Shown: piece after piece, positions 1 through 64,000 of the stretch
How positions within the stretch are numbered: the stretch's first letter is position 1
Layout: each line of letters begins with the position of its first letter
NCBI GenBank assembly: GCA_022072025.1
Contig: JAJVIP010000017.1
Coordinates: 53,462-117,461, forward strand
DNA from: Elusimicrobiota bacterium
GTDB taxonomy: Bacteria; Elusimicrobiota; Elusimicrobia; F11
Reading direction: 5' to 3'
DNA length: 64,000 nt
Notes under the pieces: model-generated
What the model was told of the DNA's origin: nothing
Databases searched by the model: none
The model's input: the letters and a program-made list of their open reading frames with translations, nothing else
Program-made: the position numbers and the translations under genes

Positions 1-1
1 A

Positions 2-442
2 ATTGTTAGAAGATCCATCAAGGATTTTAAGGTTAACCTGGATAACCGGGGTATCAACGTGGCCATTGATATAAAATTTCCGAGCGACGTCACACTTCCC
101 GGGCATCGGGGGGATCTGGGAACTGTTTTCGATGGGTTGATCAGCAATTCATTGCGTTACGTCGAAACGGGCGGACATATTTCAATTGGTGGGCAGAGTT
201 TAAGCGGCATGTTTCGAATTATCTATGAAAACGATGGGCCTGGAATCAGTCCTGAAAATTTGGAGCGTATTTTTTTGGAGGGTGTCCAACTTGACAGTAA
301 GGAATCCGGAATGATGGGATTTGGATTGGCAAACTCCAGGAGAATTATGGATTTGCATCGCGGTAAAATTTGGGCTGAAAGTGTTGGCAAAGATAAGGGG
401 GTACGCTTTGTACTCGAATTGCCTGTCAAAGCCACAAATTAG
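2..442 (+). CDS. Sensor histidine kinase, C-terminal HATPase_c portion; the 5' end lies beyond the window edge
   Basis: The frame is open from position 2. An N-box-like GTVFDGLISNSLRY and a G-box-like GFGLANSRRIMDLHRGKIW are present. A receiver-domain gene follows 27 nt downstream. Confidence 0.7.
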   Translation: MVRRSIKDFKVNLDNRGINVAIDIKFPSDVTLPGHRGDLGTVFDGLISNSLRYVETGGHISIGGQSLSGMFRIIYENDGPGISPENLERIFLEGVQLDSKESGMMGFGLANSRRIMDLHRGKIWAESVGKDKGVRFVLELPVKATN

Positions 443-468
443 GTTCTAAAGGGAATGGAGGTGATGGT

Positions 469-966
469 ATGAGTCCAATGACGTTCAAGGTGTCGATTGT
501 TGAAGATGACCCTGATGTGGCGGATATTCTGGCCTTGTCATTTCAATCGGTTGGTTTTGAGACCCAAGTGATAAACAATGGCAAGGACGCTGTAGCCAAG
601 ATGAAAGAATTCGAACCGCAAGTCGTAATTATGGATCTGGAATTGGGTGACGGTCCCAATGGAACACAGGTATTGCAACAGATGTCATTCGATTCTCATT
701 TGAAGCATGTGATCGTTGTGGCAAACACAATTCACATGGATTCAAATGATAATTTGGGCGCTTCTTATTGGTATTACTATCAACAAACTCGGCGCGAAGA
801 TCCAGTGATGATCAATAAATCGATGACTGATTCGGAAAAAGTAGACATCAGAATCATTGTTGGGGAGTTGATAAGTCAAAAATACGGTGGAGTTCCCAAA
901 CCCCTCTATGATTGGTTGATGAAACAAAATAAAGGGCCCGCAGTTCAGAAATGGAGTCTAATATGA
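469..966 (+). CDS. Response regulator with a receiver (CheY-like) domain and an uncharacterised C-terminal extension of about 50 aa
   Basis: VSIVEDDPDVADIL...VVIMDLELGDG carries the phospho-acceptor Asp context. A Shine-Dalgarno-like GGAGGTG precedes the ATG. The gene pairs with the upstream kinase. Confidence 0.7.
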   Translation: MSPMTFKVSIVEDDPDVADILALSFQSVGFETQVINNGKDAVAKMKEFEPQVVIMDLELGDGPNGTQVLQQMSFDSHLKHVIVVANTIHMDSNDNLGASYWYYYQQTRREDPVMINKSMTDSEKVDIRIIVGELISQKYGGVPKPLYDWLMKQNKGPAVQKWSLI

Positions 967-1069
967 GCGAAATGACATAAGGAGGAGAATCGGCGATAAT
1001 CCCCTGAAATACCCCCCCCAAATCAGCGCGTTTTCGCGCCTCCCCGCTTCACCTCTGCTTCATCCCACA

Positions 1070-1107
1070 TGTTCCGGAACATGTTCCTGTTCTGGTGTTC
1101 TGGAACA
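1070..1107. promoter_or_regulatory. Array of TGTTC/GAACA half-sites (candidate operator): a perfect palindrome TGTTCCGGAACA followed by TGTTCC, TGTTCTGG and TGTTCTGGAACA
   Basis: Read directly in the 206-bp intergenic region upstream of the 1172 CDS. Confidence 0.4.
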
Positions 1108-1171
1108 CACAAAAAATCCTTACAAAAAATTTACGTTCCCTTTACACGAAATTGATGTTCTATCGTCGATA

Positions 1172-1726
1172 ATGTTGGCCGTTATGAAAACATTTCGATC
1201 TCATTTCAGCCAAATTACCGTCGGAAGCACGTTGTTGGTCAGTGTTCTTACGTTGTGTATTTGGGCCCGCGCGCATTTAACCGGGGTGGGGGGGCCTGCG
1301 GCAATAAATTCACCCTCCATTGACATTGACGTCAGCGCCCCGTCTCCAGCCATTGTCCGTTTTTCAGCTTCCGCCGAACCTGCTGATTTTATTTCGCTCT
1401 TTCATTCGCCAGCCACCATTTACGCTCACATCGATTTTGGAACAACGCTCAAAGGAGAACATCTGCTGGAGGGACGTTGGATCACGCCCCAAGGCCGCCC
1501 GCAGGAATACACGCGCGTGCCGATTCAATTGGGTGGGTTGGGCGGTCGGGCGGCGTATTTCTGGATTCGCTTTAATAACGAACCCACCATCGGCCAGGGA
1601 TTCTCCGCGCTTGAAAGCAAGGACTCTGCGAATGATTTTAACGGGGACTGGACACTCGAAACATCCCTGGACGGTCGATTGATCAACCGGTCCACGTTCA
1701 GGGTATCTGGAATTTCTCCCGCATGA
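1172..1726 (+). CDS. Hypothetical protein with an N-terminal hydrophobic segment (signal peptide or TM)
   Basis: 184-aa ORF with hydrophobic LLVSVLTLCIWA near the N-terminus. No recognisable domain. Confidence 0.35.
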   Translation: MLAVMKTFRSHFSQITVGSTLLVSVLTLCIWARAHLTGVGGPAAINSPSIDIDVSAPSPAIVRFSASAEPADFISLFHSPATIYAHIDFGTTLKGEHLLEGRWITPQGRPQEYTRVPIQLGGLGGRAAYFWIRFNNEPTIGQGFSALESKDSANDFNGDWTLETSLDGRLINRSTFRVSGISPA

Positions 1727-1762
1727 CCAATTTATGATGAATGTCTTAACCAGGAGATTAAA

Positions 1763-2965
1763 ATGAATACGACACGCACATCCGCCATCCACGCGCTCAT
1801 GCTTCTCACCCTACTGACATTGGGCGCCGGTCAAATCGGCTGCAAGAAAAAATCAAGCAACAACACCAGCTCGGGCGGGGGAACGCACCCATCACAGCAG
1901 AATCCTTACACCGGAAATCCGGGCAACTTGGCGGGAAGTTGGACGGGAAAGAACTCTTCAGGCGGCGATTTTCGATTTACAGTGAATAACGGCTTCATTG
2001 ACGGGTTTTCTAACTCATGGCTCAACTCTGCTGCCGCCCAAAACATGAACACCAGCTTCACAGCGCAGAGTTATAAATTAGGTATCCCGATCGATCCGAG
2101 CACAGGGAAATTTGATGGATATCTCGAATCGGTTCACCTTAAGGGAACATTTCTATCTGATGATTCAGCTTCAGGCGCGATAAGCGCCGTGGATTCGAGT
2201 TCAAATCTGCCCGAACTAAGTTGGACTGCAAAGCTGACCTCGGGCCGCCCAGATAACTATAAAGTGAGAATTGACATCTCTAAATTAGGTTCCATGGGTG
2301 TCATCGATACAAATACAGGCATTCGTATTTGTGAGGAAAATGAGTATCGATGCAACGCTGATTTTTCTCCCGGAGCTCAGCTGACGTTAACAGCATCGAC
2401 GCTCAGTCCCCTGTATACATTCACTGGTTGGGGTTCCAATAACGCATGTTCATCATTCGGAACATCAAGCTGCCAGCTCACATTGAATTCCAGTATTGAC
2501 TTTTCGTTATACGGTTCGTTCAACGAAATAAATGTTGACGGTACCTACACGGGCACAACAGAACAAGGCAAGGCAGTGACACTAACCATTGTTAACAACG
2601 TCGTCACCATTACGAGTCAAGTCAAGATGGGCTCTTCCAATTGTGTGTTCAATGTTGCTGAAACAGATGACTACGATCTTTTCTATGTAAGTGATAAGAA
2701 AGCTTTACTTTTTTATATGAACAAAACACCACAGCTTACCGCGTGGGGGTTCTACACCTCGCCAACCGCAATCAGCGGAACCATATTTTTTGATTCAAAC
2801 AAAGTCGCAGGTACAGCTTCTGGATGTCTCGGAAGCGGCTATATTGACTATTCGATCGGAGGAAGTGCATCTGCGGCGGCCATGTCCACTATGTCAATGC
2901 ATAATCATGAAGCGGATATCTCACGGTTGGCACAGCTTGATAGAGCAGCGCGCAGCAGAAGGTAA
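1763..2965 (+). CDS. Lipoprotein with divergent InlB B-repeat-like domains
   Basis: Shine-Dalgarno AGGAG is 8 nt upstream. Lipobox LTLGAGQIGC is present. Repeated G-I-x-C...C...F-T-G-W motifs resemble InlB B-repeats. Confidence 0.6.
   Translation: MNTTRTSAIHALMLLTLLTLGAGQIGCKKKSSNNTSSGGGTHPSQQNPYTGNPGNLAGSWTGKNSSGGDFRFTVNNGFIDGFSNSWLNSAAAQNMNTSFTAQSYKLGIPIDPSTGKFDGYLESVHLKGTFLSDDSASGAISAVDSSSNLPELSWTAKLTSGRPDNYKVRIDISKLGSMGVIDTNTGIRICEENEYRCNADFSPGAQLTLTASTLSPLYTFTGWGSNNACSSFGTSSCQLTLNSSIDFSLYGSFNEINVDGTYTGTTEQGKAVTLTIVNNVVTITSQVKMGSSNCVFNVAETDDYDLFYVSDKKALLFYMNKTPQLTAWGFYTSPTAISGTIFFDSNKVAGTASGCLGSGYIDYSIGGSASAAAMSTMSMHNHEADISRLAQLDRAARSRR
1778..1881 (+). repeat. Copy 1 of a 104-bp direct repeat encoding the shared signal peptide/lipobox of two lipoprotein genes
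   Basis: About 97% identical to 3107..3210, with 3 mismatches. Confidence 0.85.
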
Positions 2966-3106
2966 ATAAACCGGGATAACCCGCAGATTACGGCCAGCGA
3001 GCGCGAACTCCCAAGAAACACTTAAACAACGTGCTTGATCGCTTTTATCAGCCCGATCAAGGAAGCGTCATCGGGCTGACCATCGCCATAACCTGGGGCG
3101 ACCCGT

Positions 3107-3210
3107 ACATCCGCCATCCACATGCGCATGCTTCTCACCCTACTGACATTGGGCGCCGGTCAAATCGGCTGCAAGAAAAAATCAAGCAACAACACCAGCT
3201 CGGGCGGGGG
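3107..3210 (+). repeat. Copy 2 of the 104-bp lipoprotein 5' cassette
   Basis: About 97% identical to 1778..1881. The in-frame TRTSAIH remnant upstream of the ATG shows the duplication extends beyond the new start. Confidence 0.85.
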
Positions 3211-3859
3211 TGTGCCTGTAGAGCCAGCCCCAATCAATCCCAACCCAACCGCGCCCCAACAAACATTGACTGTCACAAAAAGCGGAAATGGAACGGGCAC
3301 AGTGACATCAAACCCGGCGGGTATCGATTGCGGGGGAGACTGTTCGGAAAATTACAATTACAACTCCGTGGTGACATTGGCGCAAGCCCAGCAAACCGGA
3401 TATTTCACAGGTTGGTCTGGCGCCTGCAGCGGCGATAAGCAGTGCAGCGTCACCATGAGTGAGGTTAAGAATGTCGGAGCAGCATTTGAAAATGTCAGCG
3501 TCAATGGGGATTATTGTCAATCTAGCGCGGGCTTGATCTTTTGTTTTTTTGTCCGATCCAATGCCGTGGTTCAAGTGGCCATGGGGCCGAACTCATCCAA
3601 TATATGCCGTTTATATTTCTACTCTGGAAATACGATCACCAATCGATCGTTTAATGTTGATACAGGAACCGTCAAATTTTCAGGAGATTTCTTGTCGGCA
3701 TATCGAGTCGCTGGACATTTCAACGGGAATTGTTCTTTGCTCTCAACCAATTCTTTTGATTTTGAGACCACTCGACCAACAGGAAGTGTTTCAGGCGCGT
3801 CAGCCATGAGCGAGCGGTCTATGTTTGAAGCGATACCCTACGACCCCGAAGCGAAATAG
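3122..3859 (+). CDS. Lipoprotein paralogue with an InlB B-repeat-like domain
   Basis: The first 30 aa are identical to the N-terminus of the 1763 gene. TKSGNGTGTVTSNPAGIDCGGDC...FTGWSGAC matches the InlB B-repeat pattern. Confidence 0.6.
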   Translation: MRMLLTLLTLGAGQIGCKKKSSNNTSSGGGVPVEPAPINPNPTAPQQTLTVTKSGNGTGTVTSNPAGIDCGGDCSENYNYNSVVTLAQAQQTGYFTGWSGACSGDKQCSVTMSEVKNVGAAFENVSVNGDYCQSSAGLIFCFFVRSNAVVQVAMGPNSSNICRLYFYSGNTITNRSFNVDTGTVKFSGDFLSAYRVAGHFNGNCSLLSTNSFDFETTRPTGSVSGASAMSERSMFEAIPYDPEAK

Positions 3860-3866
3860 CGGTTAA

Positions 3867-4077
3867 CCGGAATGATTCAGTTGAATCGTCGCCCCGGCAT
3901 GTTTGCTGGGCGTACCGATACATTGATTTTTATAATGCCGGTACCTACCGACCAAGATCATTATGGAACGGTACAGTCCAGAACAATAAATTATCATTGA
4001 GCTGGACGGCCAAAAGATTGCCGGGGCGACAGCGTCTCGTGCAGTACTTTAGGTGCGATTCAACTGAATCATTCCGG
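3867..4077. mobile_element. MITE-like intergenic repeat, copy A (about 211 bp), with 22-bp perfect terminal inverted repeats CCGGAATGATTCAGTTGAATCG
   Basis: TIRs sit at 3867-3888 and 4056-4077. The internal core GGCCAAAAGATTGCCGGGGCGACAG...GTGCAGTACTTTAGGT is shared with copy B. There is no coding capacity. Confidence 0.6.
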
Positions 4078-4100
4078 CTGATTTATTGTAAGTTCAGAAA

Positions 4101-5183
4101 ATGCCTGCTCCCTTAAAAAACCAACTCAACGAAGCCTTTGTGGATCGACTGGCCGGTTTGGTGTCGAAGGCGTCACCCCGGTTTTCGCCCACCGATTTCA
4201 AAAAAAGTTTATTGGGAGAGAAATGGCGCCGGTTGGAATTGAAGGAACGGGTGCGTGCCCTCTCGACTGCGCTGCACAATCACTTGAATGGATCCTATAA
4301 ACAGAAAATTTCCGTTTTGAAAAAAGTGGCCCCGCACATTTCCGGTCTGGGTGCCATGGTGTTTCCGGATTTTGTGGAAGTGTACGGCCGACATGATTTC
4401 CCTTTGTCCGTTCAAGCTATCAAGTTTTTTACTCCTTTCTTTAGTTCTGAATTCGCCGTCCGGCCTTTTATTCAGCGAGATCAGAAGAAAATGATGCGAA
4501 TCCTCCTCCAATGGTCGAAGGATAAAGACCCGCATGTGCGGAGGTTAGCGTCGGAAGGGTGCCGCCCCAGACTTCCCTGGGGGCTCAGGCTCAACGGTCT
4601 CATCGAGGATCCGTCTCCCATCCTGCCAATCCTTAAAAATTTAAAAGCGGACCCTTCACTCTACGTCCGGAAAAGCGTGGCCAACAATTTGAATGACCTA
4701 TCGAAAGACCATCCAAATCTGGTTATCTCCTTGGCTCGAGACTGGAAGGGAAAAAACATCCACACGGACTGGGTGCTCAAACAGGGGCTTCGAACGCTTT
4801 TAAAAAAAGGGCATTCCGTGGTTTTCGCCTTGTTTGATATGGAAGCGGCGGAAGACGTGGCAGTTCGGGGCTTACGGCTGAAACAATCCTCGTACGACAT
4901 CGGGGCAAGGCTGGAGTTTTCCTTTTCGCTTCTTAAGGAAGGAAAAGAAACCAAAAAACTCCGAGTGGATTACCTTATTCACTACCTCAAAAAAAACGGA
5001 ACCGCGCATAAAAAAGTTTTCAAATTAACCGAACGGTTGTTCGCTCCGGGACGACACCCGCTCTCTCGCCGACATTCGCTCAAACAAATGACCACGCGCA
5101 CCCATTACCCCGGCCAACATCAATTGGAGATCGCTGTGAACGGAGTGGTGAAAGCGAGCGCTTTCTTTCATTTAAATCCGTAA
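4101..5183 (+). CDS. DNA alkylation repair protein, HEAT-like repeat family (AlkD/YhaZ-like)
   Basis: 360 aa. The motif RRLASEGCRPRLPWG and overall length recall YhaZ-type DNA alkylation repair proteins. This is motif-level recall only. Confidence 0.45.
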   Translation: MPAPLKNQLNEAFVDRLAGLVSKASPRFSPTDFKKSLLGEKWRRLELKERVRALSTALHNHLNGSYKQKISVLKKVAPHISGLGAMVFPDFVEVYGRHDFPLSVQAIKFFTPFFSSEFAVRPFIQRDQKKMMRILLQWSKDKDPHVRRLASEGCRPRLPWGLRLNGLIEDPSPILPILKNLKADPSLYVRKSVANNLNDLSKDHPNLVISLARDWKGKNIHTDWVLKQGLRTLLKKGHSVVFALFDMEAAEDVAVRGLRLKQSSYDIGARLEFSFSLLKEGKETKKLRVDYLIHYLKKNGTAHKKVFKLTERLFAPGRHPLSRRHSLKQMTTRTHYPGQHQLEIAVNGVVKASAFFHLNP

Positions 5184-5227
5184 AGACCCTCGCCACTTGA
5201 GCCGCCGATTATTTTTGGCGACACATC

Positions 5228-5950
5228 TTATTGATATCGGCGACGGAAATGGTTGAGGCGGATTCTGACCAGATCCAAGAACATGCGGGTGGAATCTCTA
5301 AAAAAACGAACGCGGGTGAAGGGGGAATCAATCCAAGTGACGGGGGCTTCGATAATTCGAAATCCTTTTAATTGGGCGATAAACAAGACCTCGACATCGA
5401 ACCCAAACCGGGAAATGGTTTGCCTGGAAAAAATTTCTTGAGCGGCCTGAGCGGTAAAAAGTTTAAAACCGCATTGGGTATCGATAAATCCACGCAGCGT
5501 TAGGCACCGCACCAACACACTAAAGATCCGCCCCGCCGCCTCTCGAAAAAAAGGCTGACGTTTTTCAATGCGGCAACCTTTCACTCGGCGAGATCCAATC
5601 ACCACATCCGCCCTGTAGGAGAGGAATTTTTCAAGTTCTTCAATGGGGGTTGACAAATCGGCGTCGGAAAAGAGTCGGTGGTCGCCTCTCGCCACCAACA
5701 TTCCTTTTTTGACCGCCGCCCCTTTCCCCAGGTTTTCAGGTTGCATGATCAAGCGAAAACGGGGATGTTTTTGGGCAAAGGTTTGCACGATTTTGGGGGT
5801 GTGATCGCTGGAGCCATCATCCACCACGATAACCTCCGATGAATAGGACTGTTGGTTTAAATATTGGGCTATTTTCTCTAAGGTGGGCAAAATTCGCTTT
5901 TCTTCATTCAGCGCGGGAATTATGATTGAAATGAGCACCGGTCTCTCCAA
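5228..5950 (-). CDS. Family 2 glycosyltransferase (dolichyl-phosphate mannosyl/glucosyltransferase-like)
   Basis: IIIPALNEE...VIVVDDGSSDHT...DADL carries the GT2 DxD signatures. Confidence 0.8.
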   Translation of the reverse strand: MERPVLISIIIPALNEEKRILPTLEKIAQYLNQQSYSSEVIVVDDGSSDHTPKIVQTFAQKHPRFRLIMQPENLGKGAAVKKGMLVARGDHRLFSDADLSTPIEELEKFLSYRADVVIGSRRVKGCRIEKRQPFFREAAGRIFSVLVRCLTLRGFIDTQCGFKLFTAQAAQEIFSRQTISRFGFDVEVLFIAQLKGFRIIEAPVTWIDSPFTRVRFFRDSTRMFLDLVRIRLNHFRRRYQ

Positions 5951-5993
5951 TTTGGATCTTGCATGAGGGAAGCTTACCCCTTAAACTACTTTC

Positions 5994-6419
5994 ATGACAG
6001 GCTCGGATCTAAATACAAATAAAACTGTGCTTGTTGTAGACGATGACGAATCGGTTCTTTCCTTTCTGGCATTCTCTTTAAAAAATGATGGCTTTTCCGT
6101 CTTAGAAGCACGCGACGCCGAACGCGGTTTGAAGCTGCTCAAAACCCAAAAACCTGACATTATTCTTCTCGACATCATGCTTCCCAAAATGGATGGGTTT
6201 AAAATGTGCAAAACTCTCCGACAGATCCCCGGCATGGTAACCACTCCCGTTTTATTCATCACCGCCTATGCCGACCCCACCAGCTTGGACAAAACTCAAG
6301 CCGCCGGAGCCCAAGGGCTCATAGAAAAGCCCATCATGTACAGCGAACTTTTGGTCCAATTATTGGACGCCCTGGAAGGACGGTTCGCGCTTCCAACCCG
6401 CCTCCGCTTCGCCGCTTAA
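5994..6419 (+). CDS. Single-domain response regulator (CheY-like receiver)
   Basis: VLVVDDDESV...IILLDIMLPKMDG...LFITA covers the full receiver motif set. No output domain. Confidence 0.8.
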   Translation: MTGSDLNTNKTVLVVDDDESVLSFLAFSLKNDGFSVLEARDAERGLKLLKTQKPDIILLDIMLPKMDGFKMCKTLRQIPGMVTTPVLFITAYADPTSLDKTQAAGAQGLIEKPIMYSELLVQLLDALEGRFALPTRLRFAA

Positions 6420-6478
6420 ACCTCACTCGACACAATCGCTCCTCTCCCAAAATTCCTCAGATATGCTAATTAAGCCCC

Positions 6479-6856
6479 ATGCCTCTCGACAAATCACATA
6501 CCTATGTCTTCCGAATGGGATCGGATAACCAAATACGGCTTTTTTGGGACGGCTCATTTTGGCAATATGAATTCCTGGCGGGGGGAGTTCTCTTTGATCA
6601 ATTGACCTGCCATGACGAAAACGAACTTGAAGGAGCGGTGACGGTCCACGGTCTCACTCTTGAAAAATTTTCAATTGATCATGACCAAGCCAGCGCAGAG
6701 TACAGTGAAAAAATTAAAACCAAATTGGCCCAATTAACTGCGAATAACATTCACCCCTGTCCCAAACATGGGCTTATTTCAAAAAACAGCGATGGCAGTT
6801 GCGAGGCTTGCCTCAACATTGATTATCCCGATGATCACAAAGGAACAGAAGGCTGA
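6479..6856 (+). CDS. Hypothetical protein with a C-terminal Cys-rich segment (CPKHG...CEAC)
   Basis: 125-aa ORF. No recognised domain. Confidence 0.3.
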   Translation: MPLDKSHTYVFRMGSDNQIRLFWDGSFWQYEFLAGGVLFDQLTCHDENELEGAVTVHGLTLEKFSIDHDQASAEYSEKIKTKLAQLTANNIHPCPKHGLISKNSDGSCEACLNIDYPDDHKGTEG

Positions 6857-6859
6857 AGG

Positions 6860-7723
6860 ATGAAAAGAGTTCTTTTCATTTTGGCCGTCGCAATTCTGGT
6901 TATCAAAGAAACCGCGCAGGCGCGGCCCTTGCTTGTCGAAGAAGTCTCGACTGTTGGGAAAAAATCATTTGAAACCACCATCTCATTCTCACATCGGATC
7001 GATCAATTCAACACCGCCCCTCAGGTGACCTATGAAACATTTCAACTGCCCCTCACGTTGCGCCTGGGTCTTTCAAAATCTTCTGAATTTGGTTTCGATT
7101 TCCAATACATTCACCAAAAACTGAAACAAGGATCTGCAGAATATTCAGGGAGCATCAATGGCCGATTTTCACCTTTCGTTAAAATTGCTCCTTGGAAATT
7201 ATTGGCTTTAAAATTTCTTTATCATCCCAGCACTCCGGAAGAAACCGAACAGGAACTTCAAGTGGCGACCGGCGAGGATTTTGAAGCCATCGCGTTATTC
7301 CAAATCCCCACGAAGTGGCCATTAACGTTCAATATTGGGTATTTAACTCGAGGAAGGTACAACACCAAATTCGGAGTTCAAAACGGGCCCATCTATGGCG
7401 TGGATCCCGGGAATATTTTTGAGTCCAAACTGAGCCTCGAAGTTCCGCTCAAATTTAACCTGTCTTTGTTAACCGAAACCGCTTATTACAACAGCCAAGA
7501 TACCTATATTTCAAACCAGCAGGTTCCCAGTTCAGCGGCTGAAGCGATGGACGTTTTGCTGGGACTCAATTGGGCCTACAAGGGATGGAATATTGGATCG
7601 GGTGTGGCCTGGGGCTTGTTGGAAGAGAAATACACCAGCTTTAATTTGGAAAGGGGGGCGGGCGATGTCATGTATAAACTGAATATTGGCTACAAATTAT
7701 CCCCCAGGAACCCAACGAAATGA
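6860..7723 (+). CDS. Hypothetical secreted protein, possibly an outer-membrane beta-barrel
   Basis: Signal peptide MKRVLFILAVAILVIKETAQA. Alternating hydrophobic pattern. Confidence 0.4.
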   Translation: MKRVLFILAVAILVIKETAQARPLLVEEVSTVGKKSFETTISFSHRIDQFNTAPQVTYETFQLPLTLRLGLSKSSEFGFDFQYIHQKLKQGSAEYSGSINGRFSPFVKIAPWKLLALKFLYHPSTPEETEQELQVATGEDFEAIALFQIPTKWPLTFNIGYLTRGRYNTKFGVQNGPIYGVDPGNIFESKLSLEVPLKFNLSLLTETAYYNSQDTYISNQQVPSSAAEAMDVLLGLNWAYKGWNIGSGVAWGLLEEKYTSFNLERGAGDVMYKLNIGYKLSPRNPTK

Positions 7724-8493
7724 CTTTCAACAATCTCGCAAGGAATGGATTTTTTCTGGCGCTATTGGGTGGAGGTCTCCTCTCCTGCCAAAAAAAGGAC
7801 GAACCCAATAAAATTTTGGACCCTCTGCCCCTTAATTCAACTCAAACTTGCGTGCCCGGACAATTGGGGCAAGCTTGGTTTGTCATGAAACGAGATTGTT
7901 TAAAGGTTTTGATTCCGGTCATCAATCTAACCACCATCCCCAATTCCAGTTTTCCACAGGTCTCCGGCCCTGATGCAATGTCTCAATACACCTTTCAAAC
8001 CTCTGGCGATCGATATGGGACAGCGACCTATACCATTCGCTTCTATAATGAGAGCGGCGTTGTAATTGACCCTATTTTGACCAATACCTCCACTTCCACA
8101 CTCAAAAGTATAACTGTTCAAGTTGTTGGGGGGTCTTCAAAAGTCACCTACACCGAAGCTCTGACCTTGACGTTCGAAACAGCGGGTTTGCTCAGTTCCC
8201 ATTTACGGTTAACAGGAACTTCTTCGATCAGTGACAATCCAGTCACGAACACCCTTAACTTTACATTCTCCTTACCGGGCCCCAGAGTCGCCTTTGAAGG
8301 CTTAATTGACGGGGAGGTAACTGCAACTGGAACGGGGCCCAACTCACAAACCACCGCACTAAACCTCACTTTTTACGCGGATCATACCGCCAATGGAAGC
8401 ATTGCCTGGGAAGATTTAAGTGGGGGAATTCACTATCAAGACAATGGCGTGGGATATGTCGTCACCAATCTCTTTAGGCTTTTACTGGAATAA
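7720..8493 (+). CDS. Hypothetical lipoprotein
   Basis: Lipobox LLSC near the N-terminus. Start overlaps the upstream stop (ATGA). Thr/Ser-rich. Confidence 0.4.
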   Translation: MTFNNLARNGFFLALLGGGLLSCQKKDEPNKILDPLPLNSTQTCVPGQLGQAWFVMKRDCLKVLIPVINLTTIPNSSFPQVSGPDAMSQYTFQTSGDRYGTATYTIRFYNESGVVIDPILTNTSTSTLKSITVQVVGGSSKVTYTEALTLTFETAGLLSSHLRLTGTSSISDNPVTNTLNFTFSLPGPRVAFEGLIDGEVTATGTGPNSQTTALNLTFYADHTANGSIAWEDLSGGIHYQDNGVGYVVTNLFRLLLE

Positions 8494-8500
8494 TTAACCT

Positions 8501-8686
8501 GAATAATTCGGTTGAACAGCCATTACCGTCTATCAACAATGAATATTTTAGTGCCGTCATCCCGGCATGCTTTCTGGCCGGGATCCAGGTTTTCTTCATG
8601 GGGAAAACCTGGGCCCCGGCCAAAAGATTGCCGGGGCGACAGTGTCTTGTGCAGTACTTTTAGGTACGCTTCAACTGAATTATTTG
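8501..8686. mobile_element. MITE-like intergenic repeat, copy B (about 186 bp), with imperfect TIRs GAATAATTCGGTTGAAC / GCTTCAACTGAATTATT
   Basis: Shares the 70-bp core GGCCAAAAGATTGCCGGGGCGACAG(T/C)GTCT(T/C)GTGCAGTACTTT(T)AGGT with copy A. Contains a CCCCGGC-N9-GCCGGGG hairpin. Confidence 0.6.
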
Positions 8687-8709
8687 AGTTAACCTTCCTG
8701 GTCTTCTTT

Positions 8710-8738
8710 TGTGGATACTGTGGATAACTCTGTGGAGA
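8710..8738 (+). promoter_or_regulatory. Three direct repeats TGTGGATA / TGTGGATA / TGTGGAGA, directly followed 4 bp downstream by a sigma70-like -35 TTGACG, upstream of the cyclase gene
   Basis: Read directly. Spacing between repeats is 9 and 12 bp. A candidate transcription-factor binding array. Confidence 0.35.
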
Positions 8739-8842
8739 AAGGTCTTGACGGGTTTCCCTATGAAAGGTATGAATTGATGTTCCATTTTTATTTTAGCGTT
8801 TGAATTGGTGACAACTTAACCCTCAGACAGGAGACCCCCTCC

Positions 8843-10996
8843 TTGATGATGTCAGTATTAGAGATTCGCCATATCTTGACGTTTGTTATTTTGTTCACAG
8901 CGCTTGTAAACCTGGCGCTGGGTGGGCTGGTTTTTATGGACAGTCCACGACGAACGGTGAACCGTCTTTTTGCGGTATTGACCACTATTTTGTTTTTTAC
9001 AGGTTTGTCTTTTATTGGTCTCAATTACGCCAACACCCCTTTTGTTTCCCTCATATGGTCCCGGGTCTACATCGTTGGACTCCTGTTCGTTTCTCCCTTG
9101 TATTATCATCTGGTTCTCGGCAGCATTGGGGCACAACATAAGGCCCAAAATAATTTACTTTCAGGATTTTTCGAGCGAGTTAAGCAATTGGCCTATGTGT
9201 TTAGCGGGGGCTGGTTACTGTTGATATTGGGGGGACTCACACCCCATCAGTTGGCCAAATTTGCCTTCTTTTCAGTACCGAATGTGGGAAAACAATTTTG
9301 GGTGGCCGCTGTTTTGTTCGGCATTCTTGTCTTGATCGCCTTCACACTTTTGGCACGGCAAACCAAAGAGTCCAAAGACCCCACCCAGAAAAGTCGGTTG
9401 ATGTATATGTTGTTTGGTTCCGGGATTATGGCAACCTTTGTTCTAATGATCCTACCCATGGTTTTCTGGGGGGGCGTTGATGCCAGCTGGATCTTTCCTG
9501 GCGCCCACATCGCCTCGCTTCTTTGTGTCACCCTCATTGCCTACTCCCTGACCACCAGTCATCTTTATCACTTCTCTGAATTACTAAGAAAAACATTGGC
9601 CTTCCTCGTCATGACCTTCATCTTGTTGAGTGTTTTCGGAGGAACACATCTTCTTTCTAGGAATTTGTTGTTTCCATACTTGCCCAACAGTGACTTCTTT
9701 TCGCTGGGACTCTCCTCTATTTTCATGGCGCTCTTGTTTCACCCTTTGCGCTACCGTGTCCAAAACATGGTGGATCGTATATTCTTCTCTCAGAGATACG
9801 ATCAAATGCAACGCCTCCGCGGACTCTCCCGTCGCGTTCTCTCATCAGCGGATCGTGATGAACTGCTCAATATTTTTTTCTCCAGCCTTCAAAGCATTGG
9901 CTTTGGTTCCATCAGTCTCATGTTAAAAGATCCTCAAAAATCCATTTTTCAAATTAAAAAAGGTGTGGGTTTATCCGAAAGCGCGGAAGGATTTTTCCTT
10001 CGGAATGATTCGCTGCTGATTCAACATGTCCGCGAAGAGAAAGGGGAACTCATCAGGGACGAAGTCTTGCGTCGCATACTCACCGACTGGGAACGGCAAG
10101 CCATCAGTGATGAAATGGAAGTTCTCCAAGCCGAGATTGCTTTTCCTCTGTTTTCAACCAGAAGACGAGCTCTCTTTGGCGTGATCACGCTCGGCAATTC
10201 CGAATTGGGTTATTCCTCTTACAAAGGAAGAAACATTTTTTGGCTCAAGGCTCTCATCGATAACGCGGGTATCATGTTGGATAATTTTTATCATCAAGAT
10301 TTCGCGAACGCGTTGGTCCCTTACGTGGGAAAAACCTGGGCGGTCGAAATGCGGCGCAACAAAGAAGGGTTTCGAGAACGCTTGGCCGGCCACCGCACCT
10401 GGGTGACGGTTCTTATGGTTGACATACGACATTTCACCCCGCTGTCCGGCCGATTGGATCCAAGAGAAGTGGTGGAACTCCTTAAGGATTTTCGTTCGCG
10501 GGTGGCCCCGGTGGTGTATAAAAATCAAGGCACCATTGATAAGTTCATAGGAGACGCCATTATGGTCGTGTTTGGTTTGCCCATTCTCCCCAAATTGTCC
10601 AACCCTGATTTAAATGCCGTCAAATGCGCCCTGGAAATCATGAAGGAAATTGACGGACTCAATCACGTGCGACTGCAAGCCGGAAAGGAACCTATTTCAA
10701 TTGGAATCGGCGTGTCATCGGGAGAGGTGATCGCTGGAAACGTGGACTCTGGCGATCGAGTGGAATATACGGTTATTGGAGACGCGGTTAATATGGTGGC
10801 ACGAATTGAAGACCTGGCGGGCGACAACCAAATATTGCTTTCACCCGCCACTTACAACCAAGTAAAAGAAATGATTATGGCCAAAGCTTGGCAACCAAGA
10901 TTTCTAGCTGGGTTTGAACAAGCCATTATGCTTTACGAACTTTCTTCCATGCTTCAATTGGAATCTGAAACACAACCGTTGGCCTCCAACCAATAA
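8843..10996 (+). CDS. Membrane-anchored class III adenylate/guanylate cyclase with a polytopic N-terminal domain
   Basis: About 8 predicted TM helices at the N-terminus. C-terminal CYCc motifs include VTVLMVDIRHFTPLS, FIGDAIMVVFG and TVIGDAVNMVARIE. Confidence 0.8.
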   Translation: MMMSVLEIRHILTFVILFTALVNLALGGLVFMDSPRRTVNRLFAVLTTILFFTGLSFIGLNYANTPFVSLIWSRVYIVGLLFVSPLYYHLVLGSIGAQHKAQNNLLSGFFERVKQLAYVFSGGWLLLILGGLTPHQLAKFAFFSVPNVGKQFWVAAVLFGILVLIAFTLLARQTKESKDPTQKSRLMYMLFGSGIMATFVLMILPMVFWGGVDASWIFPGAHIASLLCVTLIAYSLTTSHLYHFSELLRKTLAFLVMTFILLSVFGGTHLLSRNLLFPYLPNSDFFSLGLSSIFMALLFHPLRYRVQNMVDRIFFSQRYDQMQRLRGLSRRVLSSADRDELLNIFFSSLQSIGFGSISLMLKDPQKSIFQIKKGVGLSESAEGFFLRNDSLLIQHVREEKGELIRDEVLRRILTDWERQAISDEMEVLQAEIAFPLFSTRRRALFGVITLGNSELGYSSYKGRNIFWLKALIDNAGIMLDNFYHQDFANALVPYVGKTWAVEMRRNKEGFRERLAGHRTWVTVLMVDIRHFTPLSGRLDPREVVELLKDFRSRVAPVVYKNQGTIDKFIGDAIMVVFGLPILPKLSNPDLNAVKCALEIMKEIDGLNHVRLQAGKEPISIGIGVSSGEVIAGNVDSGDRVEYTVIGDAVNMVARIEDLAGDNQILLSPATYNQVKEMIMAKAWQPRFLAGFEQAIMLYELSSMLQLESETQPLASNQ

Positions 10997-11005
10997 ATCT
11001 TTCCC

Positions 11006-11683
11006 ATGCCCCACACCAATCTCCTTGTTATTTTCGTTAAAGCTCCCATTCCCGGACAGGTCAAAACCCGCTTGATGCCTCATTTAAATGGAACCGAATG
11101 CGCAGAACTCTATACCTGTTTCGTAAAAGACATCCTTAATACCGTTTCCCAGCTCGTGAACACGAAAATCCTCGTGGCTTACCAACCCCATGCCCCATAT
11201 CCGGATCTCGCTTGGACTGGCCTCAAAAAATCTTTCGACACCCTCTCTCAACAAGGAAAAACTTTGGGAGAGCGCCTTGCCCACGCAACGGGCCTCTCCT
11301 TTGGCCGGGGAGCCAAACGGGTGGTCATCATTGGAAGCGACGCTCCCAACTTTCCGCTCGCACACGTCACGCAGGCTTTTGACCTTCTCCACAAATGTGA
11401 TGTTGTTTTGGGCCCCGCCCTTGATGGGGGATACACGCTGATCGGATTATCTCGACCAACTCTTAAACTCTTTGAAAATATCAACTGGTCCACCGATCAA
11501 GTTTATGACCAAACCCTTCAGCAGGCTGCCAACCTGGGGCTGGCATTGAAAGTTCTTCCTACGCATTATGATGTGGATACTTTTCAAGAGCTCCTTCAGC
11601 TGAAAAACGATCTTTCCACCACTCCTCACGCAGCGCCCTTGACCTTTGACTATCTCACGCATGCCCTTTCTGTTCCTTTCTAA
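11006..11683 (+). CDS. DUF2064 / TIGR04282-like putative nucleotidyl/glycosyl-transferase
   Basis: LLVIFVKAPIPGQVKTRL...VVIIGSDAPNFP...LGPALDGGYTLIGL matches the DUF2064 pattern. Confidence 0.55.
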   Translation: MPHTNLLVIFVKAPIPGQVKTRLMPHLNGTECAELYTCFVKDILNTVSQLVNTKILVAYQPHAPYPDLAWTGLKKSFDTLSQQGKTLGERLAHATGLSFGRGAKRVVIIGSDAPNFPLAHVTQAFDLLHKCDVVLGPALDGGYTLIGLSRPTLKLFENINWSTDQVYDQTLQQAANLGLALKVLPTHYDVDTFQELLQLKNDLSTTPHAAPLTFDYLTHALSVPF

Positions 11684-11701
11684 ATTCCAAAACGCTTTCC
11701 G

Positions 11702-11730
11702 TTGACAAAATGAAGCGGATGGTGTTTAAT
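11702..11730 (+). promoter_or_regulatory. Sigma70-like promoter TTGACA-17-TTTAAT upstream of feoB
   Basis: Hexamers read directly. Located 30 nt upstream of the feoB ATG. Confidence 0.45.
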
Positions 11731-11760
11731 GAAACCAAATTTCAATAAGAAACTTAACAT

Positions 11761-13686
11761 ATGCCCACAGAATCGATCTCATCATCTCCCAATACCCCCA
11801 AAATCCCACCGCCCCGAAAGCGGAAAACCGCGGCCATAGTTGGCCATCCAAACGTTGGAAAATCAGTGATATTCCATGCTTTAACAGGTAAATATGTCAC
11901 GGTTTCTAATTTTCCAGGTACCACCGTAGACCTTTCCCAAGGGGTCGGAAAAATCAACGAAAATGAGTGGGACATCACCGATACCCCTGGTGTTCTCAGT
12001 CTCTTAGCCAAAACTGAAGATGAACGCGTCGCCCGGGACTTTCTCATCAAGTGTCAACCCGATGTGGTGATCCAAGTGGCCGACGCAAAAAATCTCTCCA
12101 AAGCCTTGCATCTAACCCTAGAGCTCTCAGAATTTAATTTACCCATGGTTTTGGTGTTGAATATGTCAGACGAACGGGAGGACCGCGGACTTCATATTGA
12201 CGTGCCGCGTTTGAGCAAAATACTCGGGGTTCCGGTCATCGAAACCGTGGCCGTTGATGGAGAGGGAATACCCGCCCTCAAAAGCGCCCTTACCCAAGCA
12301 ACGCTTCCGTGTATTTCGCCACAATATGATGCCGCTTTAACAACGGCCCTCGAAAGGGTTGAAAAACAGATGATCACGCCTGGCTCCAACAGTCGAGCCA
12401 AAGCGGTGTATGAATTAACCAGAAATAAAGCTGCCCACACCCAGTTTGCCCGCCCTGTGGAAGTCCTTTTTTTTGAAGGGAAACAAAAAGTGGTGCAAGA
12501 AGCAGTGGGGGAAGTTCTCTCTCTCCAAAAACCCGGTGAAACCTCTTGGCTGGGAAAATTGGGCAATTGGTCCATGCGCCCCTTTCCCGGATACCTATTT
12601 GCTGCTTTCACCCTTTTCGCTCTCTATGAATTCGTTGGCGTGTTTGGGGCCGGGACATTGGTTGGATTTTTGGAGGAAAATATTTTTGGAGGTTGGATCA
12701 ACCCAGCTGTCACAGCAGTTGTGACCAAACTGATCTCCTTCACATGGATCCAAGATTTCCTTATCGGCGAATATGGGGTTATCACCATGGCATTGACCTA
12801 TGCCTTCGCGCTTATCTTGCCAATTGTAACCACCTTTTTCTTGTTTTTTGGACTTCTGGAGGATTCCGGTTATTTGCCCCGTCTCGCCGTTATGATGGAC
12901 CGATTCTTTAGACTCATGGGCCTTAATGGACGCGCGGTTCTCCCCATGGTGTTGGGACTCGGATGTGACACCATGGCCACCGTCACCACCCGAATCCTCG
13001 ACACAAAGCGAGAAAAGTTTATTCTCTCTTTGCTTTTGACCCTCTCAGTGCCTTGTTCCGCCCAGTTGGGAGCGGTGATGGGCATGGCTGCCGGACAATC
13101 CTGGAAAGTGCTTCTTGTTTGGTTTGTGGTGTTGGCCATCACAATGCTCTTGGTGGGTTGGGGGGCCGCCAAATTATTGCCGGGCGCGCGATCGCCTTTT
13201 CTCATGGAATTACCTCCGCTGCGCATCCCCAAAATTTCAAACATTTTCAAAAAAGTAAAAGCGCGCCTCAAATGGTACACCAAAGAAGTAATTCCTTTGT
13301 TTATTTTGGCCACGTCTATTTTATTCGTCTTGGACAAACTTAAAATTCTTGAAAAGCTTGAGAGTTTTGTGGCGCCGCTTGTGGTGTCGTTTTTAGGCCT
13401 TCCGGCCAAAGCCAGCGAAGCCTTTTTAATTGGATTCCTCAGACGGGATTATGGCGCCGCAGGCTTTTTCAAAATGGCCCAAGCAGGGCTTTTGGACACG
13501 AGGCAAATTACAGTCAGCATGGTCGTGATCACCCTTTTTATGCCGTGCGTCGCGCACCTACTCATCACGATCAAAGAACGGGGAATAAAAGCGGCCAGCG
13601 CGATCACTCTTTTCGTGATGACCTTTGCGCTTTCGGTCGGCGGCCTCTTGAATTGGGTTCTCAAATGGAGTCAACTGCTCTCATGA
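11761..13686 (+). CDS. feoB: Ferrous iron transporter FeoB
   Basis: G-domain motifs GHPNVGKS, DTPG and NMSD, followed by a polytopic membrane domain. 641 aa. Confidence 0.9.
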   Translation: MPTESISSSPNTPKIPPPRKRKTAAIVGHPNVGKSVIFHALTGKYVTVSNFPGTTVDLSQGVGKINENEWDITDTPGVLSLLAKTEDERVARDFLIKCQPDVVIQVADAKNLSKALHLTLELSEFNLPMVLVLNMSDEREDRGLHIDVPRLSKILGVPVIETVAVDGEGIPALKSALTQATLPCISPQYDAALTTALERVEKQMITPGSNSRAKAVYELTRNKAAHTQFARPVEVLFFEGKQKVVQEAVGEVLSLQKPGETSWLGKLGNWSMRPFPGYLFAAFTLFALYEFVGVFGAGTLVGFLEENIFGGWINPAVTAVVTKLISFTWIQDFLIGEYGVITMALTYAFALILPIVTTFFLFFGLLEDSGYLPRLAVMMDRFFRLMGLNGRAVLPMVLGLGCDTMATVTTRILDTKREKFILSLLLTLSVPCSAQLGAVMGMAAGQSWKVLLVWFVVLAITMLLVGWGAAKLLPGARSPFLMELPPLRIPKISNIFKKVKARLKWYTKEVIPLFILATSILFVLDKLKILEKLESFVAPLVVSFLGLPAKASEAFLIGFLRRDYGAAGFFKMAQAGLLDTRQITVSMVVITLFMPCVAHLLITIKERGIKAASAITLFVMTFALSVGGLLNWVLKWSQLLS

Positions 13687-14369
13687 ACAATCTCTCCACC
13701 CCCATGACACGCCTTCCCAATGAAAATGACGAATTATTGGAAGAGGCTTTAAGTGAAATTTTTGAGGCTCGTGAAAACGGCCAATGCTCCGCAACACAGA
13801 TCACTCAACTTCTCAACCAAAAAATTAAACCCGGCATTCTCGAAGAACTCAAACTTCGTCATTCTGTTGAAGAAAAATCAGGTGAGATTCACCTCTCCAG
13901 CACCGGCGAAAAGTTGGCTCATGAAGTGATTCGTCGCAAACGTTTGGCGGAACGATTGCTCAAGGATGTTTTAAATGTAAAAGATGAATTTATCGATCCC
14001 GCCGCTTGCCAGTGGGAACACATCCTCTCAAAAGAAGTCACAGATTCTATATGCACGCTTTTGGGTCATCCCGTTCAATCGCCTCGCCACCTTAAAATCC
14101 CCGAAGGGGAATGTTGCAAAGCCGCCGTGAAAGCGGTGGAACCGGTAATCTGTTCACTTGATCTGCTGAGTCTCGGAGCCAAGGCAAAAATCTCCTACCT
14201 TTTGGTCAAGCAAAATCCGGAACTTGGTCGACTCCTTTCACTGGGACTGGTTCCAGGGACTCTGATTCAAGTGATCCAACGCTTTCCGACATTTGTGGTT
14301 CAAGCCGGTGAAACTCAATTGGCTTTCGATGATTCAATCGCCCAATCCATATTCGTTCATCCGATTTAG
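13683..14369 (+). CDS. DtxR/IdeR-family metal-dependent transcriptional regulator with a C-terminal FeoA/SH3-like domain
   Basis: ATGA overlap with the feoB stop. HEVIRRKRLAERLL...WEHILS matches the DtxR dimerisation/metal-site region. The C-terminal LVPGTLIQVI is FeoA-like. Confidence 0.75.
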   Translation: MNNLSTPMTRLPNENDELLEEALSEIFEARENGQCSATQITQLLNQKIKPGILEELKLRHSVEEKSGEIHLSSTGEKLAHEVIRRKRLAERLLKDVLNVKDEFIDPAACQWEHILSKEVTDSICTLLGHPVQSPRHLKIPEGECCKAAVKAVEPVICSLDLLSLGAKAKISYLLVKQNPELGRLLSLGLVPGTLIQVIQRFPTFVVQAGETQLAFDDSIAQSIFVHPI

Positions 14370-14420
14370 AAATCACTCTGAAGCGAACGGGTTTCCGTCG
14401 AACAACATTCACAGCCCTCC

Positions 14421-14449
14421 TTGACATGAAGGAAGTAGGTGGTTAAACT
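14421..14449 (+). promoter_or_regulatory. Sigma70-like promoter TTGACA-17-TAAACT upstream of korA
   Basis: Read directly. Confidence 0.4.
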
Positions 14450-14497
14450 CGAAACTGTCCCAAAAACATCGTCGTTTTTCAACCAAAGGATCCATAA

Positions 14498-16219
14498 ATG
14501 CAGAGCAATTTGACTGTTCGTATCGCCGGTGAAGGTGGGGAAGGTGTTATTTCGACCGGTGAACTTTTAACCACCGCTGTCGCCCGCGCCAGACGAGACG
14601 TTTTCACTTTTCGCACCTATCCCGCTGAAATCAAAGGCGGTCCCGCGATGTTTCAACTGAGGTTCGCTGATCATCCCGTTCTCTCCGTCGGAACCAAACT
14701 GGATGTTTTATTGGCCTTCAATGAAGAAGCCGTTGACTTACACGCCGCCGAATTGAAAAACGATGGCCTGTTGGTGTATGACTCTTCCGTTTTTGACCCC
14801 GAAAAGAAAGTTCCTCCCACTGTTCAATTGTACGGAGCCCCCCTCACATCCATCGCCGCAGAAGGGGTGGGACTCAAAAAATCAAAAAACATGGTGGCAT
14901 TGGCTCTCATGGGCCAGTTGGTGGGAATCCCGCTGGAGGGCTTCAAATCGATCCTTGAAGAGAAATTCGGAAAAAAAGGAGAAGATGTTCTTGAGAAAAA
15001 CTTGAAGGCGATCGATGAAGGCTACAAATGGGGAGAAACTCACCCCGTCGGCCGAGATCTGCACGTGCCAGCCAGTGTCAGAAAAGAACGGAAATTGATC
15101 ATGTCGGGAAATGAAGCGATGTCGGCCGGGGCCATGGCTGCCGGATGCCGTTATTACGCGGGATACCCCATTACGCCAGCCTCTGATATTTTGAGTTTCA
15201 TGGAAAAACAATTACCTCGCTTTGGCGGCGTGGCGGTTCAAACCGAAGATGAAATTTCCGCTATCGCTTCTTGCGTGGGCGCCTCCTTCGCTGGAGCCAA
15301 AGCCCTGACCGCCACTTCCGGCCCCGGTCTTTCCTTGATGGCGGAAGTGCTGGGACTCTCATCTATGACCGAAACGCCGGTGGTCATTGTGGATGCGCAA
15401 CGGTCCGGCCCCTCCACTGGAATGCCAACCAAAACCGAACAGTCCGATTTGGCCTTCGCCGTAAACATGGGCCATGGCGACGCCCCGCGCGTGGTGATGG
15501 CCCCGTCCAATGTCAAAGATTGTTTCTATGGAATGGTTAAAGCTTTTTATATCGCGGAGAAGTATCAGATTCCTGTAGTCATGTTGTCTGATCAGTCGCT
15601 TTCCCACAGAACCCAAACGTTTACTCGTCCCAATCTCGAAAATCTTCAAAACTCCAACCGCTTACGTGCTTCAAAAAATGGGGAATACAAACGGTTCTTG
15701 GACACGGAAAACGGCGTCTCGCCTGTTTCTTTTCCAGGGGACGAGGGGCTTTGCTACGTGAATACCGGCTTGGAACATGACGAACTGGGCCATCCCAGTT
15801 GGTCTCCCAGCAACCATCAACGCATGTCGGCCAAACGTCACCGAAAACTTGATTTCATCGCTAAAGAAAAAGGATTTACACGGCTCTACGGAGATGAACA
15901 TGCCACGGTTGGTGTAATCTGCTGGGGGTCCACCGAAGGCCCTGTGGAGGAAGCGATCGGTATGGCCGCCAAACAAGGGCTTGAAGTGAAAGCCCTAACC
16001 ATCAAAATGATTCATCCCCTTCCAGACGAAGAAATACGCAGTTTCTTGTTGGGACTCAAACATGTGCTTGTGCCTGAAATCAATTTTACCGGGCAGCTCT
16101 GCCAAATTTTACGGGCCAAATATTTGTATCCCTTCCAGTCTTTTACCAAGTGCAATGGCATGCCCTTCGATCCCGATGAAATATTTGACCGCATTGAGGA
16201 GGTGATCCGTCGTGCCTGA
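14498..16219 (+). CDS. korA: 2-oxoacid:ferredoxin oxidoreductase, fused gamma/alpha subunit (KorA-like)
   Basis: N-terminal RIAGEGGEGVISTG gamma-domain motif followed by alpha-subunit domains. 573 aa. Confidence 0.8.
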   Translation: MQSNLTVRIAGEGGEGVISTGELLTTAVARARRDVFTFRTYPAEIKGGPAMFQLRFADHPVLSVGTKLDVLLAFNEEAVDLHAAELKNDGLLVYDSSVFDPEKKVPPTVQLYGAPLTSIAAEGVGLKKSKNMVALALMGQLVGIPLEGFKSILEEKFGKKGEDVLEKNLKAIDEGYKWGETHPVGRDLHVPASVRKERKLIMSGNEAMSAGAMAAGCRYYAGYPITPASDILSFMEKQLPRFGGVAVQTEDEISAIASCVGASFAGAKALTATSGPGLSLMAEVLGLSSMTETPVVIVDAQRSGPSTGMPTKTEQSDLAFAVNMGHGDAPRVVMAPSNVKDCFYGMVKAFYIAEKYQIPVVMLSDQSLSHRTQTFTRPNLENLQNSNRLRASKNGEYKRFLDTENGVSPVSFPGDEGLCYVNTGLEHDELGHPSWSPSNHQRMSAKRHRKLDFIAKEKGFTRLYGDEHATVGVICWGSTEGPVEEAIGMAAKQGLEVKALTIKMIHPLPDEEIRSFLLGLKHVLVPEINFTGQLCQILRAKYLYPFQSFTKCNGMPFDPDEIFDRIEEVIRRA

Positions 16220-17069
16220 GATTTCTCAAATAAAAGCAAAAACTGAAAACTATAAAAGCACGGTACCTGTCACCTGGTGTCCCGGTTGCGGCGATTTTTC
16301 TGTGCTTCATGCTGTCTATAAAGCTATGGGAATTCTATCGCTTGATCCGAAAGACACCGTGATCGCTTCTGGGATTGGGTGCTCGGGCCGACTCCCGATA
16401 TTCACCACCTGTTATGGATTTCATGGTGTTCATGGACGTGTCCTTCCCACAGCGACCGGAATCAAACTCGCCAACCCTAAACTGCATGTGTTTGCTGTTG
16501 GCGGAGATGGAGACGGATTGGCCATCGGGGGAGGACATTTTCCCCACGCCGCTAGACGCAATGTTGATATCACCTATATCATGCTCGACAACTCCATTTA
16601 TGGTTTGACAAAAGGTCAAGCCTCTCCCACCACAGGAAAAAATTCGTCTGCTCGAAGTTTGCCGTATGGAGCGGCTGAGGACAATTTGAATCCAATTGGA
16701 TTGGCGTTGGCCTACAACGCTTCCTTTGTGGCGAGAGGGTTTTCAGGACAACTGAACCAACTGATTGATTTGATCGTCCGCGCGGCTCGCCACCCGGGGT
16801 TTTCTTTCCTTCATGTCATTTCTCCCTGCGTGGTTTTTAACAACACCTACCCTTACTACTCGAAAAACGTAACCATGATCCCCGACTCGCATGACCCCAA
16901 AAACAAATTGGCAGCCCTCGATTTGTGGCAAGATCCCGACAAAACCTACATTGGTGTTTTCCACGAAGTGATTCGCGATTCTTATGCCAAAAGAACGGAA
17001 AAAATTATCGACATCGCGCAATCCAAGGGCAAGGGAGACATGAATTTTTTGCTCGATAGTTTCCGCTAA
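16212..17069 (+). CDS. korB: 2-oxoacid:ferredoxin oxidoreductase beta subunit (TPP-binding)
   Basis: WCPGCGDFSV and GIGCSGR TPP-binding motifs. Overlaps korA by 8 nt. Confidence 0.8.
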   Translation: MPEISQIKAKTENYKSTVPVTWCPGCGDFSVLHAVYKAMGILSLDPKDTVIASGIGCSGRLPIFTTCYGFHGVHGRVLPTATGIKLANPKLHVFAVGGDGDGLAIGGGHFPHAARRNVDITYIMLDNSIYGLTKGQASPTTGKNSSARSLPYGAAEDNLNPIGLALAYNASFVARGFSGQLNQLIDLIVRAARHPGFSFLHVISPCVVFNNTYPYYSKNVTMIPDSHDPKNKLAALDLWQDPDKTYIGVFHEVIRDSYAKRTEKIIDIAQSKGKGDMNFLLDSFR

Positions 17070-17077
17070 TTCCCTCA

Positions 17078-18256
17078 ATGAAATTTTACGAGTATCAAGC
17101 CAAAGCGATCTATGATCGTTTTAAAATCCCAAAACCTCAGGGAGAAGTGGCCTTTGATCTTAAATCCGTCCCCAAAGCGTTAAAAAAATTGGGGAAAGGT
17201 CCCTGGGCCATTAAAGCGCAGGTGCTGGCTGGAGGTCGAGGAAAGGCGGGCGGAGTCAAGATCGTCAAAACCCCCAAGGAAGCGGGAATCCTCGCCAAAA
17301 CTCTTTTTTCAAAACCGCTGGTCACCCATCAAACCGGACCCCAAGGGGAAAAGGTCATGGCTCTCTTGATTGAAAAATCGCTTCCCAAAATATCGAGAGA
17401 ACTTTATGTCAGCATTGTTCTGGACCGAAAAACGGCCTCCCCACTTCTCATGGCGGCCAAAGAAGGGGGAATGGATATCGAAACCTTGGCCAAAGAACGT
17501 CCCGAGGCACTCCACCGCTTTTCCATTGATCCGCTGGAAGGCTTACCTCAGTACCGTTCTCGAAAAATCGCAAAGAGTTTGGGATTAAGCGGAAAACTTC
17601 TTAATGAAGGAGCCTCCCTTTTATCCAAACTTTATGCGATTTTTGTCGCAACCGACGCCAACATGGTTGAGGTCAATCCGTTGGCTGTAACGGAGAGTGG
17701 AGAATTGATGGCGTTGGATGGAAAAATTTCAACCGATGACAACGCGCTTTTCCGCCACGAAGATCAAATGACCTGGAAAAAATTGATGCCACAACCAGTG
17801 GCCGAAAAAAGGGCGCTTAAAGCAAAAATCTCGTACATAAAATTGGACGGGAATGTGGGCTGCCTGGTCAATGGCGCAGGTCTCGCGATGGCCACCATGG
17901 ACATCATCAAACTACACGGAGGGGAACCCGCCAACTTTCTGGATGTGGGGGGCGGAGCCAATGCCGAACAAGTCACTGAAGCGTTTAAAATTATCCTCTC
18001 TGACAAACGGGTTGAGGGAATTCTCGTGAATATTTTTGGCGGAATCATGCGATGCGACGTGATTGCCGAAGGCATCATTGCCGCGGTCAAGAAAATTAAA
18101 CTCAAGGTTCCACTCGTCGTTCGCCTGGAAGGGAATAAATCAGAAGAAGGGAAAAAAATGCTGGCCGATTCCAAACTACCGCTTCAAGCCGCCACCAGTC
18201 TATCCGAAGCCGCGGAAATGATCGTTACAGCCATAAAAAACAGGAATAAGTCATGA
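17078..18256 (+). CDS. sucC: Succinyl-CoA synthetase beta subunit (ADP-forming)
   Basis: [21 protein letters not shown]-grasp N-terminus. 392 aa. Confidence 0.9.
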
Positions 18257-19158
18257 GTATCCTTCTTGACACCACATCCAGAGTTATTTGCCAAGGAATC
18301 ACCGGGGCGGCGGGATCCTTCCACACCAAACTCTGCAAAGAATATGGAACCAAGATGGTGGGAGGCGTCACCCCGGGGAAAGGGGGATCCCAATTTGAAG
18401 GAATTCCCATTTATGACACAGTGGACGAAGCCGTAATAGACACCCAAGCCAATGTGTCTATGATATTTGTTCCTGCGCCCTTGTGCGCCGAGGCTATTTT
18501 AGAGGCCATGGAAGCCGGCATTCAATTGATTGTGGCCATCACGGAAGGAATTCCCGTCATGGACATGGTCAAAGTCAAACACAAAATGACGGCGTGGAAC
18601 AAGGGGAAAAAAGCTGAAGAAAAAGTTCGGCTTATTGGTCCCAATTGCCCCGGCGTGATCACCGTGGATGCCTGCAAGGTGGGGATTATGCCGGGCTATA
18701 TTCACAAAAAAGGCCCCATCGGCATTGTGTCACGTTCCGGGACGCTCACCTATGAAGCAGTTTGGCAACTCACCAAACTGGGCATCGGTCAATCAACGGT
18801 GGTTGGTATTGGCGGAGACCCGGTCAATGGAACAGATTTTGTGGACGTCCTGGAACTATTCCAGAAAGATTCCTCTACTCAAGCGGTGGTCATGCTTGGA
18901 GAAATTGGAGGCCGCGCTGAAGAAGAGGCCGCCCATTTTTTTAAAACTCAAATGAACAAACCCCTTTTTGCCTTTGTGGCGGGAATCACGGCTCCCGCTG
19001 GAAAAAGAATGGGACATGCCGGAGCCATTGTTGAAGGAGGGTCCGGAAAGGCGGAAGATAAAATTGCGGAACTCAAACGAAATGGCGTGATTGTGGCCGA
19101 ATCCCCTGCCACCATCGGAATTACTGTGCGGGACCATTTTGTCCCAGTGAATCGGTAG
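18253..19158 (+). CDS. sucD: Succinyl-CoA synthetase alpha subunit
   Basis: [15 protein letters not shown]...[15 protein letters not shown] carries the phosphohistidine loop. ATGA overlap with sucC. Confidence 0.9.
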
Positions 19159-19199
19159 TGGTTCCTCTCCCAACCTCCCCTGTCAACTCGGATTTTGCA

Positions 19200-20117
19200 A
19201 TGGAAAAAGGTCGTCACCCGCGAATGTCTCTGTTGGGAGTCCTGTTCCTGTTTTTGTTCTCAACCCCCATCTCAGTATTTTCTGAAATCGCCACTATCCA
19301 AGAAATCCCCTACTATCTTAAGCAACTGCAGGAAACCGAACTCGAAAGTAAACGAATGGAGACCAACAAGATCATTCATGATGCTGTTGTCCATGCCGAC
19401 TTATCCAATAAGAAAACCGTTAAAACCCTCGAACCGTTTATCGCGCGGATTCGTTTGACCATTCAGGCTGGTTTTGATCGCCCCTATTTAGAAGGGACTT
19501 CATCCTGGCTTCAAAGTGCCGTAGATTATTTTGAAAGAGAAAAATATCGCCCGATTATTAATATTCCCATGGAGGAATGGACGACCACGCAAACATCGTC
19601 CCAAGACGGATCCCAAATTTCTATTTTCCCGGAAAAAATTGTTTTGATCAAAGAAGGACAAGCCAGAACCATTGCGGAATCCTCAAATATCCACGAAGCG
19701 GTGATATCGCCTGATTCCAAGAAAGTTGCTTTCTTTAGACGTTCGGAGGAGACACCAACCGCCGAGATTTGGGTTGTTCATCTCAAAAATCTTAAACGGA
19801 AAAAAATTATCACGGTCCCTTCTTGCCAAACCCTTCTATTTTCTCTGAATGGAGATCATTTGTTCATTCAAGAAAAACCTGAAAACAACACCAGCGAAAG
19901 TAAGATTCTCCGAATCTCCACTGGTGGGGGAAAAGCAAAAACAATTGGGAAAGCGCGTAGTCTCGAAGCGGTCGTCACAACGGGAAAATACCGAGGAGGT
20001 CTTGTGGTCACCCGAATGACGCCTCATCACCTCGGTGTCACTCTTCAGGACTGTCCCGTGGCGTGGGATGAAGCAGGGAAGGAATGGGGACGAATTCAGG
20101 GAGCAGCGTGCCGCTAG
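19200..20117 (+). CDS. Hypothetical secreted protein
   Basis: Signal peptide MSLLGVLFLFLFSTPISVFSE. The start could be 19158 (GTG), 19200 or 19224. No recognised domain. Confidence 0.35.
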   Translation: MEKGRHPRMSLLGVLFLFLFSTPISVFSEIATIQEIPYYLKQLQETELESKRMETNKIIHDAVVHADLSNKKTVKTLEPFIARIRLTIQAGFDRPYLEGTSSWLQSAVDYFEREKYRPIINIPMEEWTTTQTSSQDGSQISIFPEKIVLIKEGQARTIAESSNIHEAVISPDSKKVAFFRRSEETPTAEIWVVHLKNLKRKKIITVPSCQTLLFSLNGDHLFIQEKPENNTSESKILRISTGGGKAKTIGKARSLEAVVTTGKYRGGLVVTRMTPHHLGVTLQDCPVAWDEAGKEWGRIQGAACR

Positions 20118-21055
20118 CGAATCAATTCGTTGAGGATGTTCAACTGAGTGACCAAGGGAGCCAAATCAGATTCCTCCCGATTAACAATTGATCTGAGGCG
20201 GCTGTCTTTTACATCCTCCAAATTTCCCAGGGCTTTATCTTGCGCGTTTCCTGCCGGCGTTCTTCTCAATATTTTTTCCCGATCTCGCTGATATTCACTT
20301 TCTATCTGCCTGCGTGCTTCAATACTTTTCACTTTGATCTCAGAGATCCGTTTTTCGAGTTCAGGGATTGTTTTTCCCTTTCCAAGCGCCAATTGAGAAA
20401 ATTTTTCATGCAAAATTCCCATACTGTCTTCTAAGGCTCTCTGTTCGCCAAGAATCTGACTTCGCTCTTCTTGAAACTTGCGATGAGACTCTTTGCTTGA
20501 GTTCATATAATAAATTGAGGGACCTGCACCCAGGAGGAGACCAATAAAAAACATGGAAAAATAGGCCAATGCATTTCCGGTGGAACTGCCACCCGACGAC
20601 CTGGTAGGGAGATCCCCCATCGTTTTTTTCTTTTCTGAGCCTCTAATAATCTCTTTGAGTTTAATTTCAAAGCGCTTTTTTAAATCCTCCGAAAAATCCC
20701 TAAAGGCTGATTCCGCAGAACTGATCTCCGCAGGATCCCACGTGATCCGAGACATAACCGATGTCCGATCTCTCTCGATGGCCTCCACTTCGAAATCAAT
20801 GATGGATTGCATCTCCAACACAGTCGCTTCCAACTCTTTTCTCGGGTTCTCAGGAGGAGTTGTTTCCCAGGACTTTTTCTCAAACTCGAACCAAGCTTCA
20901 ATAATGCCTTCTAAACTTGCGGAACCCCCTTCGTAAAATTCTGCCGGAGTGAATGATGTGGCCTTTTCCTGAACCAATTCATCAAAAGCAGCTTGTCTTT
21001 TCTTTCTCAGCGCACCTAATTTATCAGACCACTCTTGATATGAAACATCGTCCAT
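20114..21055 (-). CDS. Hypothetical coiled-coil protein with a single central TM helix
   Basis: 313 aa with a central FSMFFIGLLLGAGPSIYY segment and charged, heptad-rich flanks. Confidence 0.35.
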   Translation of the reverse strand: MDDVSYQEWSDKLGALRKKRQAAFDELVQEKATSFTPAEFYEGGSASLEGIIEAWFEFEKKSWETTPPENPRKELEATVLEMQSIIDFEVEAIERDRTSVMSRITWDPAEISSAESAFRDFSEDLKKRFEIKLKEIIRGSEKKKTMGDLPTRSSGGSSTGNALAYFSMFFIGLLLGAGPSIYYMNSSKESHRKFQEERSQILGEQRALEDSMGILHEKFSQLALGKGKTIPELEKRISEIKVKSIEARRQIESEYQRDREKILRRTPAGNAQDKALGNLEDVKDSRLRSIVNREESDLAPLVTQLNILNELIR

Positions 21056-21786
21056 TAAAATTTCACCCCAAATCCACCATGATAGAGTTCCTCTCCATTG
21101 GCCAAACCAGCACCTAAATTCAAATAGGTAAATGGAATTAGACTGATGTTGATGCCTGCTTCAACGCGATATCCCGATTCACTGGAATCCAAATTACGAG
21201 CGCCAACAGGAACGATCGGGTCATCAGTGAGCTCGAGTTCGGTGACGTCATATCCAGCCCCGATGTAGGGGTGGATAAAAGGGATATCAAATGAAAGCAC
21301 CGCATTGGCCGAAAGGGTATTGGCGTCAAAAAGATCATGAGAGGCCTGGTTGTATAAAGCTGTAAGTGAAACTGCAGGAAGACCGGGAACGGAGGGGGTA
21401 AACAAACCTATTCTCAATCCACCCCCGATCACATCAGCATCTTCAATTTGGCCATAACGTCCAATAACGTTTATCCTGGCCGGAAGGCCCACTTCCACTT
21501 GAGCCCATTTGGAGAGAAGGCTTGATCCATCGTCTTTGAGAATGGCGTTTTCATCCTTAACTCCCACAGCCGCCACATGAACACCCACATCGAAACCCAA
21601 AGGAAAACCCAATGATTTTCCATTGTGAAAACTTCCGGCACCCACCGCCGCCCCAAAATCTTTGGTGAGAGCGTCCAAGTTTGTTTGGTTCACGATTGAG
21701 AAATTATTAGAAAAGTCATCGGCGCTCAGTGGCATCGCGATAAAAAGCAGGGGCATTAAGGCCATTGACGTGAATCGATTTTTCAT
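21055..21786 (-). CDS. Outer-membrane beta-barrel protein (OmpA-less small OMP)
   Basis: Signal peptide MKNRFTSMALMPLLFIAMPLSA. C-terminal ...GFGVKF with terminal Phe. Alternating amphipathic strands. Confidence 0.5.
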   Translation of the reverse strand: MKNRFTSMALMPLLFIAMPLSADDFSNNFSIVNQTNLDALTKDFGAAVGAGSFHNGKSLGFPLGFDVGVHVAAVGVKDENAILKDDGSSLLSKWAQVEVGLPARINVIGRYGQIEDADVIGGGLRIGLFTPSVPGLPAVSLTALYNQASHDLFDANTLSANAVLSFDIPFIHPYIGAGYDVTELELTDDPIVPVGARNLDSSESGYRVEAGINISLIPFTYLNLGAGLANGEELYHGGFGVKF

Positions 21787-21831
21787 ACAGTCTCCTCTTT
21801 GATTATCCTTGATTTTGTACATAAAAATAGT

Positions 21832-22650
21832 TCAAGTGATCAGCTGGGCATCGGTCTTCTGACTATCCTGCCAAAGGTGATAGAGTCCCAGCAAGGTCAA
21901 GTGGGGCACCATCCGATCGACGCAACCCACACCTTTTAATATCCAATGGGCTTGACCGCCAGTGGCGAACACATGCGTTGCGGGTCCCATCCTCCGTTTC
22001 AAATTCAATACGATTTCTTTTACCAAACCTCGGTATCCATGATATAGACCCGCTCGAATAGATTCAAGAGTATTTCTACCTAAAATGCCTGCTGATTTTT
22101 TCAGAATCACGTGAGGAAGTTTGGCCGTCCGCTCGTAAAGAGCCTCCGCAGAAATCACGGGACCCGGCGCAATGACCCCACCCAAATAAACACCCTTGGC
22201 TGTGACGCAATCGAAGGTCGTGGCGGTCCCAAAATCAATCACAATGGAGGGCCCCTTCCAGAGAGCCAATGCCGCCCGTGAATTGACCAATCGATCAGCA
22301 CCAACCTCTTTTGGATTTTTATATCCAATTTTAATTTTTGATGGACTTCGATAACTGACAAACAATGGATTTTTTCCAATCACAAGGCGAACTTCTCTCA
22401 TCAAATAAGAATTCACGGACGGGACCACACTCGAAACGATCCCGCCTTTAATTAAATTTGCGGAAATTTTATTTCGATTTAATTGTTGGCGGATAAAACG
22501 AGAAACGCCACGCCGTTTTTTTAACTGATCGGTTCCAATCGTCCAAACAAAACGCGGGTGAGGATTCAATTCCCGATTGCCCAACGCAAACAATCCAAAA
22601 GAGGTGGCCGTGTTTCCAACATCGATAACCAGGAGAGGTGGAGTCTTCAA
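21832..22650 (-). CDS. coaX: Type III pantothenate kinase
   Basis: LLVIDVGNTATSFGLF N-terminal motif. 272 aa. Confidence 0.85.
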   Translation of the reverse strand: MKTPPLLVIDVGNTATSFGLFALGNRELNPHPRFVWTIGTDQLKKRRGVSRFIRQQLNRNKISANLIKGGIVSSVVPSVNSYLMREVRLVIGKNPLFVSYRSPSKIKIGYKNPKEVGADRLVNSRAALALWKGPSIVIDFGTATTFDCVTAKGVYLGGVIAPGPVISAEALYERTAKLPHVILKKSAGILGRNTLESIRAGLYHGYRGLVKEIVLNLKRRMGPATHVFATGGQAHWILKGVGCVDRMVPHLTLLGLYHLWQDSQKTDAQLIT

Positions 22651-24764
22651 TTTGAGACGGTCACCCCTGAAGCTTGAAGCTTTGAAAAATCCGCCACTGA
22701 ATCAAAAAGATTTTTTACCAAGAGAAGAACTCCCAGCCGATCCAATCGAAGTTTCGGATCATCGACCATAACCATGACCTCTTTAAAGAAAAGATCGATG
22801 GGGGATTTTAATTCTGACAAACACAAAAGCGCTTCATTAAATTCCTCATTTTTGAGATGGTCCTTAACCAGATCGCTGATCTTCTGGACCGACTCGCAAA
22901 GTTTTTTCTCTTGATCTCCCAACTCTTGAACGTTCAGCGCCAAGGCCGTTTCATCAGCTAAAAATCCAGAGGACCGCGCCTGTTTGAGCAGGTTCCCCGC
23001 TCGTTTGATGGCGACAGTAAGGGAATCAAATTCCGGTTTTCCGCGCACAGACTTGACTGCCTGAAGTTTGGACGCTATGCGCCCCATACTCTGATCGCGG
23101 TTTGTGAGAACCGCCTCGATTTCGTCAGTACGGAAACCCTGTTGAGTAAAAAGGGTCATCATTCTCGATTTGAAAAAATCCGACAAATCTTCTTTCACTT
23201 TGGGAGGTACCGCATTGTTTAATCCTTCAAGAGCAAGATCCATCAAGTGGTCCAATGACACCTGCCACTTCCGCTGCAAAAGGATGCGAATGACGCCCGC
23301 TGACATTCGCCGCAAACCATAGGGATCCGCGGAACCAGAGGGAATCAAACCCACTGAAAAATTGGCGGCCAAGGTATCCATCTTGTCCGCCACCGCCACG
23401 AGAGCTCCCTCCACAGATATCGGTAAATCCCCTTCCGTTGTAAGCGGCCAATAATGTTGTTCGATGGCATGAGCCACCTCAGTGTTTTCCTGCTTTTCGG
23501 CATAGAATCGGCCGGCCACTCCCTGCAATTCCGGAAACTCGCCCACCAAATGAGTCAACAGATCTGCTTTTGAAAGAAAGGCCGCTCGATCGGCATTGGC
23601 GAGTGTGGTTCCGTCCAGCTCAAAATATTCTCCCAATCGACACGTGAAGGCGCGAACTCGAACAGTTTTATCCCACATGGATCCCAATTTCGCATGAAAT
23701 CCAACACCGGATAGGCGGGGAGCCATATCCGCCAAAGGAACTTGAGAATCTTTTTCATAAAAAAACTGCGCGTCCGCGAAGCGGGCGTTCACCACGCGCT
23801 CATATCCTTCCCGCACCGCCTCTTGCGCCTCTGAGGGACCGTTACGAACGCCGATGAAACTGTTCACCAACTGTCCCTTTGAGGATTCCAGAGGAAAAAA
23901 CTTCTGATGTTTTTTAAGGACACTGATTAAAACTTCTCGTGGTAATTTCAGGTACCCTTCAGGAAAATGACCCAAAATTCCGACGGGATATTCCGTTAAA
24001 TGGACCACCTCCTGGAGATGTTCCTCCGTCATCACCACCTGGGCTTTGGCTTTTTTTGCCAAAGCGTCATTCTGGTTTAAGATGTTCGTCCTTCGATCTT
24101 CCGGATCCACCAAAATACAACGCCCTTGAAGAACGGTTTTGTATTTTTCGGGGCTGGGCACATTAATTTTGGATCCCCCAAGCGCCAACAAGGCCAGCGT
24201 GGACTTGTCCGACGTCACCCCCGCCAATTTAAAGCGAATCACCTGAGAATTATAGAGGGCCACCAACCATCGAATGGGACGAACAAATGGGAAATTTTGA
24301 TCGTTCCAAATCATGGATTTTGGAAATGTGAGTTTTTTTATGACCGTTGGAAAAATTTCTTTGAGCAAAATTTCGGTCTTTTGCCCTTTGTGATGTTGAA
24401 GTGCCACATACCGCTCTCCTTTCGGCGTATTCTTAATGACCAACGCCTCAACGGATACTTTCTGTGCTTTGGCAAAGCCCAACGCGGCGGTGGTCCATTG
24501 CCCACTCTGATCTTTCGCGGCCTTGGGCGGGGGCCCCAGCACCTCTTCGGTCCGGTCCAAGGTTCGTGGGGCCACGCCTTCAATGGCAATCGCCAAACGA
24601 CGAGGAGATCCATAAACTTTTATTTTTTCAAAAGGTATCCGATGATCTGACAACTCCACCTTCATCAACTGTTCCAATTGCGCGAGAGCATCGGTAATAA
24701 ACCGAGCTGGAATTTCTTCAGTACCGATTTCTAAAAGAGCGCTGAACCGTTTCTTTTCCTTCAT
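22647..24764 (-). CDS. glyS: Glycine--tRNA ligase beta subunit
   Basis: 705 aa. N-terminal [13 protein letters not shown] matches the GlyS signature. Confidence 0.9.
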
Positions 24765-25630
24765 GAATTCACCTTTGTGTCCTCACGGACCGGCGCTGCC
24801 ACCATGGATTCGGCCACGCGCTTGGCCAAATTTCGGATACGCGTGATAAACCCCGTTCGTTCGGATACCGAAATGGCGCCACGGGCATCCAGAAGATTGA
24901 ACAGGTGGGAACATTTCATTGTGGCATCATAGGCAGGCAGCGGAAACTTTTCGTTGAGCAGATTGACCGCCAGTGTTTCATAATCTGAAAAATGTTGACG
25001 AAGCATGGCGGGGTCACTCAGGGAAAAATTGAACGTAGAGAACTGACGTTCATCTTCCTTATGAACATCACCGTAAGTCACTCCCTTGCACCATTCCACA
25101 TCAAATACGCTGTTCTTTTTTTGGGAAAACATGGCCAACCGCTCCAACCCATAGGTAATTTCAACGGTGATGGGGAATAAATTTAAGCCCCCCATTTGCT
25201 GAAAATAGGTGAACTGTGTGATTTCCATGGAATCCAGCCAAACTTCCCATCCCAATCCCCAAGCTCCCAGAGTGGGAGATTCCCAATCATCCTCGACAAA
25301 TCGAATGTCATGTTTCCTTGGTTTGATGCCAATGGCCTCAAGCGAATCCAAATAAAGTTTTTGAATATTATCAGGAGCCGGTTTGATAACAACTTGGAAT
25401 TGATAGTAGCGTTGCAGCCGGTTGGGGTTTTCACCGTATCGGCCATCGGTGGGGCGGCGAGAAGGTTCCACATAGGCGGCGGCCCAGGGATGGGGGCCCA
25501 AAGAACGCAAAAAAGTGGCCGGGTTAAATGTTCCCGCGCCTTTTTCCAAGTCGTAGGGTTGAAATATCAAGCAACCCCGTTTCGACCAAAATTTTTCGAG
25601 AGAAAAAATGATTTCCTGAAGATACATCAA
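24761..25630 (-). CDS. glyQ: Glycine--tRNA ligase alpha subunit
   Basis: [42 protein letters not shown] is highly conserved GlyQ sequence. Confidence 0.9.
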
Positions 25631-26211
25631 ACAACCTCAACATCGGATTTTAAACGCCACGGCAATACACGGCTGAGTTCCCCTTCAACAAACGTCACAC
25701 ATTGGTCCAACGGCGCTCTCGACAACAATTCGCTGGCCTGGTCTGACATGTCTCCATGTCCCAACACTTTAAGCAATCGAACCACGAACAACACCCATTG
25801 ACGGTGGGGGGAAAGTTCAAGATTGAGCGATCCTTGAAGAGCCTGAAAAGACTGGCGGAGAATATCATAAACCTCGGGAGAAGGCGCGCGAAACGGCAAC
25901 AACATCTCGACTGTTTCAGCGCAACGACAGGCCATTTGGAAAGCGTCGAGATGAGAGCTCAATCGCTCATGGGAAGAGATCAAACGTCCACTGGCCAGGC
26001 GACCATGAACCCCGTGGGGGGGAAGAAACAAATGAAAATCCGCCTCAACAAAAGGCTGCTGCACCGCTTTGAGTTTCGAGGCCATCCTTTGTCCACCTTT
26101 GGAAATGGCCAACACCTTCCCCACGTCCCGCAGAAAAAGCGTTAACCTTAAATCGTTATCCAAATGCCGCACCCGTCGAAGAACAAGCCCCCGACTTAGA
26201 AGAGATTCCAT
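25627..26211 (-). CDS. recO: DNA repair protein RecO
   Basis: OB-fold N-terminus [19 protein letters not shown]. Start trimmed to MESLL to avoid overlap with ybeY. Confidence 0.7.
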
Positions 26212-26239
26212 GGGCCAACCATAGCAAAAGATTTTTTTT

Positions 26240-26662
26240 TCATCTTTTTGAATAAAGCAGATTAACCAATCGTTCTTGCACCTTCCACATTCTCTCTCGA
26301 TCCTTTCGAGGCCAATCGGTATATCCCAAAAGATGAAGTGTCCCATGAATCACCAATCGAACCAACTCCCGTCCATAAGGTTCACGAAAACGTTTGGCGT
26401 TGTCTTTTGCAACCGGCCCACAAATATAGACATCGCCTCCACCCGATGGATGGGGAAAAGCAATCACATCAGTTTCGCCACTTTCTTTTAGAAATTGGAG
26501 GTTCAGCTCTCGTATTTTTTTCCGACCAACAAAAATAAAGTTGACCTCGCCTTTCACTTTCTTTTTTTCCGACTGAAGAGTTTTCTTAACCAAACGCGGA
26601 AAACGAGCGCGCAACTCTTTTGGGATATGGGCGGGCAGGAGCGCGTGAGAAGAAATGATCAC
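26240..26662 (-). CDS. ybeY: Endoribonuclease YbeY (16S rRNA maturation)
   Basis: HGTLHLLGYTD zinc-binding motif. Confidence 0.85.
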   Translation of the reverse strand: MIISSHALLPAHIPKELRARFPRLVKKTLQSEKKKVKGEVNFIFVGRKKIRELNLQFLKESGETDVIAFPHPSGGGDVYICGPVAKDNAKRFREPYGRELVRLVIHGTLHLLGYTDWPRKDRERMWKVQERLVNLLYSKR

Positions 26663-28179
26663 TGAACGGATATTTTATTATCGTCTGATTCCGGATAGGG
26701 AATCCGCGCGTGGTGAATGGAAAGGAGGGTGTTGGTAAAGCGTTCCGCGACAATCCTCAAGTCGTTTAACGTGAGCGGAGTTTCATCCAACTGCCCATCA
26801 AACAGCTTTTTCTGAATAATTTTATTGACCAAATCCTTGTAGCGCTGGTGATTGGGGTCTTCCAACGTTCGGCTCGAAGCCTCCACCGAATCAGCCAACA
26901 TGACAAGCCCTGCTTCTTTGGTTTGAGGTTTGGGTCCCGGATAACGGTAGGATTCTTCCTCAATTTCCTCTTTGGTGATGTCTTCTTCGCTTTCCTCAAG
27001 TTTAAGCGCTTTGCGGTAGAAATATTCGATCTGGGAGGTACCGTGATGCTGAGGAATAAAAGCAGCGATTTGCGGGTCCAATTTATGCGATTTAGCCAAG
27101 GCCAACCCTTCTTTTACATGGGAGGTAATAATCAGCTTAGACAAAGAAGGACTCACTTGATCGTGGGGGTTTCCAAAGGTTCCTTGATTTTCAATAAAAT
27201 ATTCAGCCTTCACCATTTTCCCAATATCATGAAAATAGGCGCCCACACGGCACAAAAGACCGTTGGCCCCAATTCCAAGGGCCGCGTCTTCCGCCAAAGA
27301 AGCCACGCTGAGTGAATGATGATACGTTCCCGGGGCCTCCATGCTCATTTTTTTTAAAAGCGGGTGATCCACTCCAGCCAACTCCAACAAACTTAAATTG
27401 GAAAGTCGCGAGAATAAACTCTCCAAATAAGGCCGAACTCCCAAACAAAAGATGGCCGAGAAAAACCCGCTCGCAAGCGACCAAGCCATCGATTTGAACG
27501 TTAGAAATCTGCCCCATTCAAGAATAATCCCCAAGGATAAAACCACCAGAGCCTGAACCAATCCCACAAGAAGTCCGGCCCTAGCCACCTGTTGTGAGGA
27601 CCGCGCTTGTGACACCATGGCCACCGCGGTCGCGCTTCCCAAAGCGGCCACCATGGCGGGAGGAAGCGAAAACCCATTTACGATTCCAAACACCAAGGCC
27701 ACCACAAAACCCACAATCATGCCCAGGCGGGCATTGAGCAATAGAGCGGTTAAAATGGGAGCGATGGCAATAGGAGTGGCGTAAAGCGACAACCAATCAA
27801 ACATATACGTCAAGACGGCAATCAGTTTGATCCAAATAAGTGTTATGAAAAATATCACGGCCAAAAGCGCCATCGCATCATCACTTTCAACCAGATCCTT
27901 CTGATCACGATGAAGATAAACGGTAAAAAGTGAAACAACAATCATGATGAATAACGCCAACACCAAGGATTGAGCCAAAGTCATCTGTGTGTTGACAAGA
28001 AGAACCCCATATAAAAGAACGGCGGACGACAAACCAATCACCAAAGGGGGAATGTGGAACTCTTTTTGATGCCAAGTTTCTCTCTGAGCCCGCGGTAGAG
28101 TCTGGTTAATATCTTCGAGACGCTCCAGCCAACTTCGTAAAACACCCTGTAAAAAACCAATCAATGACTGCTTGATCAT
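26659..28179 (-). CDS. 7TM receptor fused to an HD phosphohydrolase domain (PgpH/YqfF-like)
   Basis: Polytopic N-terminus. YHHSLSVASLAEDAA and GAYFHDIGK match the HD motif. Confidence 0.8.
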   Translation of the reverse strand: MIKQSLIGFLQGVLRSWLERLEDINQTLPRAQRETWHQKEFHIPPLVIGLSSAVLLYGVLLVNTQMTLAQSLVLALFIMIVVSLFTVYLHRDQKDLVESDDAMALLAVIFFITLIWIKLIAVLTYMFDWLSLYATPIAIAPILTALLLNARLGMIVGFVVALVFGIVNGFSLPPAMVAALGSATAVAMVSQARSSQQVARAGLLVGLVQALVVLSLGIILEWGRFLTFKSMAWSLASGFFSAIFCLGVRPYLESLFSRLSNLSLLELAGVDHPLLKKMSMEAPGTYHHSLSVASLAEDAALGIGANGLLCRVGAYFHDIGKMVKAEYFIENQGTFGNPHDQVSPSLSKLIITSHVKEGLALAKSHKLDPQIAAFIPQHHGTSQIEYFYRKALKLEESEEDITKEEIEEESYRYPGPKPQTKEAGLVMLADSVEASSRTLEDPNHQRYKDLVNKIIQKKLFDGQLDETPLTLNDLRIVAERFTNTLLSIHHARIPYPESDDNKISVQ

Positions 28180-28184
28180 GAATC

Positions 28185-29162
28185 CTATCCGCCTGTCGCT
28201 TGGCGAGCTTGCCCACTCTCTTCGCGTTCAAACTCTTCATAAGCTTGGATAATTTTCTGAACCAATTGATGACGCACCACATCTTCACTTGAAAAGCGAA
28301 CCATTCCGACCCCCTCAATTCCATGGAGAATGCGTTCTATTTTCAATAGCCCCGATCGTCGTTTATTTTCCAAATCTATCTGCGTCAAATCACCATTGAT
28401 GATGACCTTGGAATGTTGGCCCATGCGGGTCAAAAACATTTTCATTTGTTCAGGTGTGGTATTTTGGGCTTCGTCCAAAATAATCAATGCGTCATCCAAC
28501 GTGCGACCCCGCATGTACGCCAAAGGAACAATTTCGATGACCTCGTCTTCTTTTAAAAGCCGGAAGCGGTCCGGGCCGACAATGGTGAAAAAGGCATCAT
28601 AGAGAGGCCGCAAATAGGGATGAACTTTATCGTAAAAATCTCCCGGCAAAAACCCCAATTTTTCTCCGGCCTCGACCACTGGTCGTGTCAGTACAATGCG
28701 GGTGACCCGGCCTGCTTGAAGTTCAGAAACGGCATAGGCGACAGCAAGAAAAGTTTTTCCGGTTCCCGCGGGCCCCAATCCCAAAACCATATCGTACTCA
28801 CGCATGGCTTGAATATATTCTTTTTGATGGGAGGTTCTCGGAACAATGGCCCCACCCGTTACGGTTCGAACCACAATTTCTCGGCTGGCTGTTTCAGCGG
28901 CGCTCACCTGCAAAGAATCCGGCATTTTGGCCGGAAGGCCCGGCGTCATACGTCTCGCCTCAAGCGCCGCAATGACCTTGTCAATATCAGGAGCACGGCC
29001 CCTCATGGCCAATGTCAAGCCTTCGCCGGAAGGCAGTGAGGAAGGACGAATAAAAAACTGAACGTGGTAACGCCGCTCAAGATCGCGCAAATATTGGTCG
29101 TTTTGTCCGAAGAGAACCAACGCCTCTTCTTGGCTCTTTAGGTGAATTCGCTTGGTCGCCAT
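28185..29162 (-). CDS. phoH: PhoH-like ATPase (PhoH/YbeZ)
   Basis: Walker A GPAGTGKTFLAVA. About 320 aa. Part of a conserved cluster with ybeY. Confidence 0.85.
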   Translation of the reverse strand: MATKRIHLKSQEEALVLFGQNDQYLRDLERRYHVQFFIRPSSLPSGEGLTLAMRGRAPDIDKVIAALEARRMTPGLPAKMPDSLQVSAAETASREIVVRTVTGGAIVPRTSHQKEYIQAMREYDMVLGLGPAGTGKTFLAVAYAVSELQAGRVTRIVLTRPVVEAGEKLGFLPGDFYDKVHPYLRPLYDAFFTIVGPDRFRLLKEDEVIEIVPLAYMRGRTLDDALIILDEAQNTTPEQMKMFLTRMGQHSKVIINGDLTQIDLENKRRSGLLKIERILHGIEGVGMVRFSSEDVVRHQLVQKIIQAYEEFEREESGQARQATGG

Positions 29163-31013
29163 TTACGAAGTTGAACCCACGGGTTTCTCAGTGGAAATGG
29201 GGTTCTGAGGCAAATGGACTTGGATGTTGAGGTCTTTTAGTTGGCGTGGCTCCGGTTGACCCGGCGCGCCACTGACCAAGCAGGTACCCTTGGCGGTTTT
29301 CGGGAATGCAATTACGTCTCGGATGGAATCCTCTCCCACCAAAAGGGCCACCAACCGGTCGAGTCCCAACGCAATTCCACCGTGGGGAGGAGCACCGGAT
29401 TCCAGCGCGTCCAGGAGAAATCCAAATTTGTCTTGCATTTCTTCAGCGGAAAGCCCCAACAAAGAAAGAATGATGCGTTGAATGTGCGCGTTGTGGATAC
29501 GAATGCTACCTCCACCCAACTCAGTGCCATTCAAAACCAAATCATAGGCACGCGCGCGAAAGGTTCCCAAAATAGAATGGGGATTTTGAACTTCCGCGCG
29601 TGCATCCAGTTTGGTCAACGCCTCAATATCTTCAGGGCGAGGTGTGGTGAAGGGATGATGCACACTGACCCATCTTTTGTCCTCATCACTCCATTCAAAA
29701 AGTGGAAAATCAGTGACCCACAACATTTCGGTTTTTTCTTTTAAAGAAGGGGGGGTCTGTTTCACCACGTACTTGTGCCATAAATGAAGCCGGAGGGCTC
29801 CCAAAATGGCCTCGGCATTTTTTGTTTTGTCCGAGACCAAGAAAACAATATCTCCTTTCTTGGCTTGGGCAAGAGAGGGAACAGCGGACTTCTCTTCCGC
29901 TGTTAGAAACTTGGCAATCGGTGATTCTATTTCCCCGCTTTCAAGAACTTTCAACCATGCAAGCCCTTGCGCTCCAACGGATTGTGCAAACTTGGTCAAA
30001 TCGTCGATCTCCTTTCTGGAAAAAGCCGCGCCCCCCGCATGAAGCAACCCTTTGACCGAACCGCCTGACTTTAAATTGTTCTTAATGCGCTCGAAACCTG
30101 TGGCGGAGAAAATGGAGGTGAAATCAAAAATTTCAGGGGAAATTCGGAGATCTGGTTTATCAGATCCAAATCTTCGATGGGCCTCAGCGTAAGAAAGTTT
30201 GGGAAGAGGAAGTTTGATATCAATCCCCAACGCTTGTTTGAAACAGAGCGCTATCAGTTTTTCGATGAGGTGCATGATGTCGGCCTCATCCGCGAACGAC
30301 AATTCCAAATCAACCTGGGTAAATTCAGGTTGGCGATCGGCCCTCAAATCTTCATCTCGAAAACAACGTGCGATTTGATAATAGCGATCAAAACCGCTCA
30401 CCATCAACACCTGTTTAAAAAGTTGAGGCGATTGGGGCAAAGCATAGAAAGCGCCGGGAGTGAGGCGAGAAGGAACCAAAAAGTCGCGGGCCCCTTCTGG
30501 AGTGGAGCGCGTCAACATCGGCGTTTCGATTTCAAGAAATCCCTCTTGGTGAAGGAAATTGCGGATGGTGTGGCTCATGGCGTCTCGAAGTAACATGTTT
30601 CTTTGAAGTGTCGGCCGACGCAAATCCAAATAGCGGTATTTCAAGCGAACATCTTCGGAAGATTCATTGTGTTCAGAAATCTCAAAGGGTGGAGTTTTTG
30701 CCTTATTGAACACCACCAGCGATTCTGCCAAGACTTCGACATTGCCGGTGGCCAAATTTGGATTTCGCGTTCCTTCAGGTCGTTGGCGAACCTTTCCTTT
30801 GACTTGAATGACGAACTCGGAACGCAACTGCTCCGCTTCCCCGAACAAAGCCGCCGGTTCCGGATTGAAAACCACTTGAATAAGGCCAGTGCGGTCTCGT
30901 AGGTCAATGAACAACACGCCGCCATGATCTCGACGGGAATGAACCCACCCCGACAAAGTAACAGACTGCCCCAATTCCTTCTCGGAAACAGCCGCACAAT
31001 AGACAGTTCGCAT
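29163..31013 (-). CDS. aspS: Aspartate--tRNA ligase
   Basis: N-terminal [26 protein letters not shown] anticodon-binding motif, followed by class II catalytic motifs. Confidence 0.9.
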
Positions 31014-31552
31014 CATGAGGGTTTCTTTTCCAAAAGAATTCGAATATCCTTGAGACGGTTTCGAAGGTTCCCGACATTTTCAGAGGTGGAGTTGGCCAGC
31101 AATTGATCCAATTCTTTGACAAGCACCTGGGCTGTTTTCTCATGGGATTCGATACGCAGTTGAATTTGTTTCTTCATCTCTTCAAAAGCTTGTATCACCT
31201 CACCCAATTGATCGGATTCGCGAATACGGGTCATATTCGAGAAATCTCCACTCGCCAAACGTTTGATGCCCTTCTCAAGAGAATAAAGCGGCCCCGCGAT
31301 CGTATGAAAGAAAAAATAATTTTCGATGCCGATGCCCGCCAACAACAAAAAAAGTGTAACGCCAAAACCCATCCTTAAACCGCTCCTCAATTGGATCCAA
31401 GAAAATTCATCAAGAATTCCGCTGGCAACAGCGCGGGATACTTGGGTTTCAAACAAAAGGTAGCAAAACACAAAGGCCACCAAGACCACCACCAAGGTCA
31501 ATAGGAGGTGTTTGAGTTGTAACGCCGGTTTAACAAGGAATTTTTTTCTCAT
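31013..31552 (-). CDS. Small 2TM membrane protein with a HAMP-like domain (paralogue 1 of 3)
   Basis: Two TM helices flank a short loop. A HAMP-like [21 protein letters not shown]...[11 protein letters not shown] segment and a coiled-coil tail follow. Confidence 0.45.
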
Positions 31553-32403
31553 GGTTTAATCAAAATATTATCAATGAGTCGTGTCCGTCCCATGAACACA
31601 GCCGCCGCCAACAAAGCGGGGCGACGTCGAACTTTCATGGGCTCAAGCGTCGCAGGATCAACCATTTCAATGTAATCGATTTTGAATGACGGGTGAACTG
31701 AGAGGAGATGAGAGATTTTTTTGCATATCGCCCGAGGGCTCATGTGTGCGCGGGATGTTAAGAGTTTTCTCCCCTGCTGTAAAGCTTGGAACAATCGCGG
31801 CGCTTGCCGACGTTCTCGGGGAGATAAGAACACATTACGACTGGAACGGGCCAAACCGTCAGCCTCACGAAGGGTCGGGCACCGTATGATTTTGACGTCC
31901 CAGTTGAGATCTTCGGTCATCTGTTCGATCATGCGGAGCTGTTGAAAATCTTTCATTCCAAAATAGGCCTTATGGGGACGGACAATATTGAAAAGTTTTG
32001 CCACAACTGTGGCCACGCCCACAAAGTGTTGTGGCCCTCTGGAGCGGGGAGCCCCGCACAAAGTATTGGTTAATTTCTTCACTCTCACCTCAGTCACATG
32101 ATTGGAACCGTACATAACATCCTGAGAGGGAGCAAAAAGCACGTCCACCCCCACAGAATTCAAAAGCCGCACATCCGCTTTAAAGGGACGAGGGTAGCGT
32201 TTAAAATCTTCCCTGGGACCAAATTGCGTGGGGTTCACGAATATCGAAACCACCGTAAATTTGTTTTCACGTTTGGATCGTTTGATCAATGACAAATGCG
32301 CTTCATGCAGCGCCCCCATCGTTGGCACAAAACCAATGGATGCTTTAATAGGGAGACTGGAACGCCACCTTTGGAAGGAGGAAGGGGAATACAAGATTTT
32401 CAT
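31549..32403 (-). CDS. panC: Pantoate--beta-alanine ligase
   Basis: VPTMGALHEAHLSL signature. Start set at MKILY. Confidence 0.85.
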   Translation of the reverse strand: MKILYSPSSFQRWRSSLPIKASIGFVPTMGALHEAHLSLIKRSKRENKFTVVSIFVNPTQFGPREDFKRYPRPFKADVRLLNSVGVDVLFAPSQDVMYGSNHVTEVRVKKLTNTLCGAPRSRGPQHFVGVATVVAKLFNIVRPHKAYFGMKDFQQLRMIEQMTEDLNWDVKIIRCPTLREADGLARSSRNVFLSPRERRQAPRLFQALQQGRKLLTSRAHMSPRAICKKISHLLSVHPSFKIDYIEMVDPATLEPMKVRRRPALLAAAVFMGRTRLIDNILIKP

Positions 32404-32416
32404 ATTGGATAACTTT

Positions 32417-33217
32417 TTAATGATAGCTGTGCCTTGCACTCGGGAAACGGCGCGCGCGGACATCCGCTGAAAATCGTTTAAGAGCGGCCTTCATAAGGGG
32501 GCGAACCTGGGCATAGGCGGCCACAAATTTGGGACTTGGACCTTCTGAAAATCCAAGGACATCGTCCAACACGAGAATTTGACCATCACATCCCGCTCCG
32601 GCACCGATGCCAATCGTTGGAATTTTTAGGGCCTTCGTGACGCGGTTGGCCAAACTTTCTGGAACTCCTTCTAAGACAAGCGCAAACACACCTGTATTTT
32701 CAAGCAACTTGGCTTCCTTTAGTAATTGCGCCGCGGCTTTCATCGTCCGCCCCTGAACCCGATAGCCCCCCTGTTGATGAAAAGATTGAGGAGTCAGTCC
32801 CAAATGTCCCATGACCGGCACATTCGCGTTCAGAATAGCTCGAACGGATACAATCACGCGCTCTCCTCCTTCCACTTTGACCGCCTGAGCGCCGGCTTCT
32901 TTAACAAAGCGGCCGGCCGCTTGGGCCGCCATCCATGGCGCATATTCGTAGGATTGAAAGGGCATATCCGCAACAAGAAGGGATTGGCGAATTCCTCGGC
33001 TCGCCGCTTTGGTGTGATGGATCATTTCATCCAAAGTCACCGGAAGCGTGTTGGGATATCCAAGCCGTGTATTCGCGAGCGAGTCTCCGACCAAGGCCAC
33101 ATCGACTCCTATTTCATCAATCAAGCGAGCCGAAGCCGCGTCATAACAGGTCAACGCAACTATAGGGCTTTTGGTTTTCTTTTTAGATTGCAGGGTAAGA
33201 ATTGTGTTCCGTTCCAC
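32417..33217 (-). CDS. panB: 3-methyl-2-oxobutanoate hydroxymethyltransferase
   Basis: LTCYDAASARL...VGDSLANT motif. Confidence 0.85.
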   Translation of the reverse strand: MERNTILTLQSKKKTKSPIVALTCYDAASARLIDEIGVDVALVGDSLANTRLGYPNTLPVTLDEMIHHTKAASRGIRQSLLVADMPFQSYEYAPWMAAQAAGRFVKEAGAQAVKVEGGERVIVSVRAILNANVPVMGHLGLTPQSFHQQGGYRVQGRTMKAAAQLLKEAKLLENTGVFALVLEGVPESLANRVTKALKIPTIGIGAGAGCDGQILVLDDVLGFSEGPSPKFVAAYAQVRPLMKAALKRFSADVRARRFPSARHSYH

Positions 33218-33714
33218 AGAGCAAAGATCGTAACTCTTTGACCCAGAGGCGTCAATTTTCTCAACAATGTCCTATTTTGGAGACCCAAAACTGGATGAAC
33301 GAATCGGGGGGCCACATCACAAAAAGGAACCAATACAAATCGCCTTAGGTGATAACGCGGGTGAGGTAATAATAAGGCTCTACTACGAACCACCCGCTGA
33401 CCCACGGCCAACAGGTCAAGATCAATCGAACGAGGCCCCCATTTTGTTCGCCGCACACGCCCCAGCTTTCTCTCAATATCAAGAAGTTTCAACATCAACT
33501 GTTGAGGAGCGAATGAAGTTTGAACCATCAACACTCCATTCAAATAGTCAGCCTGAGGGGGCCCTCCCACCGCTTGTGTTACATAAAGAGATGAAACACC
33601 CAACAATTTTACTCCAACCAAATGACGAATGAAATGCACAGCGTTGGATAGAAATGAAACGGAGTTTCCCTGGTTCGATCCCATGGCAATATAGGCTTTC
33701 ACGGCCAGAATCAT
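33160..33714 (-). CDS. folK: 2-amino-4-hydroxy-6-hydroxymethyldihydropteridine pyrophosphokinase (HPPK)
   Basis: AYIAMGSNQGN...GPRSIDLDLL signature. Start trimmed to MILAV. Confidence 0.8.
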   Translation of the reverse strand: MILAVKAYIAMGSNQGNSVSFLSNAVHFIRHLVGVKLLGVSSLYVTQAVGGPPQADYLNGVLMVQTSFAPQQLMLKLLDIERKLGRVRRTKWGPRSIDLDLLAVGQRVVRSRALLLPHPRYHLRRFVLVPFCDVAPRFVHPVLGLQNRTLLRKLTPLGQRVTIFALWNGTQFLPCNLKRKPKAL

Positions 33715-33766
33715 AGCAATCGACGGAATCCAACAGCGTATCCGTCGGCAAAATAAAAAATATTTC

Positions 33767-33795
33767 TTGACTACAAATTTCCTCTCATGTACTCT
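33767..33795 (+). promoter_or_regulatory. Sigma70-like promoter TTGACT-17-TACTCT for the small repeat-protein gene
   Basis: Read directly. A strong Shine-Dalgarno AGGAGGA lies 7 nt before the ATG at 33847. Confidence 0.4.
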
Positions 33796-33846
33796 CACCG
33801 TCGCAACAATGAATCATATCGACGAAAAAATTCAGGAGGACCTAAC

Positions 33847-34068
33847 ATGGCTCAAAAAGTAGCGAAAGCTGGCGTAAAGAGAGAAGATGGGTTTCTATAT
33901 TTCATCGACAAACAAGGCGACATTTCTCGTGCGAAAATGGCGCGCGGCGGAAAGAAAGGCGGCAAGCCCCAGAAAGTAACCAAGCTCGGACTCAAAAAAG
34001 AAAAAGGGTTCCTTTATTTCCTCGATAAGCAAGGCGACGTTTCTCGCGCAAAAATGGTGAGAAGGTAA
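33847..34068 (+). CDS. Small basic protein (73 aa) built from two tandem 30-aa repeats (K-x-E-x-G-F-L-Y-F-x-D-K-Q-G-D-x-S-R-A-K-M)
   Basis: Strong RBS, its own promoter, an internal perfect duplication, and a rho-independent terminator immediately downstream. Confidence 0.5.
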   Translation: MAQKVAKAGVKREDGFLYFIDKQGDISRAKMARGGKKGGKPQKVTKLGLKKEKGFLYFLDKQGDVSRAKMVRR

Positions 34069-34095
34069 GTACTCCTCAAAATTTCGCAATAAAAA

Positions 34096-34128
34096 GCCCC
34101 CGCCAAGAACTTTGGCGGGGGCTTTTTT
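34096..34128. terminator. Bidirectional rho-independent terminator (GCCCCCGCCAA-GAAC-TTGGCGGGGGC flanked by an A-run and a T-run)
   Basis: Perfect 11-bp stem with a 4-nt loop, followed by TTTTTT. Sits between convergent genes. Confidence 0.8.
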
Positions 34129-34149
34129 ATGTCCAGAAATGGGCGCTGA

Positions 34150-34761
34150 TTAAGAAATTTTTATTTGATTGGATTGTGACTTGAGCTCGGCAACGGCCTG
34201 ATCGAGTTTATCGGCTTGGGCAATATTTCCTGAAGATCGTAATTCCTTAGAAATCCCTTCGACTTTATTCAAGGTACCCTCTCGCGCCTCTCGTTCTTTT
34301 TTTATTTTACTTCGGAGCCCCGCCAAACCTTGATTGAATTCATCGGCGAGATCCTGCATTTGATCATGTTTTCTCAAACGAACAAAAATAGACAAATTCC
34401 CTTCCTTCATTTCTTTGAATATCTTTTCAAAACGGTAAATGGGTCCCGCTAAAAAATGAGTCAAAAATAGAACAAGCCCAAATGTGAGTGCCATAATCAA
34501 AAATCCCGTTTGTCCAATAATGGAGGTAAGAGATTGAAGTTGAAGCACAGCATCCTCACCAGTGACAAATCCCGCCTCAATCATTTTATTCACCGCAACA
34601 CGGCTTTCCAGCCAAATAATCAGTGTCGACACCGAAAGGATGGCCAGCAATATAAAACTCAACTTAAATTGAAAGTGATGCTTAATAATATATTGCCCAA
34701 AAAAGCGGTTGACTCTTTTGGGCTGGCTGGATGAACTCACGCTGAGTTGTTCATTTGACAT
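34150..34761 (-). CDS. Small 2TM membrane protein with a HAMP-like domain (paralogue 2 of 3)
   Basis: FGQYIIKHHFQFK...AGPIYRFEKIFKEMKEGNLSIFVRLRKHDQM...KKEREA. Same architecture as the 34975 gene. Confidence 0.45.
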   Translation of the reverse strand: MSNEQLSVSSSSQPKRVNRFFGQYIIKHHFQFKLSFILLAILSVSTLIIWLESRVAVNKMIEAGFVTGEDAVLQLQSLTSIIGQTGFLIMALTFGLVLFLTHFLAGPIYRFEKIFKEMKEGNLSIFVRLRKHDQMQDLADEFNQGLAGLRSKIKKEREAREGTLNKVEGISKELRSSGNIAQADKLDQAVAELKSQSNQIKIS

Positions 34762-34974
34762 ATTGATTTCTCCAGATCATTTGATTGAGGTTGATTGACA
34801 AAATACCCCTTGTCAAGACTTTGATGACTATGGGAGGAGAAAAGTGAATAAAGCATTCTACCTTTCGAGAAAATGCCACTCTATCAAGCTCTACGGAAAT
34901 TTCACTGCAAAATCAAATAGTCGATTCACAAAAACACTTGATATTCAGATCTTAATATTCAGGCAGTAGTGGTT

Positions 34975-35580
34975 TTAAATATTGATTTGAGGAAGGTGGT
35001 CTTTGGATTTCCGGAACAATTTATCAAGTTGGTTGGCTTGCTCTGAAAATCCAAGATCTCGCCATTCCTTTACGAGACTGTTTGCTTTTATCCACAAAAC
35101 GTCATTGGCTTCACGTTCTTTTTTTAATTTGTTTCGAATGCTGGAAAGAGCCTGATTCAGGAGATCGGCGCTTTCCTTGAACTCATCATGTCCTCGCAAC
35201 CGAACATGGCCTCCTAAATTCCCATCGCGCATCTGTTCAAATGTCTTCTCAAAGCGAAAGATAGGACCTGCCACAAAATGAGAAAGAAAAAGAGTTAATG
35301 CAAAAATAACCACCGCTGCCAAAAAACCGGTTTTTCCTGTAATGCCCACAAGCAATTCAAGTTGTTCCTTTACGTCTCCTTGGACGGCGTTGGTATCAAT
35401 CAAGCGGCCTACAATCCAGTGACATTCGAGCCAGACAATACCGAGGAAAACCGCCATGACGCCGGACAGAACCAACGCACATTTGAATTGAAACCCATGC
35501 TTGATAATGTATTGCCCAAAAATCCGATGGGTTTTGCTCGGTTGAATAACGTGACTGTGTAATGTTCCTTCTTTTAACAT
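34975..35580 (-). CDS. Small 2TM membrane protein with a HAMP-like domain (paralogue 3 of 3)
   Basis: FGQYIIKHGFQFK...AGPIFRFEKTFEQMRDGNLGGHVRLRGHDEF...KKEREA. Collinear with paralogue 2. Confidence 0.45.
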   Translation of the reverse strand: MLKEGTLHSHVIQPSKTHRIFGQYIIKHGFQFKCALVLSGVMAVFLGIVWLECHWIVGRLIDTNAVQGDVKEQLELLVGITGKTGFLAAVVIFALTLFLSHFVAGPIFRFEKTFEQMRDGNLGGHVRLRGHDEFKESADLLNQALSSIRNKLKKEREANDVLWIKANSLVKEWRDLGFSEQANQLDKLFRKSKDHLPQINI

Positions 35581-35738
35581 TCACACCTCCTTTGAAGTCC
35601 GTTTGAATCTACATCCGATAGCCTATAAATTCCATTGTTTTTGAAGGAACTTTCACCACATCAAATGTGCAAAACGTCACGTCCCAAATATACAAGAATA
35701 TTCTGGAAAGCTATGAAATTCACATATATATTCATTTC

Positions 35739-38297
35739 ATGCGCCAAGTCTCGGAAATTAATCAGTCAACATCTGGAACGACATTAGTCGAACTGATGGT
35801 AGCCGTTGCGATACTTGGCATCGTTAGCATTGGACTCGTGGGTGTATTTGGCAACCTCGGCAAAGCAACACAAACTTCAAAAAACCGAACCCTTGCCGCA
35901 AATCTCGCTCAAGAGAAGATGCAAATCTTAAAAGAGCAAATTTTCGACAAAGTCCTTGTTACCACCTCCACGGCCTATCTGTACGATTTTGACCCTCCCA
36001 TTCCCTATGATACAGGCTATTATCCGCCGGAGCCAATTTTGGAGGGTGGCATACGATTCACGCGCTATACGTTCGTTGAGGTGACAGACGAAAACAGCGG
36101 GGGCTTGGTTTATTTAGGAGCTGTACCCGATTCAGGAATGAAGGCCATTACGGTGACCGCTGTTTGGACCCAGGGAACAGAAATTAAAAAGATCCAAATC
36201 AACAACATTCTTGGGAACATCAATATGAGAATGAACAATGCCATCGTGAGTGGCCAGGTCACCAATTCAGCCACTTCAACTGGGATCCAAGGCGCACTAA
36301 TAACCATGGCAGAAAACGTCGGTTATCAGGATTTCAGCGATGCCAGCGGTAACTATCTCATTAACTTGCTTCCAGGAACCTATACGATGAGCGTGACTGC
36401 AAGTGGCTATTTTCCGTCCTATTTGACGGTTTCCGTTCCCCCTACGTCCCTCACTCAACCTATCTCTTTGGTCGCCATGGGTTCGGGAACAGTACAAGGA
36501 ACAGCCTGGATCAACAACCATTTGGTTATAAGCCAGGTTGTTGGGAGTTCAATCAGTGCAACGGGCTTTAATCAAGAATGGGTGGAGGTTTTCAACCCAA
36601 CGACTTGGACATGGACCGCTTCGGGTGTAGGCCTTAAATTTCAGCGATCAACCGCCCTCGATCTGTCGCCGGTGAATATTTCAATAAATTATGTTTCTCC
36701 TTCCATCGCGCCTGGTGGTTTCTATCTCTTTGCGAACACAACTACGATTACCGCTGCCGGAACCGTACTGAACGCGGACGCCACATGGAATCTGACCGCA
36801 GGAACAAATGACACTGCCTTCAGCCCGCGATTTAACTCATCGGATCCGAACATTATCACGACATACGAAGATACGAATACTTGGGGAAGGGGGAGTGTTC
36901 AACTGTACAACGTTTCCGATGGAACACCTCTTGACACAGTCGGATGGACAGGCGATGGGTCCCAGTCGCCTCCACTTTATGAGGGAAACGCTATAAGTCA
37001 GTTTGAAGGTTTGAACGACAACGAACAATTTTATCGTTACTCTAGTACCAGCGGTTACAACCCGGCTTACGGACCCGCTTATGATTCGGGAGATAACAAT
37101 ACTGACTTGAGTATACTGAGCTCTGTTGGGTGGGTTCCAAAGAACACGGCCAGTGCGACTGTTCCTGTGGTTGCGGGTGTCCCCGCCATCGGTGCGTTTG
37201 TAACGGCGACGGATGGCCTTTCGCAGACGGTGAATGCAAGCTCATTCGGCTCTCCTCCCTGCGCCCAATTTCAGCTGACTTCGGTAGCCACAGGCACCTG
37301 GACTGTGTATATCGCAAGCTCCAGTCTTTATATGGAGATATCGTCAGTTACTGTTTCGCCAAATACAACCACATTGGTACCCAATGCCAACACTTCGCCT
37401 TCATGGCCATCAAGCGGGTACAGCTCAGTTATTTTGTCATCGGTCGCGACTCAGGGATACGTTTCGGGATGGGTGAAAAACGCTTTAGGAGTCGCGATCA
37501 GTCCAGCCATCACCGTCAGCGCGGGTTCTCTCACGGCTCAAGCCAATACTTCGAATGGGACGTATATATTGCCGGTATCCCCAGGTACTTATGACATTAT
37601 GGCGAATGTTCTTAACCCTAATTCTCTTTATGTGTGGCAGGCATCGCAATCCGTTGTGGTTAACCTCGGAGAGGTCACCTCAAATGTTAATTTCAACTTA
37701 ACTCAGGGCGGAAAGGTCAGAGGATTTTGTACGCGCGATGGGACCAATGCTCTACCTGGGATTGTGTTTACGGCCGTTGATGCTGGTGGGGCCACGGTGG
37801 ATCAAGAAGTATCGGGAACCGATGGCATCTATATTTTGCAGAACTTGTCCACCGGCACTTACACCATTTCTCCAAGTTTAGGATCAGGAGAAATCGCGAG
37901 TCCCACCAATACATCTGTGACGGTAATTGCTGGAACCACAGTCAATGCGGCCACATTCACGATTTCCGGCGCGTTCGGCAGCATTGCAGGCAGTGTTACG
38001 GAGTCCGGCCAGGGCATAAAGACGGGCGTTATCATTGTGTGTTCGACAATGACTTTGTCGAGCGGCCCGCCACAGCTCAGCACCAGCACATTAACCTCCG
38101 CCTCCGTTTACGTGACCAACAGTTACGAAGACGGGACCTATATCGTCGACGTTCGTGGAAGCACAACGACGACTTATGTCCTTTACGCTTATTACCCAAA
38201 ATTCAGCGGTTCTGCTCCTGTGATTAGCTCAAGGACCGTGACCAACGTGTCTGTCACGCCGGGTTACCGCACATCAGGAGTTAACTTTGCTTTTTAA
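35739..38297 (+). CDS. Large pilin-like surface protein (about 850 aa): type IV prepilin N-terminus fused to a lamin-tail-like domain and CarbopepD-regulatory-like Ig domains
   Basis: Prepilin cleavage/methylation motif SG|TTLVELMVAVAILGIV with E at +5. LTD-like NQEWVEVFNPT...APGGFYLFAN. Three or more SGQVTN...GxYxxxxxPGTY units. Confidence 0.65.
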   Translation: MRQVSEINQSTSGTTLVELMVAVAILGIVSIGLVGVFGNLGKATQTSKNRTLAANLAQEKMQILKEQIFDKVLVTTSTAYLYDFDPPIPYDTGYYPPEPILEGGIRFTRYTFVEVTDENSGGLVYLGAVPDSGMKAITVTAVWTQGTEIKKIQINNILGNINMRMNNAIVSGQVTNSATSTGIQGALITMAENVGYQDFSDASGNYLINLLPGTYTMSVTASGYFPSYLTVSVPPTSLTQPISLVAMGSGTVQGTAWINNHLVISQVVGSSISATGFNQEWVEVFNPTTWTWTASGVGLKFQRSTALDLSPVNISINYVSPSIAPGGFYLFANTTTITAAGTVLNADATWNLTAGTNDTAFSPRFNSSDPNIITTYEDTNTWGRGSVQLYNVSDGTPLDTVGWTGDGSQSPPLYEGNAISQFEGLNDNEQFYRYSSTSGYNPAYGPAYDSGDNNTDLSILSSVGWVPKNTASATVPVVAGVPAIGAFVTATDGLSQTVNASSFGSPPCAQFQLTSVATGTWTVYIASSSLYMEISSVTVSPNTTTLVPNANTSPSWPSSGYSSVILSSVATQGYVSGWVKNALGVAISPAITVSAGSLTAQANTSNGTYILPVSPGTYDIMANVLNPNSLYVWQASQSVVVNLGEVTSNVNFNLTQGGKVRGFCTRDGTNALPGIVFTAVDAGGATVDQEVSGTDGIYILQNLSTGTYTISPSLGSGEIASPTNTSVTVIAGTTVNAATFTISGAFGSIAGSVTESGQGIKTGVIIVCSTMTLSSGPPQLSTSTLTSASVYVTNSYEDGTYIVDVRGSTTTTYVLYAYYPKFSGSAPVISSRTVTNVSVTPGYRTSGVNFAF

Positions 38298-38790
38298 ATC
38301 CAACAAAGGACAAAAGGGCACAACTCTTATCGAATTGATGATTGTCGTATCGATATTGGGAGTTATCGTCATGCTAGCCCCCAATTTATACAAGCAGGTC
38401 CGGCGTTTCTTTTTTTTGAATAGCGCGAAAGTTGAACTTCAGCGGGAAGCGCGTTCTGTGATGGAGCTGGTTACACGGCGATTGCGGCAAGCGAGTTCGA
38501 CAACGTTGGTGATGGATCAAGCAAGCGGTCAACCCTATTATTCAAGGATTAGGTTTACCGACATCGACTCAAATACGAACGTTTATTATCAGAGTGGGAA
38601 GAATCTCGTAATGAGCGTCAATGGTTCGACAAGAACCCTAACATCCAATTTGCGATATCTCGCTTTTGCATTGCCACGCTCGGATGATATGAACATTGTT
38701 TCAGTGGCTTTGACACTTGAAAAATCAACATACGAAGGCCAAACCAAAGCGCTCCATATGGCCTCGGAAAAGGTTAGGTTAATCAATTAA
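38287..38790 (+). CDS. Prepilin-type minor pilin/pseudopilin
   Basis: KG|TTLIELMIVVSILGVIV N-terminal methylation motif. 167 aa. Overlaps the upstream gene by 11 nt. Confidence 0.65.
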   Translation: MLFKSNKGQKGTTLIELMIVVSILGVIVMLAPNLYKQVRRFFFLNSAKVELQREARSVMELVTRRLRQASSTTLVMDQASGQPYYSRIRFTDIDSNTNVYYQSGKNLVMSVNGSTRTLTSNLRYLAFALPRSDDMNIVSVALTLEKSTYEGQTKALHMASEKVRLIN

Positions 38791-40196
38791 TGAAAAACAA
38801 ATCGAAAGGATTCGCGTTACCAGCCGTCTTGGCGATCATGCTCGTGTGCATGGTTTTATTGCCAGCTCTTGTTATGTGGATGCAACAGGACATGAAGATG
38901 GCAGTGAAAACCCAGAAGACCAGTCTTGCTTTTAATCTGGCAGAAGCAGCGGTTGATCGGGGCATGTGGAAACTAAAAAGCTCGAGCTCGACATTTGCGC
39001 AGGCAGCCGCTGGAACGGTTATTACCGGTTATAACTTTGACACAACCTATGTTGATGTCGCGGGCGGCACTTACCGGATTAAATTTTCGTCCGGCCCGGC
39101 CGCGCGGCAAGTCACTATTTGGGGTGAGGGACGTGACGCGGCAAACAATGCGACTCGTTCGGTCCAAATGGTGGTTCAAAATCAGACTATTTACAGTGCT
39201 TTGATGGCGGGAGGAAACACCACATGGGCCAAAGGACTTATTATTTTTTGGGGGCCGATTATCTCGCAAGGCAACATCGCAATCCAAGATGATATTGTTG
39301 GAGGAATCTACTACCCTCAAAAGTACGCAAAAGGCACGGTGATCGGAACTGCTACCAATCCAAGAGATACAAATGGACCGACCCCACCGAACACAGACAA
39401 CACAGAGTGGTGGTCTCAATATGAGGGTGTGCCCGATGTTCCTGTATTGGATTTCGCCTCATTACGGTCCTCAGCGGCGGCAACAGGCACGTTAAACGTT
39501 TATGGATGCCGATCTACCCAAGGAGGGGCTGGCACCAACAACAGCGCGACTGCGTGGGACACTCGCGCATCATGTACCGCCTCCGGAGCGCATGCCACCC
39601 ATTTTGGCAATCCATGGTGCCATCCGAAATCAGCCCGAAATCAACCCAACAACAGCTATGTATGGTATTGGGACGGAGACGTCACTTTAAGTGGTGGAAG
39701 CAGCGCCAATCAAAGTTGCGGACTCCGTGGCATGGTGATAGTCCGAGGGAATTTAACCATCAACACCCCTGGCGAATATAAGTACACGGGCCCGGTTCCG
39801 ACAAACGCATGGCAACAACACAAGAAATTCACAAAGACTACTTATGATACATCGTCATCAAGTCAATACCCTGCTGATACTGGTCTTAACTCCTCCGCGT
39901 CCACTTTTTCTTTTGGCACGACTGGGTTCGGCGTTCCAGGATTGGGAACTGGTCCTTACCAATGTACGGTTGGTATCAGGGGTTTTACGTATGTAGGCGG
40001 AAACTTAAGCATCCTCAATTATATGGACTTCAATGGAGCCGTGTGGGTCAATGGAACGGTTTCGTCCAGTGGCGGCACCTTATCAACTTCTTGTGGAATA
40101 TTTTACGATGAAACATTAGATGTCCCGGCCCTGAACGTAATTCTCGTCCGTTCGTCGTGGAATGAAGTCACTCCGAGCTCTTCCCCATGGTTATAA
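38790..40196 (+). CDS. PilX-like minor pilin (N-terminal PilX domain) with a large variable C-terminal region
   Basis: The KGFALPAVLAIMLVCMVLL hydrophobic N-terminus resembles PilX_N. Start overlaps the upstream stop. Confidence 0.5.
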   Translation: MKNKSKGFALPAVLAIMLVCMVLLPALVMWMQQDMKMAVKTQKTSLAFNLAEAAVDRGMWKLKSSSSTFAQAAAGTVITGYNFDTTYVDVAGGTYRIKFSSGPAARQVTIWGEGRDAANNATRSVQMVVQNQTIYSALMAGGNTTWAKGLIIFWGPIISQGNIAIQDDIVGGIYYPQKYAKGTVIGTATNPRDTNGPTPPNTDNTEWWSQYEGVPDVPVLDFASLRSSAAATGTLNVYGCRSTQGGAGTNNSATAWDTRASCTASGAHATHFGNPWCHPKSARNQPNNSYVWYWDGDVTLSGGSSANQSCGLRGMVIVRGNLTINTPGEYKYTGPVPTNAWQQHKKFTKTTYDTSSSSQYPADTGLNSSASTFSFGTTGFGVPGLGTGPYQCTVGIRGFTYVGGNLSILNYMDFNGAVWVNGTVSSSGGTLSTSCGIFYDETLDVPALNVILVRSSWNEVTPSSSPWL

Positions 40197-40653
40197 GTGA
40201 TAAGTGTTCTTTTCCATTTCCGCTATCTTCTAAAAGGAGCTTTTTTGATCCAACATTTTTTCCTGTTTTTCTTCGGAAAATGGGCAAGATGCTTACAGTT
40301 TTCGCCATCACGTCAGCGTTGGGTTATACGATGAGTTCGAGTTGGTATAAGGCGGCAATTCGTGAAAATGGTTACGATGATCCAGAGGTCACCGCGAGAG
40401 AAATGGTGAATCACAAAAAAAGTCAGATGGGCTTCTCTCGGCGTTTTTTACTCCACGAGCTCGCTCCAGTCCTGATCTCCTGGTGGAACTTCAGGTCTGG
40501 AAGCAGGATTGCTCGGCAAATTGTTCAAATCCCATTGCGGCGATTCAAAGGGATTTCGATATAGGACAGATGCGTATGGCCAAACGATTTGAAAAGGTCG
40601 CCGTTGGGGAAACCACTCAATTGAAGCGCGGTTAAATAGAGGAACAATTCGAC

Positions 40654-41580
40654 ATGCTCGGAACCTACCACATGCAAGCTTTACTCGAAGCCCTTGCGGA
40701 TCTTCATCACATTCACAATGCCTCGCAACTTTATGCATTTGTATTGAACCGGTGTGGCGATGTGTTAAAAGCCCAAGGAGGCACCTTCTATAGCGTGTTT
40801 CAAAGTACCGGCGAACTTTATCCGGAAGCATCCAGAGGAGTTCCGCTTGTATCGTTGCAGGAAATGCCATTCAAAATGTCTTTGGGAATCGCAGGTTGGG
40901 TCGCCACAAATAGAAGCGCTGCTCTTGTGGAAAATGCGCAGTTAGATGAAAGGTTCAACCGGGCGGTTGATGTTCTCACAGGGGTTAAAACGCGCTCTGT
41001 CATTTGTGTCCCGATTGTTCGCCAAGATAAGATTTTGGGGGTCGTCGAATTGGTTAATCGGACGGATGGTATTTTCCGCCCGGCAGACCTCGAGTTTTTA
41101 CAACACCTGAGTAATCAAGTGGGAATTGCTTGGGAAAGTTGCAAATTGTACGAGAAAACCGAAAATTTACTGGCTTATACCGACAGCGTCATTAATAGTT
41201 TGACAGGCGGCTTCATATCCACAGATGTGCAAGGTGTCGTTACTCGTTGCAATCCATCCGCATGCCGTATTCTGGAGATTGATGAAAAGGATGTCTTGGA
41301 CAAACCCCTCCTTAAATCGATTCCCCAATATTCTGCTTTCAGTGCAATTTTAGATGCGACTCAAAAAAATCAATCACCCGTGTTGCGTCAAGAAATTGAA
41401 CTGAAAAAAACAAACGGCTCGACAATAAAGATCGGCTACAGCACTTTTATAATTCGTAGAGGACCCGAAATTCTCGGCGCTGGCATGATCTTTCAGGATT
41501 TGACCCGATTCGTTGCCTCTTCTGTGAACCCAGAAAAAACGGTCTCCGCGAAGTTTCCTGTTGATAACTTGAATACGTAA
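40654..41580 (+). CDS. GAF-PAS domain regulatory protein
   Basis: GAF-like block RSVICVPIVRQDKILGVVELVNR, followed by PAS-like ...GFISTDVQGVVTRCNPSACRILEI. Confidence 0.55.
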   Translation: MLGTYHMQALLEALADLHHIHNASQLYAFVLNRCGDVLKAQGGTFYSVFQSTGELYPEASRGVPLVSLQEMPFKMSLGIAGWVATNRSAALVENAQLDERFNRAVDVLTGVKTRSVICVPIVRQDKILGVVELVNRTDGIFRPADLEFLQHLSNQVGIAWESCKLYEKTENLLAYTDSVINSLTGGFISTDVQGVVTRCNPSACRILEIDEKDVLDKPLLKSIPQYSAFSAILDATQKNQSPVLRQEIELKKTNGSTIKIGYSTFIIRRGPEILGAGMIFQDLTRFVASSVNPEKTVSAKFPVDNLNT

Positions 41581-41895
41581 CCGTTAGCCACCAGTAGTCG
41601 TGTCCGATTCCGCTGCATCACTACTGTCCGGATGTTGGCATGAAAGGATTCCTTTATGTCGGTCAAGATATGGAAAATGCAGGGGGAGGAGCCACGCTGA
41701 TCGGGGCTCTGTTCCTAGTTGGCGAGATGAAAGTGAACACTTTTACAATCTATTATGACAGTGATGTTGCGGCCTCTATCGAGACCGCTGGAACAGGACA
41801 AGTTTATCGATCTTCCTGGGACGAAGTTCTTACCACCTGGTAAACCCTCTCTCCCTATAAAAAAAATTCAAGAATTGATTTGCTACGATTCCATC

Positions 41896-42573
41896 ATGAA
41901 AAATCGTGGACTTTTTTTAACCTTTGAAGGGACTGATGGAGTTGGCAAATCAACCCAAATCAAACTGTTGGCCTCCTGGCTCAAACAAAAGGGCCATTCA
42001 GTCGTATTAACCCGCGAACCTGGCGGCGGCCCCTTGGCGGAAAAAATCCGAGAACTCTTGCTCAACCCCCGCCTCTCCATCGAACCTTTAACCGAACTCT
42101 TTTTGTACGAAGCCGCACGTGTGGAACATGTAAAAAAAGTTATTCAACCCGCCTTAAAAAAAGGAAAAGTGGTGTTGTGTGACCGGTTCACGGATGCCAC
42201 GCTCGCCTATCAAGGACATGCCCGAGGCCTCATGATTCATGCCTTACGGTTAAACGAAATTGCCGCTGGAAACGTCGCACCCAACCTCACATTTCTATTG
42301 GATTTGGCCCCGCATAAAGGGCTTCACCGAGCCAAAGCAAGAAACAAAAACAACCGGGGGGACCGCCTAGAAAATGAAGGATTGGCCTTTCAAAAGAAAG
42401 TTCGCCAAGGATATCGTCTTTTAGCGAAACAGCACCCGGGGCGCATCAAAATTATTCCGGTTCAGGCCAGCCTTCACCAAACACAAGAAATCATACGGGC
42501 GATTCTCGCAAGGAGTCTTCATGGAAATATTGGGACAACCCTTCGTTCTCCATTATTTAAACGAAGGCCTTAG
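41896..42573 (+). CDS. tmk: Thymidylate kinase
   Basis: P-loop FEGTDGVGKSTQ. LID region RGDRLE. Confidence 0.85.
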   Translation: MKNRGLFLTFEGTDGVGKSTQIKLLASWLKQKGHSVVLTREPGGGPLAEKIRELLLNPRLSIEPLTELFLYEAARVEHVKKVIQPALKKGKVVLCDRFTDATLAYQGHARGLMIHALRLNEIAAGNVAPNLTFLLDLAPHKGLHRAKARNKNNRGDRLENEGLAFQKKVRQGYRLLAKQHPGRIKIIPVQASLHQTQEIIRAILARSLHGNIGTTLRSPLFKRRP

Positions 42574-43492
42574 GCAGGGCCGGCTCAGTCCGAGCCTTTT
42601 TTTTGTGGGACCCGATGGCGTGGGCAAGCGCCTTTGCGCCATTGAGCTTGCCAAATGTTTTGCCTGTGAAGAGCTTGCAGACCGAAAGATTGCCAGGGCG
42701 ACGAAAAAAATAAACGAATGGGTTAACAATGAATCTCTGCCGCGTTGCGGCAACTGCCAGGCATGCCGAAAAATTTCAGAAAACAACCACGCCGACGTGC
42801 TTCTCATCAACCGCGACCTACAGGCAACCATCCTCAAGGAAAAACTCGGAAGTCAAACTGCTATCAAGATTGATTCCATTCGTTATCTGAACAAATTTTT
42901 AAGTTTGAAACCCATCGAAAGTCAAAGACGCGTGGTGATTGTTGATGAGGCCCACCTCATGAACACCGAAGCCGCCAATGCCTTGCTGAAAATTTTGGAG
43001 GAACCCCCACAACAGGCTCAACTTATTTTATTGGCAAACAACGAACAGGCCCTGCCCTCCACCGTGCGTTCTCGTTGTGCCATCGTCAGATTTCGTTCCA
43101 TCCCCGTTAAAATTATGTCCGATTGGCTTGAAAGGGAACACGCGGTGTCAGAATCCAAGGCCATTGAACTGGCGGACCGGTCCGGAGGATCGTTTGAAAA
43201 GGCTCTGGCCTTCAAAGATGAAGACCGCCCCAGCACCGATTTATCGGATTACACGCTTGACGAATTTTTTACCCTTTTGGCTTCCACCAATTGGAAAAAA
43301 GAAGGGAGAAAAAGAGCCGAAACGGCTGTAACCCAGTTAATTGAGTCCAGTCAAAAAAAATTGGAGGAGGGAGACTTAAACCAAAGAGTTCGTCTTCAAA
43401 CTCTGCTCGACGCCCGGAAACATCTCGACAACAACGTGCCAGCCAAACTTGTGTTGGAAAATTTATACATCAAACTAGAAGGAGTCCGATGA
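42521..43492 (+). CDS. holB: DNA polymerase III delta-prime subunit
   Basis: FVGPDGVGK, zinc module CGNCQACRK, VVIVDEAHLMN and SRC arginine-finger motif. Confidence 0.8.
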   Translation: MEILGQPFVLHYLNEGLRQGRLSPSLFFVGPDGVGKRLCAIELAKCFACEELADRKIARATKKINEWVNNESLPRCGNCQACRKISENNHADVLLINRDLQATILKEKLGSQTAIKIDSIRYLNKFLSLKPIESQRRVVIVDEAHLMNTEAANALLKILEEPPQQAQLILLANNEQALPSTVRSRCAIVRFRSIPVKIMSDWLEREHAVSESKAIELADRSGGSFEKALAFKDEDRPSTDLSDYTLDEFFTLLASTNWKKEGRKRAETAVTQLIESSQKKLEEGDLNQRVRLQTLLDARKHLDNNVPAKLVLENLYIKLEGVR

Positions 43493-45000
43493 AAACCATC
43501 TATTTAACAACACCTCTTTATTATGTGAATGATGTGCCCCACATCGGGCACGCCTATACCACCATCGCCGCTGACATCTTGGCACGATGGAATCGATTGA
43601 ATGGGAAAAAGGTTTTCTTCCTCACAGGGACCGATGAACATGGCGCAAAAATCGCCGCCGCCGCGGAAAAAACGGGGGAGTCTCCCCAAGACTTCGTAAA
43701 CCGCATAGCCAGCGAGTACAAAAAAACTTGGACTGTTCTCAATATTTCCTACGACGACTTTATTCAAACATCAGAACCTCGTCACAAAAAAGCGGTTCAA
43801 CAGGTTTTTGAAAAACTCAAATCCTCGGGGGATATCACCAAAGGTATTTATGAGGATTGGTATTGCCTTCACGATGAATCCTACTTCTCCGAAAGTGAAT
43901 TGATCGATAAAAAATGCCCGAGTTGTGGACGAGACGTTCAAAAACTAAAAGAAGAGAGCTACTTCTTTAAACTATCTAAATACCAACAATCCCTGCTTGA
44001 TCATTATGAGAAACACCCTGAATTTCTTTCTCCACCCCAACGGGCGGGAGAAATTATTAATTTTGTTAGGTCAGGACTGAGAGATCTCTCCGTTTCGCGA
44101 ACTCGGGTGTCGTGGGGAGTTCCAATTGAATCAGATCCTTCTCACACGGTGTATGTTTGGTTTGACGCGCTCCTCAATTACATTTCTGCTCCCCCCGAAA
44201 ACGTCTGGCCCGCGGATGTTCATTTGGTCGGGAAAGAGATTTTCCGATTCCATACCGTCATTTGGCCGGCCATGTTGATGGCGCTTGGAAAACCGCTTCC
44301 AAAAAAAGTGTTTGCTCATGGATGGTGGACGGTGGAAGGGACCAAAATGTCCAAATCTTTGGGCAATGTGGTTGACCCAATTAAAATGTCCGAAGAATAT
44401 GGCGTGGACGCCTTTCGCTATTTCTTGTTTCGAGAAGTTCCCTTTGGAGCCGATGGGGATTTTTCAGAAAAATCGCTGCTCACCCGTTACAACGCTGAGC
44501 TCGCCAACAACCTGGGGAATTTGGTGCAGCGCACCACAACTCTCATAACAAAAAACTTCAACGGATTGATCCCTCCGGCGCAACCCTCAAGTGAATTGCT
44601 GGCCAATGTCGCTAAATTGGCCCAAACCCTTCAAAATCAATATGAGAATTTGGCTTTGGGGGGGGTGCTCGAATCCCTTTTTGGGTTAATGATAAGAACC
44701 AACAAATACATTGATGACCAAGCCCCGTGGAAATTGACTGTGGATCAAAAAGCCCAGCTTGAAAAAATCCTTTGGGAATGTCTCTTGGTCATTAAAGTCT
44801 TGGCGGTATATCTGCATCCCTTCATGCCAAAAAAAACCCAAGAGATTTGGGAAAGAATGGGAGAAATCAATAAGCTGGAAAATGATGCGCCACTTATTTT
44901 GGCCCAATTTTCGGAAGGAAAACTGCCTCTTTTTTCCAAAGGCCAGACCATTCTAAAAGCAGACCCGCTCTTCATGCGAAAAGGCGGTCGATGGAAATAA
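43489..45000 (+). CDS. metG: Methionine--tRNA ligase (short form without the C-terminal tRNA-binding domain)
   Basis: HIGH motif PHIGHAYT, KMSKS motif, and one zinc knuckle CPSCGR. Confidence 0.9.
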   Translation: MKTIYLTTPLYYVNDVPHIGHAYTTIAADILARWNRLNGKKVFFLTGTDEHGAKIAAAAEKTGESPQDFVNRIASEYKKTWTVLNISYDDFIQTSEPRHKKAVQQVFEKLKSSGDITKGIYEDWYCLHDESYFSESELIDKKCPSCGRDVQKLKEESYFFKLSKYQQSLLDHYEKHPEFLSPPQRAGEIINFVRSGLRDLSVSRTRVSWGVPIESDPSHTVYVWFDALLNYISAPPENVWPADVHLVGKEIFRFHTVIWPAMLMALGKPLPKKVFAHGWWTVEGTKMSKSLGNVVDPIKMSEEYGVDAFRYFLFREVPFGADGDFSEKSLLTRYNAELANNLGNLVQRTTTLITKNFNGLIPPAQPSSELLANVAKLAQTLQNQYENLALGGVLESLFGLMIRTNKYIDDQAPWKLTVDQKAQLEKILWECLLVIKVLAVYLHPFMPKKTQEIWERMGEINKLENDAPLILAQFSEGKLPLFSKGQTILKADPLFMRKGGRWK

Positions 45001-45046
45001 TAAATGAGGGGTTGACAAAAACGGCTCAACCAGATAAAAAATATCC

Positions 45047-45433
45047 ATGAAAAAACGGCACAAAATTCTCATTGTGGATGATGAAGAAAACATCGCCTCT
45101 TCTATGAGTGATCTTCTGGAAATGAAGGGATACGAAGTCAAAAGCGCCAACAATGGCGTCGAGGGGCTCAAAATTTTGGCAGATGAACCCATCGACTTGG
45201 TTCTTTTGGATCTCAAAATGCCCCGCATGGACGGTTATATGTTCATGGAACATTTAAAGGAACGCTGGGAAAATGGAGACAAACGATTTCCGCTTCCCCA
45301 AATTATTGTGATGACGGCCGTAGACAAAAAAAATGATCTGGGTTTGGCCAATAATCTCGGGGCCGTTGAATATTTAAATAAACCTTATAAATCTGACGAT
45401 TTGTTGTCCCTTCTTAAAAAACTACTGAAATAA
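45047..45433 (+). CDS. Single-domain response regulator (CheY-like)
   Basis: ILIVDDEENIA...LVLLDLKMPRMDG receiver motifs. Confidence 0.8.
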   Translation: MKKRHKILIVDDEENIASSMSDLLEMKGYEVKSANNGVEGLKILADEPIDLVLLDLKMPRMDGYMFMEHLKERWENGDKRFPLPQIIVMTAVDKKNDLGLANNLGAVEYLNKPYKSDDLLSLLKKLLK

Positions 45434-45504
45434 TCCTCCTCTCGCCTTCATAAGATCACTTGGCTGTCATCGGTTTGTCGATGATTCCCTGCTATTTTGA
45501 CCCC

Positions 45505-45996
45505 ATGGAAAGACGAAAATACAAACGGTTCTCCGCGACAGCATTTTTAAACCGGCCGGTCACGCTAACTCCCGTTCCGCCTTTTTTTGGGAAACCCATC
45601 AAGGGTAAGTTGATCGATTTGTCTGCTGGAGGACTCTCCATGCTGATTCATCAAATTATTCCTCAGGGGACGCACTTGCAATTGACCCTCGTATTTCCAG
45701 ATCAAACCCGCTTAGAATGCGAAACTCAAGTGAAGCACATGCTTCCCCGGGACCGGAATTATCTACACGGATTTGAATTCCTCAACATCGATCCATCATG
45801 GGTTACGCGAATCAATGATATGTCCTCCCACTTCATTGACTGTGAGCGCCGTATTCAATCGGCTGACATCAATCCCTGCATTGGAAGCCAATGCGCTTTT
45901 TTTAACATGTGCAACAAACAAGAACGAGTCAACCTCCTTGTCAACATCGATGACGAATTGCTGCTGAACTTGGCTGTTTTAGAATTTCACCGTTAA
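45505..45996 (+). CDS. PilZ-domain protein (putative c-di-GMP receptor)
   Basis: RRKYKRF...DLSAGGLS matches the PilZ RxxxR / D-x-S-x-x-G pattern. Confidence 0.55.
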   Translation: MERRKYKRFSATAFLNRPVTLTPVPPFFGKPIKGKLIDLSAGGLSMLIHQIIPQGTHLQLTLVFPDQTRLECETQVKHMLPRDRNYLHGFEFLNIDPSWVTRINDMSSHFIDCERRIQSADINPCIGSQCAFFNMCNKQERVNLLVNIDDELLLNLAVLEFHR

Positions 45997-46071
45997 CACC
46001 CTCTCCGCTGTCAAAGCTCTTGATTATTTCCTATGTTTCACCCGCTTTTTCAATTCATTTTCGGAGGCCAC

Positions 46072-46542
46072 ATGAATAAATACGTTCTGGTCATTTTGTT
46101 GACGTGCGCTGCCAACGCGGGATGCGCCCTTAAACAAGGGAATCCCGCACCCACGACGACCAATACAACCAAGGAATCACCAAAGGAGTCATCATCTGTG
46201 AAAACAATTAAAACGTCATCGGGTCTTCAATACGTCGATATCAAAGAAGGAACTGGGGAAAGTCCCAAAAACGGACAGAGGGTCACAGTCCACTACACCG
46301 GAAAATTAAAAGATGGAACCAAATTTGACAGCTCCGTGGACCGTGGAGAACCCTTCACCTTTATCATCGGTGTAGGACAAGTCATCAAAGGTTGGGACGA
46401 AGGCGTGGCCACCATGAAAGTGGGGGGACAACGAACTCTGATTATTCCATCCCAATTGGGATATGGAGAACGGGGCGCCGGCAATGTTATTCCACCGAAC
46501 GCTGAACTGCATTTTGACGTGGAGCTTCTTGGAATAAAATAA
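46072..46542 (+). CDS. FKBP-type peptidyl-prolyl cis-trans isomerase (lipoprotein)
   Basis: Lipobox NAGC. FKBP core [18 protein letters not shown]...[12 protein letters not shown]. Confidence 0.8.
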
Positions 46543-47342
46543 TGCAACGTGGTGAAGAGGGCTGGTTTGAAACCCATGCTCACCTCAGCGATGCGAAATT
46601 TGATTCGGACCGAGACCAAGTCATTGAGAGAGCATTTTCAGCCGGTATTGGGGCCATTGTTGAAATCGCTGACGGGCCTACCGAATGGCCCAAAGCGAAA
46701 CAACTTGCGGAGCGCTATTCTGGAAAACTATGGTGGGCGGCGGGACTTCATCCGTATTACGCTGACCAATCTGCACCCCCTCTTTGGCGGGAATTAAAAG
46801 GCCTGACCCAACATCCTCAATTTGTGGCCATTGGTGAAATTGGTCTCGACTATGCCAAATGTCCGATCCCACAGGATGTTCAAAAAGAGGCCTTCATCAA
46901 CGGCATCGAACTCGCCTTGCAGACTCATAAACCCATGATCATTCACTGCCGGGAAGCCTATACAGACCTCATGCCCCTCTTGAGATCGTATATTTCAAAT
47001 GCATCGAACCCTGGTGTCATCCATTGCTTTTCTGGCAATCGAGAAAATGCAGAAGAACTCATTCACATGGGTTTTTATCTGGGAGTCGATGGCCCTCTTA
47101 CCTACCCCAGTGCGACCGCCCTGAGAGAAGCTCTTCAAACTATTCCAAACGATAAACTGGTTCTCGAAACCGACAGTCCCTACCTTCCACCTCAAACCCA
47201 CCGCGGCCAAAGAAATGAGCCAAGCCTCTTACCAGAAATCGGAAATCACCTGGCCTGGTTGCGTAACATTTCGCCTAAAGAAATGACCAAGATCACTTAT
47301 CTCAACAGCAAAAAACTCTTCCGCCTAAATCCGCTCGAATAA
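46542..47342 (+). CDS. tatD: TatD-family metal-dependent hydrolase
   Basis: ETHAHL...GEIGLDY...HCREA..D.. TatD motifs. Confidence 0.85.
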   Translation: MQRGEEGWFETHAHLSDAKFDSDRDQVIERAFSAGIGAIVEIADGPTEWPKAKQLAERYSGKLWWAAGLHPYYADQSAPPLWRELKGLTQHPQFVAIGEIGLDYAKCPIPQDVQKEAFINGIELALQTHKPMIIHCREAYTDLMPLLRSYISNASNPGVIHCFSGNRENAEELIHMGFYLGVDGPLTYPSATALREALQTIPNDKLVLETDSPYLPPQTHRGQRNEPSLLPEIGNHLAWLRNISPKEMTKITYLNSKKLFRLNPLE

Positions 47343-47463
47343 TCAACTGGATTGTTTTCCTCTAGGATTCAGATAAAGTACTTGCGCTGAATCTCAAGTC
47401 CACTTAAGTTTGAGACGTATGCACCTCCGTCACAAACCTAACCCGCCGTTCTTGGGAAAAGTG

Positions 47464-49143
47464 ATGGCCAGTTTGGCTGTTATGACCATTTCTTTTTCTC
47501 TTCTCTCCCCATCTCAAGCCGCCCCGGTTAAAAAAAACAAAACATCTGATGCCGCTAAAGTGTCCGAGAAAACAGAAGCAGGTGAGACAAAAGTTCCGGG
47601 GAAAATTGAATCCGTTACCCGCAAAGTCGAGGTCTTTAGAGCAGGATCAAACGGATGGAAAAAAGCCCAAAGCAGCACACCTCTTTCTCCGGCCGACAAA
47701 ATAAAAACCGGCACCCGATCTGTGGCCCGAGTCAAATTGGCTGATGGGACAAAAATTTTACTGCTCCAAAATTCCCAAGCGGAAGTGGAGAAACTTTCCA
47801 GCGTTCAAAAAAGCATCAAACTCCTCAAAGGACGTATTCGCGCCATCGTTTCAAAGATGAAAGGCGGTAACAATTTCCAGATAAACACCCCCGTGGGCGT
47901 GGCCAGTGTTCGCGGGACTGATTTCGAAGTAAGCGTCGAAGGAGATGAAAAATCACCTCAAATGCAGGTCTCGGTGAATGAAGGGCAAGTGGGGGTTTCT
48001 AAATTGGGGGATATGTCCCAGGAAGTGGTGTTGAACGCAGGGGAAAGCATTAAATTTGGGTTTGAAGGAGATATGGGAACCCCCATCCGATCAGGTTCTC
48101 TCCCTGGGGACCGAGACACGGTGAGAACGGAGATTCAAATCGCCAAATCCAAAGAGGCGATGCTGGCCATGGCCGCCGAAGAATCCCGCCAAGCGGATTA
48201 CCAAACCGGAAAATCATTGATGGATGTGGACGGACAACGGGTTCGAGTTGAGGAATACATTATGCGTCCCCGCGCCGATCAATTTAAATTGGTGGTTCTC
48301 AATGAGCGCCCTGAACGATTTGACTACTTCACTTACAAAGGAACCTTCAACACCGACCTCCCTGAAGATCTCTCCATTGCGCTTGGACAAGTGGCTGGAA
48401 AAGTGGGAGCCACCGCTCCTGATTATTATTTGAGGGAATATGAAACCGTCGCCTCCAACACAGTGGATACCGTTTCCGATTCCGCTTCGGGCGGACATTT
48501 GGTGAAGATAGATTTCGATGGAACCAATTACACCCTGACCGATAACGAAGATGCCACCAACACGCGGGTCGTTGAAGCGGCCGCCTTACAGCCTGACGGT
48601 TCGTATAAAATTTACAACCCCATTCGCGATTCATTTTCTCTTGTTTCCGCCGCCAATAAAACAGAGGCCTTAAAAGTTGGGGTGGTCGATGGCGGAAACT
48701 ATCGCAATCTCACGGGGGGCGACACCTACTGGAAAACCCGGTTTAACACGTACGCAATGTTCGTGAACAGCACGGGAAAAACCGCCTATGAAAAGAAAGG
48801 CAGTGTCACCAACACGCTCGCCGTCGATTTGGACGCGAACTTCTCCAATGCCCCCATCACCTCCATAACGGAATTTCCCGATGGAACCAGTCAACTCCAC
48901 AATAAATTGAGCCTCTTCTACGCGGACGGATCAAAATTGGTCTATGACAATTACATCATCGATGACGAAGGGAATATGGTTCCTGCGTCCACTTTCAACG
49001 GGATATCAACAAGCGCTGAATATAAAAACATTTTGGACACTTTAAACTACCAACAAAACATCACTGCCACCGAAATGGGATCTCGGTCCATTCGATTGGT
49101 CATCGATCCGCGAATTGGAACCAAATCGGGGTTGATCCAATAA
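47464..49143 (+). CDS. Secreted FecR-domain protein
   Basis: Signal peptide MASLAVMTISFSLLSPSQA. FecR-like block ADGTKILLL...GVASVRGTDFEVSV. Confidence 0.5.
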   Translation: MASLAVMTISFSLLSPSQAAPVKKNKTSDAAKVSEKTEAGETKVPGKIESVTRKVEVFRAGSNGWKKAQSSTPLSPADKIKTGTRSVARVKLADGTKILLLQNSQAEVEKLSSVQKSIKLLKGRIRAIVSKMKGGNNFQINTPVGVASVRGTDFEVSVEGDEKSPQMQVSVNEGQVGVSKLGDMSQEVVLNAGESIKFGFEGDMGTPIRSGSLPGDRDTVRTEIQIAKSKEAMLAMAAEESRQADYQTGKSLMDVDGQRVRVEEYIMRPRADQFKLVVLNERPERFDYFTYKGTFNTDLPEDLSIALGQVAGKVGATAPDYYLREYETVASNTVDTVSDSASGGHLVKIDFDGTNYTLTDNEDATNTRVVEAAALQPDGSYKIYNPIRDSFSLVSAANKTEALKVGVVDGGNYRNLTGGDTYWKTRFNTYAMFVNSTGKTAYEKKGSVTNTLAVDLDANFSNAPITSITEFPDGTSQLHNKLSLFYADGSKLVYDNYIIDDEGNMVPASTFNGISTSAEYKNILDTLNYQQNITATEMGSRSIRLVIDPRIGTKSGLIQ

Positions 49144-49161
49144 TTTGACAGAGGGGTCTTC

Positions 49162-50376
49162 ATGAAATCTCGTGTTCTCTTGTTTATCTTAGCTTCAATG
49201 CTGAGCCATATATCCATGGCTGGCCCTCAATACATTCCAGTCATCAACGGTCTTTTCACAACGGGACAATGGTATTTTGAAGGCGATAAAAGTGAGTTGG
49301 GTGGAAATGCCGCGATCACGTTCGTTCCTGCCCTCAAGTACTCCGATAAATTCACACTGATTCCTACTGTACAAAGCTATTACCATGGCACACGCACCGC
49401 GGAAGAGTTGGCGGGGGGAAATACTTTATTTCAAGATACCTGGGACAATGGCATCGGAGTCAAAGCTGTCCATTCATTGAATGAAAAATGGAACATCAAG
49501 GAAAATATAGGCGCTCGTTTTAAATGGTTCCGTGAGACCACCGATGAACGATGGACCCATGGACTCTATGATTACCGAATTCTTAATGCGGGCTTGGAAG
49601 CGGAACGAAAGTGGGGGAAAAAAACCAGCATCGCGGCGGGGTATGATATTTCTCTTCTCCAATTTCCCAACTATGTTTCCTTGGAGTCCAGTCAAAGCGA
49701 GGATCGTTCCAGAGAATATGCGGGTGAAAATGTTCTCGATACCCGCAGCCATCTTTTTTCCCTTCGGATCAAGGCCCCGCTTTTTTGGGGACTCTCCACC
49801 TCACTGAACTCATTTTTAACCCCTCGATATTACACCGATCAACATGTGGTTCAATTAACAGGTCTTTTGTCAGCCACAACACGAGATGACCTTTTTTCCA
49901 GCAACACCCTCTCGATCGATCGGGTATTTACCCTCTTTCGAAAAACGAAACTCATCTCGACCGTTATCGTTGGACACAACAGCCTCGATTCCAATCAAAA
50001 CCATTATGACGCCAAGCAAACTTACTTCGCGGCCAACTATTACGACTACGATCAAAATATCGCTGGTCTCCAAATGAACTACGCCTTTGGCAGCAAAATG
50101 CAAAGTCCCATGCTGATCAACTTGGGATACAACTATTCTCATCGCAACTACCGTTCTAGAACCATCCAAGACGCGGATGGAGCCTATTTGAATGAAAAAC
50201 TCTATTTGATCGAACAAGCCATTAATCTTGGTTTTAGTTATCCGCTTGCAAAAAATTTCAGAGTCAAAATGTCCACCACTTTTGCCCAAAGCAAATCCAA
50301 CAACAATTTTGAATCACTCTATCGATACAACTATCACAACTCGGAATATCAATTTGGATTCACTTATGATTATTAA
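49162..50376 (+). CDS. Outer-membrane beta-barrel protein of unknown function
   Basis: Signal peptide. Tyr/Gly-rich alternating strands. C-terminal aromatic ...FGFTYDY. Good RBS GAGGGG. Confidence 0.45.
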   Translation: MKSRVLLFILASMLSHISMAGPQYIPVINGLFTTGQWYFEGDKSELGGNAAITFVPALKYSDKFTLIPTVQSYYHGTRTAEELAGGNTLFQDTWDNGIGVKAVHSLNEKWNIKENIGARFKWFRETTDERWTHGLYDYRILNAGLEAERKWGKKTSIAAGYDISLLQFPNYVSLESSQSEDRSREYAGENVLDTRSHLFSLRIKAPLFWGLSTSLNSFLTPRYYTDQHVVQLTGLLSATTRDDLFSSNTLSIDRVFTLFRKTKLISTVIVGHNSLDSNQNHYDAKQTYFAANYYDYDQNIAGLQMNYAFGSKMQSPMLINLGYNYSHRNYRSRTIQDADGAYLNEKLYLIEQAINLGFSYPLAKNFRVKMSTTFAQSKSNNNFESLYRYNYHNSEYQFGFTYDY

Positions 50377-53300
50377 TAAACGGAGTTTAACCGGTTTAAT
50401 TTTAAATTTATCCCTACTCGCTGTGATGGCTCATGCAACTCCCTCTGACATTGCCGATTTAACAGCCACGACGGGTTCAAACCCCGGCACAGTGACTCTC
50501 AATTGGTCCGCCCCCAACGGCGGAGCCACTCGGTACATCATCAAATACGCTCCAAGTTCCTCTTTAATTTCAACGGAGTCCCAATTTTTATCCGCCTCTC
50601 ACATTGAGGCGCCCCCCATTAATGCACAAGCGCCAACGCCAGCCAGTGGGGGTTCACCCGAAACGCTGACGATATCAGGATTACAGAACGGGGTCGTGTA
50701 TTCATTCTCTATTAAATCGGAGGACAGCAGTTTGATTCGCTCCAATCTCTCCAATGGGGCCACCGCCATGGCCGCTGTTCCTTGCGCTGCGAACGCCAAT
50801 GACGGAAAAGGAAGCGGCGCCATTCTTCCAGCTTCTATCCCCAAAGGACAAGTCGTTCTAACCACCGTCACTTTCACGGTGGACCCGGCCGGAATCGGGA
50901 CCGGAGGAAAAATCTCTCTCCAAGTCCCAGATTTTTTCCCTTTTTTGAGCACCGCCACTTCGAACCAAGAATCCTCTGGATATATTTCTTACACCCACAC
51001 GGGAGGAGCCAACTTGGTTGTTTCCTCTCTCAGTGAACAAGTCATCACATTAAAAGTCGACTCGGGAAGTATGAGCAGCGGTGACCTTGTGAAATTCTTC
51101 ATCTATGCTCACATCTGTTATACCGGGAACAATTCATCCCTTCAATTTCGATTGGCCTCTCAACAAGGAAGTTGCGGAATCCTCAGAGAAATTGCCAGTC
51201 AACCCGTTGTCTCAATTACAAATGGGGGCCCCGCCTTTATTGCGTTTGACCCTTATGAGATTGTGGCGAAGGTCGATGCCATCACCTCTTTCAAAGTCGT
51301 TTCTTTTGATGGATGTGGATATCCAGTCAACTTGTCTCAAACAACAGCCTTTACATTGGAAACCTATCGATATGATTCGAATTCCTCCAATTATATTGTG
51401 GATAGTAACGCATCTCTTTCACTCTCTTCAGATATGTCCTCTTCAAACACCAACATTGGATCTGACATAACCAGCGGGCAATCGGAGAGAACCGCTTACT
51501 ATCGGATCACAACGGCCTCGGCCAAACCCAACTATATTGTATTGACCTACGATGATTTAACTCCACCTCACAACTCCATCTCCTATATCGCTTCAATTGT
51601 TCCACTCACTGTTGGAATTGCGTCAAGTTCAGTCGATAAAGGAACTCTCAATCAAACTCAAAAAACAGTCACCTTTGATCCAGGTAAAAATGAACGTGTT
51701 TATTTCAACTTTTCACTTCCCGAAAATCTTTCCTGGAAAATCATGATATCGAGCAATGGTTTTTCCTCTTTCACCTATATTATTTATGGGAATGGAAAAA
51801 ATGTTCGCACCTCCTGGGATGGGTATGCGGATCCGTCCCCGGGGGAACCTCCGCAAATTGCTCCAGCAGGAACCTATTCCATACGGATACAAATTGGGCC
51901 GGACATAAAAGATGAAACCTGTTCCGTGACTCTCCAATCAGCCGGCATTCAAGGGACGTTGGTAAAAGCGGGGACAGCAACCGCATTGGAAAACGTCGAT
52001 ATCGAATTTTTTGGACCCACGCCCCGCTACACCCGCTCTCGGACGAATGGAACCTTTGAAACGGGAGGGCTCAACTCAGGATCTTATAAGGTTCGGTTCT
52101 TTAAACCTGGTTATATTTTCAAGGAGGTTAATGCGACCGTAACTTCCGGCAACTCAACCAATTTGGGAACCGTTGAACTGACCGAAGCGGCTATTTTAAG
52201 GCTTTATTTCAGCCGTTCAGCTTCTGGCAGTCTGCCGGATATCAATGGATCAGTGCGTGCCTACAACTCTGATTATTCCAAACAATCCTTTGGGTCCGTT
52301 CGGTTTAGATCGGGAAGCACCACTTCAGATGCCGGCGATGATTGGAACTCGACTCCCACTCCTTATACCGACTTATATCTCGAACAAAATGTGGCCTATT
52401 CAGTCCAGGTTGAAATTCCCGGGTTTGCTCCCCTTACCTTCAGTAACACATTAACCTCCGCGGGTGTTACCACCAGCACTCCAACGTTGACGACAAAACC
52501 CACAATAGAGGGGACCGTAACCATTCCAGCGGGGGGGAATGCCCAAGGTCTTTGGATCTCTGTTGAAGCCGCAATTGATGCAAACGGAGATTTAAGTCCG
52601 GACTCTACGGATCCCTCCAACCGTTTATACGGTGGCAGCTATCTTCCACCCAATGAAACCACGGGAATTTACCGTGTTTTCGGATCGACCAATGCCAAAT
52701 ATGTGCTAACGGCATTTGCGCCGGGCTTCGTCCAGAGAAAAATCAATGTCACCGTCAATGGAAGCGATGTCAACAATGCCAATTTCCCCATTTTCAGCGA
52801 GGGGGGAAATATCTCAGGAACAATCACAGTGAATGGAGACTCCACCATTCTTGATGGCGATGACAACGATGGAAAATTTGAAATCCCCATCAATGCCTAC
52901 TCACCTTCAACCGGACGAGGTAGTTTCGCACAGATTGAGCTAAATGAAAATGCGTCCTCCACCAGCGGCGCATACCAATTAAAAGGACTGGAGGATGGAA
53001 TTTATAACGTCTCGGTTTACCAGTCGGGGTTTGGGTTGGTCCCCCCTGGACCCAAAAGCGTAACGGTATCCGGAGGAACCGGGACACTCAATCTCACTTT
53101 GGAACGCTTCAGCGGACAATTCACTGGGACCCTGACCTTGCCGACAGGCCAATCCAATTATGGCACTGTCGAAGTCGATGCCCTGTCGTTTAATCACTTT
53201 GGACAAGGAAGTCTGACTGGCGTCATTTCAGGGAACACCTATACCATCAGCAATCTCGGAACAGATTTTTACACCATTCGCGCTCGCTACCCCACGACAG

Positions 53301-56300
53301 GTTTGGTGGTCACCACCCAAGGGCAAGTTAAAAATGGAAGTACCACAACAAAGAATTTAGATTTATCAGGCGCCACCTATTCGGTCTCCGGCCGCGTCAC
53401 CTCATCAGCCAGCGCGCCGTACACACTTTCCTTTATTGTGAACAGATCCACTCCCACCCAAGCCTATACACCTTCGGGACCAAGCACCCTTAATGCCAAT
53501 CGAATAACGGCTCAAAGACTTCGCAACCGAGACTTTAATGATGGGGGCGGTGGCCCCAGTGGTGGGATTTTCTATGACCCCAAAGAATCATTCATTGGGT
53601 TCTACAACGCCAATGGAGATTACAGCATCAATGGACTCGCGGAGGGTTCGTATCGCCTGACCACAAACGGGGAAATGGATGGCGATCTTTCCAATGGGAA
53701 TGAAATCAGCAAATTGAACAAGGTTTTGTACGTGGGTCAAAATATGACCGGACAAAATTTCAACCTGACCGATGGATACAAAATCAGCGGTACGATTCGC
53801 GTTGCCAGTGGCCAATCAGAATCAGGCCGGAGCTTGAATGTTCAGGCGAGAGATAGTGAAGGGTCAACGGTCGCCCAACAATTTATTTATCTCTCGGGGA
53901 CTTCCGCTGAATTCTCTTTGACCCACATTCCACCAGGACAATATGTGGTAACGGTTTCAGATACCTATCCGAGAAAATATTCCTCTAAGGATCTCCAAGT
54001 TGAAATTATTTCCTCCGATATTTCCAACAAAGAGATCAGCTTGCTTAATTCGGGAATTATCCGAGGAAAATTACAAGTTAAGAAGTCCGGTATTGTTATC
54101 TCGGCCGCCAACTACTCTCAATATCTTTCCGAATCTTTTCGAATTGAAGCGAGAAGCAACCCTTACATTCCAGGTGGTTTTGGCCGAGCTGAAAACCCGA
54201 TCATTGACGCGAATGGATATTTCAATATCGCGGTCAATCCAGGGACTTACGACGTGGTATTGGGATTGGATGGAGGGATATCGGATTCCGATATCGCGCA
54301 AGGAAAAAAAGCCTTCGTTAATGTGACCAAAAGCGCCATTTCAGTCTCAGGAGGAGAAATCAAGGATTTGGGCGTGATTCCCCTTGATGAAGGAATTGAA
54401 ATGACCGGGACGGTGGTGGACGCCTCCGGCACGCCGCTCTCCAATATTCGGGTCGAAGCTGAAAAATCAAACCAATCCGGTCACAACGATGAACTTTTGG
54501 AAACCTTCACTGATTCAAACGGAAAATATGTGATGAGAGGAATCGATTCAACGGGAGCGCGTTATTATCATTTCTTTGCCGCGCCTCGTCCTGATCCATT
54601 TGATCAACGTTTCAGTGGGGATACAACAGCCTCCCGCTATGCGGAATCGATCAAAGGGCCGATAGATACTCAGAGCGTAACCGAAGTCAATTTCACACTT
54701 TCTTTGGCCAATAGCGGGATCACTGCCACCATTACCACCGCCGACTCAGGCGTTCCCCAGGTTCCCTTTGGTGAATCGGGGTCTCTACCTGGGGCCATCG
54801 CGATCCTCAACAAACAACCTGAGATTCCCGTCGATAACCCACTGGGAAATATTGAAGAATTTGTGAGTCCCAGCGGCACCCTCGATGTTAAAGGGCTGGC
54901 AGCGGGTGTTTATGATCTCTACATCCTGGCCAAGGGATACGGCAGCTACTCAAAGAAAAACATTTCAGTTTCGGAAGGGGAAACCGTTGATTTGGGGACC
55001 ATTGTTCTTCCCACGGGATACACCCTTTCAGGAAAATTGACAAAACCCAATGGAGACCCGGTGACCACCTCTGATGTTGAGGACATCATCGCGGCCAGAA
55101 ATAATTTCAACGAAATAGCCATTGCCCAGTTGGATCAAGATGCCTCCAACAACATCATCAAATACTCCATATCGGGCATTCAACCCAACAAGGCCTACTC
55201 GATTATTGGATTTGGTCGATCGAATTCCGTGAGCAATTTGGCCTCCGATATCACGTTAACATCGGACACGGAATTGGATCTTACTTTTGAAGCACCCGCC
55301 CCGGGTGTACTCAACCAAATTGTCAAAAATAACGATGGTAGTTTCACCTTGTTATTCAAATTTGAAGAAACGTTGAGGAATTCGGACATCGACATTTCCG
55401 GAACAATTGGAATTAAAGACGACAATGAAATTCTTTCATTGACATCAGGAAACAGCGCTCTTGGAGAAACCACCATTTCATCGGACAGAAAGGAAGTATC
55501 GACCACCTACACACCTGCTGGAGGAGAAACTTCTTTCACCCTTCGTGTAACCGCCACATTTGTTTCCCAAGACAGCGAAACCGGCGCGAATCAAACCATC
55601 GACACCACCTTCACCTTTTATGCCGGCGTGTCCAAACAAAACAGCGCCACGGTGAGCAATGCCAGCGGAGGCGAGGTGGATTTGTCACAGGCCAACGATT
55701 CCACGAGTTTCACGGCTCCGGCCGGATGGCAAGGAGAAGATGAAGACAGCGCTCCGCAAGTCACCTTGAAGGCCGCAGCAACCCAAAGCGAGTTGGAGAC
55801 CTCGGCCTCCATGGTGGGATCCAAACTGGGCGCGTTGAGGGTGGCTGAGAAATTGGGGCTTCATGCCTACCCAAGTGAGATGGCCAAAGCCATGTCCAAA
55901 CTCAAAAAATTGGACGTTTCACCTCTCAGCTCGTTCTATGACATCTTTTTACCGGCGGGCGTCAGTCACTTTTTCCCTGAAGGAAAAGAAGCGCGACTCT
56001 GTTTGAGTTACGACTCCAGCGCCACTGATCCCTATTCGCTGAACGTTTATTATTACAACTCAACCACCGATGAATATTTATTGGAGAGCGAAAACAAATC
56101 GGTGGATACGGTTAACGAAAAAATTTGCGTCAGCATATCCCACGCGTCCATCTTCACTGTTTTAAATTCAAGCGTTTCCATCATCACCGGAGATGGTTAT
56201 TCCGGAGAGTTATCGATAATTAATTTCCCCAATCCGTTCAATTTAAAATCGAAAACCGTGACCCTTCAAAACCCCGGTTCCGCCAGCGCGTCACAGGTGA

Positions 56301-56548
56301 TCGATGGAACCATGATCAAACTGAGCGTTCCCACCACCATTTCCGGGACGGCTGAAATCAGCATTTTCGATGTCACCGGCGCCCTGGTAAGAACAATAAG
56401 ACACAACGTCACCGGCGGTTCTCATTATTATCTGGAATGGGATGGACTCAACGAGCGAGGGCAAAAGGTCGCCTCCGGCACGTACATTGCGCGCTTAACT
56501 GTTGGTGGCGGGAACGAAAAATTCTTTAAGATGGCGGTGCTCAAGTGA
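50366..56548 (+). CDS. Giant cell-surface protein (about 2060 aa): Fn3, multiple CarbopepD-regulatory-like/Ig-like domains, and a C-terminal T9SS type-A-like sorting domain (Por_Secre_tail-like)
   Basis: Signal peptide LAVMAHA|T. Fn3-like TVTLNWSAPNGGATRYIIKYA. Repeated GxV.D..G.PL....V.. units. C-terminal NFPNPFN...ISIFDVTGALVRTI...WDGLNERGQKVASGTYIARL...KMAVLK. Confidence 0.7.
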   Translation: MIINKRSLTGLILNLSLLAVMAHATPSDIADLTATTGSNPGTVTLNWSAPNGGATRYIIKYAPSSSLISTESQFLSASHIEAPPINAQAPTPASGGSPETLTISGLQNGVVYSFSIKSEDSSLIRSNLSNGATAMAAVPCAANANDGKGSGAILPASIPKGQVVLTTVTFTVDPAGIGTGGKISLQVPDFFPFLSTATSNQESSGYISYTHTGGANLVVSSLSEQVITLKVDSGSMSSGDLVKFFIYAHICYTGNNSSLQFRLASQQGSCGILREIASQPVVSITNGGPAFIAFDPYEIVAKVDAITSFKVVSFDGCGYPVNLSQTTAFTLETYRYDSNSSNYIVDSNASLSLSSDMSSSNTNIGSDITSGQSERTAYYRITTASAKPNYIVLTYDDLTPPHNSISYIASIVPLTVGIASSSVDKGTLNQTQKTVTFDPGKNERVYFNFSLPENLSWKIMISSNGFSSFTYIIYGNGKNVRTSWDGYADPSPGEPPQIAPAGTYSIRIQIGPDIKDETCSVTLQSAGIQGTLVKAGTATALENVDIEFFGPTPRYTRSRTNGTFETGGLNSGSYKVRFFKPGYIFKEVNATVTSGNSTNLGTVELTEAAILRLYFSRSASGSLPDINGSVRAYNSDYSKQSFGSVRFRSGSTTSDAGDDWNSTPTPYTDLYLEQNVAYSVQVEIPGFAPLTFSNTLTSAGVTTSTPTLTTKPTIEGTVTIPAGGNAQGLWISVEAAIDANGDLSPDSTDPSNRLYGGSYLPPNETTGIYRVFGSTNAKYVLTAFAPGFVQRKINVTVNGSDVNNANFPIFSEGGNISGTITVNGDSTILDGDDNDGKFEIPINAYSPSTGRGSFAQIELNENASSTSGAYQLKGLEDGIYNVSVYQSGFGLVPPGPKSVTVSGGTGTLNLTLERFSGQFTGTLTLPTGQSNYGTVEVDALSFNHFGQGSLTGVISGNTYTISNLGTDFYTIRARYPTTGLVVTTQGQVKNGSTTTKNLDLSGATYSVSGRVTSSASAPYTLSFIVNRSTPTQAYTPSGPSTLNANRITAQRLRNRDFNDGGGGPSGGIFYDPKESFIGFYNANGDYSINGLAEGSYRLTTNGEMDGDLSNGNEISKLNKVLYVGQNMTGQNFNLTDGYKISGTIRVASGQSESGRSLNVQARDSEGSTVAQQFIYLSGTSAEFSLTHIPPGQYVVTVSDTYPRKYSSKDLQVEIISSDISNKEISLLNSGIIRGKLQVKKSGIVISAANYSQYLSESFRIEARSNPYIPGGFGRAENPIIDANGYFNIAVNPGTYDVVLGLDGGISDSDIAQGKKAFVNVTKSAISVSGGEIKDLGVIPLDEGIEMTGTVVDASGTPLSNIRVEAEKSNQSGHNDELLETFTDSNGKYVMRGIDSTGARYYHFFAAPRPDPFDQRFSGDTTASRYAESIKGPIDTQSVTEVNFTLSLANSGITATITTADSGVPQVPFGESGSLPGAIAILNKQPEIPVDNPLGNIEEFVSPSGTLDVKGLAAGVYDLYILAKGYGSYSKKNISVSEGETVDLGTIVLPTGYTLSGKLTKPNGDPVTTSDVEDIIAARNNFNEIAIAQLDQDASNNIIKYSISGIQPNKAYSIIGFGRSNSVSNLASDITLTSDTELDLTFEAPAPGVLNQIVKNNDGSFTLLFKFEETLRNSDIDISGTIGIKDDNEILSLTSGNSALGETTISSDRKEVSTTYTPAGGETSFTLRVTATFVSQDSETGANQTIDTTFTFYAGVSKQNSATVSNASGGEVDLSQANDSTSFTAPAGWQGEDEDSAPQVTLKAAATQSELETSASMVGSKLGALRVAEKLGLHAYPSEMAKAMSKLKKLDVSPLSSFYDIFLPAGVSHFFPEGKEARLCLSYDSSATDPYSLNVYYYNSTTDEYLLESENKSVDTVNEKICVSISHASIFTVLNSSVSIITGDGYSGELSIINFPNPFNLKSKTVTLQNPGSASASQVIDGTMIKLSVPTTISGTAEISIFDVTGALVRTIRHNVTGGSHYYLEWDGLNERGQKVASGTYIARLTVGGGNEKFFKMAVLK

Positions 56549-57459
56549 AGCGCTCCACATGGGGATTGATCCTGCTGCTTTTTTCTGCCCCATGTTTTGC
56601 GGTGGACAACAACGCGGGAACCAGTGGAGCGGCCTTCTTGAAAATCGGAGCGGGAGCCCGACCCACCGCCATGGGAGACGCCTTCGTGGCCATTGCCGAT
56701 GACGTGAACGCCCTTTATTTCAATCCAGGCGGACTGGCCCTCCAAGAGCAAAAAGAATTCACTGCGCTGCATACCCAATATCTTCAAGGACTCAATTACA
56801 ATTTTGCGGCGCTAAGCATCCCCACTAAAAATGGAGGTTGGGGAATTTCAGGTGCCACTCTTCAGACTGATGATATTGACCGTCGAGGCTCGGATGAATC
56901 GCTTACCGGATCTTTTCAAAATCAGGACGCTGGTTATGGACTCACTTATGCCCACAAAATAGGGGAACACAGTGGATGGGGGGGAACTCTCCGTTGGGTC
57001 AGGTCTGAAATTGACAATGCCTCTGCCTCTTCTTGGTCGGCCGACCTTGGAATCTTTAAACGATTTGAAAACAATCCATTAACCTTGGGGCTGGCCGTCA
57101 AACATATGGGGCAAAAATTAAAGTTCATAGAAGAAAGCGATCCGCTTCCGCTGACTATTGACGGTGGGGTGGGATATCGCCTTTTCAATGATAGATTCAC
57201 CATGGCCACCAATCTCAAAAAATCCCGCGATCGTAACTTAGAATTCGGACTGGGCTTTGAATGGCAAGACGCGGTCGCTGACAAGGTCCGTTATGCCACG
57301 CGCGTGGGTTTTAATGGAGCCAACACCGACGCTGAGGGGGCCAATGGAATCACATTGGGAGCAGGATTGGGCTATCGACAAATGGATTTTGACTTTGCCT
57401 GGGTCCCCTTTGGAGATCTTGGAAACACCTTCCGATACGCCGCCCACTTCAAGTTTTAA
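56545..57459 (+). CDS. FadL/TodX-like outer-membrane beta-barrel protein (possible PorV/PorQ-type partner)
   Basis: GTGA start/stop overlap with the giant gene. Signal peptide. The N-terminal GAGARPTAMGDAFVAIADDVNALYFNPGGLA matches the FadL-family GRAxSGEGAIADDAxNVSRNPA pattern. C-terminal F. Confidence 0.5.
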   Translation: MKRSTWGLILLLFSAPCFAVDNNAGTSGAAFLKIGAGARPTAMGDAFVAIADDVNALYFNPGGLALQEQKEFTALHTQYLQGLNYNFAALSIPTKNGGWGISGATLQTDDIDRRGSDESLTGSFQNQDAGYGLTYAHKIGEHSGWGGTLRWVRSEIDNASASSWSADLGIFKRFENNPLTLGLAVKHMGQKLKFIEESDPLPLTIDGGVGYRLFNDRFTMATNLKKSRDRNLEFGLGFEWQDAVADKVRYATRVGFNGANTDAEGANGITLGAGLGYRQMDFDFAWVPFGDLGNTFRYAAHFKF

Positions 57460-57491
57460 GGCCAAGTTGAAGTGGTATACTCCGGAGCCTT

Positions 57492-59522
57492 ATGGCCCTG
57501 GGGAAACCGATAAAAATATCCATTGCTCTTCCTTTGTTGATGCTCTTTGGTTTCACTGTTTGGGCCTCCTCCCGGCGCCCAGCACCCAAGCCATCTGATC
57601 ATAAAGAACAGCAAACTCCCAAATTAAGCTCGGAGGAGTCCGCTTCCGCTTCCACCTCTATGCAGGGGCCTCCTTCCGCCTACACCTCTCCTGTGATGCC
57701 CACGGGCGGATGGCCGGAATTGGCGATTTTTATTGCGGTCCACCCGGAAGGAAGCGCGGGAGATATCCTCGAATTTCTTGAAAACCAACCCAACCTCAAC
57801 CTCACCCTTATTTTTCCGCCTTCTTATTTCAACAACGAAACAAACCGCGATTTGTTAGGCGAATTTTCTCTTCGCCAAAGTTCAAAAACCCTAGAGGTGG
57901 CCCTTACTTTAGAGAACGAACCCAATTTGCCCCTATTGGACAATTTGAGTAACGCTGGAAACACCGTTCAAAAATGGGGTTTCAACTATGCCTGGCCTGA
58001 AGACGTGGCGGCGCAAATCGCCCGGGGAAGCGCTCGATATCAAAAAAGATGGGGGCATCTGCCTTCCGGTCTAACCCCACCCTATCTCAGTCTCACCGAA
58101 TCCGTGGTGAATACGGTAAAGAAATTTAGATTGAATTGGGTTTTGGGACGTCCCCAGGATCGGTGGGGAATTCGATTTTATGGAGGGACGACGCTGGTGA
58201 TTCCGCCGAAACCTCCCACCATTGATGAATTGACGCTGGGTGGAAAAGTATGGGCAGAAAAAATGGCGGATTGGACCTTGGGTTATCCATTTGTGTTCAT
58301 TGACACCACACAACTCGAAGATCCCAAAGCGGAAATTTATTACCTAGAAGAGGTCGTAAAAAAAATCACCCCCAAAAAACCTCAGCGGTTGTTCTTAACT
58401 GCAGAAACCTGGACTCAATCTCTGGGAGATGCTTTTGATCTTCCAAAAGATATCACCCCCTTTGAAAATGATTTTTCTTCTTGGGTCACATCCTCCCAAC
58501 AAAGACGCGCGTGGGCGGCTATTGCTGATGCGAGATTGGCCATCGAAACCTATCAAAAATCAGGACGAGCCAATCTGCAGAGACTGGACGCGGCCATAGA
58601 AGAAATGGCCAACGCTCAATCAGGCGAATTTTTACTCCGTTTGGGATCGATCGCTCCTCCCACAGGGCCTCTTTCAGACCGTCCGGTTGATGAACGAAAT
58701 TTCCTGGCAACACTGGGCAATGTTTACCGTCTTTGTGAAACGGCTGTTCCATCCAATCTCAACACCTGGTTTGCCACTCGATCCGCCATAAAGTCAACTC
58801 CCAAATCGGATTCAATGGAGGGCCCTTTTTTCATTGAAGGCCCCAACAGCCTCACCTGGAATGATTCCAAAAACGACGACGATGGAAATGGCAGTTACAC
58901 CTATCCCGTGGGCCCCTATCCCAAAGGAATGTTTGACTTAAAAGAATTAACTCTTTCTTGGAACGATGAAGAAATTAATATCACGGCCAGTGTTCAAGAA
59001 CCTTTTCTCGGAAAACCCCTTTCCGTTCTTCCGGCCATCGATCTCTATATCGATGTCAATCGCCTCCCAAACGCCGGCAGCACCAATGGACTGGGAGGTC
59101 GGGGAAAAACAAATACCGCTCGAGAGGCGGCCTGGGAATATGCCGTGGCGTTTTCGCCTCGCTCCGCGACGATCTATCAGTCCATCCCAGGAGAGTCGCC
59201 ACGAACGCTGGGTAAAAAATCGGTCGACGCCAGCGGGAAAAGTTTTTCAACCACTTTCCCGCGATCCCTTTTAAGAGGAGACCCAAGACAATGGAGATTC
59301 TCAGCTGGGCTCATGGGCATTGAGAACAGTCAAAAACAAGAAACACCGACTCCTGTTTCAATTGTCTACAACGCCACAGAAAAAAATTTTGGGGGCGCTC
59401 AAATCAAACAATCGGCGCCTTATATCGACATCCTCTCACCCTCAATTGAGGATCAAACAGATCGAATGAAGAGTCATTTTGAGGGGGGGCCCCTCAGCCT
59501 GCCGTTCGTTGAGGCTCAGTAG
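57492..59522 (+). CDS. Secreted protein with a glucodextranase-like C-terminal domain (likely a polysaccharide deacetylase/GH57-type enzyme)
   Basis: The C-terminal DDDGNGSYTYPVGPYPKGMFDLKELTL...IDLYIDVN resembles the glucodextranase C-terminal binding module. The N-terminal catalytic part is not identified. Confidence 0.4.
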   Translation: MALGKPIKISIALPLLMLFGFTVWASSRRPAPKPSDHKEQQTPKLSSEESASASTSMQGPPSAYTSPVMPTGGWPELAIFIAVHPEGSAGDILEFLENQPNLNLTLIFPPSYFNNETNRDLLGEFSLRQSSKTLEVALTLENEPNLPLLDNLSNAGNTVQKWGFNYAWPEDVAAQIARGSARYQKRWGHLPSGLTPPYLSLTESVVNTVKKFRLNWVLGRPQDRWGIRFYGGTTLVIPPKPPTIDELTLGGKVWAEKMADWTLGYPFVFIDTTQLEDPKAEIYYLEEVVKKITPKKPQRLFLTAETWTQSLGDAFDLPKDITPFENDFSSWVTSSQQRRAWAAIADARLAIETYQKSGRANLQRLDAAIEEMANAQSGEFLLRLGSIAPPTGPLSDRPVDERNFLATLGNVYRLCETAVPSNLNTWFATRSAIKSTPKSDSMEGPFFIEGPNSLTWNDSKNDDDGNGSYTYPVGPYPKGMFDLKELTLSWNDEEINITASVQEPFLGKPLSVLPAIDLYIDVNRLPNAGSTNGLGGRGKTNTAREAAWEYAVAFSPRSATIYQSIPGESPRTLGKKSVDASGKSFSTTFPRSLLRGDPRQWRFSAGLMGIENSQKQETPTPVSIVYNATEKNFGGAQIKQSAPYIDILSPSIEDQTDRMKSHFEGGPLSLPFVEAQ

Positions 59523-59555
59523 GCGAAAAGGTGGGATTTTAAAGATGGAATTGTT

Positions 59556-59628
59556 TGGAGCTGATCGGGATCGAACCGACGACCTCCTGCATGCCATGCA
59601 GGCGCTCTCCCAGCTGAGCTACAGCCCC
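59556..59628 (-). tRNA. tRNA-Ala (anticodon GGC), 73 nt, with the G3:U70 identity pair. No encoded CCA.
   Basis: Manual fold of the reverse complement GGGGCUGUAGCUCAGCUGGGAGAGCGCCUGCAUGGCAUGCAGGAGGUCGUCGGUUCGAUCCCGAUCAGCUCCA gives canonical D, anticodon (loop AUGGCAU) and T arms. Confidence 0.85.
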
Positions 59629-59680
59629 TCGAAGGCGGCGGAGAGTAACATATTTTGTGGAGAGCGTCCGCCGTGGCGGA

Positions 59681-59710
59681 AGGTCGTCGGTTCGATCCCG
59701 ATCAGCTCCA
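59681..59710 (+). repeat. Perfect 30-nt inverted copy of the tRNA-Ala 3' end (T-arm plus acceptor strand), followed by ACC
   Basis: 59681-59710 is the exact reverse complement of 59556-59585. There is no matching 5' half, so it is not a complete tRNA. Confidence 0.7.
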
Positions 59711-59756
59711 CCTTTCGCCTTTCATCCCGCCTCATTAAATCGGGACATCTTCCATC

Positions 59757-60323
59757 ATGAAAATTCTCAGCGGCACCGCACGGGGACGAACCGTGCGAAC
59801 CCTTCCCAACAATCCGCTTGTTCGACCGATCCTTGCGCGAATCAAAAAATCTGTCTTTGACATCATCCGGCCTCGAATAGTGGGAAGTCATTTTTTGGAC
59901 CTCTATGCTGGAACGGGTTCGGTGGGACTTGAAGCCTTATCGGAGGGAGCCAGTCATGCCACCTTCGTTGAACAAGAGCCGAAATGCGTTCGATTAATCC
60001 ATGAAAACATCACGCTGTTTAAATTCGACAGCCAAGCTTCGGTCTTCCGAATGAGTGCCGTTGGGGACCTCTCCTTTTTACCGAAAAATTTCGATTTGAT
60101 CTTTATGGGGCCTCCTTACAAAGACGCCCAAAAAAATCCCCTGGCTTTGGTGACACCCACTCTCGAAAACATCTCGAAATATTCCTTGTTAAATCCAAAA
60201 GGTTTGGTTATTGCCCAGCACCACAAAAATGAAAAGGTGACCTCCTTCGGCCCTTGGAACTTGAAGCGGCAAGAGAAATACGGGGACACCTTGGTCACTT
60301 TTTTTACCCTGACTCCCGCATGA
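59757..60323 (+). CDS. rsmD: 16S rRNA (guanine966-N2)-methyltransferase RsmD
   Basis: LDLYAGTGSVGLEALSEGA SAM motif and FMGPPY DPPY-like motif. Confidence 0.8.
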   Translation: MKILSGTARGRTVRTLPNNPLVRPILARIKKSVFDIIRPRIVGSHFLDLYAGTGSVGLEALSEGASHATFVEQEPKCVRLIHENITLFKFDSQASVFRMSAVGDLSFLPKNFDLIFMGPPYKDAQKNPLALVTPTLENISKYSLLNPKGLVIAQHHKNEKVTSFGPWNLKRQEKYGDTLVTFFTLTPA

Positions 60324-61048
60324 CAAATGCCGTCGAAATATCCCACTCTCGGATGCAGGCTTACGAACGGTGTCCTTGGATGTACCATCTTATATTTGAT
60401 GAAGGCTGGCGCTCTGGCCCCAGCGCCAAAGCAGCTTTGGGGCAATCGATCCATCGAACGTTAGACAAGTACTTGTCCCCTGAGAACACCGAAAAATCCT
60501 TGCCTCGTCTTTTGGAAATTTTCGATGAACAATGGGTCAATGAAGGATTTGACTCTCCTCAAGCGACAATGGAGGCCTATCAATCCGGCCAAACCATTTT
60601 GGAGAAATTTTTTGAATTGGATAAAGACCGAACCTCCGAAGTTGTTTCGACGGAAAAAGAGTTTAATATTGAACTTCCCGGACCCGTTCAATTAAGAGGA
60701 ACCATTGACCGCCTGGATATCCACAAAGATGGCACCTACGAAATCATCGAGTACAAGACCCAATCGCCGCCATGGAATGAATCGCGCATCGCACAGGACC
60801 AACAAATGACGCTTTATGCCCTTGGAATGACTGAAACCCTTAAAGGAGCCCCTCTTAAACTCACCTATTATTTTCTATCTTCCGGTACATCCATTGAAAC
60901 AATCCGAACCCAACAACAACTGGAGGAGGCGCGCGCGCGTATTTTATCTGTGGCTGAAAAAATCAAACAACATCAATTCAACCCCAACCACAACTACTGT
61001 TCCCACTGCGAATTCGGAAAACGTTGCGTCCATTTTAAATCAACATGA
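60320..61048 (+). CDS. PD-(D/E)XK nuclease with a four-Cys cluster (Cas4/RecB-like)
   Basis: ATGA overlap with rsmD. N-terminal C (ERCPWMY). D...EIIEYK motif II/III. C-terminal C-x2-C-x5-C (CSHCEFGKRC). Confidence 0.55.
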   Translation: MTNAVEISHSRMQAYERCPWMYHLIFDEGWRSGPSAKAALGQSIHRTLDKYLSPENTEKSLPRLLEIFDEQWVNEGFDSPQATMEAYQSGQTILEKFFELDKDRTSEVVSTEKEFNIELPGPVQLRGTIDRLDIHKDGTYEIIEYKTQSPPWNESRIAQDQQMTLYALGMTETLKGAPLKLTYYFLSSGTSIETIRTQQQLEEARARILSVAEKIKQHQFNPNHNYCSHCEFGKRCVHFKST

Positions 61049-61794
61049 AAAGACCACTTGTTATTAAAGCGGGGGGAGAATTGATGATCCCCGGCCCCAT
61101 TCGAAAAAAAATAATTTTAGCCCTCGCTCGAATAGGTAAAAAATATCCGGTGGTATTTGTTCATGGGGGAGGACCCCAAATTGAAGAAGAACTCAATCGG
61201 AATAAGATACCGACCCGATTCGTTAAAGGACGAAGGTTTACCTCTCCCGAAGCCATCGTGCATGTGGAACGGGTGCTCAGTGGGCAAATCAATAAAAGTA
61301 TTGCCGCTGACCTTGCCGCCTTGGGTCGCCCAGCGGTGGGACTCTCCTGCCGGGATGGACAAACCCTCACAGCCCAACCAATCCCCGGACTGGGCCGGGC
61401 CGGAAAACCCTTGCAGACACGTCCCGCCCTTTTATCAGTACTCCTAAAAGCAGGTTTTCTCCCGGTGGTTTCTTCTGTGGGTTCTGACAAAAAAGGCCAT
61501 CCCATCAACATCAACGCGGACGACGTCGCCAGTGCTTTGGCCATCAGCCTCAAAGCCGCGAATCTCATTTTCCTGACCAACATTTCAGGAGTGCTCGACA
61601 AAGAAAAGAACCGCATTCCGGTTCTCAAAACAGAAAAAATTGACAAACTCATTTCCTCTGGCGTCATCACAGGGGGAATGATCCCCAAAGTTCAATCCGC
61701 AAGATCCGCTATTCACCAAGGAATTGGGGAAGTTGACATCCTCAATGGAAAAATGGGAATTGACTTTGAACATGGAACAAGGATCCGCCAATAA
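61045..61794 (+). CDS. argB: Acetylglutamate kinase
   Basis: VIKAGGELM...VFVHGGGPQI amino-acid kinase motifs. Confidence 0.85.
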   Translation: MKRPLVIKAGGELMIPGPIRKKIILALARIGKKYPVVFVHGGGPQIEEELNRNKIPTRFVKGRRFTSPEAIVHVERVLSGQINKSIAADLAALGRPAVGLSCRDGQTLTAQPIPGLGRAGKPLQTRPALLSVLLKAGFLPVVSSVGSDKKGHPININADDVASALAISLKAANLIFLTNISGVLDKEKNRIPVLKTEKIDKLISSGVITGGMIPKVQSARSAIHQGIGEVDILNGKMGIDFEHGTRIRQ

Positions 61795-61796
61795 CA

Positions 61797-64000
<2,204 letters not shown>

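Follow-up and report, generated by a model that had tools for sequence, protein, structure and literature searches.

We suggest, with a probability of about 0.7, that two palindromic repeats in a 64-kb stretch of DNA (hereafter the window) are members of a dispersed, non-autonomous, MITE-like mobile family in an uncultured Elusimicrobia bacterium. The two repeats, copy A at 3867-4077 and copy B at 8494-8692 with its TTAA flanks, belong to a family of which at least 11 copies are known, spread over 7 contigs of one Elusimicrobia MAG (proteins MCG3205440-MCG3206194, locus tags KCHDKBKB_), a count that is a lower bound, since the protein search shows only copies overlapped by called genes. The members are approximately 165-215 bp long, they end in terminal inverted repeats of approximately 22 bp with the consensus CCGGAATGATTCAGTTGAATCG, and these ends usually abut TTAA. 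The features by which a MITE is recognized, namely a length below about 500 bp, the lack of a transposase gene, terminal inverted repeats and multiple dispersed copies, were all found. The original prediction had read the two window copies as a MITE, and both the dispersal over 7 contigs and the TTAA on each side of copy B bear this out. The situation that would have spoken for a local duplication, that is, only two copies without flanking repeats, is not the one observed.

Anatomy of the two copies in the window

The left half of the element runs from the terminal repeat through an optional 35-nt spacer and the core left hairpin to an optional 66-nt AT-rich insert, and the right half from the middle hairpin through the core right hairpin and an optional 27-nt module to the other terminal repeat. 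The core of approximately 86 nt consists of two inverted CGTCAT-hairpin-ATCCAG units with the middle hairpin between them, and since the 27-, 35- and 66-nt modules are optional, the family is a mosaic. Copy A contains the 66-nt insert and lacks the 35-nt spacer, and copy B and most other copies contain the spacer and lack the insert. The module holding GTGCAGTACTTT (27 nt in copy B) is missing from at least four other copies, and the copies in proteins P0018 and P0020 are hybrids with one inverted loop segment.

In copy A, all parts of which are given on the + strand, the left terminal inverted repeat (3867-3888) is CCGGAATGATTCAGTTGAATCG itself and is complementary at 22 of 22 positions to the right one (4056-4077), its exact reverse complement. 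TTAA adjoins the left end (3863-3866), and the right flank is CTGA, without a matching TTAA. The core left arm GTCGCCCCGGCATGTTTGCTGG (3888-3909) pairs long-range through its first 11 nt with 4020-4030 and is followed by the A-type 66-nt AT-rich insert (3910-3975), which is missing in copy B, common to the ENA contig L013 and partly inverted in the copies of P0018 and P0020. The middle hairpin GTCCAG...CTGGAC (3976-4007), the core right arm GGCCAAAAGATTGCCGGGGCGAC (4008-4030) and the optional module that includes GTGCAGTACTTT (4031-4055) complete the element. Copy A measures 211 nt (215 nt with TTAA), which is not divisible by three, and it folds into a long hairpin of -105.2 kcal/mol (z = -9.5 against shuffles).

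Copy B, described on the + strand unless stated otherwise, is preceded by a TTAA (8494-8497) straight after the stop codon at 8491-8493, and a second TTAA (8689-8692) lies 195 nt, or 65 codons, from the first. The element itself is 191 nt long with this direct repeat on both sides, and the limits 8494-8692 including TTAA describe it better than the 8501-8686 that had been predicted. Its terminal inverted repeats, CCTGAATAATTCGGTTGAACAG on the left (8498-8519) and its counterpart on the right (8667-8688), are degraded; they agree with each other over AATAATTC.GTTGAA, at 19 of 23 positions when the flanking TTAAC is counted. The 35-nt spacer module (8520-8554), with the other-strand peptide ...ALKYSLLIDGNG, is kept in all B-type copies. 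It is followed by a hairpin that resembles the NTS and SRM repeats discussed below, CGTCAT-CCCGGC-atgctttctg-GCCGGG-ATCCAG (8555-8588), a match to the SRM pattern with relaxed loop limit only, and by the middle hairpin CCAGGTTTTC...GAAAACCTGG (8585-8612), which is present in contigs L014 and L016 too. A second NTS/SRM-like hairpin, a GTCGC variant, is inverted and lies on the - strand (8608-8642), and the optional 27-nt module ACAGTGTCTTGTGCAGTACTTTTAGGT (8639-8665) corresponds to 9 codons (TKRTCTRRC in P0001). Copy B also folds into a long hairpin (-89.5 kcal/mol, z = -8.0 against shuffles), and the folding check that had been proposed thus shows both copies to be far more stable than shuffled sequence. 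A clear target-site duplication was seen in copy B only, and copy A lacks one despite its perfect repeats. The TTAA flank is present on both sides of copy B and on the left side only of copy A. Most copies embedded in proteins are compatible with TTAA, although several are not.

When the two copies were compared by nhmmer over their whole length, the E-values were 7.5e-15 and 2.9e-15, and no third copy was found by nhmmer within the 64-kb window. The right parts, 4007-4073 in copy A and 8617-8684 in copy B, are 91% identical over 68 nt, in agreement with the common core of approximately 70 bp that had been noticed originally, and GTGCAGTACTTT is present in both copies as had been stated. The perfect 22-bp terminal inverted repeats ascribed to the element apply to copy A but not to copy B. 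Likewise, the predicted hairpin CCCCGGC-N9-GCCGGGG exists in copy B, within the inverted second hairpin, but not in copy A, where GCCGGGGCGAC pairs instead with GTCGCCCCGGC (3888-3898) beside the left repeat. The motif GAATRATTCRGTTGAA occurs at four sites in the 64 kb, all of them in the ends of copies A and B, as against a mean of 0.27 and never four in shuffled sequence. A partial 21-nt match at 42682-42702 lies within a DNA polymerase III delta' gene and was set aside as chance similarity.

Copies elsewhere in the genome, inside and beside genes

The copies outside the window are known as translations from the gene calls of one MAG, and they came to light when protein databases were queried with the element translated in six frames. 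A first six-frame query returned five annotated KCHDKBKB_ proteins with element-encoded peptides, an exhaustive profile search also returned KCHDKBKB_02925 (4451 aa), and a second six-frame query gave three further proteins. Beyond copies A and B there are thus nine copies, on six other contigs and, for one of them, elsewhere on the contig of the window; four lie within genes, one forms the tail of HypD, and four are most likely placed just upstream of genes. The window proteins KCHDKBKB_02161 to _02168, on a contig of 121,553 nt, carry the same locus-tag prefix as the copy-bearing proteins, indicating that the window and the other copies are in the same genome. Assembly graphs typically break at multi-copy repeats. 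Two Logan contigs from different samples, identical to the window, both begin in copy A at 4008, the exact first position of the core right arm, and the longer one stops inside copy B at 8523, which is the behaviour expected at such repeats.

The four in-gene copies insert 65 aa in P0001 (CoaB) and 56 aa in each of P0003, P0005 and P0010, and all of them use one element frame, ...LTG[M/N]IQLNR(TKRTCTRRC)RPGNLLAGAQVFPMKKTWIPARKHAGMTALKYSLLIDGNGRSTELFGL.... Several protein-embedded copies start with LTG, readable as TTA-ACN-GGN, and the reverse strand of copy B translates to the peptide of the in-gene inserts with a single stop. The element contains one stop-free frame per orientation. Its common size classes, with one TTAA counted, measure 168 and 195 nt, each a whole number of codons, and they differ by the 27-nt module holding GTGCAGTACTTT. 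Since the sizes are divisible by three and a stop-free frame is available, in-phase copies leave the reading frame intact. We therefore infer that the copies which survive inside genes are the in-phase, stop-free ones, and copies landing in phase inside genes would persist as inserts of 56 or 65 aa. The original prediction described the element as non-coding, which is correct for copies A and B, whose only ORFs are read-through frames, but not for the family, as copies elsewhere are read through within called genes.

The in-frame status was taken from the gene calls of one MAG, with an independent homologue check for CoaB only. The coaB gene acts in CoA biosynthesis and is generally an essential one. 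When P0001 was aligned with the CoaB structure 5int_A, residues 1-114 corresponded to 20-132 and residues 193-271 to 126-208, and approximately 78 residues between the aligned parts had no counterpart in 5int_A. After removal of the 65 aa, P0001 gave one continuous DFP match (1-173, 171.9 bits), compared with two pieces (168.9 bits) before. For P0003 and P0005, the PDB and Pfam searches gave no support for domain continuity, and the match of P0003 was not improved by excision. In HypD, residue 329 closes the complete domain, and the 46 aa beyond it are an element-derived tail in a frame other than that of the in-gene copies. The first residues of two TolC-like proteins, TolB and KCHDKBKB_02950 are element-encoded; most likely, the starts of these four proteins were called too far upstream, and the element lies just 5' of each gene.

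An exact pattern of the conserved core (GCCGGGGCGACAGNGTCTNGTGCAG) had zero matches in GTDB genomes and in JGI metagenomes. Among viral contigs, the canonical repeat matched once, in a phage gene and at a level compatible with chance, and two further viral scans were empty. In the literature we found no report of such MITEs in Elusimicrobia, with one paper just naming both terms.

Mode of spread and alternative explanations

If copies A and B are mobile elements, an enzyme encoded elsewhere in the genome would move them in trans. This enzyme would most likely be a transposase with affinity for the terminal repeats and with TTAA as its insertion site, considering that the ends of copy A are perfect and that the repeat motif is kept around a different interior in L009, a contig described below. 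Copies A and B would then be intergenic insertions just past lipoprotein stop codons. The stop codon of one lipoprotein gene (3122-3859, + strand, lipobox IGC) lies 8 nt before copy A, and that of another, KCHDKBKB_02168 (7720-8493, + strand, lipobox LLSC), abuts the TTAA of copy B. Downstream, 23 nt separate the end of copy A from a HEAT-repeat, YhaZ-like gene, and copy B is followed at a distance of 150 nt by a 7TM-GAF adenylate cyclase gene. Each copy is thus intergenic between same-strand genes, and its position 3' of a lipoprotein gene agrees with what had been reported. The copies may be co-transcribed, which would provide the lipoprotein mRNAs with a stable 3' hairpin. The window ORFs include no transposase, GIY-YIG or Y1 gene, in line with the earlier statement that no transposase is encoded here, and no full-length IS with these terminal repeats was found in the 64 kb. 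The remainder of the window consists of housekeeping genes. Two other element types were considered and rejected: an integron attC site has its GTTRRRY and RYYYAAC boxes in the other order, and the ends, being true inverted repeats of one another rather than separate subterminal hairpins, make an IS200/IS605-type insertion 3' of TTAAC less likely.

The position of both window copies at most 8 nt from lipoprotein stop codons, together with their very stable folds, might also suggest that they are selected modules, such as 3'-end RNA stabilizers, terminators or a repeated small RNA at lipoprotein genes, and MITEs such as ERIC and Correia do alter mRNA stability (PMC10969869). However, Rfam at the gathering threshold matched only a tRNA elsewhere in the window, an Rfam E-value scan on the hairpin gave only sub-threshold microRNA-precursor matches, and a terminator scan gave only weak internal matches (13, compared with 9.5 +/- 3.2 in shuffles), so that neither an RNA family nor a hairpin with T-run above the shuffle level accompanies the copies, and the structured small RNA or terminator module offered in the original prediction is unsupported. 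The copies also share no common context: one lies within coaB, another makes up the end of hypD, and others precede tolB and tolC-like genes. Moreover, the orthologous intergenic regions of relatives lack the element: in the closest genomes by FeoB in GTDB, distant Elusimicrobia MAGs with 62-73% identity, the element was not found, and in two of these relatives (L004 and L005) the lipoprotein-cyclase gene order is kept and the element is absent. We therefore regard a selected module as highly improbable. A local segmental duplication within a 5-kb region would account for just two copies in 64 kb, separated by 4.6 kb and oriented alike, but it is refuted by the dispersed copies on other contigs, and the two copies differ in their modules and have unrelated flanks; its probability is practically negligible.

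The remaining alternative concerns the hairpins of the core. The flanks CGTCAT...ATCCAG are those of the Neisseria Transformation Sequence (NTS), CGTCATTCCCGCGMAVGCGGGAATCYRG, a repeat that includes dRS3 and on which SsnA acts, a GIY-YIG nuclease (cd10448) for single-stranded DNA; degenerate relatives of NTS, termed SRM, accompany ssnA homologues in several phyla, and Rickettsia is among the SRM-rich genomes (PMC11893778). The SRM pattern that we tested, HGTCWYN(0-2)YYVSBRHN(0-5)WNVSBRGN(0-2)RNCYNB, had no match in the 64-kb window, and the dRS3 pattern gave only a one-mismatch, chance-level match at 54377. With the loop limit alone relaxed, the SRM pattern matched copy B at 8555-8588 as well as the corresponding hairpins in L013 and L014, but this match proves nothing alone, since the shuffled window contains approximately one such match per 64 kb. 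The strict pattern was matched by L009, L016 and L017. L009, a JGI contig from an organism of 37% GC, was found solely through the pattern of paired terminal repeats, a scan that imposed no hairpin requirement, and between its terminal repeats lies an inverted pair of strict-SRM hairpins, TGTCATTCCCGCGAAGGCGGGAATCCAG, spaced much as in copy B. The layout in which a spacer, a hairpin, a centre, an inverted hairpin and a second spacer lie between two terminal repeats is thus found again in an unrelated organism whose hairpins are of another dialect. Both the copy A insert and the core are present in L013 (nhmmer E = 1.6e-8), L014 has the core (E = 1.7e-14) and decayed ends, and L014, L016 and L017 contain the core hairpins without recognizable terminal repeats. 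Four further contigs (L007, L008, L010 and L011) belong to a different long-palindrome family with the motif inside arms of approximately 60 nt and are not members, and L006 and L012, which have the repeat motif alone in common, were not counted either. Because the strict published patterns fail, we did not assign the family to NTS, dRS3 or SRM; the resemblance and the layout of L009 may be taken as a lead.

These observations allow that the spreading unit is the NTS/SRM-like (or REP/BIME-like) hairpin pair itself, the outer repeats being merely the outermost part of the palindrome, and that it is made or maintained by an enzyme acting on single-strand hairpins, for example an Ssn-family GIY-YIG nuclease or a Y1 REP-associated transposase. 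The flanks shared with the SsnA-cleaved NTS, the two strict SRM matches with the same layout in L009, the cores lacking recognizable terminal repeats in L014, L016 and L017, the mosaic modular build, including the loop segment that is inverted in P0018 and P0020, and the missing target duplication of copy A are all consistent with this possibility. On the contrary, the perfect ends of copy A and the repeat motif common to it and L009 point to recognition of the ends, the strict SRM is absent from the window and its relaxed form occurs at the chance rate, no GIY-YIG or Y1 gene is encoded in the window, and the role described for Ssn is that of a nuclease modulating transformation and not that of a transposase (PMC11893778). 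We consider the hairpin pair an unlikely, though by no means negligible, candidate for the unit that spreads, and prefer movement of the whole element through its terminal repeats. A related and rather doubtful suggestion is that the elements are gene-less miniatures of a transposon-like unit that carried an Ssn-type GIY-YIG nuclease, since in copy B and in L009 inverted hairpin pairs of different dialects stand between terminal repeats of one motif. In the parent, ssnA would lie between a hairpin and its inverted partner, with a spacer and then a terminal repeat on either side. If this were true, it would be the first evidence for NTS/SRM repeats spreading as transposon-like units bounded by terminal repeats, and the in-phase settling in genes would tie Neisseria NTS/dRS3, the Rickettsia palindromic elements and classical MITEs together.

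Comparison with known palindromic repeats

The Rickettsia palindromic elements (RPEs) are the nearest parallel to the family in behaviour, and ordinary bacterial MITEs in structure. RPEs are found in phase within unrelated housekeeping genes, where they add a conserved peptide (Ogata et al. 2000, 2002, as reviewed in PMC10969869), and a 2024 review states that in-frame fusions of MITEs occur, with RPEs as the extreme (PMC10969869). Like RPEs, the present elements are short multi-copy palindromes with an open frame that lie in phase inside unrelated genes, four in this case, with coaB verified. The host, however, belongs to Elusimicrobia and not to Rickettsiales, and the likeness drawn here is one of behaviour; the present family is set apart by terminal inverted repeats of 22 bp, by flanking TTAA and by modules that may be absent, and only 4 of its 11 known copies are internal to genes. 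In-phase translated palindromic elements are thereby extended beyond Rickettsia to a free-living bacterium of a candidate phylum, with one copy in coaB.

With MITEs such as Correia/CREE, ERIC, Coxiella QMITE1 and cyanobacterial Nezha, the family shares a length below 300 bp, terminal inverted repeats and the lack of a transposase gene, as well as dispersed copies, folding into a long hairpin and a mostly intergenic location with occasional in-frame fusions (PMC10969869). It differs from them in its core, which is an NTS/SRM-like hairpin pair. The apparent flank is TTAA here and TA in Correia, and the terminal repeat presumably differs from that of Correia as well. REPs are extragenic sequences of 20-40 nt with a GT[AG]G head. 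The hairpin-based, modular, mosaic build and the abundance in the genome resemble REP/BIME sequences with RAYT (Y1), but units of 165-215 bp with terminal inverted repeats, four of them intragenic, do not correspond to their definition, and no RAYT gene was seen among the window ORFs.

With NTS/dRS3/SRM, the family shares the oriented CGTCAT...ATCCAG flanks, and its inverted pair echoes the arrangement NTS-ssnA-NTS (PMC11893778). The stem is, however, CCCGGC/GCCGGG with a loop of 10 nt in this family, and its hairpins are enclosed by terminal inverted repeats, an arrangement that is not described in PMC11893778. The anatomy thus offers a link between MITEs, RPE-like coding palindromes and Ssn-associated NTS/SRM hairpins, which are usually treated apart, and if this link holds, the multiplication of such hairpin repeats becomes testable.

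Finally, protein databases can serve to count DNA repeats where a genome is not open to search as DNA, as was done here for the copies outside the window, and the same search flags the probable mis-extended starts of TolB, two TolC-like genes and KCHDKBKB_02950 in the MAG.

Assembly breaks and hybrid copies

Two contigs from independent samples, L001 (Logan SRR10609169; window 4008-8523) and L002 (Logan SRR10609165; window 4008-5648), are 100% identical to the window, indicating that the organism occurs in both samples. Both contigs start at 4008, within copy A (3867-4077) of the MITE-like palindromic family, and the longer one, L001, ends at 8523, within copy B (8498-8688). Since these ends fall within the two copies, the elements break up short-read assemblies.

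Hybrid copies were found in two proteins of the MAG that contains the window, P0018 (KCHDKBKB_02950) and P0020 (TolB), whose N-terminal ~80 residues are encoded by a B-type left half joined to an A-type right half. In both copies, the segment CCAAGATCATTATGGAACGG lies in the opposite orientation to that in copy A, suggesting that hairpin loops have inverted within this family.

Other palindromic elements in the scanned contigs

The scan for terminal-repeat pairs also returned contigs that were not counted as family members. A distinct family of ~250-bp near-perfect long palindromes with outer ends TAATATATCCATCATCAGGAGCTTGCGAC (JGI Ga0123355 / Ga0136643) is present at L007 104-303, L008 35-230, L010 1954-2153, and L011 3191-3387, and it was retrieved only because ATTCTGTTGAAT occurs by chance in its arms. 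These palindromes look like a further MITE family with variable centres. L006 (IMG/VR UViG_3300009285_002882) carries at 74-270 an AT-rich element of ~215 bp with 25-nt inverted ends, GATGATTAA..TAATTCTGTTGAAA. This element shares the ATTCNGTTGAA motif with the copy A/B family, differs from it in the internal hairpin (TTCCCATG...CATGGGAA), and is possibly a distant relative of that family.

Other features of the window

Near copy A, two lipoprotein genes lie next to each other (1763-2965 and 3122-3859) and are 96% identical over a 5' segment of 112 nt (1770-1881 vs 3099-3210). This segment codes for signal peptide, lipobox, and Ser/Gly linker; outside it, the two proteins differ. The start codon of gene 1763-2965 is lost in gene 3122-3859, which starts at a later ATG.

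Three consecutive DnaA-box-like nonamers (TGTGGATAC, TGTGGATAA, and TGTGGAGAA, reverse complements of TTATCCACA) occupy 8710-8739, beginning 18 nt past copy B, in the intergenic region between a lipoprotein gene and an adenylate cyclase gene. Two distant Elusimicrobia MAGs retain similar clusters in the corresponding orthologous intergenic regions (L004 1735-1765 and L005 6660-6790). The cluster is possibly an origin-like site or a promoter under DnaA control.

Two adjacent minus-strand ORFs of ~200 aa (34150-34761 and 34975-35580), neither of which has a Pfam match, are located where the GC content of the window is lowest (0.41). They have a 40-nt repeat in common with 85% identity (34664-34703 / 35483-35522) and are likely to be tandem paralogues.

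Follow-up and report, generated by a model that had tools for sequence, protein, structure and literature searches.

The HAMP domain is among the commonest signal-relay modules of bacteria. To our knowledge, studies of its mechanism have dealt almost exclusively with HAMP domains joined to a kinase or a chemoreceptor. HtrII, the sensory rhodopsin II transducer of Natronomonas pharaonis, spans the membrane with two transmembrane (TM) helices joined by a minimal outer loop, and its HAMP domain comes immediately after TM2. Its input reaches it laterally inside the membrane and is delivered by another protein, its partner. Moreover, HtrII carries a second HAMP domain and a full methyl-accepting signalling domain coupling to CheA/CheW. 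Intramembrane sensing is likewise a property of kinases of the BceS/LiaS type, and PilS senses the pilin PilA. The same pilin is sensed by PleC in Caulobacter (PMC7196804). These kinases have very short outer loops, and the signal is thought to reach them by contacts of their TM helices with a partner membrane protein, which for PilS and PleC is the unassembled pilin; their DHp and catalytic domains are part of the same chain. The first HAMP structure to be solved, in the work of Hulko et al. from 2006, is said to be that of the receptor Af1503 of Archaeoglobus fulgidus. Af1503 is a transmembrane protein with a sizeable extracytoplasmic domain; its cytoplasmic part is essentially a canonical HAMP domain only, with no recognisable output domain, and the chain ends right after it. 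Af1503 is also mentioned in PMC13446029.

Here we describe three genes, A, B and C, from a 64,000-nucleotide stretch of Elusimicrobiota DNA (the window). Their products share the membrane layout of HtrII, and like Af1503 they have a HAMP domain without a recognisable output domain. Unlike HtrII, proteins of the A/B/C type have only about 50 residues behind HAMP and finish with a short hairpin. They differ from Af1503, as that receptor is described, in that they nearly lack an outer domain and possess both a conserved motif at the N-terminus and the C-terminal hairpin. The short outer loops recall BceS/LiaS, PilS and PleC, and the unassembled pilin read by the latter two finds a parallel in the pilin genes adjoining members of this family. 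In contrast to these kinases, any kinase is here a separate soluble protein, encoded in the same gene cluster in one clade. The three window proteins are members of a 'mini-transducer' family of roughly 190-205 aa that is large and uncharacterised. Two TM helices, a minimal loop and HAMP give this family an HtrII-type architecture, conserved genes for envelope proteins are found in its gene neighbourhoods, and partner-derived input may be a further parallel.

Results

Gene layout

The three genes lie on the minus strand and encode proteins of 179 aa (A, 31013-31552), 203 aa (B, 34150-34761) and 201 aa (C, 34975-35580) with pairwise identities of 23-46%, in agreement with an earlier note on this DNA that had recognised them as paralogues. 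A overlaps by 4 nt with panC and by 4 nt with aspS (29163-31016, minus strand), which follows directly downstream. Upstream, the housekeeping block panC, panB, folK (31549-33798, minus strand), transcribed in the same direction as A, separates it from B and C. Gene C is divergent from a plus-strand cluster (35667-40196) encoding pilin-like surface proteins of 876, 167 and 468 aa. The 876-aa protein has an N-terminal methylation motif and a CarboxypepD_reg domain, the 167-aa protein is an N_methyl protein, and the 468-aa protein is functionally uncharacterised; no type IV pilus motor genes were found among the scanned window genes near the cluster. When the window was searched with the family profile, A, B and C were the only members detected. 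Protein B is 100% identical to a protein of an Elusimicrobia MAG at NCBI, despite which no exact match to it was found in the assembly index.

Anatomy of the proteins

Protein A consists of an N-terminal motif, TM1, a loop, TM2, HAMP and a helical tail. Kyte-Doolittle hydrophobicity places the membrane helices at about residues 16-34 and 58-80 in A and at 34-52 and 86-104 in C. B has its N-terminal motif at residues 17-33 and, by the same measure, TM1 at 34-52, the loop at 53-86 and TM2 at 87-105. By these positions the outer loop measures about 23 aa in A, against about 33-34 aa for B and C; the earlier note gave roughly 35 aa for all three. The motifs FGQYIIKH(H/G)FQFK and KKEREA quoted in that note are present in the sequence, as is its AGPIYRFEK, in the form AGPI(Y/F)RFEK.

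The HAMP domain spans residues 82-131 of A (nt 31160-31309), about 104-155 of B (nt 34297-34452) and about 98-150 of C (nt 35131-35289). Measured against the gathering score of 25 bits of Pfam PF00672, A scores above (27.8 bits) and C below (16.0 bits), and B has no Pfam match. NCBIfam matches of all three cover the TM2-HAMP stretch of the kinases WalK and MtrB, for B and C at about E 1e-6, with the kinase models far below their cut-offs. The predicted HAMP domains of B and C are assigned by transitive homology to the family. A monomeric AlphaFold2 model of B (pLDDT 91.1) has helices at 28-62, 69-119, 136-176 and 180-195. HAMP follows directly upon TM2: the first helix runs up to residue 119, residues 120-135 form the connector, and another helix starts at 136; the latter continues as the stalk to residue 176 and folds back as a short hairpin (helix 180-195), a feature of the family. 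Family members also share the helical character of the short outer loop linking TM1 and TM2. The layout of C is as in B. A Foldseek search of the B model against PDB returned weak matches to chemoreceptor TM2-HAMP segments (best E 0.011) and no other fold.

No Pfam domain other than HAMP was found in A, B or C at E<=10, in line with the earlier statement that kinase, MCP, GGDEF and other output domains are missing. MCPsignal (PF00015) matched neither the three proteins at E<=10 nor any of 53 relatives; HisKA/DHp and HATPase_c gave no match in either set, and the post-HAMP helices of B contain no His residue. It is thus close to certain that A, B and C are paralogous 2TM-HAMP membrane proteins without an enzymatic or methyl-accepting output domain, and 'membrane-sensing module', as had been suggested, is a reasonable description of this anatomy.

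A large family with conserved switch residues

Profile searching yielded 19,380 matches at E<=1e-3 and 3,629 representative proteins at E<=1e-10. The best 150 of these 3,629 are almost all short, mostly about 180-230 aa, and the best 120 matches of a second, word-index search all measure 144-207 aa. No Pfam or NCBIfam model covers the family at full length, and we found nothing specific on output-less HAMP proteins in the literature. Relatives in Omnitrophota and Riflebacteria are named 'HAMP domain-containing protein' or 'methyl-accepting chemotaxis protein'; since the MCPsignal domain is lacking, the second name is wrong. This annotation, given by some sources, is what could suggest that the genes were left over when chemoreceptor or kinase genes were truncated, or are mis-called pieces of such genes. 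Such an origin is refuted by length conservation: among the relatives listed, hundreds are of much the same size (roughly 190-205 aa), and their C-termini are conserved, e.g. PPQIQI or KYKL. Downstream genes, moreover, begin within a few bases of the stop codon, and no remnant of MCPsignal or HisKA was detected. We consider its probability negligible.

The closest solved structure is the sensory rhodopsin II transducer (5jjn_B against profile positions 26-149, E 9.4e-7), a match carried mainly by the HAMP segment, and the next is Tsr. A canonical HAMP with the signature SHxxAGP ... G(D/N)L ... LRxxD(E/Q) follows right after TM2; in it, helix 1 opens with the Pro, the connector contains the Gly, and helix 2 opens with the acidic D(E/Q). 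Across an alignment of 53 diverse sequences, columns R19, G106, P107, R130 and D133 are invariant and Q31, S101, H102, A105 and G121 nearly so. The cytoplasmic juxtamembrane motif R-x11-Q, which reads SRxFGQYIIKxxFQFK in B and C, is conserved too. Conservation within the B/C subfamily peaks in this N-terminal motif (74%), TM2 (65%) and HAMP (62%), with the outer loop and TM1 moderately conserved (39-42%). The value for TM2 is unusual for a plain membrane anchor.

These residues bear on the view that the proteins are structural components of the envelope rather than signalling proteins, i.e. membrane-anchored helical bundles which organise or stabilise pilin-like fibres or PDZ complexes and use HAMP as a dimerisation scaffold only. 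The residues of a switching HAMP (the Pro of helix 1, the connector Gly, LRxxD(E/Q)) are invariant or nearly so in the 53 members, which speaks against a mere scaffold. The earlier note had also considered that HAMP might fail and a LemA- or phage-shock-type family fit instead. Pfam and NCBIfam both point to HAMP, which is matched by 46 of the 53 family members (E<=0.01; best E 4.2e-13), and no LemA, PspA (PF04011, PF04012) or other scaffold family matched A, B or C at E<=10; nor was LemA or PspA found in the family-wide scan. One clade, furthermore, is embedded in a signalling operon, as set out below. The scaffold view is favoured by the absence of an output domain or an obvious cytoplasmic partner near A, B and C, and by the location of A and of a PDZ-linked clade in compact housekeeping operons, where the stop codon of one gene overlaps the start codon of the next. 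On balance we regard it as unlikely.

Paralogy

Pairwise identity is 46% for B with C (E 2e-58), 27% for A with B (E 3e-12) and 23% for A with C (E 4e-8). The earlier description of two collinear, clearly recent duplicates is right in that B and C are adjacent; because they share only 46% identity, they are not clearly recent. A neighbour-joining tree, built without support values, pairs C not with B but with a gene from another metagenome (L001, 51%), and the related genome L013 has one copy at the B/C position. B and C are old tandem paralogues. A is a distinct old paralogue, fixed within a folK-panBC-A-aspS operon.

Gene neighbourhoods follow clades

Across related loci (L numbers), the gene context of the family follows clade. 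The panC-HAMP-aspS arrangement of A recurs in L012, L013 and L014. One pilin-adjacent clade (IIa) comprises B and C of the window together with genes of L001/L033, L013 and L036, where clusters homologous to the pilin-like set at 35667-40196 adjoin the HAMP-family genes; a second (IIb) is found in L015/L007, L010 and L036. Two tandem HAMP genes are followed by a prepilin gene in the distant lineage L062, and L061 shows an in-frame fusion of the second HAMP gene with the prepilin, the junction coinciding exactly with the G|FTLIEL site. Most pilin-adjacent examples come from one phylum, so the signal may partly be inherited gene order.

Other clades have other neighbours. The order soluble kinase, REC-TM-propeller, PilZ, HAMP, panD occurs in at least eight loci (at least six distinct contigs). 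Kinase, REC-propeller and PilZ genes of this sister clade were searched for in the window and are absent from it, so no output partner of A, B and C was found there. At least ten contigs carry a gene for a TPR/PDZ protein with signal peptide followed by a HAMP gene, the ends overlapping or nearly abutting; the PDZ proteins of the two subgroups concerned share only 25-28% identity. The conserved C-terminal ends (PPQIQI, KYKL) were considered as ligands of the neighbouring PDZ protein in Omnitrophota, and this idea was rejected on topology, because the PDZ protein, with its signal peptide, lies in the periplasm and the HAMP tail in the cytoplasm.

This clade-specific gene context is relevant to another explanation, according to which the proteins have no pathway of their own and act as modulators or decoys, tuning full-length HAMP kinases or chemoreceptors by mixed dimers or side-by-side packing. 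HAMP domains are established as obligate dimerisation modules, genomes contain several paralogues of the family, and the sequences resemble the TM2-HAMP part of many kinases, all of which would suit such a role. Yet none of the clade-specific gene partners is a 2TM-HAMP kinase, the family has its own strongly conserved N-terminal motif and TM2, and no full-length relative with the same TM module occurs in the window or among the best 150 matches. A modulator role appears improbable to us.

The 73-aa basic repeat protein

The plus-strand gene at 33847-34068, preceded at 7 nt by AGGAGG, is real and encodes the small, highly basic repeat protein of 73 aa that had been reported; it has 21 K/R residues and two 29-aa repeats (20/29 identical). 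Nothing specific on it was found in the literature and no match among phage genomes; this basic repeat protein is notable in its own right. The earlier note had joined it with the three HAMP proteins in a possible partner-switch module. Both kinds of gene are indeed physically close in the window and in L013, and in L015/L007 a HAMP gene is found 5.7 kb downstream of the 73-aa gene. However, the 73-aa gene converges on B, with a strong bidirectional intrinsic terminator in between, which is visible in the sequence itself (34092-34129, no strand; AAAAAGCCCCCGCCAA...TTGGCGGGGGCTTTTTT). The 73-aa protein of the window is 100% identical to that of L013, as against only 60-84% for flanking genes and 41-53% for the HAMP genes. 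It follows folK/panC in two bacterial phyla; the Omnitrophota copies, behind folK-panC, have no HAMP gene within 5 kb, and the protein is also found in DPANN archaea. The gene therefore tracks folK/panC and not the HAMP genes. Neither STAS, anti-sigma, RsbW-like kinase nor PP2C genes were found among the scanned window neighbours or the annotated or scanned genes of related loci; for L004-L014 and L027-L060, the neighbours were compared with a small reference set only. Separate transcription, linkage to folK/panC and occurrence in DPANN thus leave the partner-switch idea without support; it is largely refuted and has very little probability left. The 73-aa protein is unrelated to the HAMP proteins and not part of their system.

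Discussion

We propose that proteins of the A/B/C type are partner-coupled transducers. They would form parallel dimers of the HAMP type. With almost no outer domain, they would, by analogy with HtrII and the intramembrane-sensing kinases, be addressed laterally by an envelope protein encoded by another gene, with TM2, TM1 and the short loop as the receiving parts, and the HAMP switch would move the C-terminal hairpin, which would act only by binding a cytoplasmic partner. Pilin-like proteins reside in the inner membrane by their hydrophobic N-terminal helices prior to assembly, and the neighbouring pilin-like proteins are the likely input partners of B and C. For the sister clade, the soluble histidine-kinase-like protein of the same cluster, the PilZ protein, or both are plausible as the cytoplasmic partner. 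A is surrounded by housekeeping genes, a setting no less compatible with a constitutive role than with a sensory one. We give this partner-coupled mechanism somewhat less than an even chance; family identity, anatomy and mechanism, taken together as one statement, we judge to be about evenly poised.

A bolder generalisation would make the short 2TM-HAMP family widespread enzyme-less transducers, each reading a dedicated envelope partner by intramembrane contacts. B, C and two other lineages would read the pool of pilin-like proteins in the inner membrane, another clade would read a periplasmic TPR/PDZ protein, and output would pass only via the HAMP-controlled hairpin docking a soluble kinase or PilZ. 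As a whole this is speculative and more probably wrong than right by a good measure. If it were true, the HAMP-prepilin fusion at the prepilin peptidase site would be a gene-fusion clue to direct physical partnership.

Should the family members be plain scaffolds, the finding would be an ordinary one. A large HAMP-only family with conserved, clade-specific neighbours would instead provide a natural 'split' system, with input, relay and output on separate polypeptides, each open to testing on its own. Such a family would also offer a first way into the regulation of the many pilin-like surface proteins in Elusimicrobiota and Omnitrophota, two poorly known phyla.

Three short HAMP genes of the window

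The three open reading frames claimed in the earlier note are present on the minus strand of the window: gene A at 31013-31552 (179 aa), gene B at 34150-34761 (203 aa) and gene C at 34975-35580 (201 aa). The window stems from an Elusimicrobia metagenome-assembled genome, and such a genome supplies an NCBI "hypothetical protein" with 100% identity to B. Pairwise comparison of the sequences shows that the three are homologous, with 46% identity between B and C (E 2e-58), 27% between A and B (E 3e-12) and 23% between A and C (E 4e-8). Hydropathy analysis gives two transmembrane helices (TM1, TM2) for each protein, with an outer loop of about 23 aa in A and of about 33-34 aa in B and C. Against Pfam HAMP, A scores 27.8 bits, above the gathering score of 25; C reaches 16 bits and B is not matched. 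NCBIfam gives matches to kinases, WalK and MtrB among them, for all three, in each case confined to the TM2-HAMP stretch. Matches to MCPsignal, HisKA, HATPase_c, GGDEF, LemA or PspA are absent from the Pfam comparison even at E<=10, so that the alternative raised in the earlier note, failing HAMP scores together with a match to a LemA- or phage-shock-type family, is not borne out. The earlier reading of A, B and C as HAMP proteins devoid of an output domain holds: they contain a genuine HAMP domain, supported for B and C through their homology to the family, and are neither chemoreceptors, kinases nor LemA/PspA-type proteins.

A family of short two-helix HAMP proteins

A word-index search retrieved 14 close relatives, every one 193-206 aa long, which share the motif SRxFGQYIIKxRFQFK N-terminal to TM1, the motif SHF(I/V)AGPIYRFEK at the TM2/HAMP junction and a C-terminus of the PPQIQI type. 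When the family profile was searched against 1.84 billion representative proteins, 19,380 matched at E<=1e-3; of these, 3,629 remained at a cut-off of E<=1e-10 and 36 at E<=1e-30. Among the best 150 matches (E<=3e-23) nearly all are short, mostly 180-230 aa, and align over almost their full length; the weaker ones surely include longer HAMP proteins. Pfam HAMP was matched by 46 of 53 diverse members (best E 4.2e-13), no other family recurred among the 53, and NCBIfam offered no model spanning the whole protein. The family as a whole is without a curated model, and no description of it was found in the literature searched. In their source records, from Omnitrophota, Riflebacteria and unclassified bacteria, relatives are named "HAMP domain-containing protein" or, wrongly, "methyl-accepting chemotaxis protein".

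Across the 53 sequences R19 in the cytoplasmic stretch before TM1 (the N-motif), G106-P107, R130 and D133 are invariant, and Q31, S101, H102, A105 and G121 nearly so. These positions combine the canonical HAMP signature with a family-specific N-terminal motif and a histidine at the cytoplasmic end of TM2. Within the subfamily of B and C, conservation is highest in the N-motif (74%), TM2 (65%) and HAMP (62%), the stalk being the most variable part (32%).

From the 53-sequence alignment AlphaFold2 gave a confident monomer model of B (pLDDT 91.1). The model predicts a short helix at residues 19-24, a long helix at 28-62 comprising TM1 and an outer extension, and a helix at 69-119 that takes in the outer part, TM2 and HAMP helix 1. 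Residues 120-135 form the connector; HAMP helix 2 and the stalk follow as one helix (136-176) and, after a turn, the chain folds back as a helix at 180-195. Searched against the PDB with Foldseek, the model returned weak matches only, to the TM2-HAMP part of chemoreceptors. Among PDB sequences the top hit of the profile search was HtrII, the transducer of sensory rhodopsin II (E 9.4e-7), followed by Tsr; one HtrII chain aligned over TM1, loop, TM2 and HAMP, with most of the score from the HAMP segment.

Gene context follows the clades of the family

We collected 62 related loci, called their genes and labelled the neighbours by profile and BLAST comparison. The context classes match the clades of a neighbour-joining tree, which carries no support values. 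In clade III, to which gene A belongs, the HAMP gene lies between panC and aspS with 4-nt overlaps (window, L012, L013, L014). Clade I, represented at at least eight loci (L002/3, L004-6, L027-29, L032), has the order soluble HATPase_c protein (468 aa), REC-like/TM/beta-propeller-like protein (390 aa), PilZ, HAMP, panD and REC. Besides long coiled coils, the 468-aa protein shows an H-box-like IAHRVRTAL, and the operon looks like a kinase system divided among separate polypeptides. It is found at L002 2650-7143 and also at L004, L005, L006, L027, L029 and L032; the H-box of the HATPase_c protein is divergent. Genes of pantothenate synthesis stand beside two of the HAMP clades, panC (31549-32463) by A and panD (L002, 6291-6680) by the clade I gene. 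In the window, a 7TM-receptor/HD hydrolase gene (26659-28179, minus strand) lies downstream of phoH in the orientation of A and aspS, an order kept in L012 and L013.

Clade IV is Omnitrophota-like and comprises at least ten contigs in two subgroups, in which a signal-peptide TPR/PDZ protein precedes the HAMP protein. The ends of the two genes overlap or almost abut, identity between the PDZ proteins of one subgroup and those of the other is only 25-28%, and the outer loop of the HAMP protein carries a conserved motif, VYPQGRL. The pair is seen at L017 5012-6609 and L055 4919-6351, and also in L019, L043, L046, L048-L051 and L059.

Clade IIa, with B and C, adjoins clusters of giant pilin-like proteins with N_methyl and CarboxypepD_reg domains (window, L001/L033, L013, L036); in clade IIb the HAMP gene closes such a cluster and is read in its direction (L015/L016/L007, L010, L036). 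The largest product of the window's cluster (35667-40564, plus strand), 876 aa long, combines a CarboxypepD_reg domain with a methylation motif at its N-terminus; encoded with it are an N_methyl protein of 167 aa and two proteins without family (468 aa and 125 aa). L001 has duplicated versions of the cluster. No pilus motor genes were found among the downstream window genes scanned. Elsewhere on the plus strand of the window, a 2,106-aa ORF occupies 50228-56548; the stretch ahead of it, 47410-49143, encodes a FecR-domain protein and a protein of 404 aa without known function.

In a distant lineage (L062, 611-2530), two tandem family genes are followed by a prepilin gene. At L061 (1605-2792) the second family gene is joined in frame to the prepilin at the exact G|FTLIEL cleavage site, giving a product of 395 aa. 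The fusion may be an assembly or sequencing artefact; it is topologically possible, since the prepilin leader, like the HAMP tail, is cytoplasmic.

The earlier note had taken B and C for recent duplicates. C, 45-46% identical to B, is nearer to the L001 gene (51% identity), and at the B/C position L013 has one copy only; the duplication is therefore old. Two separately conserved positions adjoin by chance in this lineage, the folK-panBC-aspS operon that contains A and the site of B and C beside the pilin-like cluster, and this gives the appearance of a three-gene cluster; the arrangement is the same in L013.

The 73-aa basic protein

A very basic 73-aa protein with two 29-aa beta-repeats is encoded on the plus strand at 33847-34068 by an ORF with a strong ribosome-binding site. 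It had been proposed to form a partner-switch module with the HAMP genes. Its gene is convergent with B, with a clear bidirectional terminator between them (34092-34129); in Omnitrophota it stands after folK-panC-aspartate dehydrogenase and before uvrA, in a neighbourhood that lacks a HAMP gene. The protein is thus not a partner of the HAMP genes, and the partner-switch idea is unsupported. Linkage to folK/panC occurs in two bacterial phyla, and on a nanoarchaeal contig the gene stands amid unrelated genes. In L013, another Elusimicrobiota genome, the protein is 100% identical while its flanking proteins reach only 60-84%. Relatives, all unannotated, are spread over Omnitrophota, Elusimicrobiota and DPANN archaea; they form more than 3,400 clusters and share 65-83% identity. 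The AlphaFold2 model is confident (pLDDT 92.6), six-stranded and all-beta. Neither sequence nor fold found a significant match in the PDB, Pfam gave no family but a sub-threshold DotY match, and phage genomes gave no match. Charge and conservation alone suggest that it may be a nucleic-acid-binding protein not yet described.

Discussion

Precedents for signalling through a membrane part of this kind are HtrII, which works with sensory rhodopsin, and the intramembrane-sensing kinases; PilS and PleC respond to membrane-resident pilin. The family of A, B and C resembles HtrII in its membrane part, and it resembles Af1503, which is not known to carry an output domain, in lacking one. For pilin sensing, the response of PleC to membrane-resident pilin is a documented precedent (PMC7196804).

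The family of A, B and C unites a common anatomy and clade-specific neighbours with the lack of an output domain. A function as transducers is indirectly supported by the near absence of an outer domain, by conservation within the B/C subfamily that is best in N-motif, TM2 and HAMP and poorest in the stalk, and by recurring neighbours that are all membrane or periplasmic proteins. The place of one clade within a kinase/REC/PilZ operon and the pilin adjacency recurrent in three lineages, one fusion included, point the same way; part of this context signal may reflect gene order that a single phylum has inherited. As transducers, proteins of the A/B/C type would form HAMP dimers, input from a co-encoded envelope protein would enter via the transmembrane helices and the short loop, and the output would be the C-terminal hairpin, presented to or withdrawn from a cytoplasmic partner.

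Follow-up and report, generated by a model that had tools for sequence, protein, structure and literature searches.

Three overlapping genes of an Elusimicrobiota bacterium encode pilin-like proteins and lie apart from all genes for pilus assembly. What would such an isolated set of pilins do? Which targets a type IV pilus binds, and whether the pilus forms at all, depends on minor-pilin tip complexes. To our knowledge, nearly everything about these complexes comes from Proteobacteria, Thermus and Firmicutes. Elusimicrobia are mostly uncultured and live in groundwater, sediment and gut. Literature searches for their pilins found general statements only, and the present cassette is not known to have been studied. 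We analyzed the cassette within a window of 64,000 nt, which is the whole stretch of DNA studied (GCA_022072025.1 JAJVIP010000017.1:53462-117461).

Layout and conservation of the cassette

The cassette consists of three genes on the + strand, A, B and C. According to the ORF calls, gene A lies at 35739-38297 (852 aa, ATG start), gene B at 38287-38790 (167 aa, TTG start) and gene C at 38790-40196 (468 aa, ATG start). An alternative GTG start at 35667 would lengthen A to 876 aa. The last 11 nt of A also belong to B, and B and C share a single base (TAATG). Therefore, the three genes are almost certainly co-transcribed and translationally coupled. Promoter and terminator scans at the cassette gave counts no higher than the shuffle expectation. 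One candidate promoter, TGGAAA-17-TATATT, lies so close to A (its end is 7 nt upstream of the ATG) that the mRNA of A would be leaderless; the site was not significant and was rejected. A search of Rfam showed neither a riboswitch nor a leader in the vicinity of the operon.

We surveyed the 64 kb in all six frames with a prepilin pattern (G-x-[TS]-x-x-E followed by a hydrophobic run), and it matched A and B only. A looser pattern without Glu5 added C alone. Thus, the three overlapping prepilin-type genes of the original prediction were recovered, and no other such N-terminus exists in the window. That prediction had also stated that no assembly ATPase, platform or peptidase gene lies nearby, and this can be extended. 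Neither pilB, pilC, pilD, pilM, pilN, pilO, pilQ or gsp genes nor any gene for a pilus ATPase, platform, secretin or prepilin peptidase was found anywhere in the 64 kb, and no assembly gene stands beside the cassette in about 75 related loci.

The order A-B-C is kept in about 70 of the 75 loci from GTDB Elusimicrobiota genomes, with varying housekeeping flanks. Some genomes have a second, divergent copy of the cassette. Each family has more than 100 members, and the class III signals are conserved within them. Neither a T2SSE Walker A motif nor additional prepilin genes were found in the ±10 kb flanks of about 75 loci. Among the flank genes of the 75 loci, clustering revealed no conserved neighbor that is informative on function; the clusters were limited to metG, tmk, holB and one GT2-like and one subtilisin-like protein. 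We searched for the machinery of the source organism within the 64-kb window, and its presence in the phylum is taken from the literature: Elusimicrobiota genomes were reported to encode PilABCDQM(T) (bioRxiv 10.1101/2022.07.08.499144), and pilD is retained in Endomicrobium genomes.

Gene A encodes a large modular pilin

The N-terminus of A reads MRQVSEINQSTSG|TTLVELM. A leader peptide of 13 aa (35739..35777, + strand) ends at Gly-1 of a predicted prepilin-peptidase site, G|TTLVE, where we infer cleavage from the family alignment. Among 63 relatives of A, Glu+5 is invariant and Gly-1 is nearly so (at least 90% conserved); position +1 is T, L, V, I, F, M or A. The score of A against Pfam N_methyl (PF07963) was exactly at the threshold (21.2 bits, cut-off 21.2) and that against TIGR02532 was slightly under it (15.4, cut-off 16.3).

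The AlphaFold model of A (pLDDT 87.3) comprises a GspI-like pilin module and then six beta-sandwich domains, together about 700 residues, in agreement with the predicted fusion of a pilin to beta-sandwich modules. In the pilin module (35778..36224, + strand), the expected alpha1 helix was found as a long helix at residues 16-66, packed on an antiparallel sheet at residues 78-159. It is followed on the same strand by a CarboxypepD_reg (transthyretin-like) domain (36225..36479, residues 163-247), a divergent lamin-tail-like domain that is enlarged by insertions and an extension (36480..37172, residues 248-478) and four more beta-sandwich domains (37173..38294, residues 479-852). The first of these four is Ig/X-module-like (residues 479-550) and the third is SpaA/prealbumin-like (656-744); the other two are beta-sandwiches at residues 551-655 and 745-852. 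CarboxypepD_reg (PF13620), which had been claimed for A, matched in three stretches with 57.3 bits (cut-off 32.3), and both the gathering score and the transthyretin-like fold were found. SpaA also exceeded its Pfam cut-off (26.0 bits, cut-off 23.1).

The lamin-tail-like domain is divergent. LTD (PF00932) scored 20.7 bits in the whole protein and 23.3 bits in the isolated domain, under the cut-off of 34.3, and the original claim of a lamin-tail domain thus failed, in this protein, at the HMM threshold it had named as its own refutation. However, 20 of 24 members of the A family matched LTD at E <= 0.01 (best 6.1e-8), and no other family recurred in this segment among the 24 relatives. The match in A spans profile positions 6-108 of 109, and the segment was modelled as all-beta with a pLDDT of about 90. 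The lamin-tail identity is therefore sub-threshold in this protein and comes from the family-level evidence. Sequence searches of the PDB with profiles of the A family and of the LTD segment found no lamin or LTD structure. Their sole match to the segment, a kelch repeat, was rejected because its similarity to the NPTT motif is due to chance.

Among solved pilin folds, those of GspI, XcpV and EpsI were nearest to A, whose globular module had a GspI-like fold. Matches of A to I-type HMMs were all under the curated cut-offs and confined to alpha1 (TIGR01707 gspI, 21.4 against 44.35; TIGR02523 PilV, 22.2 against 52.2), and the hhalign match to E. coli GspI (probability 94.6) covered alpha1 only. 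The length of A is far beyond the I-type family range. With N_methyl, PF13620, SpaA and LTD-like domains, A is a modular type IV pilin in the sense of Raynaud et al. 2021. Its exposed modules are all acidic (pI 4.1-4.9, Lys+Arg 1-5%), and the LTD core of the A family has a median net charge of -8. Conservation along A is even, with no variable distal domain, which is unusual for an adhesin meeting diverse ligands. There are more than 120 full-length Elusimicrobia homologs, and the usual database name is 'carboxypeptidase regulatory-like domain-containing protein'.

Gene B encodes a small pilin with Glu5

The N-terminus of B is KGQKG|TTLIELM, and an AGGAG sits 6 nt upstream of its TTG start. 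Gene callers place the start 17 codons too late, which removes the pilin signal from the annotated protein. From the TTG start, B exceeded the cut-offs of both PF07963 (27.7 bits, cut-off 21.2) and TIGR02532 (22.3, cut-off 16.3). Glu+5 is invariant across 50 relatives, with Gly-1 conserved in at least 90%, and the family profile matched solved type IV pilins at their N-termini (E 2e-7).

B resembles a J-type pilin by gene position only. In hhalign comparisons with GspG-K of E. coli, which covered the N-terminal region only, the probabilities were 95.1 for GspG, 91.7 for GspH and 77.0 for GspJ, and the NCBIfam gspJ model (TIGR01711) gave 14.5 bits against a cut-off of 64.85. As the profiles favored GspG and GspH over GspJ, the J-type (GspJ/PilW) label and with it a clean I-J-K labelling of B were dropped. 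The best NCBIfam match of B was TIGR02599, at 35.6 bits against 256.5, with residues 12-71 aligned to positions 2-61 of 361. Some relatives of B carry the corresponding Verru_Chthon naming at JGI. We rejected the identification of B as Verru_Chthon cassette protein C, as the low-scoring match covers alpha1 only and B has 167 aa against 361 positions.

Gene C encodes a pilin with a beta-solenoid

The N-terminus of C, MKNKSKG|FALPAVLAIML, has Gly-1 and lacks Glu5. Its model shows a pilin module at residues 1-135 (predicted helix 9-63, strands 93-131) and a beta-solenoid at about 136-440, so that C is a second modular pilin, one that the original prediction had missed. A C-terminal strand, predicted at 452-460, is among the best conserved segments. 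The model resembles Thermus ComZ and GspK, and the closest solved T2SS folds are GspK and XcpX. The absence of Glu5 and a pilin fold with a large extra domain, which mark the K type, are both present in C.

Sequence comparisons gave no such likeness. Pfam had no match to C at E <= 1, including N_methyl, PilX_N and T2SSK. The sole NCBIfam match was the N-terminus of HpsA (E 0.013), hhalign of C with GspK gave a probability below 10, and no sequence-level similarity to GspK or PilX was found. Thus, the proposed N_methyl check was passed by A and B and not by C, and the supposed PilX-like N-terminus of C was recovered by no HMM, although it finds a counterpart in the fold. Structurally, as far as the model goes, C is a K-type (GspK/ComZ-like) modular pilin. 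Its solenoid is neutral to acidic. The family has about 700 sequence clusters and no Pfam entry.

Downstream of the cassette, the HMM of the C family, run on 1273 six-frame pieces, detected a 67-aa ORF (41640..41843, + strand; E 6.5e-6). Collinear with the final 65 residues of C, this ORF is the C-terminal remnant of another C-type gene in tandem. The related locus L004 has two intact tandem C genes at the equivalent place, before tmk.

A probable tip and priming complex

The conserved class III signals, the GspK/ComZ-like C and the separation from assembly genes are in keeping with the predicted stand-alone minor-pilin operon. By analogy with GspI-J-K, PilV-W-X and PilA2-ComZ, we think it rather probable that A, B and C form a minor-pilin complex that would cap, and probably prime, an Elusimicrobia type IV pilus. 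The three proteins would be inserted in the inner membrane via their alpha1 helices and processed by a prepilin peptidase whose gene lies elsewhere. C, needing no Glu5, would take the apex, with A and B docked below it in a staggered helix bundle. This bundle would template polymerization of the major pilin by a PilB/PilC-type motor, also encoded elsewhere, and ride outward on the pilus tip. The tip would then display the six-domain chain of A and the beta-solenoid of C as a built-in adhesin, which would replace a separate PilY1/PilC protein. The first product is probably a tip adhesin, as originally suggested, and that core reading held up in every test that was run.

Our best guess for the ligand of these modules is a glycan or a particle surface, because the CarboxypepD_reg fold is carbohydrate-binding-like, the solenoid of C is tapirin-/ice-binding-like and the exposed modules contain few Lys and Arg residues and are acidic. 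A bolder version is possible but doubtful. The cassette might be the core priming complex of the Elusimicrobiota pilus, with a phylum-wide, PilY1/PilC-free tip whose adhesin is built into the pilins, and its conserved acidic LTD and solenoid head might recognize one conserved ligand (a glycan or mineral surface, less likely DNA, as in ComZ).

Alternative explanations

Archaeal sugar-binding proteins with class III signals are a comparison for pilus-free surface display. The prepilin N-termini of the cassette might likewise serve as peptidase-dependent anchor or export signals, with the proteins forming a short stub or fibril that never polymerizes with a major pilin. We consider this unlikely. 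The invariant Glu+5 of A and B and the apex-type N-terminus of C are the pattern expected of filament-packed subunits, the strongest conservation along A is in alpha1C, a sign of helix-helix packing, and subunits of initiation complexes have folds like those of A and C (GspI-like and GspK/ComZ-like). These observations have to be set against the lack of linkage to assembly genes or a major pilin in about 75 loci, the very large size of A for a pilin, the even conservation of its domains, like that of a structural surface protein, and the unusual abundance of pilin-like genes that the literature reports for the phylum.

The trio might also be the equivalent of GspI/J/K at the head of a periplasmic T2SS piston, considering the nearest solved folds of A and C and that some sources label relatives 'type II secretion system protein' or PulG. 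However, the GspI/J/K and PilV/W/X folds are common to T2SS and type IV pili, so the fold does not discriminate. The long chain of A and the solenoid of C (about 300 residues) are ill-suited to a short periplasmic pseudopilus, and gspC, D, E, F, L and M are adjacent in no locus, whereas a T2SS normally has its minor pseudopilin genes inside the gsp operon, E. coli K-12 being an example. We regard this reading as very unlikely; of the two options originally offered, the periplasmic pseudopilus is less likely than the pilus tip. That C is a ComZ-like DNA receptor of a competence pilus, perhaps aided by the lamin-tail domain of A, is also very unlikely, because the exposed modules are acidic or, in the solenoid of C, neutral to acidic, which disfavors DNA as ligand, ExeM can degrade DNA without its LTD, and none of the adjacent genes is a com gene.

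If the cassette is a minor-pilin tip complex, it would be a compact version found across the phylum, with large, confidently modelled candidate binding modules on two of its three subunits. It would offer a handle on surface attachment in Elusimicrobia and a natural test of whether I/K-type pilins can replace PilY1-type adhesins. The Pfam-less C family gains a fold and a likely role from the present analysis, and two systematic annotation problems are flagged: the late start of B and the naming of A after its carboxypeptidase regulatory-like domain only.

Comparison with known pilus systems

Like GspI-GspJ-GspK and PilV-PilW-PilX (PDB 3CI0, 5VTM; model PMC12918778), the cassette consists of adjacent, co-expressed minor pilin genes, with one GspI-like subunit and one Glu5-less K-type subunit that has an inserted extra domain and a conserved C-terminal strand. 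A C-terminal beta-strand completing the pilin sheet is required in K-type pilins and CpaL (PMC12918778), and the predicted, strongly conserved strand of C would fit this requirement. The differences are also clear. The I-type subunit has 852 aa here and about 120-185 aa in the GspI/PilV systems, the K-type insert is a beta-solenoid instead of the alpha-domain of GspK, H-type and PilY1 genes are absent from the set, the cassette stands apart from all assembly genes, and every curated HMM cut-off for these sets was missed. The middle gene is not demonstrably J-type, unlike GspJ/PilW, so a strict I-J-K assignment is incomplete. C also has a fold like that of Thermus thermophilus ComZ (PDB 6QVI), which with PilA2 is a tip protein of the competence pilus.

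CpaL/TadG of Tad pili and CofB/TcpB of type IVb pili are likewise large minor-pilin-like proteins with a tip or initiation role, an N-terminal pilin domain and a bulky middle or C-terminal module. However, they belong to other pilus classes and are encoded inside their own pilus operons, and no sequence or specific fold match to them was found in the cassette. The Verru_Chthon cassette (TIGR02596/02598/02599/02600) is also a multi-gene prepilin-type set with a very large member.

The modular pilins, such as PilB and PilC of S. sanguinis (PMC8179133), similarly graft functional domains onto an N-terminal pilin module. Among the architectures catalogued in the InterPro survey of Raynaud et al. 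2021, IPR012902-PF13620 is the third commonest, with 66 proteins, and pilin plus LTD (IPR012902-IPR001322) has six (PMC8179133, Dataset S1); both were only counted and are not known to have been characterized. Compared with these, A bears six extra domains, C is a second modular pilin in the same operon, and the whole A-B-C cassette is conserved across a phylum.

Gene organization and prepilin-type N-termini

The cassette at 35739-40196 on the plus strand comprises three overlapping ORFs that encode pilin-like proteins, here called A, B and C. Gene A (35739-38297, +) has an ATG start and encodes 852 aa. Gene B (38287-38790, +) encodes 167 aa from a TTG start with an AGGAG 6 nt upstream, and gene C (38790-40196, +) encodes 468 aa. 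The overlap is 11 nt between A and B; between B and C it is a single base within TAATG. Therefore, a single A-B-C transcript with coupled translation would be the natural reading. Gene callers place the start of A at a GTG at 35667 (876 aa; difference 35667-35739). In public annotation B begins only at 38338 (150 aa; difference 38287-38338), by which its prepilin signal and pilin N-terminus are lost. Many database relatives show this kind of truncation, which conceals that the families are pilins.

A strict prepilin pattern, Gly-x-[TS]-x-x-Glu and then hydrophobic residues, was run against the whole window in six-frame translation and had exactly two matches, the N-termini of A (SG/TTLVELM; the slash marks the predicted cleavage site) and B (KG/TTLIELM). 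When the pattern was loosened to drop Glu5, the sole extra match in the six frames was C (KG/FALPAVLAIML). The clustering of the three predicted prepilin N-termini is not a chance effect, and the ORFs and the pattern search agree with the original prediction of three overlapping genes of this type. Members of the A family nearly always have Gly-1 and without exception Glu+5, and they differ at position +1 (T/L/V/I/F/M/A). The B family shares this pattern, with T/Y/V/W/F/L at +1. The C family starts with [KR]-G-[F/Q]-x-L, and Glu5 is present in no member. Prepilin peptidases require Gly-1 and tolerate many residues at +1, so Thr at this position, though unusual, should be acceptable for the predicted cleavage.

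Domains and structural models

The Pfam N_methyl model matched A at 21.2 bits, exactly its cut-off of 21.2, and B at 27.7 bits; it did not match C. The N-terminus of C had been described as PilX-like, but no Pfam or NCBIfam HMM recognises the PilX type there. For A, the best N-terminal matches in NCBIfam were ComGE, PilV and GspI, all under cut-off. When the pilin module of A was compared by hhalign with the pseudopilins of E. coli K-12, GspI ranked first, with a probability of 94.6 and only alpha1 aligned. These results make A an I-type (GspI/PilV) minor pilin that carries some 700 additional residues.

The model of A (mean pLDDT 87.3) comprises, in order, a 51-residue alpha1 helix (residues 16-66), a pilin beta-sheet (78-159) and six beta-sandwich domains at about 163-247, 248-478, 479-550, 551-655, 656-744 and 745-852. 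The predicted CarboxypepD_reg-like units were recovered in three stretches with 57.3 bits (cut-off 32.3), and SpaA/prealbumin scored 26.0 bits (cut-off 23.1). The predicted lamin-tail domain (LTD, PF00932) fell below the cut-off of 34.3 in the window protein (20.7 bits in the whole protein and 23.3 in the isolated segment), and so for this sequence the assignment fails the HMM threshold that the original prediction had set for it. The equivalent segment matched PF00932 at E <= 0.01 in 20 of 24 relatives (best 6.1e-8). The match runs from position 6 to 108 of the 109 in the model, and PF00932 is the only family to recur among these segments. Conservation is even along A, with alpha1C as the most conserved segment, which points to a conserved partner and a conserved ligand.

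The profile of the B family aligns with solved type IV pilins at their N-termini (E 2e-7), and in hhalign comparisons it preferred GspG and GspH over GspJ. The model of C (pLDDT 86.3) has an alpha1 helix (9-63), a three-stranded sheet (93-131), a long beta-solenoid and a last strand (452-460). According to a recent proposal, K-type pilins (GspK/PilX/ComZ) and CpaL license assembly only if they have a terminal beta-strand (PMC12918778). The C-terminal segment is among the best-conserved parts of the C family, which fits this proposal.

Distribution across the phylum

A hypothetical protein from an Elusimicrobia MAG matches A with 100% identity. For each of A, B and C there are over 100 full-length relatives; those with a named organism all come from Elusimicrobia or Elusimicrobiota. 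In a full HMM search, 712 of 1.84 billion cluster representatives were relatives of C at E <= 0.001. Among ten weaker members, the only named one was also from Elusimicrobiota. By this count, the C family is small and probably restricted to this phylum.

With one genome taken per GTDB species, a profile-guided scan gave 75 loci, all from Elusimicrobiota, Endomicrobiia or unnamed MAGs. In HMM mapping, the gene order was A-B-C wherever the contig was long enough. Carriers of the cassette with complete or nearly complete genomes include OY969767.1 (2.72 Mb), CBDIQC010000001.1 (3.1 Mb) and E. minutum Pei191. Several Elusimicrobiota genomes have a second, divergent cassette, A'-B'-C' (about 884, 165 and 421 aa), which keeps the architecture and signals of the first, is often convergent with it, and encodes proteins 28-43% identical to those of the window. 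Second cassettes are present at loci L004 (1646-5690), L012 (11471-15881), L015, L018, L030, L042, L057 and L060; in L004, three integrase genes lie between the two copies. Just upstream of tmk in the window, a 67-aa ORF (41640-41843, +) matches the C-family HMM (E 6.5e-6) along the final 65 residues of that family. At the equivalent position, L004 carries two intact C genes of 464 aa. This ORF looks like a remnant of a second, tandem C-type gene.

Genomic neighbourhood

In the window, the cassette is flanked by panC, panB, folK, genes for two small membrane proteins and a GAF-PAS protein, tmk, holB and metG. The commonest neighbours across loci are metG, tmk and holB. Within ±10 kb of the cassette loci we found neither a T2SSE-type Walker A motif nor a further prepilin N-terminus. 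Therefore, the stand-alone placement that had been predicted for this operon is a general property of the family. Endomicrobium genomes keep pilD, and a preprint reported PilABCDQM(T) homologs across the phylum, with numerous pilins (bioRxiv 10.1101/2022.07.08.499144). It is thus plausible that the pilus machinery is encoded elsewhere in the source genome.

Divergent from A are genes for two paralogous proteins of about 200 aa (34150-34761 and 34975-35580, both on the minus strand), each with one membrane segment and the common N-terminal motif FGQYIIKH-FQFK. They had no Pfam match, and the pair is not conserved beside the cassette elsewhere. A HAMP protein at 31013-31552 is of similar size. 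A basic 93-aa ORF (33787-34068, +) carries two copies of a repeat of about 35 residues (K-EDGFLYFIDKQGDISRAKMAR / KKEKGFLYFLDKQGDVSRAKMVR). The stretch between two convergent genes at 34011-34190 is hairpin-rich on both strands and had sub-threshold Rfam matches to His, Thr and Leu attenuator leaders (best 33 bits vs 49); most simply, it is a bidirectional terminator.

Genes for a stand-alone response-regulator receiver and a PilZ-domain protein (45047-45996, +) follow metG, 5 kb downstream of the cassette, and through them c-di-GMP signalling may be connected with the function of the pilus. Farther downstream (47410-57459, +) are genes for a FecR-domain protein (47410-49143), a 404-aa protein and a 2106-aa protein (50228-56548) with fn3 and CarboxypepD_reg domains and a FlgD_ig/Por_Secre_tail-like C-terminus, followed by a PorV/UPF0164-like outer-membrane protein (56545-57459). 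This region may encode a giant surface protein together with a sorting system dedicated to it.

Discussion

These results support a phylum-wide, previously uncharacterised minor-pilin tip complex with modular pilins, detached from its machinery. The original observation is confirmed, with the LTD caveat, and its reading as a minor-pilin operon with a modular pilin as possible tip adhesin is supported. A count in InterPro lists 66 modular-pilin proteins with PF13620 and 6 with an LTD, and neither kind has ever been studied (PMC8179133).

Other readings were weighed. It seems unlikely that the proteins are displayed on the surface without polymerisation. A T2SS pseudopilus tip is less probable still, considering the bulk of A and C and the lack of gsp neighbours. 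The exposed modules of A are all acidic, with pI 4.1-4.9, and contain very little Lys and Arg. Across the family, the net charge of the LTD core has a median of -8, and the C solenoid is neutral to acidic. All of this argues against DNA as the ligand and disfavours a DNA receptor of a competence pilus, the least probable of these readings.

A tip or initiation complex analogous to GspI-J-K or PilV-W-X is the most economical reading. In such a complex, C would occupy the apex above A and B, and the growing pilus would carry the complex outward, displaying the beads-on-a-string stalk of A and the solenoid of C. Our best guess for the ligand would be a glycan or particle surface, because of the CarboxypepD_reg fold and the tapirin-like, ice-binding-like solenoid. 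C resembles ComZ; nonetheless, the charge of the exposed A and C modules disfavours DNA binding.

Follow-up and report, generated by a model that had tools for sequence, protein, structure and literature searches.

PorV serves as the anchor of PorU, and PorQ as that of PorZ (PMC12365241). T9SS genes have been placed by surveys only in Bacteroidetes or FCB phyla (PMC4793230, PMC11285876). Proteins with a type-A C-terminal domain (CTD) matching TIGR04183 have been reported in Poribacteria in the absence of known T9SS structural genes, their pathway being stated as unknown (PMC3909097). In the BAM complex of Bacteroidota, a FadL-like barrel acts as a pedestal holding a surface-exposed protein (the BamG-BamH pair, PMC12611786). 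We found no report in the literature linking Elusimicrobia to T9SS. The locus described here brings together, in a phylum without a reported T9SS, a type IX-style tail, its own barrel and two previously undescribed envelope proteins.

The DNA analysed is a 64-kb window (64,000 nucleotides) from the metagenome-assembled genome of an uncultured Elusimicrobia bacterium. Five plus-strand genes, all annotated at NCBI as 'hypothetical protein', are flanked on the 5' side by tatD (46542-47342) and on the 3' side by a minus-strand tRNA-Ala(GGC) gene (59556-59628). The first, g1 (47419..49143, with an alternative TTG start at 47410), encodes a secreted FecR-domain protein of 574 aa. After a gap of 18 nt, g2 (49162..50376) encodes a 404-aa outer-membrane beta-barrel of a new family, and its stop overlaps by 11 nt (50366..50376) the start of g3 (50366..56548), which encodes a predicted Ser/Gly/Thr-rich surface protein of 2060 aa. 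The stop of g3 overlaps by 4 nt (56545..56548) the start of g4 (56545..57459), encoding a 304-aa outer-membrane barrel of the PorV/PorQ family. A gap of 32 nt separates g4 from g5 (57492..59522), the gene for a secreted protein of 676 aa that has a Glucodextran_C module; g5 itself ends 33 nt before the tRNA gene. Sec signal peptides were found at the N-terminus of all five products. The coordinates bear out the original prediction of five co-directional genes that overlap or lie at most 33 nt apart, as well as the overlap of the GTG start of g4 with the stop of g3 (GTGA).

Pfam domains detected in g3 are fn3, fn3_3 and CarboxypepD_reg, the last with 106.9 bits over four stretches, and 32% of its residues are Ser, Gly or Thr. 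Besides a signal peptide, the protein has an Fn3 domain, several beta-sandwich domains of the CarboxypepD_reg type and, at its C-terminus, a sorting/anchor domain. The domain content originally predicted for this gene was thus recovered, but not the predicted length of 2106 aa. That length is obtained from the maximal open reading frame, starting at a TTG at position 50228; this frame would share 149 nt with g2 and was rejected. The real start is the ATG at 50366: it is followed by a signal peptide, agrees with the public gene call and is conserved in relatives. This ATG sits inside the last Tyr-Asp/Glu codons of g2 (TATGAxTAyTAA). The window shares the motif containing it with each of the 13 related loci that were examined, and an in-frame signal peptide followed the overlap ATG in the six loci checked. 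Orthologues of g3 at 15 related loci are 1449-2974 aa long. In the loci examined, conservation extends over most of g3; the protein probably has a core role in the surface coat or in adhesion, unlike a fast-evolving accessory adhesin.

The CTD of g3 (56189..56545, plus strand, the last ~119 aa) contains the motifs FPNPF, IxIFxVxGxxVRT and WDGxNxxGxxVASGxY and terminates with KMAVLK. Scanned alone, it passed the TIGR04183 model (27.9 bits, cutoff 23), as expected for the T9SS type-A-like sorting domain that had been predicted; orthologous CTDs scored 28.2 bits (L016) and 33.3 bits (L024), and the divergent CTD of L019 gave no match to this model at E <= 0.1. Scores for full-length g3 were 16.9 bits for TIGR04183 and, below the cutoff of 27, 23.1 bits for PF18962 (Por_Secre_tail). 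The top NCBIfam match of the isolated domain was the PorU CTD (30.4 bits), and the PorZ CTD was matched as well (26.4 bits). When a profile of 16 orthologous CTDs was compared with the PDB, the best match was the PorZ CTD (5m11, residues 693-758, E 1.8e-6), running to the C-terminus of both sequences, followed by FlgD (~3e-5) and the PorU CTD (2e-3). The same profile matched proteins annotated with a 'T9SS type A sorting domain' from Latescibacteria, Salinibacter and Eisenbacteria (~1e-12). The domain forms the protein end in 16 out of 16 orthologues, among which P15, P17, G65, W85, S97, G98, Y100, K115 and A117 are invariant and the terminus is conserved as K-[ML]-A-V-[LI]-K. It is the best-conserved part of g3, with 62-73% identity versus 36-55% overall. 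The type-B model TIGR04131 gave no match at E <= 0.1 on g3 or on the CTD alone. As judged from these sequence matches, the CTD is of type A, with the uncleaved CTDs of PorU and PorZ as its closest counterparts; this is more than the generic FlgD-Ig similarity that would have spoken against the original prediction.

The product of g4 had been described as a FadL-family, possibly PorP-like, barrel. It is indeed FadL-like and belongs, more precisely, to the PorV/PorQ family, since it passed NF033709 with 155.5 bits (cutoff 90). It remained below the equivalog cutoffs for PorQ (NF033711, 91.8 bits, cutoff 220), PorV (NF033710, 66 bits, cutoff 250) and PorV2 (56.4 bits, cutoff 325), and its PorQ score, like that of its orthologues, was always higher than its PorV score. 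The only PDB sequence match was F. johnsoniae PorV (E 3e-4). The PorP-like part of the description did not stand: TIGR03519 (PorP/SprF) was not reported for g4 at E <= 0.1 and gave 17.1 bits on the L024 orthologue (cutoff 90.55). Together with the TIGR04131 result, this led us to reject g4 and g3 as a PorP/SprF barrel with a type-B cargo. The BamG model scored 17.5 bits on one g4 orthologue (cutoff 250). Of the 15 complete loci, 14 have a g4 orthologue directly 3' of the giant gene; in L024, g1 and g2 are placed between the two. The (A/G)TGA motif was present at 14 of 15 g3/g4 junctions, window included, and in at least seven of these a signal peptide directly followed the overlapped g4 start.

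The pairing of CTD and barrel extends beyond this gene family. In 549 kb of Elusimicrobia DNA, every CTD gene shared a cluster with a gene for a PorV/Q-like barrel, which it usually preceded directly, and each complete cluster contained one CTD protein and one such barrel. Away from contig ends, no unpaired CTD or barrel gene was detected in this sample, which is biased towards the locus studied here, so that the one-to-one pairing is not a genome-wide census. Unrelated CTD proteins of only 180-194 aa, encoded in other Elusimicrobia, have their own PorV/Q-like barrel gene directly 3', in one case with a 4-nt overlap. Five other CTD-adjacent barrels from Elusimicrobia scored 117-210 bits on NF033709.

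The two remaining conserved proteins have no counterpart in any described T9SS cassette, as originally proposed. The FecR domain predicted in g1 was retrieved by Pfam (PF04773, 65.8 bits); the score for the FecR equivalog was 39 bits (cutoff 385). In the AF2 model (pLDDT 87.8), a disordered linker of ~35 aa connects the signal peptide to the FecR beta-sandwich, which spans about aa 60-215. A single long helix (232-256) leads on to a beta-rich C-terminal domain (261-574), which is conserved. No structural match was found for this last domain of ~310 aa. The protein contains no Cys and is therefore not a lipoprotein. At least 150 homologues of g1 were found, and every named one is from Elusimicrobia.

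For g2, the AF2 model (pLDDT 88.1, pTM 0.80) has 16 long strands, in agreement with the outer-membrane beta-barrel predicted, and neither a POTRA nor a plug domain. The sequence ends with the motif F-x-Y-D/E-Y. No Pfam or NCBIfam family scored above threshold, and hhalign showed g2 and g4 to be non-homologous (probability 1.7%). A search of 1.84 billion proteins gave 459 cluster representatives; 51 homologues were word-indexed, and every named one is from Elusimicrobia. In structural comparisons TpsB barrels, which share 8% sequence identity with g2, matched barely better than ordinary porins. The first strand begins at residue 23 and leaves no space between itself and the signal peptide for a POTRA domain, and the Pfam and NCBIfam scans gave no match to Omp85, ShlB or TPS families. 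Two-partner secretion of the TpsB/Omp85 type was thus ruled out for g2 and g3, given the lack of POTRA on g2 and of a TPS domain on g3.

We then compared the locus with its relatives. The four genes g1 to g4 were linked in 15 of the 16 related loci with enough sequence, a recurrence indicating that the arrangement is not due to chance. Identities across these loci are 25-68%, and the linkage holds down to about 30%. It is kept in three gene orders (g1-g2-g3-g4, g1-g3-g4-g2 and g3-g1-g2-g4), with overlap motifs conserved at the g1/g2, g2/g3 and g3/g4 junctions (the window having its 18-nt gap at g1/g2), and the genes flanking the four vary between lineages. This envelope operon is translationally coupled, specific to Elusimicrobiota and conserved across the phylum, and has g1-g4 as its conserved core. 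These data support the original view of a functional unit around the giant CTD protein and the small FadL-like barrel that follows it, and co-conservation of the proposed five genes holds for four of them. The fifth, g5, has homologues only in L006, L011 and L015, with a PilZ gene between g4 and g5 in L006 and L011, and it was absent 3' of g4 in L002, the closest relative, as well as in L004, L007, L013, L014, L022 and L023. Since it is missing from L002 and most lineages, and usually separated from g4 elsewhere, g5 is a lineage-specific neighbour and not part of the system. Its glucodextranase-like C-terminal module was confirmed (PF09985, 61.7 bits), and a GH57-like N-terminal region scored weakly (19 bits, cutoff 21.2). 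We did not retain g5 as a glucodextranase (GH15), because PF09985 is present without a GH15 catalytic domain; no PDB sequence relatives were found. Each half of the core also occurs alone: CTD-barrel pairs lack g1-g2 in L027-L030, and among distant relatives without g3-g4, L035 keeps the FecR-then-g2 order and L033 has g2 alone. This indicates that the halves can work apart, and the function of g1-g2 may be unrelated to g3. In favour of g1 and g2 as a pair are the gene order kept in L035 and a natural g1-g2 fusion (P0435), observed as a single sequence on a 2.5-kb contig.

The locus could be read as two independent neighbours, g3-g4 being cargo and anchor, and g1-g2 an unrelated periplasmic protein with a porin-like channel that might serve, for instance, solute uptake or envelope maintenance and would take no part in the biogenesis of g3. 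The separate occurrence of each pair agrees with this, as does the resemblance of g2 to general 16-strand porins. However, the linkage of the four genes has outlasted three rearrangements and divergence to ~30% identity while the genes around them changed, and the g3 start lies inside the last g2 codons wherever it was examined. We consider independence possible, though unlikely. Somewhat more doubtful in our opinion is that g3 would be an ordinary type-A substrate of a canonical T9SS (SprA/Sov, PorKLMN, PorU) encoded elsewhere in the genome, with g4 as a PorV/PorQ paralogue. The CTD passing TIGR04183, its matches to type A proteins of other phyla and the assignment of g4 to the PorV/PorQ family would all be expected in such a case. 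On the other hand, surveys place T9SS genes only in Bacteroidetes/FCB phyla, each cargo here has its own stop/start-coupled barrel rather than a single shared shuttle, and g4 falls under both the PorV and PorQ equivalog cutoffs. The T9SS core genes (sprA/sov, porK/L/M/N (gldK-N), porU, porT, porW) have no representative in the 64-kb window, and the 549 kb contain no CTD proteins beyond the paired ones; neither observation, limited to the DNA covered, is decisive.

Two further explanations appear far less plausible. The CTD might be one more FlgD-type Ig repeat without a sorting or anchoring role, and g4 a FadL-type channel for lipids or hydrophobic compounds. FlgD structures were indeed matched by the CTD profile, and on full-length g3 FlgD_ig (25.7 bits) scored slightly above Por_Secre_tail, both being under cutoff. 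Yet the domain invariably closes the protein, ends in the conserved K-[ML]-A-V-[LI]-K, exceeds the remainder of g3 in conservation, has as its best PDB match a PorZ CTD aligned to the very end, and is always clustered with a PorV/Q-like barrel gene, on giant and small proteins alike, so that we regard this explanation as very improbable. Finally, FecR cell-surface signalling or TonB-dependent uptake, with g1 as an anti-sigma-like sensor and g2 as the outer-membrane transducer, is already contradicted by the architecture and seems to us barely conceivable. The FecR domain is present in g1, but what precedes it is a cleavable signal peptide; the protein lacks both a membrane anchor and a cytoplasmic anti-sigma domain. 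Neither the window nor the related loci have an ECF sigma factor gene beside the operon, and the 16-strand g2 barrel, lacking a plug and a signalling domain, is unlike a 22-strand TonB-dependent transducer. A role of g1 as a FecR-type anti-sigma regulator was rejected on these grounds.

We slightly favour the interpretation that g1-g4 form a dedicated one-cargo, one-barrel surface anchor, like PorZ-PorQ or SprB-SprF, in which g1-g2 would be an accessory export or assembly pair. All products carry signal peptides and would be exported by Sec. The co-translated g4 barrel would then bind one-to-one the type-A-class CTD of g3, which resembles those of PorZ and PorU, and keep g3 at the external surface of the outer membrane, in the way PorQ holds PorZ, PorV holds PorU and SprF holds SprB. 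This predicted binding is suggested by homology, strict gene pairing and stop/start coupling. Export of g3 may be self-contained, as first suggested, or may use a shared translocon encoded elsewhere. The periplasmic g1 and the 16-strand barrel g2 would constitute a second coupled periplasm/outer-membrane pair. Given its tight linkage to the giant gene, this pair most likely aids g3 in crossing or assembling at the outer membrane; this is the weakest step of the proposal, suggested by linkage.

The g3/g4 pair is best likened to PorZ-PorQ and PorU-PorV of the P. gingivalis T9SS attachment complex, where a PorV/PorQ-family barrel keeps on the outer membrane a surface protein that retains its type-A-class CTD (PMC12365241). 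The CTDs found here match those of PorZ and PorU best, and the barrels pass the family model and lean to PorQ, although they reach neither equivalog cutoff. In contrast to that complex, the pair described here belongs to a phylum outside FCB, has as its cargo a repeat protein of 2000-3000 aa, neither a sortase nor an LPS-delivery protein, and is encoded by adjacent genes with stop/start coupling; no PorK/N ring, Sov or PorU is known here, and the conserved partners g1 and g2 have no T9SS counterpart. SprB-SprF, among the type-B CTD/PorP-like pairs of Bacteroidota (PMC9143113), was the analogy first proposed. It remains the best functional comparison, a large adhesin gene being followed by that of its own small anchoring barrel, one per cargo, but the families differ (type A and PorV/PorQ here, type B and PorP/SprF there), and SprB export depends on the full T9SS. 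Two-partner secretion (TpsA/TpsB, as in CdiA/CdiB and FHA/FhaC) likewise uses a dedicated operon for a very large surface protein and a 16-strand barrel; the g2 and g3 products differ by lacking POTRA and TPS domains, and g2 by a match to TpsB that porins nearly equal. A FadL-like barrel holding a surface-exposed protein is also what BamG-BamH has in common with our proposal, but BamH, unlike g3, is a lipoprotein and is held by its N-terminal tail instead of a CTD. Unlike the orphan TIGR04183 proteins of Poribacteria, each CTD gene here is accompanied by a cognate PorV/Q-like barrel gene, which offers a concrete candidate partner of a kind not reported for Poribacteria.

The five genes of the cluster, called g1 to g5, were delimited by ORF listing and translation. 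As the original prediction had described, all lie on the plus strand between tatD and a tRNA-Ala gene. The tatD gene (46542-47342) is upstream of g1, and the tRNA gene, a minus-strand tRNA-Ala(GGC) (59556-59628), is downstream of g5. The g1 gene occupies positions 47419-49143, within a maximal ORF that opens at a TTG at 47410, and is separated by 18 nt from g2 (49162-50376). The latter overlaps g3 (50366-56548) by 11 nt, g3 overlaps g4 (56545-57459) by 4 nt (GTGA), and g5 (57492-59522) follows after 32 nt and ends 33 nt before the tRNA gene. The size first given for the g3 product, 2106 aa, corresponds to the maximal ORF from the TTG at 50228. The true start is the ATG at 50366, since a signal peptide follows it, it is conserved in relatives and the public call agrees with it, and the protein is therefore 2060 aa long. 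The window belongs to an Elusimicrobia MAG. On the identical public contig the five products measure 574, 404, 2060, 304 and 676 aa and are all labelled 'hypothetical protein' by NCBI (MCG3205486-90). All five carry an N-terminal signal peptide. A scan for promoters and terminators gave signals at or under chance level and no operon boundary.

A survey of the 64-kb window outside the operon revealed only housekeeping, signalling and pilin-like genes. Among these, an 876-aa protein (35667-38790) has a prepilin-type N-terminal methylation motif together with a CarboxypepD_reg and a SpaA-like domain. This giant surface protein is pseudopilin-like and shares its type of beta-sandwich domain with g3. 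Its gene overlaps the next one, whose product is another N_methyl protein, 167 aa long. In a 717-aa protein (8843-10996) an adenylate/guanylate cyclase domain occurs together with a 7TM region and a weak GAF match that stays below threshold. The GC content falls to 0.41 at 34001-36000, against about 0.48 elsewhere, over two small minus-strand ORFs (34150-34761 and 34975-35580) that matched no family.

The g3 product contains an Fn3 domain and several CarboxypepD_reg-type domains (Pfam), and 32% of its residues are Ser, Gly or Thr. No internal repeats were found by BLAST, indicating that its beta-sandwich domains are too diverged, and the full-length protein matched no PDB sequence. Its C-terminal domain (CTD), formed by the last ~120 aa, falls slightly under the cutoffs when scored within the full-length protein, both under that of Pfam and under that of TIGRFAM. 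Scanned alone, the CTD passes TIGR04183 (27.9 bits, cutoff 23), with the PorU CTD as top match and the PorZ CTD matching too. When a profile of 16 orthologous CTDs was compared with the PDB, the PorZ CTD was the best match (E 1.8e-6), aligned to the C-terminus of both sequences, followed by FlgD Ig domains (about 3e-5) and the PorU CTD (2e-3). No part of g3 is better conserved than the CTD, which shows 62-73% identity between orthologues against 36-55% overall. It is a member of the type-A sorting-domain family. The g4 product belongs to the PorV/PorQ family: it passes the family model with 155.5 bits (cutoff 90) and its sole relative among PDB sequences is F. johnsoniae PorV. It reaches neither the PorV nor the PorQ equivalog cutoff and is not an orthologue of either protein; BamG was ruled out (17.5 bits on a g4 orthologue, cutoff 250), as was a PorP/SprF barrel with type-B cargo for the g3-g4 pair.

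We searched genomes with a profile built from the g2 alignment, which yielded 25 loci (24 distinct), nearly all labelled Elusimicrobia, and compared their gene content by tblastn and blastp. The order g1-g2-g3-g4 was found at 11 loci (L002, L004, L006, L007, L011, L013, L014, L015, L019, L022 and L023). In three others (L016, L021, L025) the order was g1-giant-g4-g2, the giant being the g3 orthologue, and in one (L024) giant-g1-g2-g4. A contig end fell inside the unit at eight loci, and at the most distant one (L026, 29% identity) g3 and g4 were not nearby. In the g5 product Pfam recognises a Glucodextran_C module and, below threshold, a GH57-like region; the best match of this protein among PDB sequences was no better than E 0.36. 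Homologues of g5 occur only at L006, L011 and L015, usually with another gene between g4 and g5, and the closest relative, L002, has none. Because of this patchy distribution the conserved unit consists of g1 to g4, four genes instead of the five originally proposed.

The flanks of the unit vary by lineage, with tatD and an FKBP gene or other genes upstream and PilZ, type I dehydroquinase or other genes downstream. The FKBP and tatD genes were rejected as parts of the module, being conserved upstream only in closer relatives, and were taken as ordinary synteny. In the window the FKBP-type peptidyl-prolyl isomerase gene (46033-46542) directly precedes tatD; its product reaches 80.7 bits with the NCBIfam BamJ model (cutoff 100) and has an N-terminus suggestive of a lipoprotein-like signal peptide. 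A PilZ-domain gene (45460-45996) also lies upstream of the operon. Paralogues of it directly follow g4 at L004:9736-10341, L006:17718-18440, L007:18059-18577 and L011:17132-17629; at two of these loci, L006 and L011, the paralogue stands between g4 and g5. In the window no gene occupies that position. Two loci, L004 and L005, are identical inverted g1-g4 copies at both ends of a 184.8-kb contig of 'Candidatus Obscuribacterium magneticum' (JAJAPZ010000001.1), probably an assembly artefact, and their giant gene is split into two ORFs of 706 and 1364 aa.

The junctions within the unit show recurrent stop/start overlaps. At 14 of 15 g3/g4 junctions the last Lys or Arg codon and the TGA stop form an (A/G)TGA overlap, and at seven or more of these a signal peptide begins directly at the overlapped start. 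The 11-nt overlap at the g2/g3 junction arises because the ATG of g3 is embedded in the Tyr-Asp/Glu codons that end g2; the window and all 13 related loci examined share this motif, with a signal peptide after the overlapped ATG in the window and at 6 of 6 loci checked. The g1/g2 junction is formed by ATGA, GTGA or TAATG overlaps at about 11 loci. This pattern suggests that the products are co-translated, possibly in fixed ratios.

Across 549 kb of Elusimicrobia DNA, HMMs built for the CTD and for g4 matched only genes that share a cluster, in the giant modules of 16 distinct loci and in two distinct pairs with a small cargo. These pairs come from other Elusimicrobia (L027:10001-11579, L028, L029:10001-11496 and L030). 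Their cargoes are 180-194 aa long and have C-termini that match the PorZ CTD (E about 1e-13); TIGR04183 is passed by one of them. A gene for a PorV/PorQ-family barrel (318-327 aa, 162-186 bits) directly follows every small-cargo gene, overlapping it by 4 nt in one case (L029, L030). No homologues of g1 or g2 were called near these pairs. At their N-termini the small cargoes weakly match a model named 'CPR-type pilus protein PamT' (E about 1e-5). Directly downstream of one pair lies a gene (L027:12043-13101) for a protein with collagen-like Gly-X-Y repeats, which matches the models of the Lcl and Scl adhesins.

The g1 product has a FecR domain (PF04773, 65.8 bits). Its AlphaFold model (pLDDT 87.8) begins with disordered residues 1-56 (signal peptide and linker), after which come the FecR sandwich, a single long helix and a beta-rich domain of 310 aa. 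At least 150 homologues were found, those with a named source all from Elusimicrobia. The architecture, which lacks an anti-sigma domain, sigma factor and transducer, rules out a FecR anti-sigma regulator of cell-surface signalling; TonB-dependent uptake was likewise ruled out by architecture. No Pfam or NCBIfam family was over threshold for g2, whose model (pLDDT 88.1) is a barrel of 16 long strands starting directly after the signal peptide. Its family comprises 51 word-indexed homologues, the named ones all from Elusimicrobia, and 459 cluster representatives in 1.84 billion proteins. A diverged PorV/FadL relative was ruled out (hhalign probability 1.7%, and no detectable relation between g2 and g4), as was TpsB, the POTRA domain being missing. 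The g2 barrel and the C-terminal domain of g1 represent envelope protein families that have not been described before and that are locked to a giant protein of the cell surface. Some g2-family barrels (P0307, P0309, P0310, P0296 and P0300; for example L032:3570-6410) bear N-terminal extensions of 150-550 aa made of repeated 'W..G..P..GD.V.FG...DC.WDLD' modules, replaced in P0296 by an Fn3 domain. At L032 a FecR gene precedes the extended barrel with a 4-nt overlap, and a large gene comes after it.

PorU and PorZ retain their CTDs and are held at the membrane by PorV and PorQ (PMC12365241), and a cognate PorP-like barrel holds each type-B CTD protein, as SprF does for SprB (PMC9143113). On grounds of homology and gene arrangement, the best-supported reading is that g4 would bind the CTD of g3 one-to-one and thereby anchor g3 on the cell surface. 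The original interpretation is partly supported, and its likeness to sprB/sprF, a cargo with its own barrel, is a good analogy for the anchoring. The g1 and g2 genes are a second coupled pair, which may have a role in the passage or assembly of g3, as the pair remains linked to the giant gene when gene order changes and has a start/stop overlap in common with it. A live alternative is that g1-g2 and g3-g4 are independent of each other, as each pair can occur alone; at a distant locus lacking g3 and g4 (L035) the order FecR-then-g2 is kept. One protein, P0435 (L031:141-2520), is a natural g1-g2 fusion in a single ORF, with FecR and the g1 C-terminal domain, a linker of about 70 aa and a g2-like barrel; known from one sequence only, on a contig of 2.5 kb, it either hints that g1 and g2 associate physically or results from misassembly.

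How g3 would cross the outer membrane can be read in two further ways. Elusimicrobiota might have no T9SS translocon, motor or sortase, g1 to g4 being a self-sufficient, previously undescribed export-and-anchoring machine in which g1 and the POTRA-less g2 would move the approximately 2000-aa Sec-exported g3 across the outer membrane and the PorQ-like g4 would capture its CTD; we regard this as rather doubtful. We consider it unlikely that a canonical T9SS is encoded elsewhere in the genome and that g3 is an ordinary, unusually organised substrate: surveys restrict the T9SS to Bacteroidetes or FCB phyla (PMC4793230, PMC11285876). Literature searches found no relevant paper tying Elusimicrobia to T9SS, PorV or FlgD. 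Were the self-sufficient machine real, the pair of CTD and FadL-like barrel would be older and more widespread than the T9SS, which would have recruited it later; PorZ-PorQ and PorU-PorV may descend from simple cargo-anchor pairs of this sort. A compact surface-display system would result if g1, g2 and g4 were enough to display a protein tagged with the CTD. The phylum is poorly known and mostly uncultured, and g3 is a candidate for one of its major surface components.

Type-A CTD proteins are found in phyla with no known Por/T9SS genes; for the 'orphan' TIGR04183 domains of Poribacteria the pathway was explicitly described as an open question (PMC3909097). The CTD genes of Elusimicrobia, each with a PorV/PorQ-like barrel in a conserved coupled operon, provide a concrete minimal candidate partner for such orphan domains. 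In its likely function the g3-g4 pair resembles PorZ-PorQ, PorU-PorV and SprB-SprF; what is new is a host phylum outside the FCB group, the strict pairing of cargo and barrel genes for type-A CTDs, and the joining of such a pair with two undescribed families in one conserved operon.
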